NCBI GenBank assembly: GCA_951406725.2
Contig: OX597819.1
Span: forward strand, 117,366,001-117,430,000
Direction of reading: 5' to 3'
DNA from: Octopus vulgaris
Taxonomy: Eukaryota
DNA: 64,000 nt
Below the pieces are notes generated by a model. It saw only the letters and a list, made by a program, of their open reading frames with translations, did no database searches and was not told the DNA's origin. The position numbers and the translations under genes were made by a program. Below are positions 1 through 64,000 of the stretch, one piece after another. Positions within the stretch are counted from its first letter, which is position 1, and each line of letters opens with the position of its first letter.

Positions 1-579
1 CCTCAAATCTTCATTACACGTAAAATGCATAGAGAAGCATATGTAATGTATTTCTCAGTACTTTTTCGAAAGGAAATTGATAAAATTTCAAAGCATTTCC
101 GTCATTACAGTTTTCTATTCCTTTTGACTTCGGGTTATACGACAACATACTCCATAGTTATGTCAACTTCGTTGCTCATAATTAAGTCTATTTAGAACGA
201 TGAAATGCACGAAATGCACTGTGAACATTCTGCCTTACAATTCCCTACTTATATACTATATTATTTAATAAATTGACTCTTTTAAAGCAGTATAAAATTG
301 ATATTTATTTGCATGCTTTATTTCTCTGTGCATTTCGGAAGAAATAAGAGCTTGATTATTCATACAATTCATTTTGTTTATAAGTTTTCCCTTTCAGCTT
401 CAATTCAATGTTTCTTCTCTTTTTTTTCCTTTTCTTTCTTTTTTTTTGGGCGGGTGGGGGGAGAACTGAATATAAGGAGTGTTACATAGACCGAACAGTT
501 GCAAAAAACAAAATAAAAGAAAAAAGTAAAACAAAACAAAGAATAAATAATATTAAAATAAGAAAAGCAATTTCTCCGA

Positions 580-584
580 TAATG

Positions 585-678
<94 letters not shown>

Positions 679-698
679 GAAGAAGAATGATGATGATC

Positions 699-745
<47 letters not shown>
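580..745. repeat. (ATA)n microsatellite
   Basis: Long ataataata run with a short aga/atg interruption; source of the poly-I/poly-Y ORFs. Confidence 0.95.
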
Positions 746-839
746 TAATAGATAGATAAATAATAAAAGCAAATTCTAATATAGATATAAATAAAATTAA
801 GTGAGAACCCATATAAACTACGCAATACATATAAACCAT

Positions 840-2070
840 GCGTGATACTGTGTACTGAAATTAATTTCCGTAGACAATTTTCCGCCCATTCAGTAACGCT
901 ATACTTCATTTTGTAATGGCAAAATGGTGTTTTTCTTAGATTAGATTAAATGTAAATTGTGTTTATCGAGGATTTACGCTGTGAATGGAACACAATTACC
1001 TGCTATTTTTTTTTTTGGAATTCTATAGCTGAGAGTTCATTGCTCATAGAATTGTTAAATTTTCTTTTTTGCTTTTTGTGAGGCAAGTTTGATTCCGATT
1101 TCATATATTTCATAATATGGAAGAAAAAAAAAATAAATGCAATTAATTTTAAATTATACAGGTAAATATATTGCGTCGTAGCTTGATATTTGCGCATTAT
1201 TTTTATATCATTACTTACAATTTTTTTAAAGATTATATTTGCACTCGTTGGTATTTCCTTCAATTCTATCAATGTAATTGAATTTTATAATTTGTTCTTT
1301 ATTTTTCCTTGAATGTCTATATAATCAAGTATGTTCATAGAAGCATACATAGAAAACAAGTCGAACTTTAAAATAAAAAGATTTAAAATGCATAGAAATT
1401 ATTAGAATCCACAGATTATTTACTCGGTGTCGAAAAGCTATTGCCAGACATCGCTCTACACATTTAAAAAAAAGAAAACTATTTTCAATTATTAATTTCT
1501 AGCAACACTATTAAATTCACGTGTTGAATTAATTCCTGTGTAAATTTCTTCTTCTTTAAAGAAAACTATATTATATTACTTTTGAAGCTTTCGGTAAGTA
1601 TGCACAATTTTCACGTCTAATAAATTCATTTTGAATCTATCGCAGTTAAATAAATGTATTTTGATTGTATCACAGTTGGTGACGATTAAAAACAGGCAAA
1701 CAATCATTAGTTGAAAATGAAACTTTAGTTTCGATAGTTTATTTCATTTTTTAAAATTTATTCTTTAATTTGTGATTAACAAATTATTTCTAAAGCACCA
1801 CTTATTAGTGATTTATATATTATTTAATGCTTCCACGATATGTTTGTTTACTGTTTAACATCAACGTCATCTACGATCGTAAATGTATGTAAGGACTTAG
1901 AAGTTGACATGTGAGAAATTATGCTGGTTAATATCAAGCAGTCACCAATCAGTGTGCAACAAATATTTTTAATCATTCCATAAATTCAGATTTATATTAG
2001 GAATCTTTATTACACCAATATAAACTAAAATTACTTGCATATGTATGCTTTTATCTTATAACATTATATA
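840..2070 (-). pseudogene. Highly decayed Penelope-like RT relic
   Basis: Minus-strand translation gives motif-like peptides in PLE order: KSLISGALEII (~1800, DKG-like), YLPK-x-(Q)K (~1590, LPKIHK-like), LKFDLFSMYASM (~1350, RT motif A), NSMSNELSA (~1045, motif B-like). Many stops and frameshifts. Confidence 0.4.
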
Positions 2071-2194
2071 ATTGTTTTTGAATAAGTAATTAGTTTTATA
2101 GTATATTCTACTCAGATATGTGAACAAACAAATGCGATACTAAATGAAAGGGCAAAATACAAATACTGCCCAAAATATACGTGTGTAATGGATG

Positions 2195-2578
2195 TAAGCA
2201 CTCCGTCGGTTACGACGACGAGGTTTCCGGTTGATCCGAATCAACGGAACAGCCTGCTCGTGAAATTAACGTGTAAGTGGCTGAGCACTCCACAGACACG
2301 TGTACCCTTAACGTAGTTCTCGGGGGTATTCAGCGTGAAAACAGAGAGTGACAAGTCCGGCCCTTTGAAATACAGGTACAACAGAAACAGGAAGTAAGAG
2401 TGAGAGAAAGTTGTGGTGAAAGAGTACAGCAGGGTTCACCACCATCCCCTGCCGGAGCCTCGTGGTGCTTTAGGTATTTTCGCTCAATAAACACTCACAA
2501 CGCCTGGTCTGGGAATCGAAACCGCGATCCTATGACCGCGAGTCCGCTAGCCTAACCACTGGTCCATTGCGCCTCCAC
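2195..2578 (-). mobile_element. tRNA-derived SINE (family C in this window)
   Basis: Reverse complement starts gtggaggcgcaatgg..cagtggttagg (A box) ... ggtttcgattccc (B box); closely similar copy at 60370-60751. Confidence 0.85.
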
Positions 2579-3782
2579 ACGCAATGATTTCAAGGTATAG
2601 ATACGTTAAAGCGTTACGACACTACGCAAATTAAAATCTAAATCAGTTACAAATTTCCAATAGTGTAATCATTTTCACTCACACACAAACAAATACACGC
2701 GCACACAAATGAATAAACTTGCGAACTAAGAGCCGCAAACGCTTATATGTCTGCATGTATGTATGCTTATATAACTGCATGCAGGTGTAGGTGTTTTACT
2801 TTCACGAAGGAGTAAAACATAGTAACCTGTATACTAATATCTAAATTTAATTGCCTAAATATTTCTCCTGCAATTAATAATAAACATTATATAATACGAT
2901 CTCGTGTAGGAAATACATACTCGACGCTCCCGCCCACTTTTGTCTATACGTTATTATACTGTTTGTTTCAGGTCACCAACTCTCAAGCATTCGTCTAGTA
3001 AGCGAACATACTATCTACTTCGACAAAATCATAACATACAACAAGGGACATTTCATCGGTGCTAATTTGAAATTGTCTACTTTAGAAGATACTTCTCTTT
3101 GATCGTTTTCCCTCAGAGAATATATCTTTGCGATATCGATACCTAAAACCGTATTTATCGTTTGAAAATTACTGGTTCGCTGCGATAAATCTTAGACATG
3201 TCTTCATTTGTTTGCAGAAAATAGTAATATGAAGCCACTCAAGAGAGAGAAACAAGTCTCGTTGCTTAATAACTTTCTTAGATAAAATATCAGTTTATAC
3301 TTAGTTTTCTTGATCTAAGCTGCGGAAACATTTATCAATATTAATTTCAAAGCTAGTTTAATACTTTTAGGAATCAGCATTTTCATTTCAATACACAAGA
3401 ACCTTGAATATAATTTAATACTGGAGGCATTTCTGTCTGTGGAAGCGGGGGGTTAAAAATAACAAGTATGTATTGAATTTAGTTTCCTCCTAAGTTTTAG
3501 GTTCACCTTCCGCCACAGACTGACTTTGATTTTCGCATCACACTGGCTGCAAAATTTATATAGTGTGGTTGAATTAATGAAACAAATATCGAATTTGGTA
3601 TATTCCAACAATTTGTAAAATCAATAATATCAGCATCAGAAAAATATCATTTATGCCAGTAAGCAGATTAAAGTTATGTTTTTCACACGAAAAGTATTAA
3701 TTTTATAGATCAAGATTATTTAATTTTAATTCATACATCATAATTAATTGATTGCTGTAGCTATACTCCCAAATTATAAGAC

Positions 3783-4016
3783 GGCGAGCTGGCAGAAACG
3801 TTAGCACGCCGGGCAAAATGCCTAGCCGTATTTCGTCTGTCATTACGTTCTGAGTTCAAATTCCACCGAGGTCGACTTTGCCTTTCAACCTTTTGGGGTC
3901 GATAAATTAAGTACCAGTTACGCACTGGGCTTGATGTAATCGACTTAATCCGTTTGTCCGTCCTTGTTTGTCCTCTCTGTGTTTAGCCCCGTGTGGGTAG
4001 TAAAGAAATAGGTATT
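3783..4016 (+). mobile_element. tRNA-derived SINE (family A, Nin-like central domain)
   Basis: ggcgagctggcagaaacgttagc head, gagttcaaattcc B box, cctttca.cctt..ggggtcgataaattaagtacc core; many copies in the window. Confidence 0.9.
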
Positions 4017-4494
4017 CTCTCAAATTATTGCTATCCTTAGGGGGATTTAGTACCGTGCGGTTTACGATCGAGTCCTACAATTTCCACTTGTGCTTTCACT
4101 TGTCGTAGAAGAGTAAACAATGAAGATCTTACACAACCTTCAAATTCTGGCTACAAGTGGCCAATCTGTCCCTTATTTATCCATGCTGTCAAATTATTAG
4201 CAAGACATATCAGAAGATGTATTAATAGTTATATTAGATATACGACTAGGGTACTATAACGTATAGCACTGTTTCACAAATGCGGAACTGGGTTTAAACA
4301 CTAACTAGAATATTGACATCTTTCTAACCATTGGTTCTAGAAGAGAGGATGAAGTTTTAACAAAAATGATGTATAACTGCAAGTTTTAAGCTGCGCTTGA
4401 GGTATAAAACATTCTGAAAATGTTTTAGTATTTTTTTTATTATGTTGAATCTGAATAACTCTAAATAAGAATCATATCACGGCCTTTTAACTTT

Positions 4495-4707
4495 CTTTTG
4501 CAATCTAGGCACAACGCTCGAAATCTTTGGAGTGGAGGCCACTCGATTAGATCGATCCCGGTTCGCAACTGGTACTTAATTTATCGACTCCGTGAGGATG
4601 AAAGGCAAAGGCGACCTTCGCAGAATTTGAACTCAGAACATAAAGACAGACGAAATACCGCTAAGCATTTCGCCCGGCCTGCTAGCGTTTCTGTCAGCTC
4701 ACCCTTA
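4495..4707 (-). mobile_element. SINE family A variant
   Basis: Reverse complement of the family A head and core with an alternative tail (ctaggcacaa.g...gaaat), also seen at 56015 and 56590. Confidence 0.8.
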
Positions 4708-5071
4708 TGGCATTTCAATATTGATACAGATCGGCAGGTCGTTAATTCTTATGATTCATAGTAAGACAGAATGAGTTTTTCCTCCTTGCAGGGCATATCA
4801 AGCAAGACTCATGCGCAGTATTTTGGGCAAACGTCTCATAAATTAGCTTAGAGAACACCAATAATTTGTCATTGGCGCTTAGGTGATGGAAATTCCGTGG
4901 AAACCCACCATATATATAATATACATACACACACAAACACACGCATACAAACACACGCTTACAATCACACGCATACAAATACACACACACACACACACAT
5001 ACTCACTGACACACACAAACACTCATATATAATAAACGTGGTAATATTGGTGTTGGTATAACGGACTATAA

Positions 5072-5302
5072 CGGCGGCGACCTGGCAGAAACGTTAGCAC
5101 GCTGGGCGAAGTGCTTAGCGGTATTTCGTCTGCGTTACGCTGTGAGTTCAAATTCCGCCGAGGTCGACTTTGCCTTTCATCCTTTCGGGGTCGATAAATT
5201 AAGTACCAGTTACGCACTGGGGTCGATGTAATCGACTTAATACCTATGTCTGTCCTTGTTTGTCCCCTCTGTGTTTAGCCCCTTGTGGGTAATAAAGAAA
5301 TA
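5072..5302 (+). mobile_element. SINE family A with 16-bp target site duplication
   Basis: Full head and core; ggtataacggactata is repeated at 5055-5070 and 5303-5318. Confidence 0.92.
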
Positions 5303-7306
5303 GGTATAACGGACTATACAGCAAACATAACGAAAGGAAGAACGAGTGGCTGAGTCAGTATCTTTGATTTCATATTGATGGAAATATATAAGTGTAGAAG
5401 CAGATCCATTTATACATGTGTTGACTAAGTCTTATCTTGCTATTAACATTTGAAGAACAGAATCGGTACCTCACCAACATATAATGTAATTTATCATAAT
5501 TAAAAAAAATAATTGCATTCAATAAAATAGTACTCCGACTGTTTTCCTCTGATACTTTAATTTGTGTTTCTGACGTTCTATAATTTAAATTTTACAAAAG
5601 CTTTATATAATAACATTAATCTATATTCATTTAACGCTTTTCACTTAAACAATTAATTCTGTATAATTTGTCCGGTAATATATAATAATATAGATTACTG
5701 TAGATAATGACATTTTTCCTGTATATCTCCTTTCATATGTATGAAGATGTAATACCAATGATGATGATGATGATGATGGTGATGCCAACATTGCAGTGGA
5801 AATGCAGGAAACGTTTGCTAAGTCTCGTAGATGTGTGCCCATTAAAAAAAAAACTTATGTCACTATTCCCGCAGTTATATAAAAACCGCCCGCTTCCTAC
5901 AATGAATATCTTAATTCCCCATACTCAGAGACACTCTGTGAACATGAAGTTTTTTTTAATTCAATTAGGAGAATTGGGGTAACTAGACACTCTTCACTTC
6001 TGACAATTTCGAACGCATCTCCAGTGAAATTCTCGGAGTTTGCAGATGTCATGTTACTTGAAGCCAAGCCCACCACTCTCACTCACCCTTTTTCTTCTGC
6101 CAGCCACGTTGATGGCCCTTACAGCTTTGCTTACGATTGTACTTAATCTTTAGTCGAATGAATGTGAGCGCAGGTAATTCTTTCGCTGTCTTGAATTCAA
6201 GACAGTGATATTCCAATGTTTTACGATATTGCAATAAATTTAATCTCATTTTCATCTTCGGTATCTTTACATCTTGGGTGATTATTGTGAGAAGCCTTCT
6301 CTGAAATCCCTTTCTTACTGTCCTCCTTCTCCCCCTCATTTTCTTCATAATGATAATAATAATTACCTCTCTCTTTCTCCTTCTTTCTCTCTCTCCCTGT
6401 ATCATTTCTTCAATACTTCTGTAGATTACTTGATGACATCGTAAAATTCTTCAGCCGAAATGATACCGTCACAGACCATTTCAAACAGTAAGCTAGTTTT
6501 TCGTCATATTCAAATTAAGTTAACAGGCTTCTCCTTCCTTCTTTGCTTAAATCTTGTATTTCTAAAACGCACACATTATTCATTCATACAGTCATATGGA
6601 AATCAGCGCGCTGAAACACTCAGACCGCTACCTTGCTGAACCTATTGTTAAAGGCACATGTATATCCTCACTTTCTCTGTCCCACTGTCTTTTTATCACC
6701 ACTCTATTTATGTCACACTCCGGCAGGAAGGAACGCTGCAGTAGGCATCTTATCTCTCGGCGGTGATGCCACCCCCTCTATAACATTCCCTGATGTCCAA
6801 TTTCTATTCCATATCAGTGTTTACAACCATTGCTAAGCATTCCTCCTACTCCCCATCTTGATCTGAATGAGTTATACTGAAATGTGTTAAATGTCTTCCC
6901 CCCCTCCCTAGTTGATATTCATTTGCTTTATCTTTTATTGATATTTCTTTCTCTCTTTCTTTTTTCTCTTCTACTTTCAGCTTTTTGTCTCTCAGTGCCG
7001 GGATGGTGAGGGGATTTGAGCACCCATCATTTAAAAAATTTCTCAATGGCCTGTGCAAGACCTATCCCAGACAGTTAGTCGATTCCTTCGGCAAACAAAG
7101 AAGAGTGGGTAAAGCCGAGTATCTCGTGCCTTCAAATAACCAGTGTTCGAGGTAGGCTTTACACATTAGCTTTGGATGACGAACAGCTTAGGAGAAGGGC
7201 CACTCTAGGTTCAGAACCAAGGGAGCAAGGATGGACTACCTTGATAGGGGTGATATCTCGATAAAAAACCGGTTGCTAGTAACCTAAAATCACATCTCAT
7301 TTGTGA

Positions 7307-7930
7307 GTGAAAATGCCAAGGAAAATAGATGACGATAACGGTGTTAACGGGATTGAAACTAATGGTGACGTTACTGCACCCAGCTGGTATCCCACTGTGC
7401 AGAAGGGTGGGCCCAGTTGTAATCCAGCCACTGCTAGTCATGCAACAAGGTATAAGTGGAGTAAACTAGAAAACATGACGTTATGGAATGATACTACCAA
7501 AGCACTGCAGTGGATACGAATGGCATGCCTGCTAGGGGGTATAAAAAAACCAATGCTCGTTGAATGGAATGCAATTGATCTATTTGAAATTACTGAAAAG
7601 AGATTATATAAACAAGCTGGAGCAATACGAAAGAGAAGGTTAACAGAATTGGAGATAGATGCTATTCAAAGAAGGATGTTGAGTCATGCTGGTCATGCGA
7701 GAAATGAATATGGATTAGTTGAAGAAATGGACAATTGTTCGTAAGAATGAACTACCGTGAATTGAGAAAGAACTGAGATCAGTAACTTCTCAAACAATGA
7801 AGATCAATTAATAATAGACAGAATTTTGGATCTATTAAATACATTATAGATTTATGTGCGACATTAAGAAGGCTAACCAATGGAGATTAAATCAAACGAT
7901 GGCAGTGGAGAATAGAATGAGATGCTATAA
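7307..7930 (+). pseudogene. R4/Dong-type non-LTR retrotransposon, N-terminal ORF relic
   Basis: ORF 7307-7744 contains KWSKLEN...KPMLVEW...FEITEKRLYKQAGAIRKRRLTELEIDAI, matching the N-terminal Myb-like region of R4/Dong-clade ORFs; decays downstream. Confidence 0.6.
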
Positions 7931-8149
7931 TAGTGCTAACACAGGTTATATCAAGGGTTTATTCCACACTCACTCAAAGTGAGGAAGCCTGCCTCCGAAA
8001 CTTTTATCAACACGACATAACGCCGACAACAGTAACAATTACAATCACTAGCATATACTACTACGATGCAATAACTGCACAAATAACAGTTATTGCATCG
8101 AAAAATGAAAGCCGCATTAATACTTGAGTATTTCTTATGGATAACATTA

Positions 8150-9592
8150 TGGCACATGTAAAATCAATAAAAGAACAAATGTTTGAAATATCAAATAACA
8201 CAACTGATATCAATTTGTGAAACACTTAATATCTTCGTAGATCTACGCAAATTTCCAGATTCGAGTAAGAAGAATGTAATTTTGGACCACGTTAAATACA
8301 GATAAATAAATCCCCAACTGCATCTTCCTATCTTTTTCATTCAAAATACATCTAAATATCTTAAAATATATATTCATAATATTTGAAATATTGACAAGTT
8401 TTGATTAATAATTTATTAGTGATTCGACGACTGATGTAGAATTCGAGGTGTTGTTTAACCGAATGCAAGATGTGATTTCAAGGTTTATGGGTGACTACAA
8501 ATGCGATATTTATATTTGTGTTTTGGATGTTACTCTCATTGTGAGTGTTTCTCCTTTGGCCAGACATTTGTATTAGTTTTTGCTTTTGTCATAGCATAGC
8601 TTGTTTGTGATATTTTCGTTTCTGAAGGAACATGTTTAATACTACGGTCGTTTCTCTAATGTATTTGTGTCTGCAACTATTGAGCATATACGCGATATTG
8701 AATGAAGTATCCCTTTTTTATGCAAGATGGGCGGCAAGACCTGAAGTCTGAATATTAGTGTAGTTTTATCAATACAGTAGAGATCGGTTATTATGATCAT
8801 TTTTCTTTCAGTGTCGCCATGTTCAAAAAGGTAAGTTCCCTTTCATATATTTCCATTGTGAACTTGATTGATTCATGACTGTTACTGATTAATTTGTGGG
8901 ATCTTATATGATACAGTTATTTGGAAAATTGTCCCAGTTTCTTTCGAAGTGGGGATGTGAAATTTTGATAAAATGAATCCCCAGACAGCATAAATATTTT
9001 GTTTCTCCTATGAAAGACAATACTAGTATTGTAAACGCTGGTGAGACTTACCTTCGCATTGGTGAGTTTTGTATTTGTGGGTAGTAGTTATAATGTAATT
9101 CTAATTCTAATCCTGCAAATCGAAATTAGTTTGGTTAATCACTGTTAAATACTGTGTGGATATTTTTTAGAATCCAGAATTATAACGTTTCTAATCTTAT
9201 TCCAAGTAAGATATTTATGTAAAAGCTGATTTATCAAAAATTAACTTGGATAGTATTTTTATCCAATATAGATCAATTTATACCACGGTTTCAAAATTAT
9301 ATCAAACAATTTCTTAACTGCTCTTTGCTAGACTCGACCCCTGCGATGACTGGACGTAAGTTTAGATCAGATATATTTTATGAATTATTTTTTTTTTTAA
9401 GTTACTTTTGATTTCTTTAGATTTGTGGATTTTTTGTAGCCCAGAAAATCTATTAGATGTACCTCAACATTTATGATGTAACTCAACTCTTTTTTCGTTA
9501 AATGATTTCGAATTTAACTATAAATTTATTAATTTTATTTTTTGTACGTATATCTGCTTTAGTTTGTAATTTTGTGTGGATATATTGGTCTG

Positions 9593-9639
<47 letters not shown>

Positions 9640-10760
9640 GGCGCAGGAGTGGCTGTGTGGTACATAGCTTGCTAACCGACCACATGGTTCCGGGTTCAGT
9701 CCCACTGCATGGCATCTTGGGCAAGTGTCTTCTGCTATAGCCCCGGGCCGACCAATGCCTTGTGAGTGGATTTGGTAGACGGAAACTGAAAGAAGCCTGC
9801 CGTATATATGTATATATATATGTATGTGTGTGTGTGTTTGTCCCCCTAGCATTGCTTGACAACCGATGCTGGTGTGTTTACGTCTCCGTCACTTAGCGGT
9901 TCGGCAAAAAGAGACCGATAGAATAAGTACTGGGCTTACAGAAAGAATAAGTCCCGGGGTCGAGTTGCTCGACTAAAGGTGGTGCTCCAGCATGGCCGTA
10001 GTCAAATGACTGAAACAAGTAAAAGAGTAAAAGAGTGAAAGAGATAGATAAATAGATAGATAAATAGATAGATAGATAGATAGATACATACATACATACA
10101 TACATACATACATACATACATACATACATACATAATCTAACATCATTTTCTTGTCAGGAGTTTATCCAGTATTGCAATGGGTCCTCCATTGTCAGCTATT
10201 TTACCGATCATAGAGGAATCACTCGGTAGTCGTTTCAATTTTTGCTTTGCATTTCTCTAAACGTTTATTCCTCTTCATTTGAGGTTTAAATATTATTTTG
10301 CTTTACATGCGCAATGATTCATCTTCGTCTTCCTTTTGGGAAAATTCCCCTAGATGATGCTTCTAAGAAAAATCGTCAGTATATTTCAGGTCTGTTGTGT
10401 TAGGTTTGGGAGTTGATGTGAAATGAAGTAGCTAATTCTTGCGTGTACGTATGTATTATAACTTTGAGCGTGAAGCCAGAATGTTGTTCAATAAAAACAA
10501 TGGAAAATATTTAGCGGTACTAATCGTCTTAGCCATAAAAGCCAGTATCAAAAATCATTGCTCATTCTTCCCGCCAACTACTTTGCTAGGTGAAGAGCAT
10601 AGCCAGACATTCGTAGCTTTTTAGTTATGTGGCGATACATTAAAAAATCTATTTTGTAGAAGATTATATCTCGTTATGAAAGAAGAACAATATACCTTTC
10701 ATTTTGGTGAATGCTAAACAGAGGGCCTTCGATTAGAGGTTTCTAGGATTTATTTTTTAT
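8150..10760 (-). pseudogene. Old decayed Penelope-like element (RT region) interrupted by a SINE and microsatellites
   Basis: Minus-strand peptides LLHFTSTPKPNTTD (~10400), IADNGGPIAILDK (~10180, ADKGG motif), FTMEIYERELTFLNM..IITDLY (~8800-8860, thumb) and IAFVVTHKP (~8490) lie in PLE order, with stops and frameshifts. Confidence 0.65.
9640..10041 (+). mobile_element. tRNA-derived CORE-like SINE (family B) inserted in (GATA)n
   Basis: ggcgcaggagtggctgtgtgg head, gggttcagtccc B box, cttgggcaagtgtcttct core, internal TA/TG tract, aaaagagt tail repeats; GATA runs on both sides. Confidence 0.9.
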
Positions 10761-11965
10761 TGGACACCGATATATGCAATGTAGAAAATCTGTATATGTA
10801 ATGGATATAATTATATATGCACATAATTGAATAAATATTTATATGTTCAATGAAAATTCATTAAATATTTGTGTGATCACTAAATATTATTACATGTATC
10901 ACTCTGCTTTTCTATATGTATTCTATTGTCCGTCTCACTCGCTTTCTCTCACTGTCTATTTGTCTGTCTGTCTGAATGTATGTATCTATCTATTACATAC
11001 AGAGAGAGGAAGAGAGAGAGAAGGCTAAAGAGAGAAAGAGAGATAGGAATGAGTTTATTTTCTAATGTAAACTATTACATAATATGTTTCATGGGATATA
11101 CGCTGTAAATTAATTTTTCATGTAAAATCAATGCGGTTATGCTACAAATTGTGAGATAACAACCAAAAGAAAACGTCCAATTTTATGTAGAAAATGGCGG
11201 CTAAGGTAGTCCCGAGTTTTAGTCTTCGTTTCTTATAAAATTGCTATATTACTATCAACCTTGTCTCAGTAATATTGGGGTCTGTATCAATTATACTAAT
11301 ACATGTTAAATTCTATATTAATCTAGATTATCTTCCTTTGTTACTTTATCGTGTTTATCTCTTCAATGTTACATCATAAATCCGCTCGTCGTTTGTCTCA
11401 ATATTACCATATATAACCAGTGTGGCTTTGAGAGATTTCACACAGATACATGCATAGACACTCACGCACAAATACACACACAAAACCTTCCCACACACAC
11501 ATGTACATATATATACTACAACCAAAGGCTTTATCTGAAGATTCATCGAGTGATGCAATAGGGAATATTCTAGCAAAATTCCATTTACTTCATAAACTCC
11601 ACATCGTCATAATATTTATTCAAATTTATGAGGATAATCGTGATGTTGATGTTAATGCTTATAACAGTCATCATGATGTGGTGGTGGTACCACCACATCA
11701 TGATGATGATAATGATGGTGATGCGATGAGGAGCTTCATCCACCATTTTAAAACATATTACACGTCTGTAACGTCTGTTGAAAGTAATTTTGTCTCCATT
11801 TTCCGATACTTTCTAGCTATAGAAATATGAATTTCAAAATGTACACCATCTAAGACCTTCCATGATTTCTTCTCACAATTCAATATTTATGTAAATCTAC
11901 ATCATTACATAATCTGTATTGTAATTAACAAAACAGGAATGGAAAGCAAATTCCCATCGATAAGG

Positions 11966-12288
11966 AGCACTCCTGCAGTTTTGACGACGAAGGTCCCAGC
12001 TAATACGATGAACGGAACAGCTTGCTCGAGAAATTAACGTGTAAGTGGCTGAGCACTCCACAAACATGTGTACCGTTAACGTAGTTCTCGGGGAGATTCA
12101 GTGTGACACTGTGTGACAAGGCTGGCCCTTTGAAATACAAGTACAGCTCATTTTTGCCAGCTGAGTGGACTGGGGCAACGTGAAATAAAGTGTCTTGCTC
12201 AAGGACATAACTCGCCGCCAGGAATTGAACTCATGAACTTACGATCATGAGCCGAATGCCCCTAACAACTAAGCCACGCGCATTCACT
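11966..12288 (-). mobile_element. SINE, family C-related
   Basis: Shares aacggaacagc..gctcg.gaaattaacgtgtaagtggctgagcactcca with 2195-2578; tRNA-like head at the right end. Confidence 0.8.
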
Positions 12289-14477
12289 CCCAATCGATAG
12301 AACAATTACTAACAATGTAAAGGTTTGCATATATTTACCACATTTTTATGTTCATCGTTCAGCGTTTCTGTTAATCTACCTCACTCCAAATATTGATAAA
12401 TATGGCAGGAAGTATTCTGTTCTTGAAAAAAGAAACAGTTGAAAATATCGATTATTTTACTTTAAATATTCTGAATTAAATAAGCTCAAGTCAGCAGACA
12501 TTTTGCTAGTTCCAATGTTTCAAAACTGCCAATGGACTTGAACTAAATATTCTAGATGAATGTACCTCGCTCAATTTAGACGTCATTGACGGAAGTATAT
12601 TCATATAACTATTTAGTAGTTTTCCCGACATTTTCAGACTGGCGTTTCTGTGAAGTTAATTGAGTTGTTGGATGAGGTTGTTTTTTCGTATTATCTGTAG
12701 GAAAGAGAAGACAAATATTTTGGGATTCCCGAGAACGTTTCTTTTTCCATTTTGTTTCTTTTTCGAGCAGTAATATATAATAAATAAATATAATAATAAA
12801 AGCGAAATTCTCTCTGTCTCCTTGGGAGCGCCCTGTACCGCAGACTACATCTGCTCTACATAGGCATGCTATGCTTTTTTAGTGTCAGGATCATCTCGGG
12901 AGTATCCGCCCTTTATTTTCTTCATGTGTGCTTCAAAATCTGCCCATCATTTGGGTCTTGAATATCCAGCATTAGGATCTAATTTAAAAGCATTCGGGTT
13001 GCTATTTCTAGGAGATAAAGCTTGGCAGAGTCACACCATTTTGGTTGTTATTTGTCAGATGACGTCAGAGATCAAGGGGGAAATAAATAACATTAGCTTC
13101 GTCAAATTTGTCGGATAAGGTTCTTCTTTCCTATTATATCTATGACAGAGAAGACAAATATTTTAGAATTCCGGAGAATGTTTCTTTTTCAATTTTTTTT
13201 TTCTTTTTCGAGGCGTAATTCGCATTACTTACATTTTAAAATGTTTAAGTTTCTTAAGAGTTCTGTGGCGTAACGATTCAGCTTATTAATATATTGGCTC
13301 CACCAACAAGTCAATTTAATGTAATTTGTTTCTGAATGATTCTTTCTTTCATCTGGTAGTGTTAAGAATTTGCTAAACTTAGACAAGAATTTTTAGTAGT
13401 GGCAAAGATTTATCTGGTGTTAGGTAATTAAAGGTAATATTTTACAATTCTGAATATCACAGACACGTATATTTCTTCTCTTGGAACGATTTCTAGTGAT
13501 TCAATTTCGTTCTAAGCGTCAGTGCTTGTTAGTTTTTCTCGTAACAGATGTTGTTTCTTGAATTTGACTTGTTCTCCTGCTGAACGTAACTCAGTGAAGA
13601 AATTACATTTTAAAAAGTATCATTCTTTGTATTTATATACTGTCTTTCTTGTGCATTATGAAGAGCTGCTTTGCCATGTTTTCTCGGAAGTAATTTCGGC
13701 ATCAAAACTATTTATCATTTAAACATCATAATTTCAGGTATAAATGGACGACATTCAGTTGATGATGGTTAAAAGCTTATTTTTATGTGTGTTTGCGTGG
13801 AAGTGTTTTTTGAATAAGTATAAATATTTGCAGAAATTCTGAAGTCGTAGTACATTAAATACGATTATCTTTCTTACTCTATTCTGGTGTACATACGTTA
13901 GGGTTTCATTCAGGTATACTGTTGTGTTATTGACACCAATTCATCATAGTATTTGTGGCTTGGTTTGAAATACCCGAGTTCGAAATAATTCAAAGACTTA
14001 ACTAATTTTATGGCATTCAGTTAACAATTCTTTCTCTTCGATGAAAGGTTTCTATACCCACATCCTGCAACAAATATATTTTTTTCCGGTAAAGTATATT
14101 CTTTACCTTATATAATGCCGAATATATTAACAAGTGAAATAAAGAGTACGAATTCTAAATGTCACGCCTAAAACACTTTTGCTTATGATAATAACATTAT
14201 TGAGTTATCTGCGAAATTCTTTGATAATATTATCAGGTTTTAACCTCCACATCTCTATCGCTGAAAAGTCACAAGGAAAAGTAACCACTGAATCTATACT
14301 AAGCACAAAACAACTTAACATACAATGTAACGTTTTGCCATTGTAGGACAGAATCTCAATATCTTCAATACTGAGCAGTGGATTGGATCAATTCCGGCCA
14401 TTTTTTGAGAAAACATATATTGCTCTTTCTCTTGCTATGACACTATTCAATTAAGCTTAACGCTATTTTTAAATTCC

Positions 14478-14953
14478 AATACATACATACATACATTCAT
14501 ACATACATACATACATACATACATGCATACATACATACATACATACATACATACATACATACATACATACATACATACATACATACATACATACATACAT
14601 ACATACATACATACATACATACATACATACATACATACATACATACATACATACATACATACATACATACATACATACATACATACATACATACATACAT
14701 ACATACATACATACATACATACATACATACATACATACATACATACATACATACATACATACATACATACATACATACATACATACATACATACATACAT
14801 ACATACATACATACATACATACATACATACATACATACATACATACATACATACATACATACATACATACATACATACATACATACATACATACATACAT
14901 ACATACATACATACATACATACATACATACATACATACATACATACATACATA
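14478..14953. repeat. (ACAT)n microsatellite, ~475 bp
   Basis: Nearly perfect acat run; source of the MYVC/HTYI ORFs. Confidence 0.97.
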
Positions 14954-15244
14954 CTGAAACCATTTTCCTGCATGTTATAAATTTACGAAAATTCACATTC
15001 AGACATAGTATTTATGGGAAAATAAATATCGTAACTGAATTCTCAGAACCTACAGTGGAGTCATTGGAATGTATCACTAAATGGTAATCCTACCAAAATA
15101 ACGTATATATGTATATATATAAAATAAAGTATATATATATATATATATAGACAGATAGATAGATATACGTATATATACGACAAAATAGGAAGCATAAATT
15201 CAAGCCCGTATGATTAATAACATTGTCTATAAAAATAAATAAAT

Positions 15245-15490
15245 GCGCCCTTTTAAAGCCTAGCCAGGCTCATGGACCCGGTTTCCCGGTTTCTATGGCC
15301 TATGTCTTCCCGAGCTGGGCGGCACGCCAGTCCATCGCAGCGTTACTCATTTTTGCCAGTTGAGTGGACATGTGTAAGGTAAAATGAAGTGTTTTGCTCA
15401 AGAACACAACGCGTCGCCCGGTCCAGGAATTGAAACCACAATCTTACGATCATGAGGCTGACACCCTAACCACTATGCCACGCGCCTCCT
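15245..15490 (-). mobile_element. tRNA-derived SINE (family D)
   Basis: Reverse complement begins ggaggcgcgtggc.tagtggttaggg...ggtttcaattcc; shares the ctcatttttgccag.tgagtggac segment with 12140-12170. Confidence 0.75.
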
Positions 15491-16618
15491 CAACATTGTT
15501 CTTTACACTGTTATTATTTTGTACATGTTTAATGAAACTGATTAGGAAAGAGAAAGTAAATGTCATTAACCGTAGTTTGCAGAGCAATACAAGGCCTCAA
15601 GATTGAGTTTATATTACTGTTCTAGTCATTTCTGTAGCTAAGTGTGTACATAAGATTGCAACAAACTCAAGATTGTGTTAAAGGAAACGATTAACTAAAT
15701 TAAGAAATATTCCCGATTTCATTGCCACCCGAAATCAGGTTTCTTGCATAATAAATTATTTAATTTAGGATGCTTGGTCTAAACTGTGAAAATGTAATCA
15801 TTGGCCGTGTGAACTTAGAAATATTTCTTTTAAACATTGTGTTCTAAGAAATCCTAAACCATGTTCATAACAATAACTATTTCTACGTACGACTGTATTG
15901 TAGTTATGAGGATTGACATTATTAGCGCTGCTTTCTAAACAATCAATAAATTAAAAGAGCCTAATTTTATTATGTGACGAAAATGAATTGGATTTTACAG
16001 CGCACTGAAGATAGCTGTGCATTTGTGTACGTGACGCCCTGCCATTTGCAATCTCTTGATTTCCGTCTAATTATCTGTTTCAACATAAACCAATAAGTCC
16101 TGTGATTATAGGTAGTCGAAATAGTCAAAGTGCGGACAAAATACATTATTTTGACTTTGCTTTTTGTTTTATTCTATTAAATCTTGTTTGAGATTATTTC
16201 CAATCCCCACTGGCCGAATAGCGTTGGTTAATTAATATCACCCTCTTTCGCCATTACGTTATTAAATTATTAACGGTGTACCCCATAAAACTCCATTATT
16301 CATAGAGACAGAATTGCTCATTCTCTTTGTTCCTTGCAACATAAGTATTAATGATAGCTGCAATATTTTCTGCTTATCTCATGTGACTGTCGGTTTGTTT
16401 ACACTTCCTTGTCATCGGAGTGAATATTAATAAACTGATGCAACTATATGATCAACGAAATAAAACATTCTGTACTAGTTTTAATTTCGTTTATTTTTAA
16501 AGGTTAACACATCTAGACCTTAGAATTCCATCGATCGAGGAAAACATATTGATCTTAGACAACAACCTAGAACCGCCACTCCTTATCACGATGCCTGGCA
16601 GAATTTGCAAACAAATAA

Positions 16619-17035
16619 GGCGGCGAGCTGGCAGAAACGTTAGCACGCCGGGAGAAATACTTAGCGGTACTTCGTCTGCCGTTACATTCTGAGTTCAAAT
16701 TCCGCCTAGGTCGACTGTGCGTTTCATCCTTTCGGGGTCGAAAAATTAAGTACCAGTTACGCACTGGGGTTGATGTAATCGACGTAATCCGTTTGTCTGT
16801 CCTTGTTTGTCTCCTCTGTTTTTAGCCCCTTGTGAATAGTAAAGAAATAGGTATTTCGTCTGTCGTTACGTTCTCAGTTCAAATTCCGCCGAGGCCGACA
16901 TTGCCTTTCATCCTTTCGGGGTCGAAAAATTAAGTAGCAGTTACGCACTAGGGTCGATATAATCGACCAAGTCCTTTTGTCTGTCCTTGTTTTTCCCCTC
17001 TGTGTTTAGCCCCTTGTGGGCAGTAAAGAAATAAG
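16619..17035 (+). mobile_element. SINE family A, tandem dimer
   Basis: Full unit followed by a second unit starting at gtatttcgtct; flanked by gaatt(t/a)gcaaacaaata direct repeats. Confidence 0.88.
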
Positions 17036-18152
17036 AATTAGCAAACAAATATCTCTCAAATCACTCTCAACTATATTGTACACTTGAGTTGCTGTACCAC
17101 ACACAAAACGCGATGGTTATGACTGGAATAACTTTCATCTCTGGTCCATTCTACTAATGTTGATTTAGAGCTAAAACACAACACATATATTATGAGGTAG
17201 TGCTTCTGGTTCGATAGAAAAAAACTTCTGTTCGTTGTTAAATTTGTCACTCTCTTTCTTAATTGATCATGTTTGCTCAGTATTCCCTGACATACACGGC
17301 TTACATTGTGAAACATTGTTCACAAGTAGCCACACATAGTGTTACACTAAGAAGATTTAGAAGCACTGTTTTTCTCAATACAAAGCACAATTGAATCTTT
17401 ATATTTGATGTTAGTCTGAGAAATGATGAACTGAATATTGTAAAACCATTTTAGAATTAATTAATTTTTTTTTCTTGGAAGATAAAACAAATAACCTGAA
17501 TGTTTTTTTCTTAATTACAATGTAAATTATGTTTAATTTATGGAAGATGGGGAAAATAGAATAAGATAAAATTAAATTAAATTAAAAATACCGTGATGTT
17601 ATTATTTCCGCAAAAATTAATTAACCATAGTCAAGGTTCAGTTATTAAAACGGCGAAATATAAATGATTTTGCTAAAAGCAATAAATAATCTCAGTTATA
17701 TTTGGGTATTTTAACGATACATAAAAGGAAATGTGTTATTGCTTTGAATAAATCTACGAATGAAAACATAAATATGTAGTGTTGTGTTTTATGGCAACGC
17801 ACGTATAAACACAGCGACACGCAGACACACGTATATTCATATATACTCATTTGTAAAACTTAAACACACCACGTCTTTCCTTTATGTTTATAACAGTTGA
17901 AGTTGAGTGAAGATGCTGAAAAACAAATGAAAAAGTTGATAGAGCATATCAGTGTATCATCTCCTATAGGTATTAAAAATGGCTTTGAACGATGAATTTC
18001 CTCGAGCTATGAGTAAAAGCAGTACTTATGCTTCAGACTTAACAATGGCAATATGGTTCAGTAGCACTATGTCCTACGCTGAATTCTAGTTCGATTCAAA
18101 AACGACAGATGCAAAAATTTAAATTCATTTTTACGTATGCATCATCGGGGCG

Positions 18153-18781
18153 TACGAGCAGATGGTTTTTTTACGCTTGCATATAGTCATAGACAGTTTA
18201 CTTGGTTGGTATGTGATGTTGATAAGCCACAAAATTGGCGGAACATTTATATCCTTCGATCTTGAATTGTATTTGGAGTGCGTTGCCTGTCTATGACTCC
18301 CGTGTGTTTTAACGTCCAGTGATTTGAGAAAGTCAAATCCACTGTGTCAATTTGCAACCTACCGATGGACTAGCAAGGCACGTATGTGATCAGATCACTA
18401 AGTATCCGGAATGTTTCCTTAGTAACGAACCGATAGCACGCAGATTAAAGCCGCTTGTCACAGATTGACCATGTACTCTACTGTGCATGCGCACTATGTT
18501 TTAACATTCTACCTCAATTCCGCTGTTTACAGCAGTGCTTAGAAGTAACATGTGTAGCGTGTATTCGTCGCATTGATAATGACTGAGAAACTTGAGCAAA
18601 GATTGTGCTTCAAGTTCTGTCAAAATCTTGGCAACACCTGTTCAAGAGCGTACGCAACGTTTTCATGAGGTCTTCATCGTTCGCGCCACATTCAAGGAGA
18701 TTTTCTGCAACCGAAACCCTAGTGTATTTTTGGTCAGCCGAAAAAAAATATAGCACAAACTTGTCAGACACGCATCTCGTA
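18153..18781 (+). mobile_element. Internally deleted mariner-type DNA transposon
   Basis: ATG at 18579 gives MTEKLEQRLCFKFCQNLGNTCSRAY (mariner N-terminal HTH); ends tacgag...ctcgta, with a right end (aaacttgtcagacac) resembling a mariner TIR. Confidence 0.6.
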
Positions 18782-18878
18782 CCCAAATCTTTAGGACTAC
18801 ATAGCCACAGTAGGGGATGTAAAGGACATGAAATATATAAAAACCACACTTGATTATTTTATGCGCAGCTGCCAACAA

Positions 18879-18934
<56 letters not shown>

Positions 18935-18965
18935 ATTGTCTCCCGCGACAAAAGGGTGCCAACAA

Positions 18966-19062
<97 letters not shown>

Positions 19063-20094
19063 GGAATATAGCTCCAAACTTACAGGAAAAAATTAGATTT
19101 AGTATTAAAGTATTAAATCAAATTTCACAGTATAAATATATAGAATATGAATTAGTGGTTTCATCTCTAATTCATATTATATATATATATATATATATAC
19201 ATACATACATCCATACATACATACATACATACATACATACATCCATACATACATACATACATACATACATATTCACATATGCTCACACACATATTCATAT
19301 ATGTTTCTGTGTAAATGGGTATGTGATGAGGAATGTGAGCCTTGAATATGTGGCACGGCATAAGAATTATGTGTCCGAACATTGTACACACAAATGCAGA
19401 TTCACAAACACACACGCATAATCAGAAAAATCTAACGCAGACACATACACAATCACATATATATGATGCTATATCGTACTTATCTTCACCTCCTGCAGAA
19501 GGACTTCATTTATTTTTAGTCTTTCTAATCTGTTGCATTGAGGTTATCTTCTTTACGTAACTGCCTCGGATTCTTTGCATAACTGCCTTCAGTTGTGCTC
19601 TTAGTTTGATATTGTTTGATGGCTCTTAATAAAGAGCAGCAGTCCAAACGGCAGAAAGTGAATTCATTTCCACAGGAGCAAATTAGTTTCATTTTCCTCT
19701 TGTTTTTGTATTACCTTAGGATTCAGCCAACTCGTCGTATATATTTTGCCACCGTCTTGTAATGTGCTCAAACGCTCTCCCTGTCTCTTTCTCTCTCTCT
19801 CTCTCTCTCGCTTGCTCACTCATTCCCACACACATACATACATGCGCAACTTCACACCTCCATAGATATGATAAATTGTGGGCGTGCACACATAAGAAGT
19901 ATTATTATTATATAATAGTTAACAGGTGCAAGAAGGCAAAAGTAGCTGTAAATTTACGATGTTGATGCCATATTAATTTAACTGCATCAGCGTTTCGAAA
20001 ATTCAGGATAATGTGAATGTGTTTACATAAAATTGCATCATTCATTTATATATATATATATATTTTATAGAAGGAGCTTCTACAGGAAGCTCCT

Positions 20095-20147
20095 GAGCTT
20101 CCTGATGATTTCTTTTGAATGAAACAGTTCTAGTCCTGTAGAAGCTC
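20095..20147 (+). ncRNA. Type I hammerhead ribozyme in a TA-embedded PLE-like terminus
   Basis: Stem I gagcttc/gaagctc, CUGAUGA, stem II (u)uuc-uuuu-gaa(u), GAAA, stem III acag/cugu, GUA cleavage triplet. Confidence 0.75.
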
Positions 20148-20225
20148 CTATAAAATAAATTAATTTACTCTGCTATGTATTGAGTACCTTATTTACTGTG
20201 GTTAACCCCGACTCAACCCGGGACC

Positions 20226-20286
<61 letters not shown>

Positions 20287-20288
<2 letters not shown>

Positions 20289-20498
20289 TCTTTACTATTT
20301 TACTTGTTTCAGTCATTTGACTGTGGCCATGCAGGAGCACCCGCCTTTAGTCGATCGAGTAAATCGACCCCAGGACTTATTCTTTGTAAGCCTAGTACTT
20401 CTTCTATCGGTCTGTTTTGCCGAACCGCTAACTTACGGGGACGTAAACACACAGCATCTGTTGTCAAGCGATGTTGGGAGGTCAAACACAAATACACA

Positions 20499-20581
<83 letters not shown>

Positions 20582-20743
20582 GAAGGGCCTCTTTCAGTTT
20601 TCGTCTACCAAATCCACTCACAAGTCTTTAGTCGACCCGAAGCTATAGTAGAAGACACTTGCCCAAGGTGCCACGCAGCTGGACTGAACCCAGAGACACA
20701 TGTTTCGTAAGCAAGCTACTTACCACACAGCCATTCCTACGCC
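20287..20743 (-). mobile_element. SINE family B
   Basis: Reverse complement of the 9640-10041 family with internal (CA)n(TA)n. Confidence 0.9.
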
Positions 20744-20790
20744 TTTTGATAGATAGATAGATAGATAGATAGATAGTTAGATGCACTAGC

Positions 20791-20837
<47 letters not shown>

Positions 20838-21032
20838 TTAGATGCACATATATATATAAGTAACTCACAAAATTCTACCCTCCAAATGAGTGAAGGGGTG
20901 TATAGAAGGATGTGGATTCATTCTAGGTGATGAGTGTAATTTTTATTCACCAAATAGATACATATTATTTCACTGAATATTCCTCTCAACTAATTTTTCC
21001 CAACACAATTGTGAATTTTTATTCTAACTACT

Positions 21033-21108
<76 letters not shown>

Positions 21109-21570
21109 ATACACATTCTTGTGTTTATTACATTCTCCATATCAATGATAAAACTATACTTTATGGTATTCTTCTGTAATAAATTTTCCTTAGATCTTCC
21201 AAGAATGTCTCACATAATTGATATTGAGTGCTTGGTTTGGAAAGAATCGTACAACATTTCAAACGGTAGCAAACAATTTACTTTCCAGAATGTTTTATCA
21301 TTTAAAAATGCTACAAAATTAAATTCTTATTTTAGTACATTTCTTTGAAACATACTAGATTCTCAGTATTTCTCTAACTGAAAACTGATACACTTCCATA
21401 TTTGAAAAGGAGATAAATATTTCCTCACTATTTTCATTTTATTATTGCACATATATTGAAGTCTCACATACATTTCAACGCTGTGACCTATGCAGGATTA
21501 TGTTTCCTTCGCGAGAGCAAGATACTCATAAGGCGAGTGAGAATTTCACAGACAAATATGCTCCTATATA

Positions 21571-21988
21571 TTTCTTTACTACCCATAAGGGGCTAAACAC
21601 AGAGACGACAAGCAAGGACAGACAAACGGATTAAGTCGATTATATCGAACCCACTGCGTAACTGGTACTTATTTAACCGACCCCCGAAAGGATGAAAGGC
21701 AAAGTCGACCACGGCGGAATTTGAACTCAGAACGTAACGGCAGACGAAATACCTGTTTCTTTACTACCCACAAGGGACTAAACACAGAGAGGGACAAACA
21801 AGGACAGACAAACGGATTAAGTCAATTATATCGACTCCAGTGCGTAACTGCTACTTATTTAATCGACCCCGAAAGGATGAAAGGCAAAGTCGACCGCGGC
21901 GGAATTTGATCTCAGAACGTAGCGGCAGACGTAATACCGCTAAGCATTTCACCTGGCATGCTAACGTTTCTGCCAGGTCACCACCTTA
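21571..21988 (-). mobile_element. SINE family A, tandem dimer
   Basis: Two consecutive reverse-complement family A bodies sharing one head at the right end. Confidence 0.88.
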
Positions 21989-22283
21989 TGCTCCTATCGT
22001 TAGTCCCAAGTGCTGAATCAGGGCGGCGTAAGCATATCAAGACTGGGCCTTCAAATTATATACCCAGTCCTCCGAAGGTTTCTATACAATTTCCATCTAC
22101 CCATCTACCCATAATAAATGTTTCGTCAAGAGTTGATAATAAATGTGTTTGCGCTAACTGTTCCGTAGTTGAATCGAATCCATCACGAAATTCTTAACTA
22201 TTTGATCTTCCATGCGTTTAGTTAACTAATATATTAAATCAATGTCTATCTTGGCCATTCTTTTATATTTTTGATATATATAC

Positions 22284-22514
22284 TTTTTTACTAACCACAG
22301 GGGGCTAAACATAGAGGGGACAAACAAAGACCGACATAGGTATTAAGTCGATTACATCGACCCCAGTGAGTAACTGGTACTTAATTTATCGACCCCGAAA
22401 GGATGAAAGGCAAAGTCGACCTCGGCGGAATTTGAACCCAGAACGTAACGGCAGACAAAATACGGTTACGCATTTCGCCCGGCGGGCTAACGTTTCTGCC
22501 AGCTCGACGCCTTT
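22284..22514 (-). mobile_element. SINE family A
   Basis: Complete reverse-complement family A copy. Confidence 0.88.
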
Positions 22515-23395
22515 ATTTGTGATATATATGACAGTAAATAGTATATTCTAGAACACTTACAGCGGTGTAAATAATATCTAATGGATTGAATCATAAATTA
22601 TACGTGCTTTTCATTTGCCATCACAGTATGAAATCTTACTCCTTTATCCTAGGAAGACGCATATTTTATATTCCTAAATGACATCTTGTTTTTCTTTTGT
22701 GTTTTTATAAAAGCAGCACCTTCTAACACCTCTGTGAGTTATAATTTTTTAATTGATAACTTGGGGAAACCAATCCCAAAATGTATTTAGATAATGTTGA
22801 ATGTCAGGAATAACATTTGGAGTTCTGAACGACGCATGTAAGGTAACTAAATGTTTTTTCGTTGTGCCCAAAGCATTTAAAATTATTCTCATATATATGT
22901 AGTGGTTAAGTGTGTATCTGTATGTGTTAAGGTTAACAAATGCGACAGGCATGTGGATGCCTTTGAAGTAAACAAATACATGACATTGGTCCATAGTCAA
23001 AATAGTTTATTTAACGTACTCCCTTTACGGAGTTGATAAACTGATATACTAGTCCGTTCCCTCATCCTTGCTAACATTGTCTGAATGTTAGAAAGAATGG
23101 TAATTGCTACTCCAGCCTATATATATATGTCTATACATGTATATAGGAGTTTCCATGCACAAGTCTCTCCGTCAAGCATGTATGTAGCAATGGTGTTTCT
23201 CCTTAAGTATATGTGTCACAATGTGTATATCTCAGTGTGTTTGAATGTGTTTGAATATTTATATGTGTGCATTTGTATGTTTAGATTAATTCATTCATTC
23301 ATGCTTTCGTTCATTCATAGATACATACATTCATACATACATACATACATACATACATCAATACATTCATGAACTCAAATACGTTCTTACAAAGC

Positions 23396-23467
<72 letters not shown>

Positions 23468-24260
23468 TACATGCACACACATATTTATATGTGAAATATA
23501 TCATTACTCGTTCCTATTGTATGGCTTTCATCTTACGCAAAATAGACAATGACGGGCAGTACAACATTCACTTACTCCAGATAAGTATCGCCATGTCCCT
23601 TGTATATGTATTTGACAAATTATATTTTCCACCACATAAGCTCGAATGTCAAAGCAATTGAATCACCCCTATTTTAGAAATAACCGTTCAATCCTATGTA
23701 TCGTTAAATATGACGCAATTAGTTTCCTATTGTAATCTAGGAACAAATATGGAAAATAAAATATCCTTTATTCTTGTAAAATATTACCACTTAAATGCTT
23801 AATGTGCACATGATATTATTCCACTCTAAAATTTAAACAGGTATACATACAACCTTTCAAGGCGTATTAAAACATTCCCATTAAATATGATATTTATAGC
23901 ATCGCATTTTCATCTTAATTGTTGTCCAATAAGTAATCTCATAAACTGCAAATTTAATTTTAAGACTACACAGCTAAAACTTGCTTCATTCCTCTCTCTC
24001 TCTCTCTCTCTCCGTCTCTCTGTCTCTCTGCTTTCTCTCGCTCTCGCTCTGTATCTGAATATATATAATGGTTAAGGCAGATACAAGTCCCTAACGGGTA
24101 CCGTGCTTCCTCTAGTTGTTTAACAAGCCTGGCTACACTCCCTGAATGTAGATAAACTCCAGTTAGTTAAATTTACTACAGTCACTTCGCTTAATCCAGA
24201 TCTCCTCATAATGGCTGCATAGCGTCGGTAGGGAAGTAATCTCTATTCTCCTGATAGTTA

Positions 24261-24262
<2 letters not shown>

Positions 24263-24355
<93 letters not shown>

Positions 24356-24428
24356 GTATATATATATGTATATATGTATGTATATATATGTATATATATA
24401 TATTGTATATATATATGTATATATTATG

Positions 24429-24463
<35 letters not shown>

Positions 24464-24512
24464 GTATATATATATGTATATATGTATGTATATATATATA
24501 TATGTATATATG

Positions 24513-24596
<84 letters not shown>

Positions 24597-24614
24597 TATA
24601 TATATATATATGTA

Positions 24615-24687
<73 letters not shown>

Positions 24688-24696
24688 GTAAATATG

Positions 24697-24730
<34 letters not shown>

Positions 24731-24735
24731 TGTAT
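24263..24735. repeat. (TA)n/(TATG) tract, left flank of the PLE array
   Basis: Imperfect TA microsatellite directly abutting the array start ttggctgacc. Confidence 0.95.
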
Positions 24736-25786
24736 TTGGCTGACCGGTTCGCGGAACACCTTCGTGACATCCACCTTGCGAACGACACACCGGTCTCACG
24801 CCATTTCCGCTCCACCGGTCACTCCTTGCAACACCTATCTGTGTTCGGTTTGTCCTTACACAGAGGCCATCCGGATTCCCGTTTGCGCCGTGAACAGGAA
24901 TTAATCTTCTCTCTTCGCTCTTATACGCCATTTGGTCTCAACTCTCCCCCCCTCCTCATCTAACCCCCCTCTCCCCCCTCCTCACCTATCCTTTCTTCCC
25001 CCGACCCCTACTTCTACAGTCCTTCATCCTTTCACCCCTACTCCCCTTCCCTTCTTCCCTCTTTCTCCCTCCCTCTTCCCCTTCCCTCTGCTCCCTCACT
25101 CCCTCTCTCCCTCTTTCCTCCTTCATCCCCCTCCTCCCCTTCCTTCTCCCCCATCCTCTCCTCTTCCCCCTTCTCCTCCCCCTCTTCTTCCCCTCGCCTT
25201 CTCTCCCCCTCTTCTCCCCCTCCCCCTCTTCTCCTCACTACACCACATGACTTTACACATCACATCACATATGATGTGCCATACTAATACACACACCAAC
25301 TAATACATACTAATACGTACTAATACATACCAGTACATACTAATACTTACACCAACCCTATACATACACACGTCCAGACCCCGCATACGCACTTATACTC
25401 TCTCTCACACACACACACACACCTATACATACCAATACGTACTAATACATACTAATACATACTAATACATACACCAACCCCATACATACGCACGTCCAGA
25501 CCAATCTTACGCACTAATACTCTCTCATACACACACACACACACACACACCCTTATACATACTAATACATACACCAACCCTATACATACACACATCCAGA
25601 CCCCTCCCACGCACTTTTAGCTGGTCCCTCAACCCTTTTATCAACCCTATTATCTCCCCTTATTTCGCTCTCGCGTCTCATGTTTGATCTTTGACCTCTG
25701 GCCGAAATCAGATCGCCATGTTGATTCGTTAGCTACTGCACGCATTTTTTTCTCTCCTTCTTTCTGTGTTTTTCTCTCTCTGTGTA

Positions 25787-25824
25787 TCTTTCTGTTGAAG
25801 AGCGTAGGCTCGAAACGTTAAAGA
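25787..25824 (+). ncRNA. Minimal hammerhead ribozyme variant (unit 0 pLTR)
   Basis: ucuuu-CUGUUGA-a-gagc-guag-gcuc-GAAA-cg-UU-aaaga: stem I, core with A6U, 4-bp stem II, palindromic AACGUU stem III. Confidence 0.7.
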
Positions 25825-26529
25825 CTTGTTTTATTTATATTTCCTGAGCGCCATACTAATACAATTGTTCGTTTGTTTTCCACCTGCCTTCGTCTTTTGT
25901 TTATTTTCATAAAGCTTCCCGTTATATATTATGCGCTCACGTGGTCTCACTTTCATCCTATATTCTACCAATATCACTATCAACACTTACCTCTACCTTG
26001 GATTTTCTTTACCTCTTGGATACTTACCATTGGCTGCACCTCTCTTTCGCGGATCAAAGTGACTTTGCATTGATGTGAAATCCTTAAAAAATATACCACG
26101 ACGTCTACACATTTCTCACCTTGAACTTTCAACCTTGAACTTGTTCGCATAAACTGTCCCGTTTGTTGTATTTTTATTTTATCTTATATTACCACTTTTT
26201 TTACATTCATTTCATGCTTCCCACATTTTCCTGAATTTTTGTTCTCCTTTCCGTCTTTCTTCCCTCTCTGGATGTCCATACTCCGTTTCCTCTGCCTGCA
26301 CCCCCCTTTTTTTGCCTCCCTCTCTCTGCTTCCCTTCTTTCTTTCCCTTTTCCGTTTGCCCCGTCTTTTCTGCCCCTATCGCTTACTTATCTAGTTTTTT
26401 CTTACGATTATTATTTTTTTGTTTTTTTGAACGTTTGTTTTTTCCCCTTTTTCGCTATCCCCTTTTTTTCTATTTTTTTCATACGATAATTTTTTGTTTT
26501 TTCGAACGTTTTTTTTCCGCTATCCCATC

Positions 26530-29436
26530 ATGCCGGATCCTAGGTCCTACCTCCTCACCCTCCATCACCGTTTGAAGGATCATCTACGTTCGCTTCCTGT
26601 ATATTGCCTTCAGCCGTCCGTTAATCTCTCTCTACTTCTTTTTAAAAAACCCGCTTCTCTAGCCATGTCTCTTTCCTAAGCCGCTGCCTACATCACCGAC
26701 TCATCCCTAAAGGTTTCCGCCTCCACTTCCACCCTGCTCTCCACTCGGATTCTTCCATCTTACCCATACTCCGCACCACATCTTACCGCCTTATGCGGGC
26801 CACCATTCGCTCCAATCTCTCCAAACTACATGCCATCAACCGCCTTCTTCCTCCTGCTTTCTCCACCTTCTTCTCCTCTCTGCCGCCTCTCTATGCTCCA
26901 AACACGCTACGCTTCATTATCCATTTGAATCAACTCTTCCATCAATTTCTTTCTGATACCAAACTTCGTAAACTCCAATCACTCTTCCATTCCACCCTAC
27001 CCGACGCCACTACCCCAACTCCTCCACCACCCTTCTCCCCTCCCGATAGGCTCCATCCACCCACACCTAACCCCACTGCCCCTCCCTACAACCCCTTCTC
27101 CCCTCCCGTTAGGCTCCATCCACCTACACCTAACCCTACTGCCCCGCCCAACCACCCCCCACACACCTCCCCAATCCCTCCCCCTCAGACCTCCACGAGA
27201 CCTACCACCCCTCCTACTTCTATTCCACCCACCCCTTCTCCACTTCCGTCTGTTGTTACCATTCCCCCCGATCTTCCCCTCTCTGCGGCTGAACGCTCCG
27301 TCCTTGGTAGGGGTCTGCGTTTCATCCCCCTCACTCCATCCTGTAAGGAATTCCAGACGCGAGTTGATGTCCACAGCTTTGTGCGCCGTGTCCGGTTGGG
27401 TGCGCATTACCACGACTCGCCACCCACACCCAACGAAGAGGACGACTGCTTCACTGGCCTGGGCCGCCGACCATCCCCGTGGACGCCTGCTCCTGGCCAG
27501 ATCCTAGCAGTGGATCTTTTCGCGGGCGCTTGTCAGCGTGCATTGGAGCGGTTCAACTTCTCCAGGCGCCAACGCCGCCTCAACATCTCCCCGGCTGAGC
27601 TCTTGGCTCTTCGTTCCCTCCAACGGCGCGCTGACATTATCATCAAACCGGCTGACAAGGGTGGAGCTGTAGTGGTGTGGCGCGCGGACCTCTATAGGGC
27701 CGAGGCTTTCCGCCAACTCAATGACACCTCCTTCTATTCCCCTCTGCCCTCTAACCCCACACGTAGCTACCAACAGACGGTATCCTCTACTGTCCAAGAC
27801 CTCATCTCGTCCTCCCGTCTCCCCCGCACCGCATCCAACCTAATTGTGCGAACCCCACGTACCCCCACCATTTACTTCCTCCCCAAAATCCACAAACCCA
27901 ACAACCCTGGCCGCCCCATCGTCTCCGCCTGTAACTGCCCCACGGAGCTCATCTCTAAATACCTCGACCGTGTCCTTGCCCCCCTAGTGGCATCTCTTCC
28001 CTCCCACATCCACGATACCAACCATGCTCTCCGGCTTTTCAACTCTTTCTCCTTTCCTCCCGGCTCCTCCAAAATCCTTTTTACTATGGACATCCAAAGC
28101 CTCTATACTGTTATCCCTCACCACGAAGGACTGCAGGCCCTTCGACACTTTCTTGACCTCCGCTCTAACCCTGTACCTGACACCTCCACACTCATTCGTC
28201 TGGCCGAACTTGTCCTTACTCTGAACTGCTTCTCGTTCGCGGGCGAGTTCTACCATCAGGTCTCGGGAGTGGCCATGGGAACGCGAATGGGCCCCAACTA
28301 TGCGAACCTGTTCGTTGGCTATGTTGAGGCCCAAATATTCTCTAATTTCACTGGTCCCACTCCTGAACTATATGGTCGTTATATTGACGACATTATCGGT
28401 GCCACCTCACTCTCCCGCGAACATCTAGATTCCTTCCTCTCTTTCGTCCAATCTTTCCATCCAGCCCTCCACTTCACTTCCACTATCTCCAACACCTCTG
28501 TCTCCTTCCTCGACATTTCGGTTAGCATTCTTCACTCCACTCTTACCACCTCCATTCACTACAAACACACAGACTCACACTCATACCTCAACTTCTCTTC
28601 CTCCCACCCAGAACACACCAAGCTTTCCATCCCCTATTCCCAATTCCTCCGTCTACGTAGGCTCTGTAGTGACGACCATGACTTTGAGACTCAGTCTCAA
28701 CGTATGGCTCACCACTTCACCCTACGTGGATACCCCCTCACCACTATCCACACCGCCCTTGCCAGAGCACGGTCCGTGGACCGTGTATCTGCTCTCTCTC
28801 CCCGAACCCGCCCTGTAGTCTCCCGCCTCCCTTTTCCCCTCACTTACCACCCCACGACCCTACGTCTCCAACGCACCATTCTTCGAGCTTTCCGTCATCT
28901 CCAGTCCGACCCGTCCACTTCACACCTCTTCCCTAACCGACCCCTCCCCTCTTTCAAACGAGCCCACAACCTTCGAGACCTTTTGGTCCATAGCTCCTTC
29001 CCTGACCCTACCTCCCAACCCGGCTCGTTCCCCTGCTCCCGCCCACGTTGCCGCACTTGCCCTTACCTCTCCAACACCACCCGCCTCACTAGCACCCACC
29101 ATCGACCCTATCCCATCATCCACTCCTTCACCTGCACCTCCAGCAATATTATCTATTGCATCTCTTGCTCTCTCTGCAATTCCTTGTATATCGGACAAAC
29201 GGGACGCCGCTTGGCTGACCGGTTCGCGGAACACCTTCGTGACATCCACCTTGCGAACGACACACCGGTCTCACGCCATTTCCGCTCCACCGGTCACTCC
29301 TTGCAACACCTATCTGTGTTCGGTTTGTCCTTACACAGAGGCCATCCGGATTCCCGTTTGCGCCGTGAACAGGAATTAATCTTCTCTCTTCGCTCTTATA
29401 CGCCATTTGGTCTCAACTCTCCCCCTCCTCATCTAA
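26530..29436 (+). CDS. PLE polyprotein copy 1: reverse transcriptase plus GIY-YIG endonuclease (~969 aa after repairing homopolymer indels)
   Basis: IIKPADKGGAVVVW, LPKIHK, RPIVS, TMDIQSLYT, GVAMGTRMGPNYANLF, RYIDDI, Cys linker CSRPRCRTC, IIYCISCSLC..LYIGQTGR..RFAEH..HF..H..REQELI..PFGLN. One-base loss at T5A6 (~26645). The C-run at ~29421 is 2 bases shorter than in unit 0, where it gives GLNSPPLLI*. Confidence 0.93.
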
Positions 29437-30256
29437 CCCCCCTCTCCCCCCTCCTCACCTATCCTTTCTTCCCCCGACCCCTACTTCTACAGTCCTTCAT
29501 CCTTTCACCCCTACTCCCCTTCCCTTCTTCCCTCTTTCTCCCTCCCTCTTCCCCTTCCCTCTGCTCCCTCACTCCCTCTCTCCCTCTTTCCTCCTTCATC
29601 CCCCTCCTCCCCTTCCTTCTCCCCCATCCTCTCCTCTTCCCCCTTCTCCTCCCCCTCTTCTTCCCCTCGCCTTCTCTCCCCCTCTTCTCCCCTCCCTCTT
29701 CTCCTCACTACACCACATGACTTTACACATCACATCACATATGATGTGCCATACTAATACACACACCAACTAATACATACTAATACGTACTAATACATAC
29801 CAGTACATACTAATACTTACACCAACCCTATACATACACACGTCCAGACCCCGCATACGCACTTATACTCTCTCTCACACACACACACACACCTATACAT
29901 ACCAATACGTACTAATACATACTAATACATACTAATACATACACCAACCCCATACATACGCACGTCCAGACCAATCTTACGCACTAATACTCTCTCATAC
30001 ACACACACACACACACACACCCTTATACATACTAATACATACACCAACCCTATACATACACACATCCAGACCCCTCCCACGCACTTTTAGCTGGTCCCTC
30101 AACCCTTTTATCAACCCTATTATCTCCCCTTATTTCGCTCTCGCGTCTCATGTTTGATCTTTGACCTCTGGCCGAAATCAGATCGCCATGTTGATTCGTT
30201 AGCTACTGCACGCATTTTTTTCTCTCCTTCTTTCTGTGTTTTTCTCTCTCTGTGTA

Positions 30257-30294
30257 TCTTTCTGTTGAAGAGCGTAGGCTCGAAACGTTAAAGA
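30257..30294 (+). ncRNA. Minimal hammerhead ribozyme variant (unit 1)
   Basis: Identical to 25787-25824. Confidence 0.7.
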
Positions 30295-31001
30295 CTTGTT
30301 TTATTTATATTTCCTGAGCGCCATACTAATACAATTGTTCGTTTGTTTTCCACCTGCCTTCGTCTTTTGTTTATTTTCATAAAGCTTCCCGTTATATATT
30401 ATGCGCTCACGTGGTCTCACTTTCATCCTATATTCTACCAATATCACTATCAACACTTACCTCTACCTTGGATTTTCTTTACCTCTTGGATACTTACCAT
30501 TGGCTGCACCTCTCTTTCGCGGATCAAAGTGACTTTGCATTGATGTGAAATCCTTAAAAAATATACCACGACGTCTACACATTTCTCACCTTGAACTTTC
30601 AACCTTGAACTTGTTCGCATAAACTGTCCCGTTTGTTGTATTTTTATTTTATCTTATATTACCACTTTTTTTACATTCATTTCATGCTTCCCACATTTTC
30701 CTGAATTTTTGTTCTCCTTTCCGTCTTTCTTCCCTCTCTGGATGTCCATACTCCGTTTCCTCTGCCTGCACCCCCTTTTTTTGCCTCCCCCTCTCTCTGC
30801 TTCCCTTCTTTCTTTCCCTTTTCCGTTTGCCCCGTCTTTTCTGCCCCTATCGCTTACTTATCTAGTTTTTTCTTACGATTATTATTTTTTTGTTTTTTTG
30901 AACGTTTGTTTTTTCCCCTTTTTTCGCTATCCCCTTTTTTTCTATTTTTTTCATACGATAATTTTTTGTTTTTTCGAACGTTTTTTTTCCGCTATCCCAT
31001 C

Positions 31002-33908
31002 ATGCCGGATCCTAGGTCCTACCTCCTCACCCTCCATCACCGTTTGAAGGATCATCTACGTTCGCTTCCTGTATATTGCCTTCAGCCGTCCGTTAATCTC
31101 TCTCTACTTCTTTTTAAAAAAACCCGCTTCTCTAGCCATGTCTCTTTCCTAAGCCGCTGCCTACATCACCGACTCATCCCTAAAGGTTTCCGCCTCCACT
31201 TCCACCCTGCTCTCCACTCGGATTCTTCCATCTTACCCATACTCCGCACCACATCTTACCGCCTTATGCGGGCCACCATTCGCTCCAATCTCTCCAAACT
31301 ACATGCCATCAACCGCCTTCTTCCTCCTGCTTTCTCCACCTTCTTCTCCTCTCTGCCGCCTCTCTATGCTCCAAACACGCTACGCTTCATTATCCATTTG
31401 AATCAACTCTTCCATCAATTTCTTTCTGATACCAAACTTCGTAAACTCCAATCACTCTTCCATTCCACCCTACCCGACGCCACTACCCCAACTCCTCCAC
31501 CACCCTTCTCCCCTCCCGATAGGCTCCATCCACCCACACCTAACCCCACTGCCCCTCCCTACAACCCCTTCTCCCCTCCCGTTAGGCTCCATCCACCTAC
31601 ACCTAACCCTACTGCCCCGCCCAACCACCCCCCACACACCTCCCCAATCCCTCCCCCTCAGACCTCCACGAGACCTACCACCCCTCCTACTTCTATTCCA
31701 CCCACCCCTTCTCCACTTCCGTCTGTTGTTACCATTCCCCCCGATCTTCCCCTCTCTGCGGCTGAACGCTCCGTCCTTGGTAGGGGTCTGCGTTTCATCC
31801 CCCTCACTCCATCCTGTAAGGAATTCCAGACGCGAGTTGATGTCCACAGCTTTGTGCGCCGTGTCCGGTTGGGTGCGCATTACCACGACTCGCCACCCAC
31901 ACCCAACGAAGAGGACGACTGCTTCACTGGCCTGGGCCGCCGACCATCCCCGTGGACGCCTGCTCCTGGCCAGATCCTAGCAGTGGATCTTTTCGCGGGC
32001 GCTTGTCAGCGTGCATTGGAGCGGTTCAACTTCTCCAGGCGCCAACGCCGCCTCAACATCTCCCCGGCTGAGCTCTTGGCTCTTCGTTCCCTCCAACGGC
32101 GCGCTGACATTATCATCAAACCGGCTGACAAGGGTGGAGCTGTAGTGGTGTGGCGCGCGGACCTCTATAGGGCCGAGGCTTTCCGCCAACTCAATGACAC
32201 CTCCTTCTATTCCCCTCTGCCCTCTAACCCCACACGTAGCTACCAACAGACGGTATCCTCTACTGTCCAAGACCTCATCTCGTCCTCCCGTCTCCCCCGC
32301 ACCGCATCCAACCTAATTGTGCGAACCCCACGTACCCCCACCATTTACTTCCTCCCCAAAATCCACAAACCCAACAACCCTGGCCGCCCCATCGTCTCCG
32401 CCTGTAACTGCCCCACGGAGCTCATCTCTAAATACCTCGACCGTGTCCTTGCCCCCCTAGTGGCATCTCTTCCTCCCACATCCACGATACCAACCATGCT
32501 CTCCGGCTTTTCAACTCTTTCTCCTTTCCTCCCGGCTCCTCCAAAATCCTTTTTACTATGGACATCCAAAGCCTCTATACTGTTATCCCTCACCACGAAG
32601 GACTGCAGGCCCTTCGACACTTTCTTGACCTCCGCTCTAACCCTGTACCTGACACCTCCACACTCATTCGTCTGGCCGAACTTGTCCTTACTCTGAACTG
32701 CTTCTCGTTCGCGGGCGAGTTCTACCATCAGGTCTCGGGAGTGGCCATGGGAACGCGAATGGGCCCCAACTATGCGAACCTGTTCGTTGGCTATGTTGAG
32801 GCCCAAATATTCTCTAATTTCACTGGTCCCACTCCTGAACTATATGGTCGTTATATTGACGACATTATCGGTGCCACCTCACTCTCCCGCGAACATCTAG
32901 ATTCCTTCCTCTCTTTCGTCCAATCTTTCCATCCAGCCCTCCACTTCACTTCCACTATCTCCAACACCTCTGTCTCCTTCCTCGACATTTCGGTTAGCAT
33001 TCTTCACTCCACTCTTACCACCTCCATTCACTACAAACACACAGACTCACACTCATACCTCAACTTCTCTTCCTCCCACCCAGAACACACCAAGCTTTCC
33101 ATCCCCTATTCCCAATTCCTCCGTCTACGTAGGCTCTGTAGTGACGACCATGACTTTGAGACTCAGTCTCAACGTATGGCTCACCACTTCACCCTACGTG
33201 GATACCCCCTCACCACTATCCACACCGCCCTTGCCAGAGCACGGTCCGTGGACCGTGTATCTGCTCTCTCTCCCCGAACCCGCCCTGTAGTCTCCCGCCT
33301 CCCTTTTCCCCTCACTTACCACCCCACGACCCTACGTCTCCAACGCACCATTCTTCGAGCTTTCCGTCATCTCCAGTCCGACCCGTCCACTTCACACCTC
33401 TTCCCTAACCGACCCCTCCCCTCTTTCAAACGAGCCCACAACCTTCGAGACCTTTTGGTCCATAGCTCCTTCCCTGACCCTACCTCCCAACCCGGCTCGT
33501 TCCCCTGCTCCCGCCCACGTTGCCGCACTTGCCCTTACCTCTCCAACACCACCCGCCTCACTAGCACCCACCATCGACCCTATCCCATCATCCACTCCTT
33601 CACCTGCACCTCCAGCAATATTATCTATTGCATCTCTTGCTCTCTCTGCAATTCCTTGTATATCGGACAAACGGGACGCCGCTTGGCTGACCGGTTCGCG
33701 GAACACCTTCGTGACATCCACCTTGCGAACGACACACCGGTCTCACGCCATTTCCGCTCCACCGGTCACTCCTTGCAACACCTATCTGTGTTCGGTTTGT
33801 CCTTACACAGAGGCCATCCGGATTCCCGTTTGCGCCGTGAACAGGAATTAATCTTCTCTCTTCGCTCTTATACGCCATTTGGTCTCAACTCTCCCCCTCC
33901 TCATCTAA
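31002..33908 (+). CDS. PLE polyprotein copy 2 (RT plus GIY-YIG)
   Basis: N-terminus MPDPRSY...FKKTRFSSHVSFLSRCLHHRLIPKGFRL is in frame here; a single C loss at ~32472 splits it into ORFs 30906-32696 and 32558-34195. Confidence 0.92.
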
Positions 33909-34733
33909 CCCCCCTCTCCCCCTCCTCACCTATCCTTTCTTCCCCCGACCCCTACTTCTACAGTCCTTCATCCTTTCACCCCTACTCCCCTTCCCTTCTT
34001 CCCTCTTTCTCCCTCCCTCTTCCCCTTCCCTCTGCTCCCTCACTCCCTCTCTCCCTCTTTCCTCCTTCATCCCCCTCCTCCCCTTCCTTCTCCCCCATCC
34101 TCTCCTCTTCCCCCCTTCTCCTCCCCCTCTTCTTCCCCTCGCCTTCTCTCCCCCTCTTCTCCCCCTCCCCCTCTTCTCCTCACTACACCACATGACTTTA
34201 CACATCACATCACATATGATGTGCCATACTAATACACACACCAACTAATACATACTAATACGTACTAATACATACCAGTACATACTAATACTTACACCAA
34301 CCCTATACATACACACGTCCAGACCCCGCATACGCACTTATACTCTCTCTCACACACACACACACACCTATACATACCAATACGTACTAATACATACTAA
34401 TACATACTAATACATACACCAACCCCATACATACGCACGTCCAGACCAATCTTACGCACTAATACTCTCTCATACACACACACACACACACACACACCCT
34501 ATACATACTAATACATACACCAACCCTATACATACACACATCCAGACCCCTCCCACGCACTTTTAGCTGGTCCCTCAACCCTTTTATCAACCCTATTATC
34601 TCCCCTTATTTCGCTCTCGCGTCTCATGTTTGATCTTTGACCTCTGGCCGAAATCAGATCGCCATGTTGATTCGTTAGCTACTGCACGCATTTTTTTTCT
34701 CTCCTTCTTTCTGTGTTTTTCTCTCTCTGTGTA

Positions 34734-34771
34734 TCTTTCTGTTGAAGAGCGTAGGCTCGAAACGTTAAAGA
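34734..34771 (+). ncRNA. Minimal hammerhead ribozyme variant (unit 2)
   Basis: Identical to 25787-25824. Confidence 0.7.
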
Positions 34772-35479
34772 CTTGTTTTATTTATATTTCCTGAGCGCCA
34801 TACTAATACAATTGTTCGTTTGTTTTCCACCTGCCTTCGTCTTTTGTTTATTTTCATAAAGCTTCCCGTTATATATTATGCGCTCACGTGGTCTCACTTT
34901 CATCCTATATTCTACCAATATCACTATCAACACTTACCTCTACCTTGGATTTTCTTTACCTCTTGGATACTTACCATTGGCTGCACCTCTCTTTCGCGGA
35001 TCAAAGTGACTTTGCATTGATGTGAAATCCTTAAAAAATATACCACGACGTCTACACATTTCTCACCTTGAACTTTCAACCTTGAACTTGTTCGCATAAA
35101 CTGTCCCGTTTGTTGTATTTTTATTTTATCTTATATTACCACTTTTTTTACATTCATTTCATGCTTCCCACATTTTCCTGAATTTTTGTTCTCCTTTCCG
35201 TCTTTCTTCCCTCTCTGGATGTCCATACTCCGTTTCCTCTGCCTGCACCCCCCTTTTTTTGCCTCCCCCTCTCTCTGCTTCCCTTCTTTCTTTCCCTTTT
35301 CCGTTTGCCCCGTCTTTTCTGCCCCTATCGCTTACTTATCTAGTTTTTTCTTACGATTATTATTTTTTTGTTTTTTTGAACGTTTGTTTTTTCCCCTTTT
35401 TTCGCTATCCCCTTTTTTTCTATTTTTTTCATACGATAATTTTTTGTTTTTTCGAACGTTTTTTTTCCGCTATCCCATC

Positions 35480-38386
35480 ATGCCGGATCCTAGGTCCTAC
35501 CTCCTCACCCTCCATCACCGTTTGAAGGATCATCTACGTTCGCTTCCTGTATATTGCCTTCAGCCGTCCGTTAATCTCTCTCTACTTCTTTTAAAAAAAC
35601 CCGCTTCTCTAGCCATGTCTCTTTCCTAAGCCGCTGCCTACATCACCGACTCATCCCTAAAGGTTTCCGCCTCCACTTCCACCCTGCTCTCCACTCGGAT
35701 TCTTCCATCTTACCCATACTCCGCACCACATCTTACCGCCTTATGCGGGCCACCATTCGCTCCAATCTCTCCAAACTACATGCCATCAACCGCCTTCTTC
35801 CTCCTGCTTTCTCCACCTTCTTCTCCTCTCTGCCGCCTCTCTATGCTCCAAACACGCTACGCTTCATTATCCATTTGAATCAACTCTTCCATCAATTTCT
35901 TTCTGATACCAAACTTCGTAAACTCCAATCACTCTTCCATTCCACCCTACCCGACGCCACTACCCCAACTCCTCCACCACCCTTCTCCCCTCCCGATAGG
36001 CTCCATCCACCCACACCTAACCCCACTGCCCCTCCCTACAACCCCTTCTCCCCTCCCGTTAGGCTCCATCCACCTACACCTAACCCTACTGCCCCGCCCA
36101 ACCACCCCCCACACACCTCCCCAATCCCTCCCCCTCAGACCTCCACGAGACCTACCACCCCTCCTACTTCTATTCCACCCACCCCTTCTCCACTTCCGTC
36201 TGTTGTTACCATTCCCCCCGATCTTCCCCTCTCTGCGGCTGAACGCTCCGTCCTTGGTAGGGGTCTGCGTTTCATCCCCCTCACTCCATCCTGTAAGGAA
36301 TTCCAGACGCGAGTTGATGTCCACAGCTTTGTGCGCCGTGTCCGGTTGGGTGCGCATTACCACGACTCGCCACCCACACCCAACGAAGAGGACGACTGCT
36401 TCACTGGCCTGGGCCGCCGACCATCCCCGTGGACGCCTGCTCCTGGCCAGATCCTAGCAGTGGATCTTTTCGCGGGCGCTTGTCAGCGTGCATTGGAGCG
36501 GTTCAACTTCTCCAGGCGCCAACGCCGCCTCAACATCTCCCCGGCTGAGCTCTTGGCTCTTCGTTCCCTCCAACGGCGCGCTGACATTATCATCAAACCG
36601 GCTGACAAGGGTGGAGCTGTAGTGGTGTGGCGCGCGGACCTCTATAGGGCCGAGGCTTTCCGCCAACTCAATGACACCTCCTTCTATTCCCCTCTGCCCT
36701 CTAACCCCACACGTAGCTACCAACAGACGGTATCCTCTACTGTCCAAGACCTCATCTCGTCCTCCCGTCTCCCCCGCACCGCATCCAACCTAATTGTGCG
36801 AACCCCACGTACCCCCACCATTTACTTCCTCCCCAAAATCCACAAACCCAACAACCCTGGCCGCCCCATCGTCTCCGCCTGTAACTGCCCCACGGAGCTC
36901 ATCTCTAAATACCTCGACCGTGTCCTTGCCCCCCTAGTGGCATCTCTTCCCTCCCACATCCACGATACCAACCATGCTCTCCGGCTTTTCAACTCTTTCT
37001 CCTTTCCTCCCGGCTCCTCCAAAATCCTTTTTACTATGGACATCCAAAGCCTCTATACTGTTATCCCTCACCACGAAGGACTGCAGGCCCTTCGACACTT
37101 TCTTGACCTCCGCTCTAACCCTGTATCTGACACCTCCACACTCATTCGTCTGGCCGAACTTGTCCTTACTCTGAACTGCTTCTCGTTCGCGGGCGAGTTC
37201 TACCATCAGGTCTCGGGAGTGGCCATGGGAACGCGAATGGGCCCCAACTATGCGAACCTGTTCGTTGGCTATGTTGAGGCCCAAATATTCTCTAATTTCA
37301 CTGGTCCCACTCCTGAACTATATGGTCGTTATATTGACGACATTATCGGTGCCACCTCACTCTCCCGCGAACATCTAGATTCCTTCCTCTCTTTCGTCCA
37401 ATCTTTCCATCCAGCCCTCCACTTCACTTCCACTATCTCCAACACCTCTGTCTCCTTCCTCGACATTTCGGTTAGCATTCTTCACTCCACTCTTACCACC
37501 TCCATTTACTACAAACACACAGACTCACACTCATACCTCAACTTCTCTTCCTCCCACCCAGAACACACCAAGCTTTCCATCCCCTATTCCCAATTCCTCC
37601 GTCTACGTAGGCTCTGTAGTGACGACCATGACTTTGAGACTCAGTCTCAACGTATGGCTCACCACTTCACCCTACGTGGATACCCCCTCACCACTATCCA
37701 CACCGCCCTTGCCAGAGCACGGTCCGTGGACCGTGTATCTGCTCTCTCTCCCCGAACCCGCCCTGTAGTCTCCCGCCTCCCTTTTCCCCTCACTTACCAC
37801 CCCACGACCCTACGTCTCCAACGCACCATTCTTCGAGCTTTCCGTCATCTCCAGTCCGACCCGTCCACTTCACACCTCTTCCCTAACCGACCCCTCCCCT
37901 CTTTCAAACGAGCCCACAACCTTCGAGACCTTTTGGTCCATACTCCTTCCCTGACCCTACCTCCCAACCCGGCTCGTTCCCCTGCTCCCGCCCACGTTGC
38001 CGCACTTGCCCTTACCTCTCCAACACCACCCGCCTCACTAGCACCCACCATCGACCCTATCCCATCATCCACTCCTTCACCTGCACCTCCAGCAATATTA
38101 TCTATTGCATCTCTTGCTCTCTCTGCAATTCCTTGTATATCGGACAAACGGGACGCCGCTTGGCTGACCGGTTCGCGGAACACCTTCGTGACATCCACCT
38201 TGCGAACGACACACCGGTCTCACGCCATTTCCGCTCCACCGGTCACTCCTTGCAACACCTATCTGTGTTCGGTTTGTCCTTACACAGAGGCCATCCGGAT
38301 TCCCGTTTGCGCCGTGAACAGGAATTAATCTTCTCTCTTCGCTCTTATACGCCATTTGGTCTCAACTCTCCCCCCTCCTCATCTAA
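35480..38386 (+). CDS. PLE polyprotein copy 3 (RT plus GIY-YIG)
   Basis: Same protein; one-base losses at ~35590 (T4A7) and ~37943 (catactcc vs catagctcc); P>S and H>Y substitutions. Confidence 0.9.
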
Positions 38387-39210
38387 CCCCCTCTCCCCCC
38401 TCCTCACCTATCCTTTCTTCCCCCGACCCCTACTTCTACAGTCCTTCATCCTTTCACCCCTACTCCCCTTCCCTTCTTCCCTCTTTCTCCCTCCCTCTTC
38501 CCCTTCCCTCTGCTCCCTCACTCCCTCTCTCCCTCTTTCCTCCTTCATCCCCCTCCTCCCCTTCCTTCTCCCCCATCTTCTCCTCTTCCCCCTTCTCCTC
38601 CCCCTCTTCTTCCCCTCGCCTCTCTCCCCCTCTTCTCCCCCTCCCCCTCTTCTCCTCACTACACCACATGACTTTACACATCACATCACATATGATGTGC
38701 CATACTAATACACACACCAACTAATACATACTAATACGTACTAATACATACCAGTACATACTAATACTTACACCAACCCTATACATACACACGTCCAGAC
38801 CCCGCATACGCACTTATACTCTCTCTCACACACACACACACACCTATACATACCAATACGTACTAATACATACTAATACATACTAATACATACACCAACC
38901 CCATACATACGCACGTCCAGACCAATCTTACGCACTAATACTCTCTCATACACACACACACACACACACACACCCTTATACATACTAATACATACACCAA
39001 CCCTATACATACACACATCCAGACCCCTCCCACGCACTTTTAGCTGGTCCCTCAACCCTTTTATCAACCCTATTATCTCCCCTTATTTCGCTCTCGCGTC
39101 TCATGTTTGATCTTTGACCTCTGGCCGAAATCAGATCGCCATGTTGATTCGTTAGCTACTGCACGCATTTTTTTTCTCTCCTTCTTTCTGTGTTTTTCTC
39201 TCTCTGTGTA

Positions 39211-39248
39211 TCTTTCTGTTGAAGAGCGTAGGCTCGAAACGTTAAAGA
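39211..39248 (+). ncRNA. Minimal hammerhead ribozyme variant (unit 3)
   Basis: Identical to 25787-25824. Confidence 0.7.
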
Positions 39249-39348
39249 CTTGTTTTATTTATATTTCCTGAGCGCCATACTAATACAATTGTTCGTTTGT
39301 TTTCCACCTGCCTTCGTCTTTTGTTTATTTTCATAAAGCTTCCCGTTA

Positions 39349-40222
<874 letters not shown>

Positions 40223-41730
40223 TGAGTAATTGAATGAATTATCTTATTAAGGATAATTCGAAAGATAACCGATACCTGGGTAGCAAGGATATTTGTTAAC
40301 TAGTCGTTCAACTCCATATATATCATTCAAATTGCTTTTTATGCCAAGAAGGATATTTAATTATCATTTTGTTTCTTTAGAAACTTAGACACTATTTTGT
40401 TCTGAACAAACTGTTCTGAACTTCCAGAAGGCCAGAATTGTTTTGCGTCTTACAATTGGATGCTTATTCATTATGTTCTGTATTTGTAACATCTATTATC
40501 TACTTTAGCATGTTAAACATTTTTATCTATACCACATGCTTTCATGATGTTTTTCTTGTGACAACATCATAAAAATAGGTCCTCGTTGTTCAATAAGGCT
40601 TCTGAAAATAACCACTTATATTAAAAATACATCATACTTCTAATATATCCCTCTAATTTTAGTACAAGTTTCGCAGTTCGGTTGTGGGGAATAGCGTCAA
40701 TTACATCGACCCCAGTAGTGAAATTATGCATATTTTATCGCGCCCTGAATGAATGAAAGACAAAGTCAATAATGGTGACATTTAAACGCAGACTATAAAG
40801 AGTCAGAAGTACTAATTATCACTTTGTCCGGCTGGAGGTTATAGCCGAAACATTGTTTTAACAACAAACAAGATGAGGACAAATATCTATCGAATGTAAA
40901 TAACGTACGTAATTCCTCATCTCGTAAATATAGAACTGTACTGTATCTTTAGTTATTATATTCTTTCATTCATTCGATTATGTCATTTCGCTGCTTTCAA
41001 GGTCTTTACTATATAATCCTCTAATAGTACTACCAGGGTGTTTGAATACAATTTCTACATACACAGAAAATGGGAAGTTAATTCTTTGTAACTATTCAAA
41101 ATGCCGCGCTCTTGTTTTAACATGTTGCTCAAAGAATGGTGCGATCTGATGGCGCATAAGACAAACTTACTCTTAATGCTGATATAAAGAAGACATTTCG
41201 TAAATTTTTTTGAAGCATTGGAAATATAAAACAGTGGAAATTTTAGAAGTATGATCATTACTTTCATAAACAATTCTTTATTGACATCCTCCATTCCATT
41301 TCTATATTTCAGTGAAAACAAAATAAATGAATAAATAAAACAAATCATTTGTACGAAAATTACAGGTTAAGTGTTATAGATAAATATATAGATAATAAAC
41401 TTAATTCTAAAATGTATTGCTTTAAAATATTAATTTTATCAAACAGAGACAAAACATGAAAATACGAAACAAATAAAATGATAAGACGTGCGATGTTAAA
41501 AAATACCTGACTGCAAACAACTGCTTTGGTGAAATTAATAATTTATTTGCACTCACCTATTTTATGCGCTTGTTGATATCTTTGTGTTTCATTTTTTTTT
41601 TGCTAGTTATTATGGCCACGTTTGAAGTTTGACTGTGTTTGATATCATTTTGTAACAATTCAGGTAACCGCTGCACTCATTGTAGCATCACTTATACTGA
41701 TAGCATTTAGTTATATTGGATATAAATTCA

Positions 41731-41996
41731 TATTGTTGTATTTAGAAATGGTCATTTTGCCAGTTTAGCCAATAAAAACACACGCACTATATATTTCATG
41801 TTACTTTGCTTCAGCGTTATTCATTTTTTACATTAATCTTAAACTTATTACATTATAATCTTTTTACATTAATCTTAATACGATTAAGATTAATGTAAAA
41901 AGTGAATAACGCTGAAGCAAAGTAACACCAAATATATAGTGCGTGTGTTTTTATTGGCTAAACTGGCAAAATGACCATCCCTAAATACAGCAATAT
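41731..41996. repeat. Fold-back element with ~110-bp inverted arms
   Basis: atggtcattttgccagtttagccaataaaaacacacgcactatatattt is reverse-complementary to aaatatatagtgcgtgtgtttttattggctaaactggcaaaatgaccat. Confidence 0.9.
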
Positions 41997-42376
41997 CTGT
42001 TTCAACACACGATTTCACACCAAAAATCTTGCAAAACAAATATATAAACGTAATAAGGATATAAATTCGAATATTAAAGGGAAATAATTCAAATCTCTGA
42101 GGCTACCACAAGTAATGCTATATACCGATAAATACTCGTTTCACTGAGGAATGATTCAATTGCCTTTTGTGATAGAGTGACAATGTAGGTTTTGCAGTTT
42201 TAATTACGGTGGTTACTACAGATATTACCACAGGAAATACTTCTATTAAGAAAACTATTACTAAGGCTACTGCAACTACTACGAATACTTCTACTATTCC
42301 TGTCACAGCCCCTTCTCCCTGCTGTTTCGACGTTGTAGTTATGATCTGGGAACTTCACATTTTATTATTCATAATA

Positions 42377-42541
42377 GGCACAGGAGTGGCTGTGTGGTAA
42401 GTAGCTTGCTTACAAACCACATGTTTCCGGGTTCATTCCCACTGCGTGGCACCTTGGGCAAGTGTCTTCTACTATAATCTCCGGCCGACCAAAGCCTTGT
42501 GAGTGGATTTGGTAGACTGAAACTGAAAGAAGTCCGTCGTA

Positions 42542-42625
<84 letters not shown>

Positions 42626-42832
42626 TGTTTGTGTGTTTGTGTTTGTCCCCCTAACATCGCTTGACAACCGAGACTGGTGTGTTTACGTCCCCGTAAGTTA
42701 GCGGTTCGGCAAAAGGGGTATGATAGAAGAAGTACTAGGCTTGCAAAGAATAAGTCCTGGGATCGATTTGCTCGACTAAAGGCGGTGCTCCAGCATGCCC
42801 ACAGTCAAATGACTGAATCAAGTAAAAGAGTA
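42377..42832 (+). mobile_element. SINE family B
   Basis: ggcacaggagtggctgtgtgg head through to the aaaagagt tail. Confidence 0.9.
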
Positions 42833-43858
42833 AAGAAGCTGATTCTGCGCGACTATACTGTGTCGTAACCTCCCACTAGTACAGAGATGAAAGTAAATGA
42901 GCAAAAGAAGGCAACTACAATTCTTGATCATATATTCAAACCGAATGCCAAAACAGACAACCTAGAATAGGTGTCGTGTGATTACAACATCAATGAAAAA
43001 CCTACACAGGAGGTGGAATGGAAGAAAATAAGAACACCTGTGGCGTATATAAACTGACCAGCGAGTAGGTTTCCATTTGCAGTTGGAGTGGTCCAGTGAC
43101 CAGGACACGGGCAGTGCGGTGAACATTTGAAAACCGGGAAGTCCATGACTTGGTGAAGTTAAACGTTTGGTTTTGAATTGCTAATACGAGTCTTCTATAC
43201 TGTACATGTTTTAATTTCAACACGCGGTCTCATATCAAATTATTTTAGAGGCAATTACAACTCCATAAGCAACCCTACAGAACAAAAATGAAATGAAATG
43301 TTGAAGCTCTATTATTGTCCACGAAATAAGCTACGACATATTTTCTTAGCGGCATGTACGAATACATACACAAAATAGAATCCCTCCATAGATACACACA
43401 CGCATACAATCACATATAAACATACCTGCCTGTGTAGTCACGTCTGCTTATCCATCATCATTTTTCTGATGCATAGTATACATATATTTCCTGCATTTAT
43501 GTATTTGCACACCTATATACCCACACAACTGTACGTAATCATTTATTAATGTTTGTGCGTTATAGCCTTCGCTATTCGATACGTGGTGTGGACGTAATAG
43601 ATCTAGACATTTTCTTTTCCTTTTTAAAAAGCAAGCAACAAAATCAGAATTTCCCTGTCTCTGTTGGAAGCAATTCAGTAAATAAAAATTCTGTCACAAA
43701 AAAAAAGAAAAGTTAATGCAGGATTTCGATGAGTCGTATACAAATATTTTTCATCTGCTGAGTGTTATATTTCCGGGCAGCGACATGATACCTTCTAGGT
43801 AATGTTAAAATAATGACAGCTGAACCAATCACTTTCTTACATAGATACATGCAAGCAA

Positions 43859-44060
43859 ACATACATACATACATACATACATACATACATACATACATAC
43901 ATACATACATACATACATACATACATACATACATACATACATACATACATACATACATACACACACATACATGCATGCATACATACATACAAACATACAT
44001 ACATACATACGACATACATACATACATACAAACATACATACACACACACATACAAACACA
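43859..44060. repeat. (ACAT)n microsatellite
   Basis: acat run degenerating rightwards. Confidence 0.9.
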
Positions 44061-44946
44061 TTTGATATATTAAGGGCTAAGTATATTTCAGGGTTTCAAC
44101 TCATCAGGAGTTCATGTAGGTACTTGGCAATCGCAGTGTTTCAATGACCGAAAGGAGATTAGTTACACTTGCATTGATTTATCATTAATTTATAATCCAA
44201 AGTGTTTCTTTCCAAAGGGTATGGTGTAACCATCACAGTGTGAATAATAATTATTTTGAGGTGAATATTAGAGGAATCAACTCAATACTACTTAACGCCT
44301 CCGTCAATGGAATTCATTTATTTATTATATGATACACATTTACACAATTATATGTAACGTATTTAACACATAAAGTCCTCAGTTGTGTCACTGAACAACA
44401 CACTTTATTTCACATTGCTCCAAACAAATTTGATGCCAAAACTGAACAGTTTCTCTAATTCAAAGACCATTCTTGTCACATTTGGTGTCACGCTATATAT
44501 TACTGACAACTAAATTGAGGATACGCGTGTCTGTGGATTACTGAGCCACTTGCACGTTAATTTCACGAGTAGGCTGTTCCGTTGATCGTATCAATTGGAA
44601 CCCACTTCGTTCTAATCGTTCCAGTATATGCGGATATATATGTTAAATGCGTGAGTATGTGTGTGCATCTATGTGTGCACTTGTTTGTAGCAAGATTGCT
44701 TCCCATTCATTAAGTAACGGTGGTTGTACACTGTCTAACAAATGCTGTGCAAAAATGTTAAATAAAATGTCACATTTCATTAAACATATACAGGGTCATA
44801 CACGACCCGTATTAGACTCATATTAGTGTCGAACTGGAAATCTAACTACGGTCCCTCGGCAGTACTTACATAGACTTAGCTGCCATTCTGGGTCTTACGA
44901 ATACCAAAAGCTCTATGACATATATATATATATATGTATATATATA

Positions 44947-45339
44947 CTAGCAGTATCGCCCGGCGTTGCTCGGGTTTGTAAGGGAAATAATTATATAAGC
45001 ATTTTTAAAGATGTAAAGTATAATAGCCATCTCAATATGGCTAACCACAAAGGGGGGGGTGTTACTGTAGCTTTTTACGTTCTGAGATTTAATAATAAAT
45101 TTTAGAGAGTTACTTCCCTTATATATGTCAAAAATTGATTAAAAATGGGAAAAATTGATGGTAATTTTTTTTTTAAATCGTAGACTCATCGTAGACGCGC
45201 GCTAATACCCAGACGGTCTCGATATGAATCACGACTATAAGATACCCGGTTTTGGTTAAACTGCACCGCAAAATGTGGGAGTAGTTAGGAATCTAAATCG
45301 TAGGAGACAGACACACAACCTCACTTTTATATATAAAGA
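44947..45339 (-). mobile_element. Non-autonomous Helitron (family A)
   Basis: Minus strand starts TC (tctttatatataaaa), ends CTAG preceded by the hairpin cccgagcaacgccggg, and sits between host A and T. Confidence 0.8.
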
Positions 45340-45501
45340 TTTCCTCTATTTACATAATATTGAGGTCACTTTCTTTCTTTTGTTATCTTACTGTTTTTAC
45401 CAATATACATATATATATATATATAAATATATATATAGTTACAGAGATGTACTTGCATAGCAAGTGACTTGATCTGAGATCGTGTGCTGGAACGAAAACA
45501 G

Positions 45502-45759
45502 TTGCAGCGTTGAAGGTGTTTATAAGCCATTTAAGAAACACACAAAAACCGTTAGATTCACTTCAACATTTAAATTTAATTTGTCAAAATATTTTCGTCG
45601 CTTTGAGACCGCGACCTGTTAGCACGATATTTTTGTCAGTGAACAGGTCGCGGTCTCAAAGCGAGGAAAATATTTTGGCAAATTAAATTTAAATGTTGAA
45701 GTGAATGTAACGGTTTTTTTGTGTTTCTTAAATGGCTTACAAACACCTTCCAGGCTGCA
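45502..45759. repeat. TA-embedded fold-back element with ~120-bp arms (PLE-like 5' inversion)
   Basis: 45502-45620 is the reverse complement of 45642-45759 (e.g. cgctttgagaccgcgacctgtt / aacaggtcgcggtctcaaagcg). Confidence 0.88.
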
Positions 45760-46127
45760 ATATATATATACACACACATATATATATATATGTATGTATG
45801 TATGTATGTGTGTATATGTGTATGCATGTATGTGTGTGTGTGTGCGTGTCTGTGCTTGTGATTGTCCTCCACCACTGCTTGACAACGAATGTTGGTTTGT
45901 TTACATCCCTGTCACCTAGTGGTTTGACAAAGGAAACAGATAGAATAAGTACAATGCTTACAAAAATAAAACTGGAGTTGATTCATTAAACTACAATTCT
46001 TCAAGGCATTGCCCCAGCATGGCCACAGACCAATGGCTGGAAAAAGCAGAAGAATAAAAGAATACATTCTCTGCTTTGGTCTTATGTTCAAGGCATGAGA
46101 AAGCTTGAGTTTACATGAGAAGGCCTA

Positions 46128-47040
46128 ACAGACCTGGTAGAAACAGCAGCCAAATCTCCCTCAAATCACACCTTACTGTCTTATGTATGTATATATATAT
46201 ATGAGCCAATGAGGGGGACCTCTACTTGGTAGCTAGACCTGGTAGAAATAGCAGCCAAATTTCCCCCAAATCACACCTTACTGTCTTATCTATGTATATA
46301 TGTATGTATGAGCCTATGAGGGAGACCCCTACATGGCAGCTAGACCTGGTAGATATAGCAGCCAAATTTCCCCCAAATCACACCTTACTGTCTTATCTAT
46401 GTATATATGTATGTATGAGCCTATGAGGGAGACCCCTACATGGAAGCTAGACCTGGTAGAAATAGCAGCCAAATTTCCCCCAAATCACACCTTACTGTCT
46501 TATCTATGTATATATGTATGTATGAGCCTATGAGGGAGACCCCTACATGGCAGCTAGACCTGGTAGATATAGCAGCCAAATTTCCCCCAAATCACACCTT
46601 ACTGTCTTATCTATGTATATATGTATGTATGAGCCTATGAGGGAGACCCCTACATGGAAGCTAGACCTGGTAGAAATAGCAGCCAAATTTCCCCCAAATC
46701 ACACCTTACTGTCTTATCTATGTATATATGTATGTATGAGCCTATGAGGGAGACCCCTACATGGCAGCTAGACCTGGTAGAAATAGCAGCCAAATTTCCC
46801 CCAAATCACACCTTACTGTCTTATCTATGTATATATGTATGTATGAGCCTATGAGGGAGACCCCTACATGGCAGCTAGACCTGGTAGAAATAGCAGCCAA
46901 ATTTCCCCCAAATCACACCTTACTGTCTTATCTATGTATATATGTATGTATGAACCTATGAGGGAGACCCCTACATGGCAGCTAGACATGGTAGAAATAG
47001 CAGCCAAATCTCCCTCAAATCACACCTTACTGTCTTATCT
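46128..47040 (+). repeat. 107-bp minisatellite, ~8.5 copies
   Basis: Unit gagcctatgagggagacccctacatggcagctagacctggtagaaatagcagccaaatttcccccaaatcacaccttactgtcttatct...; ORF starts recur every 107 bp. Confidence 0.96.
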
Positions 47041-47553
47041 TTCTGTTACTTGGATATAGGTGTTATATTCGTCGTAAAAAACTTTCCTGTCACACACTCA
47101 CGCACACGCACACACACACACACACACACGCACCCTCAAACACACACACACACGCGCACACCCACACACATCCACTCACACACACGCACGTTTGCTTACA
47201 ATTTTATTTATATATTTGCGTGTCTATGTGTTGAAAGAGGAAGTGGGAGGCAGAGTGAAAGAATCACTCACTACAGTAAGTCAATTACTTTCATTTTATT
47301 CGTTGCCCACTGTGTGTGTGCGTTTGCGTGTGCTGTAAACCAGACTAAGAAAAGCATTTGACACACACACCAGAATGTGAGTTTTCTGTAAATTTTGCTT
47401 AATTGGAGTTTAAATTTTAAAAACTGGACCTGGCATGACGCGATGCATTGTACTCTTAAAAATGCAAGGTAAATTGTAATTGAAGAAATCCTATATTGTA
47501 GATTTGTATAACTCCCAAAGGGAGGCAGATAAAATCTGCCTTTTATAATAAGA

Positions 47554-48189
47554 CTAGCAGTATCGCCCGGCGTTGCTCGGGTTTGTAAGGGAAATAACTA
47601 TATAAGCATTTTTAGAGAGTTATAGCCAAAAAATAGCAAAAAATGCATTAAAAATGGAAAAAATATGATAGTAAATTTTTTTAAAAATCGTTGACTCATC
47701 GTAGACATTTTTAGAGAGTTACTTCCCTTATATAATAGCGAAAAAATGCATTAAAATGGAAAAAAAACGATGGTAAATTTTTTTTAAATCGTAGACTCAT
47801 GTAGACGCTTTCTTAGCCATTTCTGTTTTGGTGTCTTCAAGCCATGAAGTCGTTGTTCTAAAAGAACACTGGTCTCCTTGACAACGCATTACGACGTTGA
47901 TTTCCTTACACTCCCTTCCCCACAGGTGCAGGTGTGAGCGTGGACGCCAACTCCGCCGCCATCGACACACGAAAAATTATGCATTAAAATGGAATAAAAA
48001 ATGATGGTAAATTATTTTTAAAATCGTCGACTCATCGTAGACGCGCGCTAATATTCAGACGGGCTCGATATGAATCACGACTATAAGCTACCCGAATTTG
48101 GTTAAACTGTACCGCAAAATGTGGGAGTAGTTAGGAATCTAAATCGAAGGGGACAGACACTCACACAACTACAGTTTTATATATATAGA
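47554..48189 (-). mobile_element. Non-autonomous Helitron (family A, longer variant)
   Basis: Same TC start, hairpin and CTAG end as 44947-45339, with internal subrepeats. Confidence 0.8.
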
Positions 48190-48207
48190 TATACATAGCG
48201 CAGTAGT

Positions 48208-48565
48208 GGTGAGATATGACAGCAAAGAAAAGCATACATTCACTCTCTGCATGCAATTAGACTCGGAAAGTTCGTGAGGAACCCATTGACCCAATTTGCT
48301 GACTTTTCCGATAGCACACAGGTGTCAATGAATGGTTGAATGACCAAATCCAAGCTTCTCTGCTAGTTCCTCAACAGTTACGATGATATTTTGTTCCACC
48401 AGGGTTTTCAGGATGGCCTTGTCGAGTTCTACAGATCTTTCAGGATGAGGCTCGTCTTCTAGGCTGTAGTTTATGGCTCGGGATTTCTGGAACCACCATT
48501 GACACTGCCTTACGCTTATTGTCCAATCCCCATATACTGCATTAATATTTCTTGTACTTTGCACA
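48208..48565 (-). pseudogene. Mariner (Mos1/SETMAR-like) transposase fragment
   Basis: TRNINAVYGDWTISVRQCQWWFQK...LEDEPHPER...TVEELAEKLG..HSTIH*HLCAIGKVSKLGQWVPHELSE: HTH domains and WVPHEL linker with an in-frame stop. Confidence 0.88.
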
Positions 48566-48866
48566 CATTTATATTCTGTTATTCTTTTATATGTTTCAGC
48601 CTTGAGGTTGTGGCCATGCTGGATCATGTGTGTGTGTGTGTGTGTGTGTCTATCTGTCTGTCTGTCTGTATGTATGTATATATGTATATGTATGTGTGTG
48701 AACAATAATATTTTCAACAGATGTGTTGCAAATGTATCTGATTGTTCTCAAGCTTCAATACTGTGTGTGTGTGTATGTGTGTGTGTGTATGTATGTATGT
48801 ATATGTATGTATTATGTATGTATATGTATGTATGTATGTATGTGTGTGTGTATATATGTGTGTGTA

Positions 48867-48901
<35 letters not shown>

Positions 48902-49822
48902 ATGTATGTATGTATGTATGAGTGTATGTTTACTTTATTACTAATTACTCTCTTCCAAGAACATTTTCACTCACTCTTAGCTCTTAGCTTCCCATACATT
49001 TTACTCATGTATCTATCATCGTCATAGACAGAATACTTTCACTTTAGTCTTCCTCAAATCACTCTGTCCGCTATTTACTTTCATTTTATTCGTTGCCCAC
49101 TGTGTGTGTGCGTTTGCGTGTGGTGTAAACCAGACTAAGAAAAGCATTTGACACACACACCAGAATGTGAGTTTTCTGTAAATTTTGCTTAATTGGAGTT
49201 TCTCGGGTTTGTAAGGGAAATAACTATATAAGCATTTTTAGAGAGTTATAGCCAAAAAATGCATTAAAAATGGAAAAAATATGATGGTAAATTTTTTTAA
49301 ATCGTTGACTCATCGTAGACATTTTTAGAGAGTTACTTCCCTTATATAATAGCGAAAAAATGCATTAAAATGGGAAAAAAACGATGGTAAATTTTTTTTT
49401 AAATCGTAGACTCATGTAGACGCTTTCTTAGCCATTTCTGTTTTGGTGTCTTCAAGCCATGAAGTCGTTGTTCTAAAAGAACACTGGTCTCCTTGACAAC
49501 GCATTACGACGTTGATTTCCTTACACTCCCTTCCCCACAGGTGCAGGTGTGAGCGTGGACGCCAACTCCGCCGCCATCGACACACGAAAAATTATGCATT
49601 AAAATGGAATAAAAAATGATGGTAAATTATTTTTAAAATCGTCGACTCATCGTAGACGCGCGCTAATATTCAGACGGGCTCGATATGAATCACGACTATA
49701 AGCTACCCGAATTTGGTTAAACTGTACCGCAAAATGTGGGAGTAGTTAGGAATCTAAATCGAAGGGGACAGACACTCACACAACTACAGTTTTATATATA
49801 TAGATATACATAGCGCAGTAGT

Positions 49823-50180
49823 GGTGAGATATGACAGCAAAGAAAAGCATACATTCACTCTCTGCATGCAATTAGACTCGGAAAGTTCGTGAGGAACCCA
49901 TTGACCCAATTTGCTGACTTTTCCGATAGCACACAGGTGTCAATGAATGGTTGAATGATCAAATCCAAGCTTCTCTGCTAGTTCCTCAACAGTTACGATG
50001 ATATTTTGTTCCACCAGGGTTTTCAGGATGTCCTTGTCGAGTTCTACAGATCTTTCAGGATGAGGCTCGTCTTCTAGGCTGTAGTTTATGGCTCGGGATT
50101 TCTGGAACCACCATTGACACTGCCTTACGCTTATTGTCCAATCCCCATATACTGCATAAATATTTCTTGTACTTTGCACA
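49823..50180 (-). pseudogene. Duplicated mariner transposase fragment
   Basis: Second copy of 48208-48565 with a few substitutions. Confidence 0.88.
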
Positions 50181-50462
50181 CATTTATATTCTGTTATTCT
50201 TTTATATGTTTCAGCCTTGAGGTTGTGGCCATGCTGGATCATGTGTGTGTGTGTCTATCTGTCTGTCTGTCTGTATGTATGTATGTATATGTATGTGTGT
50301 GAACAATAATATTTTCAACAGATGTGTTGCAAATGTATCTGATTGTTCTCAAGCTTCAATACTGTGTGTGTGTGTATGTGTGTGTGTGTATGTATGTATG
50401 TATATGTATGTATGTATGTATATGTATGTATGTATGTGTGTATGTATGTGTGTGTGTATGTA

Positions 50463-50495
<33 letters not shown>

Positions 50496-50992
50496 ATGTA
50501 TGTATGTATGTATGAGTGTATGTTTACTTTATTACTAATTACTCTCTTCCAAGAACATTTTCACTCACTCTTAGCTCTTAGCTTCCCATACATTTTACTC
50601 ATGTATCTATCATCGTCATAGACAGAATACTTTCACTTTAGTCTTCCTCAAATCACTGTCTATTTACTTTCATTTTATTCGTTGCCCACTGTGTGTGTGC
50701 GTTTGCGTGTGGTGTAAACCAGACTAAGAAAAGCATTTGACACACACACCAGAATGTGAGTTTTCTGTAAATTTTGCTTAATTGGAGTTTAAATTTTAAA
50801 AACTGGACCTGGCATGACGCGATGCATTGTACTCTCAAAAATGCTAGGTAAATTGTAATTGAAGAAATCCTATATTGTAGATTTGTATAACTCCCAAAGG
50901 GAGGCAGATAAAATCTGCCTTTTATAATAAGAGATATATATATAGGAAAATATAAATAATAAATAAGAATATGACTCTCCCCAGACAGAAAA

Positions 50993-51105
<113 letters not shown>

Positions 51106-51109
51106 TTTA

Positions 51110-51340
51110 TGTGTGTGTATGTGTGCGTATATGCTTGTGTGTCTGTGTTTGTCTCCCCAACATCGCTGACAACCGATGGTGGTGTGTTTACCTCGCCGTA
51201 ACTTAGCGGTTCGGCCAAGGAGACCGATAGAATAAGTACTAGGCTTACAAACAATAAGTCCTGGCGTTGTTTTGCTCGACTTAAGGTGGTGCTCCTGCAT
51301 GGCCACAGTCACATGATTGAAACAAGTAAAAGAGTAAAAA
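51110..51340 (+). mobile_element. SINE family B, 3' half
   Basis: gtgtttacctcgccgtaacttagcggttcggc...acaagtaaaagagtaaaa. Confidence 0.8.
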
Positions 51341-51348
51341 GAAAATAG

Positions 51349-51392
<44 letters not shown>

Positions 51393-53257
51393 CATAAGAA
51401 ATCAGTTTTGTTAAAAATAATAATAAAGTGGCGGCAAGCTTAACCATCATATGTAAATATACATAGACGTTTTGAGTATAAGAGTTATATACTAGCTATG
51501 CTAGAAAGATGAGTCAACTATCGAAAGCCACATATTTCTCACTATAAACACAGAACGCACAGTTCATGTAGAAAATATAAAGTAACATAGCCTTTATCTT
51601 TGCAAAAGCACAAAGAGCAGTCATCTCAATATCAAATACTTTCACCTTTAGTGCCAAGCGATTGGGATCATCAAATTATCTTACTGCATATAACTATTGT
51701 TTCAAAATTTATGCACAACGCCGTCTGTTCGTTTGAACGCCTCCAATATGTGTGTGTATGTGTGAGTATGCGTACCTGTATCTATACATGTGTGTATGAA
51801 TATGCATATATTGACAATTACTTGTTGATTCTTTTATATAACTACTCAGTCACAGAAGTGGAAAAACAAAAGTTGGTGTCAAGAATAGACGTAGCAAAGC
51901 GGTGACAGTTTTTCCACGACGGGAAATATCGTCATGCTCTTCCATTCACCAAAGGATTCAAATTCATCTGCACGCATCTATTTCAATTCGCACGGCATTA
52001 CATGCAAGTGAATCATTGTGACGGACCGACAGGATTTGCAAAATTCTGAATGTATCGCACTAGAGCTTCCTTAGGATTATCCTGGATGCCAATTGGCATG
52101 ACGCATCACAGAGGCGCGTAGGTAAACTGCACGGCTCACGCGTATACAAAGGAAGTTGCTTGGCCAAGTTTTGCGTTTACCATTCGAGAAACTGTTGAGT
52201 TGAAGGCTTCAGGAGGGGAGAAGAGGAGAAACAGGCCTGTGAACACATGGCTAAGAAACGTTGGGGTAACATTGACTAATATATGTTTCACCTGCTCGAG
52301 TAACTGAATTTTCGATCGGCCATAGTTTCAAAAGAAAACTAGGAGTTTGAAACAGAAGTCAAGTAATATAGGATACGATAATCCCTTTCATATGTTAAAC
52401 GTCTCGTGGGAACTCACTTGCTTATTGAATAATCCTACAGCTGTGTGCCTTGGTACGTATGTATGAAAGAGTCCTTCCATATATGTTTGATTGTCTGTAT
52501 GCATATGTGTATTTGAGAGAGCATGCGATAGACATGATATGCAGAAATATTATTAAACTTAGATTTCTGAGTATGAGCTGCGATTAGAAAAAAAAAAACA
52601 CCCATTATAGAACTTATAGAGCTCACTACAGACGTTGCGGTGTCCATTTCTCTTCACGCTATTTAGATTATTACCTCTTTCCGAAATTCAAAGGAGATTT
52701 TTCTTTGTTTTTTATTTTATATTTGTTCAAAGAAGGATCGTGCCATATTTCATATAAAAAATCACTTTTGATGTAATTTCTCATATTATTTAATATTCTT
52801 TGAAACGCTTTCAACACAACCAGTTTGTATTTCATAGACGTATAATTCATAACAAAGAAAACTTCTCTAAAAAGCCACCATTTCAAAAGCTAAAAACAAT
52901 TCGCCTGAGTTTATTGATTTATTTTATGTTTTTTACAAAACATTTCAACAACTTTTATTCAATATACATATATATATGAAGCAAACTCACCTATGTCTAA
53001 AAAGTTACCGTATGTATACTTGTACAATGCGCCATATATGTAAGTGTGTGTGGAGTATACGCGTGTGTTTCTAGGAGCATATGTATAAATACATATGCAC
53101 ATATAGTTATAAGCGTCTGCTTCGTTATACGAGTATACTTGTATATGCGTGATTACGTGTGAGATTATGTTTATACATTTATAGTTTATAACATAATGCT
53201 GATATTAATGCTGATATATTAGTTTTTGATCAGAAGTCTATATGTGAGAGTATGTAT

Positions 53258-53313
<56 letters not shown>

Positions 53314-53346
53314 ATATGTATGTATATATATAAATATATGTATACA

Positions 53347-53435
<89 letters not shown>

Positions 53436-54616
53436 TTCTGCAAATAAACTAAGATATGTGTATATGTATGAATACTGAACCAAGCTACGATTTTTATTGA
53501 TAGCGTGATATTGAGCAAAAACGGAAGAAATTTGTTTTCGTAAATTTCATTTTTTGAAACCTATTTAGTAAATGGAATGGTATATACTCCCTAATTGGGT
53601 GAATAAACATTTTATCCATAATCAAATTGAGTGCATTTTATACATACATAAAATATGACAACAATTTATACACACACACGCACACACATCATATATATAT
53701 TTAGATAAATATATATAAATATATATTTTTGCATATATACATATACATATGTGTGTGTCTGGCAGTCTGTCTATGTGTCTGTATGTGTATGTGTTTCTAG
53801 GTACCATAGGTGAGATAAGTGCACCAGAAATAACTTTTTTAAACAAAATTCTCAAACATTCAGCACTACAGCTTGAACAACTCTTACTTAATGTAAGGTT
53901 AACTAAGGACAAAATGGAAAACTTCTGTGATCCCTCAAACACTTAGAGCCGTTACAGTCTAAAATATAAATAAAATAATTTTCAGAATCGTCATAATTAG
54001 CAGTATAACATGAATGCTATGCATATACAATATAAAGTGTTTATTTATGCTTCTAGACATTTGTACCTAATAATTCCTAATCCAGTGTGATTTTAAGGCG
54101 ATTTAGTGTAATTTCAAGAAAATTTTCTCTATTATAACAGATTATAGAACTCTGTGCTTAACCATATGTTATGTACGTTTTCGCATGTATGTGGTGTTTA
54201 TAGATGCATTTTCTATCTCTGTTTGTATCACTGTGCGAGGAAAAGTTTTAGAAGCCGAAATTATTGATTCTGTGAAACGAATTCATAGCCGCGATTTTTC
54301 ATAGGAGAGAGAGAAGATGAGTAAAAGTAATGCGTTCACTGACAGACTTGTATCTCCGCAAATATATACAGCTTTATTTCATTAGGCCAAAACATATCCC
54401 GTTCAGGTATGTAATGGTCACTGAAGCAGTTTCACTGACAGACCAGGGGAAGTTGCTTATGTCCTGCTCACAGTCTTACGAGGGAATAATTGACACAGGA
54501 GGATATATGCTTATTTAAATTCGCCTGTGCTATTGCAAAATGAGCAGAATGTGACATATATATATATAAGTATATGAAAGAATGGAGTTGAACGACTAGG
54601 TAACAAATATCCTTTA

Positions 54617-54699
54617 TTCTCGACATATGTTTCGAAGGCTGCATATTCCTAATTCCGAAGGAATAAGGAGTACATTATGCAGATTTCTCATCAGGAAAA
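54617..54699 (-). ncRNA. Type I hammerhead ribozyme with extended stem II
   Basis: Minus strand: uuuuc-CUGAUGA-gaa..cugcaua..uccu.auucc-uuc-ggaau.agga..uaugcag..uuc-GAAA-c-auau-GUC-gagaa; palindromic ACAUAUGU stem III. Confidence 0.8.
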
Positions 54700-54982
54700 T
54701 CAAGGAACTTATGTCGACATCAAAATGCACAAAAACTTTTAGCTGACCGCTCTCAAGGAGCCCATGGCGATTATCACCATGGGCTCCTTGAGAGCGGTCA
54801 TAATAATATTAGCACATTAAATTGTTCAGCTTCATGTTTGATATTTTCAGTGTCGTTAATCACACCAATACATTTATCATACCTATAATAATACTTTTCT
54901 CGTAAATAATATTTTCGATACAAATAAGTATTGTAGGTGTTTTCATTTTTCATAACTGTATACCTAGTTTTCTACCACGACG

Positions 54983-55029
<47 letters not shown>

Positions 55030-55147
55030 TTGTTTATTTATTTGTTTATTTATTTATATAAATAACGAGATGATCGGTATTTAAATACCGATCTTATCAG
55101 GTGGCCAGCATGGGAAAAAATATTTCAAAAGTAATAATTATTTAAAA

Positions 55148-55287
55148 ATATAATTTAGGGTATCTAAGAGATACAACTATGCTGGAAATAGCAGTGAAAT
55201 CTTGTCTCTCAAACCAGAAAATGTGCTTTTAGAGTTGTTTTCACTGCTATTTCCAGCGTGGTAGTATCTCTTAGATAGCCTAAATTA

Positions 55288-55291
<4 letters not shown>
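55148..55291. repeat. TA-embedded fold-back element with ~50-bp arms
   Basis: ataatttagggtatctaagagatac...gctggaaatagcagtgaaa is inverted as tttcactgctatttccagc...gtatctcttagatagcctaaattat. Confidence 0.85.
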
Positions 55292-55350
<59 letters not shown>

Positions 55351-56014
55351 GTTCCGATTTGAGAATTTACGACATATCAGTTAGTTTGTTAATTTATTCT
55401 TAAGCTCGCTCGTAAAAATGGGTTTATCAAAAAAGAGTGGGGAGGGTAGAATTATCAAAATATTTACCTGTTACTTTCGCCAAGTAATTAACTAGATATG
55501 CCCGTCTGATGAAACCTCAACAGATTTAAAACGGTAGTTTAAAAAATTTTTTTGAGAAATCTGTTATTTAATGATGTGGAAACAGCTATAAGAAATGTTG
55601 TCATTTGTTTGTATAAAAATAATAAGATTGAATTGAATTCATATAATGTACATGTAAGTGCATGTCCGCTACTACAGATCTCAAGTTTTTCAAAAGTAAT
55701 TCCAATTCACTTCTAAGTAATTCTACAAAGAGGCAATGTTATATCGACCGAAGGAATACTTTAACTGAATGAATTACGAAAATACACCAATATTTACATA
55801 ACACTGCTAGAGAGAGGCGGAAGCAAGTGACCTTCATTGAGAAAACTTTACGCTGCATTCCTAATGACCACCATATGCATGTCAATATTTAATAAATATA
55901 TGTGAATCAGTCGGTGTACCTATCGTTCGAGGATGAAAACAATAATTCTAACAATGGCATTCGTTACTACATGAATGAGTGGATTTTGCTTATGAACAAA
56001 CTGATATTGATAAA

Positions 56015-56810
56015 CTTTTCTACTCTAAGCACAAGGCCCGAAATTTTTTTAGGGAAGGAGGCCAGTCGATTAGATCGTCCCCAGTACGCAACTGATATTA
56101 ATTTATCGACACCAAAGGATGACAAGCATAGTCTACCTCAGCGGAATTTGAAATCAGAACGTAGCGACAGACGAAATACCTATTTCTTTACTACCCACAA
56201 GGGGCTAAGCACAGAGGAGACAATCGAGGACAGACAAACGGATTAAGTCGATTACATCGACCCCAGTGCGTAACTGGTACTTAATTTATCGACCCCGAAA
56301 GGATGAAAGGCAAAGTCGACCTCGGCGAAATACCAGACGAATTACCTATTTCTTTATTACCCACAAGGGGCTGAACAAAGAGGGGACAAACATGGAGAGA
56401 CATAGGTATTAAGTCGATTATATCGACCCCAGTGCTTAACTGGTACTTAATTTATCGACCCCGAAAGGATGAAAGGTAAAGTCGACCTCGGCGGAATTTG
56501 AACTCACAACGTAACGGCAGACGAAATACCGCTAAGCATTTCGCCCGGCGTGCTAACGTTTGACAGCTAACAGCCTTAGACCGATATTCTTTTCTACTCT
56601 AGGCACAAGGCCCGCAATTTTTTCGGTGGGGGTGGGGAACCAGTCGATTAGATCAACACCAGTACACAACTGGTACTTAATTTATAGACCAGGAAAGGAT
56701 GAATTGAAAAGTCAACCTCGGTGGAATTTGAACTCAGAACATAAAGACAGACGAAATACCGCTAAGGATTTCGCCTGGCGTGCTAATATTTCTGCCTGAT
56801 CGCCGCCTTA
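56015..56810 (-). mobile_element. Cluster of SINE family A copies (multimer plus adjacent variant)
   Basis: At least four reverse-complement family A cores in series. Confidence 0.85.
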
Positions 56811-57869
56811 GACTGATATAGATAATGTAAATACACAAATTAAATCTGAGTTTACATATTTAAACCTGCACTTTTTCATACGCACACATTTAGCGTTGAA
56901 ATAGATATGTTTGGCAATACATAAATTAGATTATACACGATTCTGTAAACCTGCCAGTTTCTTTAGAAAGTACATGGTGTACATCCGATGCCAAAGACTA
57001 CAGTGAATTACAAGTATTTTTACATCGTCTTTGTACACACGAACAAAGTGAAATTTAACATGAATTTATATTTTTGTAAACATATATCATTCATTTCTGA
57101 AAGTGTAACTGTCAGTACATCTAAAAAGTATTTGTTTAGAGATCTTTTGTTTTTTTCCTGATATGTAAATTGATTCAAAATTCATGAATTCCAGATCGTT
57201 GATATAGAGGCGAACTGGGATTTGAAAACATGCACTTTTGCTCTCTGAATCTAGGTGAAAAGGAGTGTAACTAAATTTTGCTTAGAATTCAGTATTTCGC
57301 TATCTTCACTAACAATAACAGCCAATCTGAAACATCGAAATATCAACATGAGATCAAATAATGACTTCCATGATTAAGCTATGAATTAATTCAAAGTAGA
57401 AGGGAAGATAACTTAATTCTACCATTTATATTCGTAAATTAATTATGCATTTCTGAAGCTTTGGAAACCATAATCATTTTATAATACCTCTATTATCGTT
57501 TCTTTCACTTCATTAATGTTTCTGATTTATCTTTGAATAATTATGTTCTGATTATACTATACCCATTTGTTTACGACGTAAATGCTATTGAAAGGAAAGG
57601 AAAAAAAAACACAACTTTAATCTACTTTATCCACGATAATCTTACGTATCGAGTGATATCTTAATGTGACGTTAGAAATTGATGAATTCTGAATTCAATT
57701 TCTGTGTAAGGGTCCAACTATTGCAAGTTATATATTCTACTGTTGAAATACTATGGACTTGAGATACTTGGTTTCTTTCAATCATATATTTGACAAATCA
57801 TAGCATCGGCCAGTATACTTTTATAGTGTTAATCTTAGTTTTTAGCATGTAGTTCACTAAATGTATATC

Positions 57870-58279
57870 TTTATTTCCCCCAGGGGGCTAAACTTACAGG
57901 GGAAAAACAAGGACAGACCTCAAGATAAAGTAGATTACATCAACCCCAGTGCGTAACTGGTACTTATTTAATCGACCCCGAAAGAATGAAAGGCAAAGTC
58001 GTCTTCGGCAGAATTTGAACACAGAACGTAAAGGCTGACGAAATAGCTATTTCTTTACTACCCACAAGGGGCTAAACACAGAGAGGACAAAGAAAGACAG
58101 ACAAACGGATAAGTCCATTATGTCGACCACAGTGCGTAACTGGTACTTATTTAATCGACCCCGAAAGGATGAAAGGCAAGGTCGACCTCGGCGGAATTTG
58201 AACACAGAACGTAAAAGCAGACGAAACCCCGCTAAGCACATCGTCCAGCACGCCAGCGAATTTGTCAACTCGCCGCCCT
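57870..58279 (-). mobile_element. SINE family A, tandem dimer
   Basis: Two reverse-complement bodies with one head. Confidence 0.85.
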
Positions 58280-58690
58280 AGTTCATTATATTATTATGTA
58301 GTTCACTATATTATTCGCATACATTTAGTAACTTACGACAATTTTTTGATAACATCCTTCACACTGGGCCACACAGTTTAAGCAAATATATATGAACCAC
58401 AGTATGAAGAACAGGACTAAGAGATTAAGAACTATCGAAATTTATTCAAATTTGTGATAATATATTTGTTCAGTTAAAACCATACATCTTTTATCTAAAT
58501 GTTTATATGCCTCAGACTGTCAGCCGCGCTAACAGGTATTAGCAATTGAATTAGCTTAGCTATTAATCACACTTTAATATTGTTGTAATTTACTGTTCAG
58601 TGCTTTGTGGTCGTGAATCAAGAGTTAAGAAGCTGACACAAATACAGAATACAGAAAATCAGTCGAATAGTTTGTGAAGGGGTGGTCTTA

Positions 58691-58990
58691 ATGCAAGGTA
58701 TATATACCTGCGTATGCAGGGGCGATAATGCATGCAGATACACGTACATGTGGGTGCGCATGTGCGCATATACATGCGCTTGTATGTGCATCCATCCATG
58801 TATGCGTGTATATGTATGAGTGAGTGTATGCGTATATGTATATATGTGTGGGTATGTGTAAATGGGATCTTTAAAAGATCCTATAAATGTACTTATGCAT
58901 GCAAGATATATATACCTGCATATGCAGGGGCGATAATACATGCAGATGCACGTATATGTGGGTACACATGTGCGCGTATACATGCAAATA
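58691..58990 (+). repeat. Imperfect direct repeat with ~208-bp spacing, purine-pyrimidine alternating
   Basis: atgcaag.tatatatacctgc.tatgcaggggcgataat.catgcagat at 58691 and 58899. Confidence 0.75.
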
Positions 58991-59099
58991 TGGGTTGCAT
59001 GTATAGATATTGATATATATGAACATCTGTATAAATATATATGAACATGTCTAATGTATACATATGTATACATCTTCACAAATATATTTTCTTATATTA

Positions 59100-59860
59100 T
59101 AAGAACTGACCCACCAAATAATACAGAATCCTAAATTCCTTTCTCATTACTACTAACCCCCTCCCTCAACCCCACTACTTAGAATCTACCACTACACATT
59201 TGCCACTCCTTTACCTTTTATCACCCACCCCTATTCCTTCTATCTTTAATACCTTTCTCTCTCAGTCACCCTTTATCTCCCCACTCCTACTTTCAAATTA
59301 TCTCCACTGACAATTAACTGGTACTTTAACCTTATTTTGCTTTTTTTCTCTTTTTGTTTCTTTTATTCCCCACACCCTGTTTTTTTATTTCCTTATTAAT
59401 TTATTATTTTATTACTTTTCTTCTTACTCTCTTTTCCTTCTTCTCACTCTTTTTCTTTTTCTCTTTTTGTTCTCTTTCTTTATACCTCTCTTCCTGTTTT
59501 CGATTTGACTATACTAATACACTCCCTATTTTTAGGTAAATTTGATTAAAAAACACTGTGTATAGTTTCGATACTTGGAATGACAAATTTTAAATAACGT
59601 TGGAATCTTACATGTATACCATTTTGCCTAAGAAATAGATCTACAAATTCAATATCCCTACATATCACACATCTATTTTTTCCTCCACCTCACTCTATTT
59701 TGTATCATATCTAAATTAACTGTTACTTAACTATTCTCTCACAACGTCTCCGATGAAGGGATATGATAAATATCCTGGAAACAGCTATAAGACATTCTAT
59801 GTATAAATGTTCTAAAATCTACTCATCCTTGTTTTTTTTTTTTATCTCATTACGAAAACA
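59100..59860 (+). mobile_element. Decayed PLE 3' UTR/pLTR with hammerhead relic at 59746-59793
   Basis: C/T-rich, G-poor tract like the 3' UTR of the young element, then gtct-CCGATGA-a-gggatat-gataa-atatcct-g-GAAAC-agct-ATA-agac. Confidence 0.6.
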
Positions 59861-60002
59861 AACACACGCTGACATATGACCAACGTTGAACCCCTTATTC
59901 GCAAAATCACCGAACTTGGAACTTAACTATGGTCTATCTATAGCACTTATTCTGCATTACCTGACATCTCTGGGTCTCAATGACACCATTACCTCTCATA
60001 AC

Positions 60003-60035
<33 letters not shown>

Positions 60036-60071
60036 CATCAAGTGTGTGTATGTGTGCGTGTGTGTGCATTG

Positions 60072-60152
<81 letters not shown>

Positions 60153-60185
60153 AAAGGGGGTTTGTATGATTGTGTATAGAGGGGT

Positions 60186-61177
60186 ATATATTATTCAAAG
60201 AAATTCCAACTCTGTTTTTTATGTTTTATTTATATTCTTTATAATATTAATGTAAGATATAGAATATATAGTATAAATAATATATATATAGTAAAATGAA
60301 ATGAAGTATTGATTGTCTTATTGAATAGAGGAAATGTTGAGTATGAAATATTATGGGACCAGTATACGGAAGCACTCCGTCGGTTACGACGACGAGGGTT
60401 CAGATTGATCCGAATCAACGGAACAGCCTGCTCGTGAAATTAACGTGTAAGTGGCTGAGCACTCCACAGACACGTGTACCCTTAACATAGTTCTCGGGGA
60501 TATTCAGCGTGACACAGAGAGTGACAAGGCCGGCCCTTTGAAATACAGGTACAACAGAAACAGGAAGTAAGAGTGAGAGAAAGTTGTGGTGAAAGAGTAC
60601 AGCAGGAAACACCACCATCCCCTGCCGGAGACTCGTGGAGCTTTAGGTGTTTTCGCTCAATAAACACTCACAACACCCGTTCTGGGAATCGAAATCGCGA
60701 TCCTATGACCGCGAGTCCGCTGCCTTAACCACTGGGCCATTGCGCCTCCACAAAACAATGTACGACTAGGACCAGGAATTGAAACCGCAATCATAAGATC
60801 GCGAGTACAACACCCTAACCACTTGGCCACTCACCTTCACACATGGGACTCGTATACTTTCATGCGTTATAGTAGTCTTCAAGGTGCCAGGTTGTGACAG
60901 GAGTGTTGCAACAGCAGTGTCTGCAACTATGACAGGAGTGTTCCACAGTTGCAACACTCCTGTCAGAACCTGGGACCTTGAAGACTACTATAACGCATGA
61001 AAATATACGAGTCCCCAAATATTTTATATTCAACATTTCATCTATTCAATAAGACAACCAATACTTCATTTCATTTTACTGTATATATATATATATTATT
61101 TATGCTATATATTCTATATTCTACATTAATATTATAAAGAATATAAATAAAACATTTAAACCAGACAGAGTTCTTTG

Positions 61178-61186
<9 letters not shown>
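60186..61186. repeat. Large TA-embedded fold-back element with its left arm interrupted by SINE sequence
   Basis: 60186-60359 plus 60843-60910 is the reverse complement of 60948-61186. Confidence 0.85.
60370..60751 (-). mobile_element. SINE family C
   Basis: Closely similar to 2195-2578; followed by a second tRNA-like head at 60765-60842. Confidence 0.88.
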
Positions 61187-61245
<59 letters not shown>

Positions 61246-61456
61246 TGTTCATTTAGACACATAAGAGGTTTGAATGTACACTGTACTTACATGAATAATG
61301 TATAGTCTATTGAGTAATTTTCTACATGCTAGACCACTGGTAGTAAAATAAAAGTTCCAAAATATTTTCCTATCCTGATATTTATTAATTCCATATATAG
61401 ATAGATAGAAGGATGCACATACACACACACACATACATCACACACTCTCTCACACA

Positions 61457-61545
<89 letters not shown>

Positions 61546-63189
61546 ATATATATATGAGTTATTCACTAGAATATACTTTTGTATTACAAAGCATTGATTA
61601 CAAACCTCAAAAATGATGTCGTATTATCAAGTACAAATTAATGGGGTTGTTATCACTAAACAAAATACCGAGATAGTTGTTTCTGCATAAGAACTACCTG
61701 GTCATTTGCTATTTGTCTTTTATATATATGTCATTAAAAGTGAGCCATTCCAAACGGCAATTAAAATTTTGCACGCAAACTTGCGTACACGACATAATGT
61801 GGATTCAAAAAACAGTAAATCGATTTGATTTTTGAAACTGACACAGACTAAATTATCGCAACCTTTGTCCTACATTGTGAACGTTTCGAATGCAATTTTG
61901 TTCGCCATTCTTAGAAAAATTTGCCATTATTTCATGTTAAACATTTTAATTAAAATTCATTTATTTTAAAATCAGATACTCAAAAACAAGCGGGGAAAAG
62001 TAAAGACAATAGAACATAGGATAATTTGAATTCAAAGAAATAATGGAATGAAAGAAATAATTAAGAATTTGTATGATAATAGATAGAAATAACTCTATCG
62101 AAAACAGATAAGAAATGTAAAAATGAAAAAAAAAACTAATTAAGAACGACAAAAGAAAGGTAATAAAGAAAAAGTAAAGAAGGAGTTTAAAGAAAGATGA
62201 ACTAAATAATAGGATTTCCTCGTAGAACACTAACCGTGTGAATTTTATTACTTTATATTTTCTTCACTGATATTGATTTAATTCGTTCTTATACAACACA
62301 TCTGTTACTTATGTGGCAATTAAAGAACACTGAATCTTTCTATAGAGAAAGTCCAAAAGGAAGGGAAGGAGAACAAAACATGGCGTTTTTGTCGGTTCAG
62401 ACAAATCTCGCGTGTCCTTCTATCTAACAACGAGTTATGAGTCTCAAAGCACATCCCTTAGTTGGAAATTAAGAAGGCAAAGAGATACAACCACTGCAAC
62501 GACAACAGCTAAATAAAAACAACCAGGAATCGTCTCTTACAACAATATCATTCTACTTCAAGGTGAGAGGAAAATATAGGCTGCCGAGCAAAGCAAACTT
62601 AACGACAGAACAAAGCAACAGAAGATCTAAAACTTGCTAGGAGAATACACTTCCATTGAAGAATAATTCATATTTTATAAGGGAGGACCTGCGAATAAAA
62701 TAGAATTCAATCATTCGTAAGAAAAATAAAACTGTAATAAAATTCACGAGTAATATCTAAATGTACGGATCGAGACCGAATTTCGGCCGCATTCTGAAAT
62801 GTATCAAAACGACGGCATGATACTTAATATATCGAATTATTATTATATTATATTCCTATTACACAATTATACCATATCTAGAGATAGAAATTTTCTCCAT
62901 GAGAAAACACTATGAATGGATTCTTTAGAAGCCCGAACGTGCTTTAGCATGCATATTCGAACTGATATTAACATTGCAGTTTTACTATTATATTATATTT
63001 CATTGACCCATAAGGTAGAGCACTACACTTGCTCCACTGTAACAGCTATAACGAAGCAGAACACATGTTTTCACAGGGAAATGGAGATACATATGTGATT
63101 TAGTAAAAAAAAAAAATTCGGGTAACTGTTTTCAGTTCTATAAAATATTTATCTGTACAATAATATCATGAATAGCAGCAATCAATCAT

Positions 63190-63770
63190 TTATCATCCTT
63201 TCTTTAGCGGTCCCATATCTATGTGCATATCCCATAGTATGGTTACTCTCTCAATTCCTGTGTCCTTTTTTATTGTTATTCTATACTGTTGGCATAACTT
63301 CCAGTGTATATAGGTCCCAGCATTGTCGTGTCTGTGAATAAATTCCTTCTTAGCCAAGACTGGGCAGCCAGAGGCAATATGGTTTGTTGTTTTTTGTCTC
63401 CACATATTCCACAGTTGCTAGATATGTGTCTTTTCCTCATGTTATTGGTAATTTCTGGTAGGGTGACTTTGGATTTGTACTGCAATTAAAACTACTTCTG
63501 TTTCTGTTTTGAGTCTTAACGTTCTCAACCATTGTTGGCATTTTGCTTTGTCTATTTCTTTTGTGTTTATGTTAACCCACTACTTTCCATGAAAGGAGCT
63601 TTTCTTGCAATCGTTTTATCCTGGATCGTTGCTATTCCAGTTTTAGTTTGGATATCAGTTGTCTTACAGTTTGTTGTTTCTTTTTTTTCATAGTTGTTAG
63701 AGAGTATGATTTCCTATTTGTATTTGTCAACTTCCTTAAAGATTGTTTCTTTTCTTCTTTTTTCATCATC
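63190..63770 (-). pseudogene. R4/Dong-type non-LTR retrotransposon C-terminal fragment
   Basis: CGICGD...TTNHIASGCPVLAKKEFIHRHDNAGTYIHWKLC...VTILWDM: CCHC zinc knuckle, RHD and start of the restriction-like endonuclease; frameshifted; abuts (CAT)n(TAT)n. Confidence 0.8.
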
Positions 63771-63783
63771 GTCGTTATCATCG

Positions 63784-63843
<60 letters not shown>

Positions 63844-63856
63844 CCATCATCATCAC

Positions 63857-63904
<48 letters not shown>

Positions 63905-63948
63905 TATTATTATTATTATTTTCATTATTATTATTATTATTATTATTA
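63764..63948. repeat. (CAT)n followed by (TAT)n microsatellite
   Basis: Direct trinucleotide runs; source of the poly-H/M/D ORFs. Confidence 0.95.
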
Positions 63949-64000
63949 ATTATCATATCGTGTATTCGAAGCATCGATGGCTTTTCTTTTTTTCGGGTTT

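What the first reader, a model, noticed from the sequence alone, without database searches (positions are those of the whole stretch)
24736..39348. 3.3-unit concatemer of a young Penelope-like element suggests ribozyme-delimited, rolling-circle-like reverse transcription into (TA)n
Seen: one 5'-truncated unit followed by three complete, near-identical units with identical junctions; one HHR per unit at a fixed spacing of ~4.47 kb; the array ends ~100 nt downstream of the last HHR. Known: PLEs normally form partial tandems (pLTR plus one unit), carry HHRs and use GIY-YIG target-primed RT; HHR-flanked retrozyme RNAs circularise. Inference: cleavage at consecutive HHRs would release an exact unit-length RNA that could circularise, and processive RT around it (or precise serial template jumps) would give this n+partial structure. 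The element may still be active and microsatellite-specific.
Basis: partly seen in the sequence, partly recalled or inferred. Interest (0 to 1): 0.85.

Follow-up and report, generated by a model that had tools for sequence, protein, structure and literature searches.

The report
Penelope retrotransposon array, likely circle-copied
This is three and a bit head-to-tail copies of a young Penelope-like jumping gene sitting in a TA repeat, and its hundred-odd relatives show that the gene's copying enzyme likely runs more than once round the same RNA, which bears on an open question about how these elements rebuild their ends.

Summary
The array is as described: a 1,189-bp 5'-truncated piece plus three ~4.47-kb units of a Neptune-type Penelope-like element (PLE) between (TA)n tracts. 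It has three identical junctions and four hammerhead-like motifs. It is the extreme of a large young family (3,290 exact 3' ends; 143 exact junctions; only 2 multi-unit full-length loci found).

Family data support re-reading of one template:
- pLTRs carry their own unit's alleles (210 of 229).
- The junction is invariant.
- 28 of 60 junction-less copies stop at a putative transcription start, but only 1 of 101 full-length pLTRs does.
- Deleted mini-units repeat their own joint (9 of 9).

Hammerhead delimitation is not shown. No end maps to the cut site (0 of 161), and the core carries A6U. Joints instead map to the start site and 12 nt downstream. Ordinary pLTR lengths (maximum 2,124) make three turns improbable under a uniform stop rate, so later unequal crossover remains a close rival.

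Tandem PLEs and the circular-RNA idea are already published (2014). New here are genomic footprints that make pLTR regeneration testable.

The parts
24264..24735 (.). left (TA)n target tract
24736..25924 (+). U0: 5'-truncated copy = pseudo-LTR (end of GIY-YIG region, 3' UTR, putative start site, hammerhead-like motif)
   Evidence: its length is typical of family pLTRs (median 857)
25708..25724 (+). putative transcription start: initiator-like TCAGATC (consensus recalled). Unit position 4264 = 25712; recurrent joint site 4276 = 25724. Equivalents at 30182/30194, 34658/34670 and 39135/39147
   Evidence: pile of 5' ends in 28 of 60 junction-less copies; mini joints; start site inferred
25787..25824 (+). 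minimal type I hammerhead-like motif 1: CUGUUGA core (A6U), extra A after position 9, 4-bp helix II, palindromic ACGU; predicted cut after 25819
   Evidence: sequence; conservation; no Rfam hit
25911..25944 (+). junction 1, holding the short (AT)3 at which copies end (inferred priming site); identical at 30381 and 34858
25925..30394 (+). U1, full unit
26530..29720 (+). U1 ORF: RT, Cys linker (CX4CX2C) and GIY-YIG with CCHH residues; one homopolymer frameshift near 26640 as assembled
   Evidence: RVT_1 E 1.3e-7, above cut-off; GIY-YIG E 6e-4, 20.4 bits, below the 22.6 cut-off
30257..30294 (+). hammerhead-like motif 2
30395..34871 (+). U2, full unit (ORF from 31002, frameshifted near 32471 as assembled); 0 substitutions against sister locus L047
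34734..34771 (+). hammerhead-like motif 3
34872..39348 (+). U3, full unit (ORF from 35480, two frameshifts as assembled); C>T at 37126, 37507 and 38578 not in U0-U2
39211..39248 (+). hammerhead-like motif 4; predicted cut after 39243, 105 nt from the 3' end
39350..40221 (.). right (TA)n tract; holds a second copy (39515-39529) of a 15-mer from the left flank (24244-24258)

Best explanation
The array is 3.3 head-to-tail units of a young Neptune-type Penelope-like retrotransposon in a (TA)n tract, likely laid down in one insertion by its reverse transcriptase running several times round one unit-length RNA that would be closed into a circle at its two hammerheads. Steps: (1) Transcription likely starts at unit position ~4262-4264 in the pLTR (inferred from piled 5' ends). 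(2) A transcript with two minimal hammerheads would be cut as a dimer and ligated (untested). One-hammerhead transcripts would stay linear and give the ~213-nt solo copies. (3) The GIY-YIG domain likely nicks (TA)n, and cDNA starts at the element's own (AT)3 (the fixed 3' end is shown; priming is inferred). (4) RT crosses the invariant junction and re-copies its own 3' end. The match of pLTR to own unit is shown; displacement of the first cDNA, which would explain the shorter second pass, is inferred. (5) Rare runs would make two or three turns. My odds for the parts: pLTR made by re-reading one template ~0.85; this array born in one RT run ~0.55; closure at the hammerhead, given re-reading, ~0.55-0.6.
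For: pLTR carries its own unit's shared minor allele at 210 of 229 sites. 12 of 21 pLTRs are sister to their own unit and 7 are unresolved. Only 2 genome-wide hits of the unit start lack the standard junction, against 143 with it. 5' ends at unit 4255-4276: 28 of 60 junction-less copies (7 of 21 young-type) against 1 of 101 full-length pLTRs; Fisher p 1e-17, and 4e-6 for young-type only. Sister copies differ in pLTR start (L047 3214, ours 3289). Second pass shorter than first: beyond the start site, 5 of 14 first-pass copies against 4 of 71 pLTRs exceed 1,500 nt, p 0.005. Deleted mini-units repeat their own joint in 9 of 9 informative loci, up to 4.5 turns in L104. 9 of 19 deletion joints lie upstream of the start site. 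L234, whose template would hold one hammerhead, stops at 4264. The array shares no private substitution among units and is among the youngest 9 of 73 loci, which hold 1.8% of summed age. Between subfamilies the 44-nt motif has one fixed change, at cleavage position 17 (U/A), against 6 in the 71 nt upstream. Canonical-core motifs of the same shape occur in the genome: 233 hits against 2 controls. Internal initiation by a PLE RT is shown in vitro (PMC11167929).
Against: No end at the predicted cut: 0 of 101 pLTRs, 0 of 60 solos, 0 of 19 joints. Core position 6 is U throughout the family; a natural A6C variant cleaves at <0.1/min (PMC3088659), and metazoan minimal PLE hammerheads are weak in vitro. 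In the anole PLE, hammerhead mutants still insert and uncut RNA is the main substrate. Joints recur at 4276 (6 different left ends) and once at 4263, which looks like RT jumping from linear RNA ends. No single-junction pLTR exceeds 2,124 nt (0 of 101 over 2,200), so a uniform stop rate predicts 0.03-0.45 two-junction and 0.002-0.00001 three-junction loci. All 3 true substitutions lie in U3 (p 0.086 under a star history). 19 of 229 sites and 2 of 21 loci (L083, L098) contradict the pLTR-own unit match (cause not checked). Downstream of the motif (4379-4450) within-subfamily variation is as low as in the motif (1.4% against 1.5%).
Confidence: 0.35

Rival explanations
1. An ordinary pLTR-plus-one-unit insertion (its pLTR made by re-reading) was later expanded by unequal crossover between the 1,189-bp pLTR and the 3' repeat. 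This gives exactly the same structure, as in tandem LTR elements that share an LTR (analogy recalled).
For: Multi-unit loci are outliers to the pLTR-length tail. The pattern U1=U2, U3 distinct fits a nested history. The two units of the only other full-length multimer, L118, share 7 substitutions seen in no other unit, against 8 differences.
Against: The array has no shared private change and lies in the youngest 1.8% of summed age. L118's pLTR also carries the one shared private site it covers (4071), so those sites may come from the template. Longer pLTRs are younger (rho -0.26, p 0.027), which fits loss of long repeats over time and would thin the tail.
Confidence: 0.28
2. The same single RT run, but on uncut linear RNA: RT hops from the RNA 5' end region (4263-4276) to the 3' repeat or 3' end and starts again, so the hammerhead plays no part.
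For: Fixed right joint at 4276 with left ends 245, 267, 277, 291 (two loci), 308 and 917; 4 of 19 joints in unselected loci. L234 joins 2093 to 4263 and ends at 4264; L228, a full-length copy, ends at 4275. Hammerhead dispensable in vitro.
Against: It needs a scarless hop in about 99 of 100 full-length events without RNase H, onto a repeat already paired with cDNA. No excess of indels at 4262-4280. 9 of 19 joints lie upstream of the start site.
Confidence: 0.22
3. Assembly artefact: one or two units, or two haplotypes, unrolled into three.
For: U1 and U2 differ only by homopolymer indels. A 15-mer and part of the repeat pattern of the left flank recur in the right tract. Duplicated loci L124-L127 show private homopolymer deletions, so consensus errors exist.
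Against: Each unit has its own indels, and U3 has its own substitutions. The indel load is like that of other young loci. Other copies with near-identical long pLTRs are assembled as single units.
Confidence: 0.11
4. Linear read-through RNA from a multi-unit source locus, copied once, as in the scenario sketched in PMC11167929.
For: Multi-copy mRNA is the published scenario. Three copies end at +150 to +155 beyond the junction, so RNA spanning the junction is used.
Against: No other locus with three or more full-unit junctions among the 143 listed hits. It predicts a pile of pLTRs at the start site (1 of 101) and equal processivity in both passes.
Confidence: 0.04

Closest known systems
Neptune-clade EN+ Penelope-like elements (Craig et al. 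2021, PMC8557442; Arkhipova et al. 2013, PMC3846280; passages seen)
   Same: Single ORF with RT, Cys-rich linker and C-terminal GIY-YIG; pLTR partial tandems; 5' truncation and inversions; microsatellite targets; hammerhead in the pLTR.
   Different: Three full units rather than one; U at hammerhead core position 6. Clade not tested on a tree with named references.
Circular-RNA, more-than-unit model for PLE tandems (Cervera and De la Pena 2014, PMC4209133; introduction, results and discussion read)
   Different: That paper gives no insertion-end statistics. Here the ends avoid the transcription start in full-length copies and leave no mark at the cut site.
Poseidon PAc of Anolis (Frangieh et al. 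2024, PMC11167929; main text read)
   Same: Tandem repeats in the genome, AT-rich targets, internal initiation of RT.
   Different: PAc starts at a site without homology to the target, 111-118 nt into the ORF, and needs no hammerhead cleavage. Here copies end at an (AT)3 that matches the (TA)n target.
Non-LTR retrozymes (PMC7229834, passages; bioRxiv 10.64898/2026.07.22.740005, first fifth and passages)
   Same: The 468-617-bp mini-tandems derived from this element keep the hammerhead and junction and form n-plus-partial arrays.
   Different: The array itself is protein-coding and ~10 times longer. The minis here can be traced base by base to their parent and have recurrent joints.
Drosophila virilis Penelope (Schostak et al. 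2008, PMC2377424; passages)
   Same: Promoter and start site in the pLTR; variably truncated upstream copy; states that no obvious mechanism of pLTR regeneration is known.
   Different: That paper regards pLTRs as tandem insertions not generated by reverse transcription. Here nearly every copy that reaches the unit start runs on through one fixed junction.

Membership tests
EN+ Penelope-like element | single ORF with RT and C-terminal GIY-YIG | tested here: met
   RVT_1 above cut-off; GIY-YIG E 6e-4, just under cut-off, while aligned homologues pass; 12 of 75 family units have an open frame
EN+ Penelope-like element | pLTR partial tandem with variable 5' truncation | tested here: met
   101 full-length loci with pLTRs of 34-2,124 nt
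EN+ Penelope-like element | RT groups with PLE RTs in a phylogeny | not tested
   no named reference set was fetched; 471 homologues with the same domain order
Neptune clade | CX2-5CxxC linker between RT and EN | tested here: met
   CSRPRCRTC, conserved in 4 of 5 aligned homologues; the fifth is truncated. The linker is shared with Nematis
Neptune clade | microsatellite target | tested here: met
   59 of 60 sampled 3' ends are followed by an AT-rich microsatellite
Neptune clade | placement with Neptune rather than Nematis | not tested
   inferred from linker and target only
minimal type I hammerhead | extra base after 9, G10.1-C11.1 helix II, GAAA, palindromic 15.2-16.2, NUH, helix I | tested here: met
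   sequence against the features; helix II forms in the fold; position 17 varies U/A
minimal type I hammerhead | conserved core CUGANGA | tested here: not met
   CUGUUGA in the family; no Rfam hit. Filed as hammerhead-like, not as a proven ribozyme
minimal type I hammerhead | self-cleavage | not testable with these tools
   no ends at the site; only contigs were available
non-LTR retrozyme / rolling-circle template | unit-length circular RNA | not testable with these tools
   no raw RNA reads listed
non-LTR retrozyme / rolling-circle template | more-than-unit copies of one template | tested here: met
   mini joints repeated in 9 of 9
non-LTR retrozyme / rolling-circle template | short and non-coding | tested here: not met
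   the array unit is 4.47 kb and coding; only the mini derivatives qualify

The most novel reading that the evidence does not exclude
An autonomous 4.5-kb Penelope-like element transposes through a hammerhead-closed circular RNA. Its RT primes internally at (AT)3, rebuilds the pLTR on every insertion by overrunning one turn, and made this array in three turns. One-hammerhead transcripts stay linear and give solo copies and retrozyme-like minis.
Probability: 0.3. Interest if true: 0.8.

Novelty: new member of a known kind. Interest (0 to 1): 0.55.

Why it matters
How PLEs regenerate their promoter-bearing pLTR has been called unexplained (PMC2377424), and what their hammerheads do is unclear (PMC8557442, PMC11167929). 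This family maps three competing RNA ends to the base: the start at ~4264, a joint site at 4276, and the hammerhead cut at 4373. It also shows that full-length copies almost never stop at the start site. Circle, hop and recombination models therefore make different, cheap predictions. If the circle is real, it would be a protein-coding retrotransposon using a circular RNA template, and a direct link to how retrozymes are born. The array alone proves little.

Tried and rejected
Rfam scan: no hammerhead hit, only microsatellite and hairpin noise. My first regex for CTGANGA found nothing in the array; the register UUGAAGA was rejected because helix II then fails.

Folding of the start-hammerhead-junction region is no more stable than shuffles (z 1.16).

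Sequencing runs: no holder on record as RNA was listed. The 4 runs laid were contigs only. Three runs guessed to be RNA cover all 30 bins, but their junction-crossing pieces have only 23-25 letters on one side, under the tool's bar, and no RNA-specific joint or piled end was shown. This is no evidence either way.

Junction as a jump from variable TA tails: rejected. Splicing as the source of mini joints: rejected, no GT/AG at the ends. A scar at 4275|4276 or 4373: none. Indels as markers of independent RT passes: rejected, since they recur in homopolymers and differ among duplicated loci. Excess indels in the array as a sign of artefact: not seen. A count of helix II base-pair covariation among the matches was not completed, so covariation is unquantified.

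Rows left out of the pLTR counts: 16 of 92 first-batch loci (15 minis or rearranged, 1 multimer), 7 BLAST-ranked loci (L124-L130), 5 of 15 and 5 of 20 later loci (minis, rearranged, or start unresolved). L086 dropped from the tree. Some junction loci were never fetched at 10 kb. Exact patterns miss diverged copies, and the 60 solos come from one contig and one allele class.

Literature: searches showed no paper with such insertion-end statistics, but subscription papers are not held, PMC5850863 was not available, and no supplements were read (bioRxiv ones are closed).
Full report
OBSERVATION. The window holds a 1,189-bp 5'-truncated piece (U0, 24736-25924) and three full units of 4,470, 4,477 and 4,477 bp between two (TA)n tracts. 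The three junctions are identical. Differences are mostly homopolymer indels, plus three C>T changes confined to U3. The ORF has RT, a CX4CX2C linker and GIY-YIG. Each unit is frameshifted as assembled, at homopolymers except one single-G gap. Such indels recur at the same runs in other copies and differ among duplicated loci, so they are probably consensus errors. 12 of 75 other units are open for 1,059-1,082 aa. The host looks like an octopus; this is my recall-based guess, not a tool result.

FAMILY CENSUS. The genome has 3,290 exact matches to a 25-mer at the 3' end (one allele class) and 143 to the junction. Two allele-split searches list 85 + 58 junction hits in full. Among them only this locus (3 junctions) and L118 (2) are full-length multimers; the other clustered hits are 468-507-bp minis. 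I fetched 127 unselected junction loci and 60 unselected 3'-end loci. The 3' end is fixed, and 59 of 60 are followed by an AT-rich microsatellite. Only 2 hits of the unit start lack the standard junction, so the junction is copied from a template rather than made anew.

THE pLTR IS RE-COPIED FROM THE SAME TEMPLATE. Where a unit has a minor allele shared with another unit, its pLTR has it too at 210 of 229 sites; 14 of 72 singleton alleles are also shared. On a tree, 12 of 21 pLTRs are sister to their own unit, 7 are unresolved and 2 pair with each other. L047 has 0 substitutions against U2 but a different pLTR start.

RNA ENDS (unit coordinates, U3 = 1-4477). 28 of 60 junction-less copies start at 4255-4276, mode 4264, beside an initiator-like TCAGATC; I infer a transcription start. 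Only 1 of 101 full-length pLTRs ends there; 92 run past it, median length 857, maximum 2,124. The contrast holds for young-type copies alone (7 of 17 at risk, p 4e-6). A capped linear RNA copied once would pile up at this site, so full-length copies likely come from a template without that end. Second passes are shorter than first passes (p 0.005), as displacement of the first cDNA would predict (inference). No end maps to the hammerhead cut: 0 of 101, 0 of 60, and 0 of 19 joints.

MINI DERIVATIVES. 19 independent deleted derivatives turned up among the unselected loci. They keep the hammerhead, the junction and mostly ~250-350 nt of leader. Where the upstream repeat reaches the joint it reproduces it (9 of 9, including L203 from a targeted search); L104 has 4.5 near-identical turns with a 5' inversion. 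4 of 19 join exactly at 4276, and a targeted search raises this to six different left ends. L234 joins at 4263 and stops at 4264. 9 of 19 join upstream of the start site. The 4276 site is unexplained.

HAMMERHEAD. The motif has the shape of metazoan PLE minimal hammerheads (PMC4209133) but U at core position 6, and Rfam does not score it. Between the two subfamilies it has one fixed change, at position 17. Same-shape motifs, mostly with the canonical core, are common in the genome (233 against 2 controls). A change at position 6 lowers activity in a tested natural variant, and the anole PLE does not need cleavage in vitro. A circle closed at dimer-dependent hammerheads would explain why one-motif RNAs end at the start site while two-motif RNAs do not. 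An efficient RT hop would too. The data do not separate the two.

ORIGIN OF THIS ARRAY. Unequal crossover between pLTR and 3' repeat gives the same structure. Against one RT run: the pLTR-length tail predicts 0.002-0.00001 three-junction loci, and all substitutions are in U3 (p 0.086). For it: there are no shared private changes, and the locus falls among the youngest 9 of 73, which hold 1.8% of summed age. Longer pLTRs are also younger (rho -0.26), which suggests long repeats are lost with time. L118 is ambiguous. A 15-mer of the left flank recurs in the right tract; the same test on 70 other loci gave 4 hits, all microsatellite-like words. This could be repair slippage or mis-assembly. Reads could not test copy number.

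COMPARISON. Tandem and partial-tandem PLEs are known. The circle with more-than-unit RT was proposed in 2014, and retrozymes are proposed PLE derivatives with shown circular RNAs. What I saw: PMC11167929 parts 1-2 of 4; PMC4209133 parts 1-2 of 4; bioRxiv 10.64898/2026.07.22.740005 part 1 of 5 and passages; passages only of PMC8557442, PMC2377424, PMC3846280, PMC3088659, PMC7229834 and PMC13282606; no supplements. Eight searches showed no report of these end statistics, within the library's limits.

VERDICT. A new member of a known kind. Odds for this array: hammerhead circle in one run 0.35, later unequal crossover 0.28, RT hopping in one run 0.22, artefact 0.11, multi-unit read-through 0.04. 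Interest 0.55, carried by the family-level evidence on pLTR regeneration rather than by the array.

Noticed in passing
L104 (G000:C8:18.60 Mb), L045/L060, L048, L087, L203, L204, L205: Retrozyme-like minis of 446-617 bp derived from this element; six different left ends join exactly to unit position 4276, 12 nt below the putative start site. Cause unknown.
   Followed up: partly
L234:4419-6953: Deleted copy joined at 2093|4263 whose upstream repeat stops at 4264: looks like an RT jump from an RNA 5' end and then a stop at a 5' end.
   Followed up: partly
L073:4765, L091:4764, L232:4780: Three insertions end at +150 to +155 beyond the junction, followed by TA repeats, each with an inverted 5' segment: a possible second initiation ('tail') site.
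   Followed up: partly
L131-L190: An abundant ~213-nt solo form (start site to 3' end) in two subfamilies, SINE-like; the older type makes up 38 of 60 sampled ends.
   Followed up: partly
window 24244-24258 and 39515-39529: A 15-mer and part of the repeat-interruption pattern of the left flank recur 165 nt after the 3' end: long target duplication, repair slippage or mis-assembly.
   Followed up: partly
L118/L123 (G000:C10:7.33 Mb): The only other full-length multimer (pLTR plus two units); the units share 7 private substitutions and differ at 8.
   Followed up: yes
L191-L202 and the list: 233 minimal hammerhead-like motifs with other helix II sequences, mostly CUGAUGA-A, probably from other PLE families.
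   Followed up: no
L124-L127 (contigs C35, C36, C44): One insertion present four times with the same flanks on small contigs: segmental or haplotype duplicates.
   Followed up: partly
window 46130-47040: 107-bp tandem repeat, 8.5 copies, 97% matches.
   Followed up: no
window 47569-50790: 1.6-kb direct tandem duplication, 96.8% identical.
   Followed up: no
window 16613-17039, 21566-21989, 56064-56579, 57861-58283: Several copies of a SINE-like repeat with ~184-bp internal duplications.
   Followed up: no
window 41786-41940 and 60869-60991: Long near-perfect hairpins (MITE-like) that draw sub-threshold miRNA matches in Rfam.
   Followed up: no

Follow-up and report, generated by a model that had tools for sequence, protein, structure and literature searches.

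The analysed stretch of 64,000 nucleotides (the window) is microsatellite-rich animal DNA whose named best protein matches come from snails, sea urchin, and coral; its dispersed repeats may resemble those of octopus. At positions 24736–39349 it contains a head-to-tail array of a Penelope-like element (PLE) comprising one partial and three full units, together 3.27 units of 4470–4477 bp, which are more than 99.5% identical (Table 1). Between units, 1–4 substitutions and 10–13 gap columns are found. The partial unit of 1187 bp lies ahead of the three full units, and thus the partial tandem forming a pLTR is present. The substitutions private to unit 3 (equivalents of positions 28176, 28557, and 29629) are all C>T on the sense strand. 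Every unit carries a 122-bp tandem repeat in the 3′ UTR (25289–25572 in the window) and, within the reading frame, a proline-rich tandem repeat of 63 bp (27030–27158 in the window). Further copies of the array family were not detected in the 64-kb window by blastn, tblastn, or a scan for hammerhead motifs. Other repeats of the window are a 107-bp minisatellite with 8.5 copies (46130–47040) and a SINE-like repeat of ∼185 bp that is dispersed and occurs in either orientation (16666–17033, 21571–21938, and 56168–56497). ARAGORN predicted no genes, and a scan for sigma-70 promoters was discarded as meaningless for an animal locus.

Table 1. Features of the PLE array and of its flanks (positions in the window).
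Feature	Position	Strand	Remarks
Left copy of unique 15-mer	24244..24258	+	candidate target-site duplication
Left TA(TG) tract	24264..24735	+	interruption pattern common to far-right tract; junction 11-mer at 24418
5′-truncated unit (pLTR)	24736..25922	+	1187 bp; end of GIY-YIG, 3′ UTR, hammerhead-like motif
Minimal hammerhead-like motif	25787..25824	+	5-bp stem I, 4-bp stem II, GAAA; predicted cut after 25819
Full unit 1	25923..30392	+	4470 bp
Junction TA run, copy 1	25923..25929	+	TATATAT
Reading frame of unit 1, RT and C-terminal GIY-YIG	26646..29720	+	Pfam matches and motifs
Full unit 2	30393..34869	+	4477 bp
Junction TA run, copy 2	30393..30399	+	identical
Full unit 3	34870..39346	+	4477 bp; three private C>T changes
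Junction TA run, copy 3	34870..34876	+	identical
True 3′ junction	39347..39353	+	2-nt overlap, G, then TA repeat; 6/7 match to internal run
TA-rich segment between element end and right 15-mer	39350..39514	+	
Right copy of unique 15-mer	39515..39529	+	
Far-right TA tract	39535..40221	+	starts with the rare 10-mer of the element 3′ junction

The reading frame of unit 1 codes for a PLE-type reverse transcriptase (RVT_1, E=1.3e-7) with the motifs DKG at 27642 and YIDD near 28380, followed by a C-terminal GIY-YIG domain near 29150. The Pfam match of the latter (E=0.0069) is below its cut-off, and the motif as well as the CxxC and the two histidines (CCHH) were read directly. Upstream of the GIY-YIG domain a CX2-5CxxC linker is present as CSRPRCRTC at 29034 (CX4CxxC); according to the portion of PMC8557442 available to us, this linker is common to Neptune, Nematis, and Naiad elements. 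The RT motifs closely match the Neptune1_Ap rows in the available supplement of that study, a match judged by eye and not on a reference-labelled tree. One of three query peptides matched solely the Neptune1_Ap row of the available supplement and two matched nothing. Starting from the first ATG none of the three units is open through RT and endonuclease; the frame is interrupted by 1-nt indels, which fall for the most part in homopolymer runs and could be assembly noise. Judged from its sequence, the element is endonuclease-bearing (EN+) and probably a Neptune-type PLE.

The core of the hammerhead-like motif (25792–25819 in the first copy) starts again at 30262, 34739, and 39216. Stems I and II and the GAAA are present in all four pLTR copies, and all four have a U at core position 6, which we take to be the position of the conserved A6. 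An Rfam search of the region 23000–31000 gave 33 weak matches, nearly all of them located in simple repeats, and no hammerhead family. In the family of the related loci L001, L002, L004, and L005 (see below) position 4 of the core is a C.

The three internal junctions (25923, 30393, and 34870) read identically cccgt-TATATAT-tatgcgctc, and the last unit passes at 39347 into TA-rich DNA. The array ends at an internal site of the unit, 103–106 nt beyond the predicted hammerhead-like cut, and the TA run starts 104 nt after this cut. TATATAT is the only alternating TA run of at least 6 nt in the 4470-bp unit: a perfect alternating 7-mer occurs at 1 of 4470 positions, and the same position alone is within one mismatch of the flank 7-mer. 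The preliminary description was right about the likeness of the junctions and the internal 3′ end, and probably about the Neptune type of the element. Such a run arises somewhere in the unit in 16% of 500 dinucleotide shuffles, whereas the chance of finding it at a fixed position is ∼3e-4 given the local composition. The place of the run at the 3′ end is beyond chance; its mere existence in the unit is unremarkable.

This low chance also argues against the view that the run is an AT-rich accident with which the 3′ end merely coincides. Alternatively, the run could be a TATA-like promoter element, as promoters of PLEs lie at the boundary between pLTR and body (PMC8557442, available portion). 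In fact, a 7-mer resembling an initiator, whose A is position 25949, follows 26 nt downstream of the run; however, initiator-like matches occur at 1.9% of the unit positions. Moreover, the distance is below the usual spacing of 30–31 nt between TATA element and initiator. We consider a promoter element or an accident, either of which would make the 3′ end a coincidence, hardly likely.

As the units are near-identical, the three junctions are one junction that has been copied and are not independent observations (n = 1). We propose that this junction was multiplied via read-through RNA, circular RNA, or later recombination; circular RNA has been proposed as an intermediate of PLEs (PMC4209133, available portion). 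Because the units were copied from one junction, a comparison of the TA length among the tandems, which the preliminary description had named as a refuting test, is powerless. The evidence base for the array family is therefore one junction and one insertion, and the idea of a guide and the idea of a leftover target both predict a TA run at the 3′ end.

At the level of RNA, the run is predicted to be mostly unpaired (0.6–0.95). The bases flanking the run can pair and would bulge it out (+0.3 kcal/mol, ∼11% per pair), a helix noticed post hoc and likewise possible in 29/583 to 39/1284 random downstream sequences. No stable RNA structure was found at the start site (z = 0.31 and 1.54). When inspected by eye, a similar terminal AAA-CTT-CCC-TT motif is seen at the 3′ ends of the array unit (25904–25923) and of L002 (∼2190–2211); this motif could be where a protein binds to mark the start site.

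At 39347 the last unit reads cccgt-TA-G-ATATATATG and enters the TA-rich tract 39350–40221. The contiguous identity with the internal motif comprises 2 nt, and the match of 6/7 includes the G (base 3) as a mismatch. On either strand of the 64 kb, the 10-mer at the start of the flank has no occurrences other than those at 39347 and 39535 and, because it recurs at 39535, the G looks host-derived rather than misincorporated. An initiation error of the RT as the source of the G is accordingly disfavoured, since the same 10-mer begins the host tract at 39535. For the RNA:DNA hybrid we calculated −1.4 kcal/mol for a perfect 7-bp duplex and +0.7 kcal/mol for 4 bp; a short hybrid of this kind could serve as a protein-held snap. 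In 49,390 host bases, 1526 of 1696 alternating 7-mers belong to long TA runs or lie no more than 60 bp away from one, and therefore a TA guide would reach microsatellites by mass action.

Related elements were sought in genome contigs with 29 aligned proteins as queries (that of the window and 28 of the 120 matches listed). Ten loci (L001–L010) were found; these appear to be contigs with eukaryote-type PLEs within bacterial genome records, six of them from one record, and are likely host contamination. Usable 3′ ends are available for six of the ten loci, and L006, L008, L009, and L010, which have no mappable 3′ end, were left out. In a family of 56–61% identity, L002, L005, and an inverted piece in L004 end 126–128 nt past the hammerhead GAAA (three of four copies). 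These ends lie in non-microsatellite DNA and have no TA run, the internal junction being outside the view. The fourth copy, L001, ends early, ∼25 nt past the GAAA, which counts against a strictly fixed end. In L003 (∼50% identical) the internal junction and an inverted end diverge 65 nt past the GAAA; this junction shows neither a TA run nor homology to the flank, and a 6-nt TA stretch follows ∼19 nt further on in what reads as flank. Within 300 nt after the hammerhead of L010 there are no TA runs of at least 6 nt. In L007 two Neptune-like copies end at the identical base into TA (their junction is outside the view), and two inverted Hydra-like pieces start at one internal site without TA, and yet both abut TA tracts. 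In addition, eight hammerhead-like sites of L007 and L001 are followed by TA runs 11–40 nt in length, beyond which a further element often begins. These ends lead us to conclude that fixed ends need no TA run, that such a run is no prerequisite for entry into TA targets, and that TA scraps between neighbouring elements are common, within the limits that the 56–61% family and L003 do not target TA and that the Hydra-like family of L007 belongs to a different clade.

Two of these loci have further peculiarities. In the part 1–11072 of L007, no fewer than four PLE families associated with TA, Neptune-like and Hydra-like ones, form a nest that includes inverted 5′ pieces, and by eye one of its hammerheads matches the published Hydra-2_aMil motif. 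L006 (1–9954) contains a PLE tandem with a period of 6150 bp and telomere-like CCCTAA-rich stretches in the 3′ region.

The preliminary description had gone further and suggested that the run acts as a guide: the UAUAUAU of the RNA would anneal to the nicked (TA)n and in this way determine the 3′ end as well as the target. The coincidence in position (1 of 4470) and the predicted accessibility of the run would suit a guide, as would the internal target-complementary stretch that the Terminons use beside the ribozyme (PMC6431247, available portion) and the TATATA that can be seen by eye at some of the published Naiad consensus ends or starts available to us. On the contrary, the only insertion of the family has the mismatch at base 3 and 2 contiguous nt, the hybrid is marginal, and the nick must come before any pairing. 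Furthermore, the relatives have fixed ends that lack the TA run, one TA-abutting family starts without TA, and the PAc element needs no homology (PMC11167929). Several (TA)n-preferring Naiad consensi, among those available, also have no TA run of at least 6 nt at their ends; here the cut points were chosen by the curators, and we therefore rejected the published consensus ends as ambiguous for a test of internal TA. Thus, the claim that the TA run dictates where the element ends and which target it enters is unsupported, and we regard a true guide as unlikely.

The flanks of the array offer a different perspective. A 15-mer occurs at 24244 and 39515 and nowhere else in the window; between the two copies lie the left TA tract, the array, and a TA-rich segment of 168 bp, and the left copy has unique DNA leftward, the right copy rightward. 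The bases following the 15-mer differ between the copies. Either the 15-mer predates the array insertion, or it is the target-site duplication of this insertion and the nick was made away from the microsatellite. A putative 12-bp target-site duplication inside the tracts (24724–24735 and 39350–39361) is uninformative, as 33% of 5000 random tract pairs reach at least 12. In the available part of the published Naiad, Chlamys, and Hydra consensi an 11-nt piece of the 15-mer had no match at any end in either orientation, in files whose FASTA line breaks could mask one. Among 91 control cut points at other places, 14 also share complex 13-mers across 1 kb, most of them at the tandem and dispersed repeats listed.

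If the 15-mer is the duplication, priming would have occurred outside the microsatellite, the inner TA tracts would have come with the element, either from a (UA)n tail of a read-through RNA or through slippage while the adjacent host tract was copied, and the run would have played little or no part. Besides the duplication geometry of the 15-mer, the left and the far-right tract have four identical interruption tokens in a run (P=0.011, 5000 shuffles), and the rare 10-mer of the flank start is found again at 39535. Moreover, among 32 TA tracts two pairs repeat the unique upstream flank, namely 24244/39515 and 18870/18957. However, the duplication may be older with the element landing in the first tract, and the near-right TA segment matches neither of the other two tracts (P=1.0 and 0.80). 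The pair 18870/18957 holds a short insert only, and hence such duplications can arise without a large element; in addition, TA tracts are error-prone in assembly. On balance, priming outside the microsatellite appears improbable to us. At 18870–19059 a unique 11-mer and a TA tract are duplicated around a short insert with a small inverted repeat; the arrangement may have been left behind when a very short piece inserted at the edge of a tract.

The same tracts could in principle have been made in part by the element, if the RT copied the UAUAUAU repeatedly onto the nick in a telomerase-like fashion. The RTs of PLEs are sister to TERT (PMC8557442, available portion), both inner tracts are within the 15-mer duplication, and, apart from the three junctions, the 11-mer that spans the run has a single further occurrence, in the left tract (24418). 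This single 11-mer is of low complexity, however, and TG makes up most of the interruptions of the tracts, just as it does in other TA tracts of the window. Repeat addition is also not described for PAc in the main text of PMC11167929. We thus judge repeat addition very improbable, and we are similarly doubtful of the wider model in which an EN+ PLE carries its own TA template, pairs with the nick, and adds TA, so that the flanking tracts would be partly element-made inside a 15-bp target-site duplication.

We suggest instead that the protein of the element sets the start of reverse transcription, that the endonuclease nicks TA-rich DNA, and that TATATAT is a captured scrap of an old target inherited by all units. 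To this explanation we give about an even chance. The array, the hammerhead-like motif, and a 3′ end on a TA run 103–106 nt past the predicted cut are observed. As judged from the PAc biochemistry and the relatives, the binding of a protein past the ribozyme would fix the start site, and the GIY-YIG domain together with the CX2-5CxxC linker would account for the TA preference, as the literature implies. A full-length copy may then have become attached, over a few TA bases, to an earlier copy at its 3′ end and thereby have created a master locus, from which read-through or circular RNA would have spread this single junction to all units. The template was presumably an uncut read-through or circular RNA, because a cut monomer would carry the run 104 nt from its 5′ end. 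Finally, a pairing of 2–6 nt of UA could possibly steady the primer; the captured run may add at most such a short priming snap.

The explanation by a captured scrap is in agreement with the single independent junction, the 2 contiguous nt, the apparently host-derived G, and the weak hybrid. The relatives have fixed ends without TA, the Hydra-like pieces entered TA from a start without TA, and the spacers of the type element-TA-element (11–40 nt) in L007 and L001 show how target scraps can be captured. It also conforms to the homology-free start of PAc (PMC11167929) and the linker hypothesis (PMC8557442, available portion). Nevertheless, the array ends on the sole long TA run in 4470 bp with a match of 6/7, which capture explains but selection does too, and a TA guide would reach microsatellites by mass action. 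Weak pairing can matter, as L1 (PMC3649969) and R2Ol (PMC6530143) illustrate in the portions available, and the run is predicted to be mostly unpaired although a weak bulging helix is possible. Furthermore, TA is not the target of the close relatives devoid of a guide, the relative that abuts TA comes from another clade, and the capture itself would be a step unseen in the array's own family. Overall, we regard the array as an ordinary element; the TA-run feature is real, the first interpretation of it was over-read, and the run is more likely the ordinary footprint of nesting in TA tracts.

As a young TA-associated element with a target-mimicking start, the array is a clean substrate for the question whether RNA pairing or the endonuclease directs insertion. 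If pairing were true, EN+ elements would be linked to the Terminons and to telomerase, and insertion would be retargetable. If the telomerase-style model were true, the element would not only look for microsatellites but also make them, and a change of seven bases would retarget it.

How PLEs find microsatellites is stated as an open question in the available portion of PMC8557442. The same portion reports a (TA)n preference for many Naiads and nearly all Hydras and, citing Arkhipova 2006, proposes the CX2-5CxxC linker as the cause of the microsatellite bias of Neptune elements. Naiad and Hydra elements resemble the array in their (TA)n insertion and hidden target-site duplications; in contrast, they are of other clades (with an N-terminal endonuclease or a short reading frame), and their bias is ascribed to protein motifs. 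Elements of the Neptune1_Ap type share with the array the RT with C-terminal GIY-YIG, the DKG, the CX4CxxC, the CCHH, the partial tandem forming a pLTR, and the microsatellite neighbourhood. The array differs from the described Neptune elements in its 3.27 units, in the U6 of its hammerhead-like core, and in the target-like run at the junction. For such a run in Neptune elements no description was found in the literature searched, nor for an internal microsatellite guide in EN+ PLEs, the search covering subscription journals thinly; the available portion of PMC12602865 has no bearing on the TA run.

The Poseidon element PAc from Anolis is the only PLE system reconstituted in vitro, and it initiates without homology (PMC11167929). 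Its ribozyme cleavage is dispensable in vitro, and according to the main text its reverse transcription starts internally, 85–92 nt past the ribozyme cut, at a site with no homology to the cut DNA. Thus, the premise of the preliminary description that PLEs initiate internally on the RNA holds for the internal start but gains nothing for homology to the target. Like the array, PAc has a 3′ end at an internal site ∼85–105 nt past the ribozyme cut and AT-rich targets, and the end geometry of the array and its relatives fits a fixed internal start past the ribozyme, the array family being represented by one copy. Unlike the array, which starts at a target-like site and has no tail, PAc has a non-homologous start and a 30–40-bp tail, which is optional in PMC8557442 as well as in PMC11167929; the last unit of the array follows the internal sequence for just 2 nt beyond the junction.

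Outside the PLEs, a few nucleotides of RNA:DNA pairing aid priming after the nick in L1, which primes on 4 matched nt in a snap-velcro manner (PMC3649969, available portion), and in R2Ol, where 4 nt of target sequence in a read-through RNA help (PMC6530143, available portion). In these systems, in contrast to the array, the pairing is at or near the RNA's 3′ end, and the endonuclease still makes the nick. In the Terminons, telomeric repeats directly follow the ribozyme and are proposed to pair with overhangs (PMC6431247, available portion). The Terminon/Athena elements thus share with the array a short target-matching stretch inside the element near the ribozyme; however, they are endonuclease-deficient and attach to telomeres, whereas the array has a GIY-YIG domain, lies at an internal site, and carries its run 104 nt past the predicted cut. 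The Terminons are the nearest precedent for a pairing between RNA and target.
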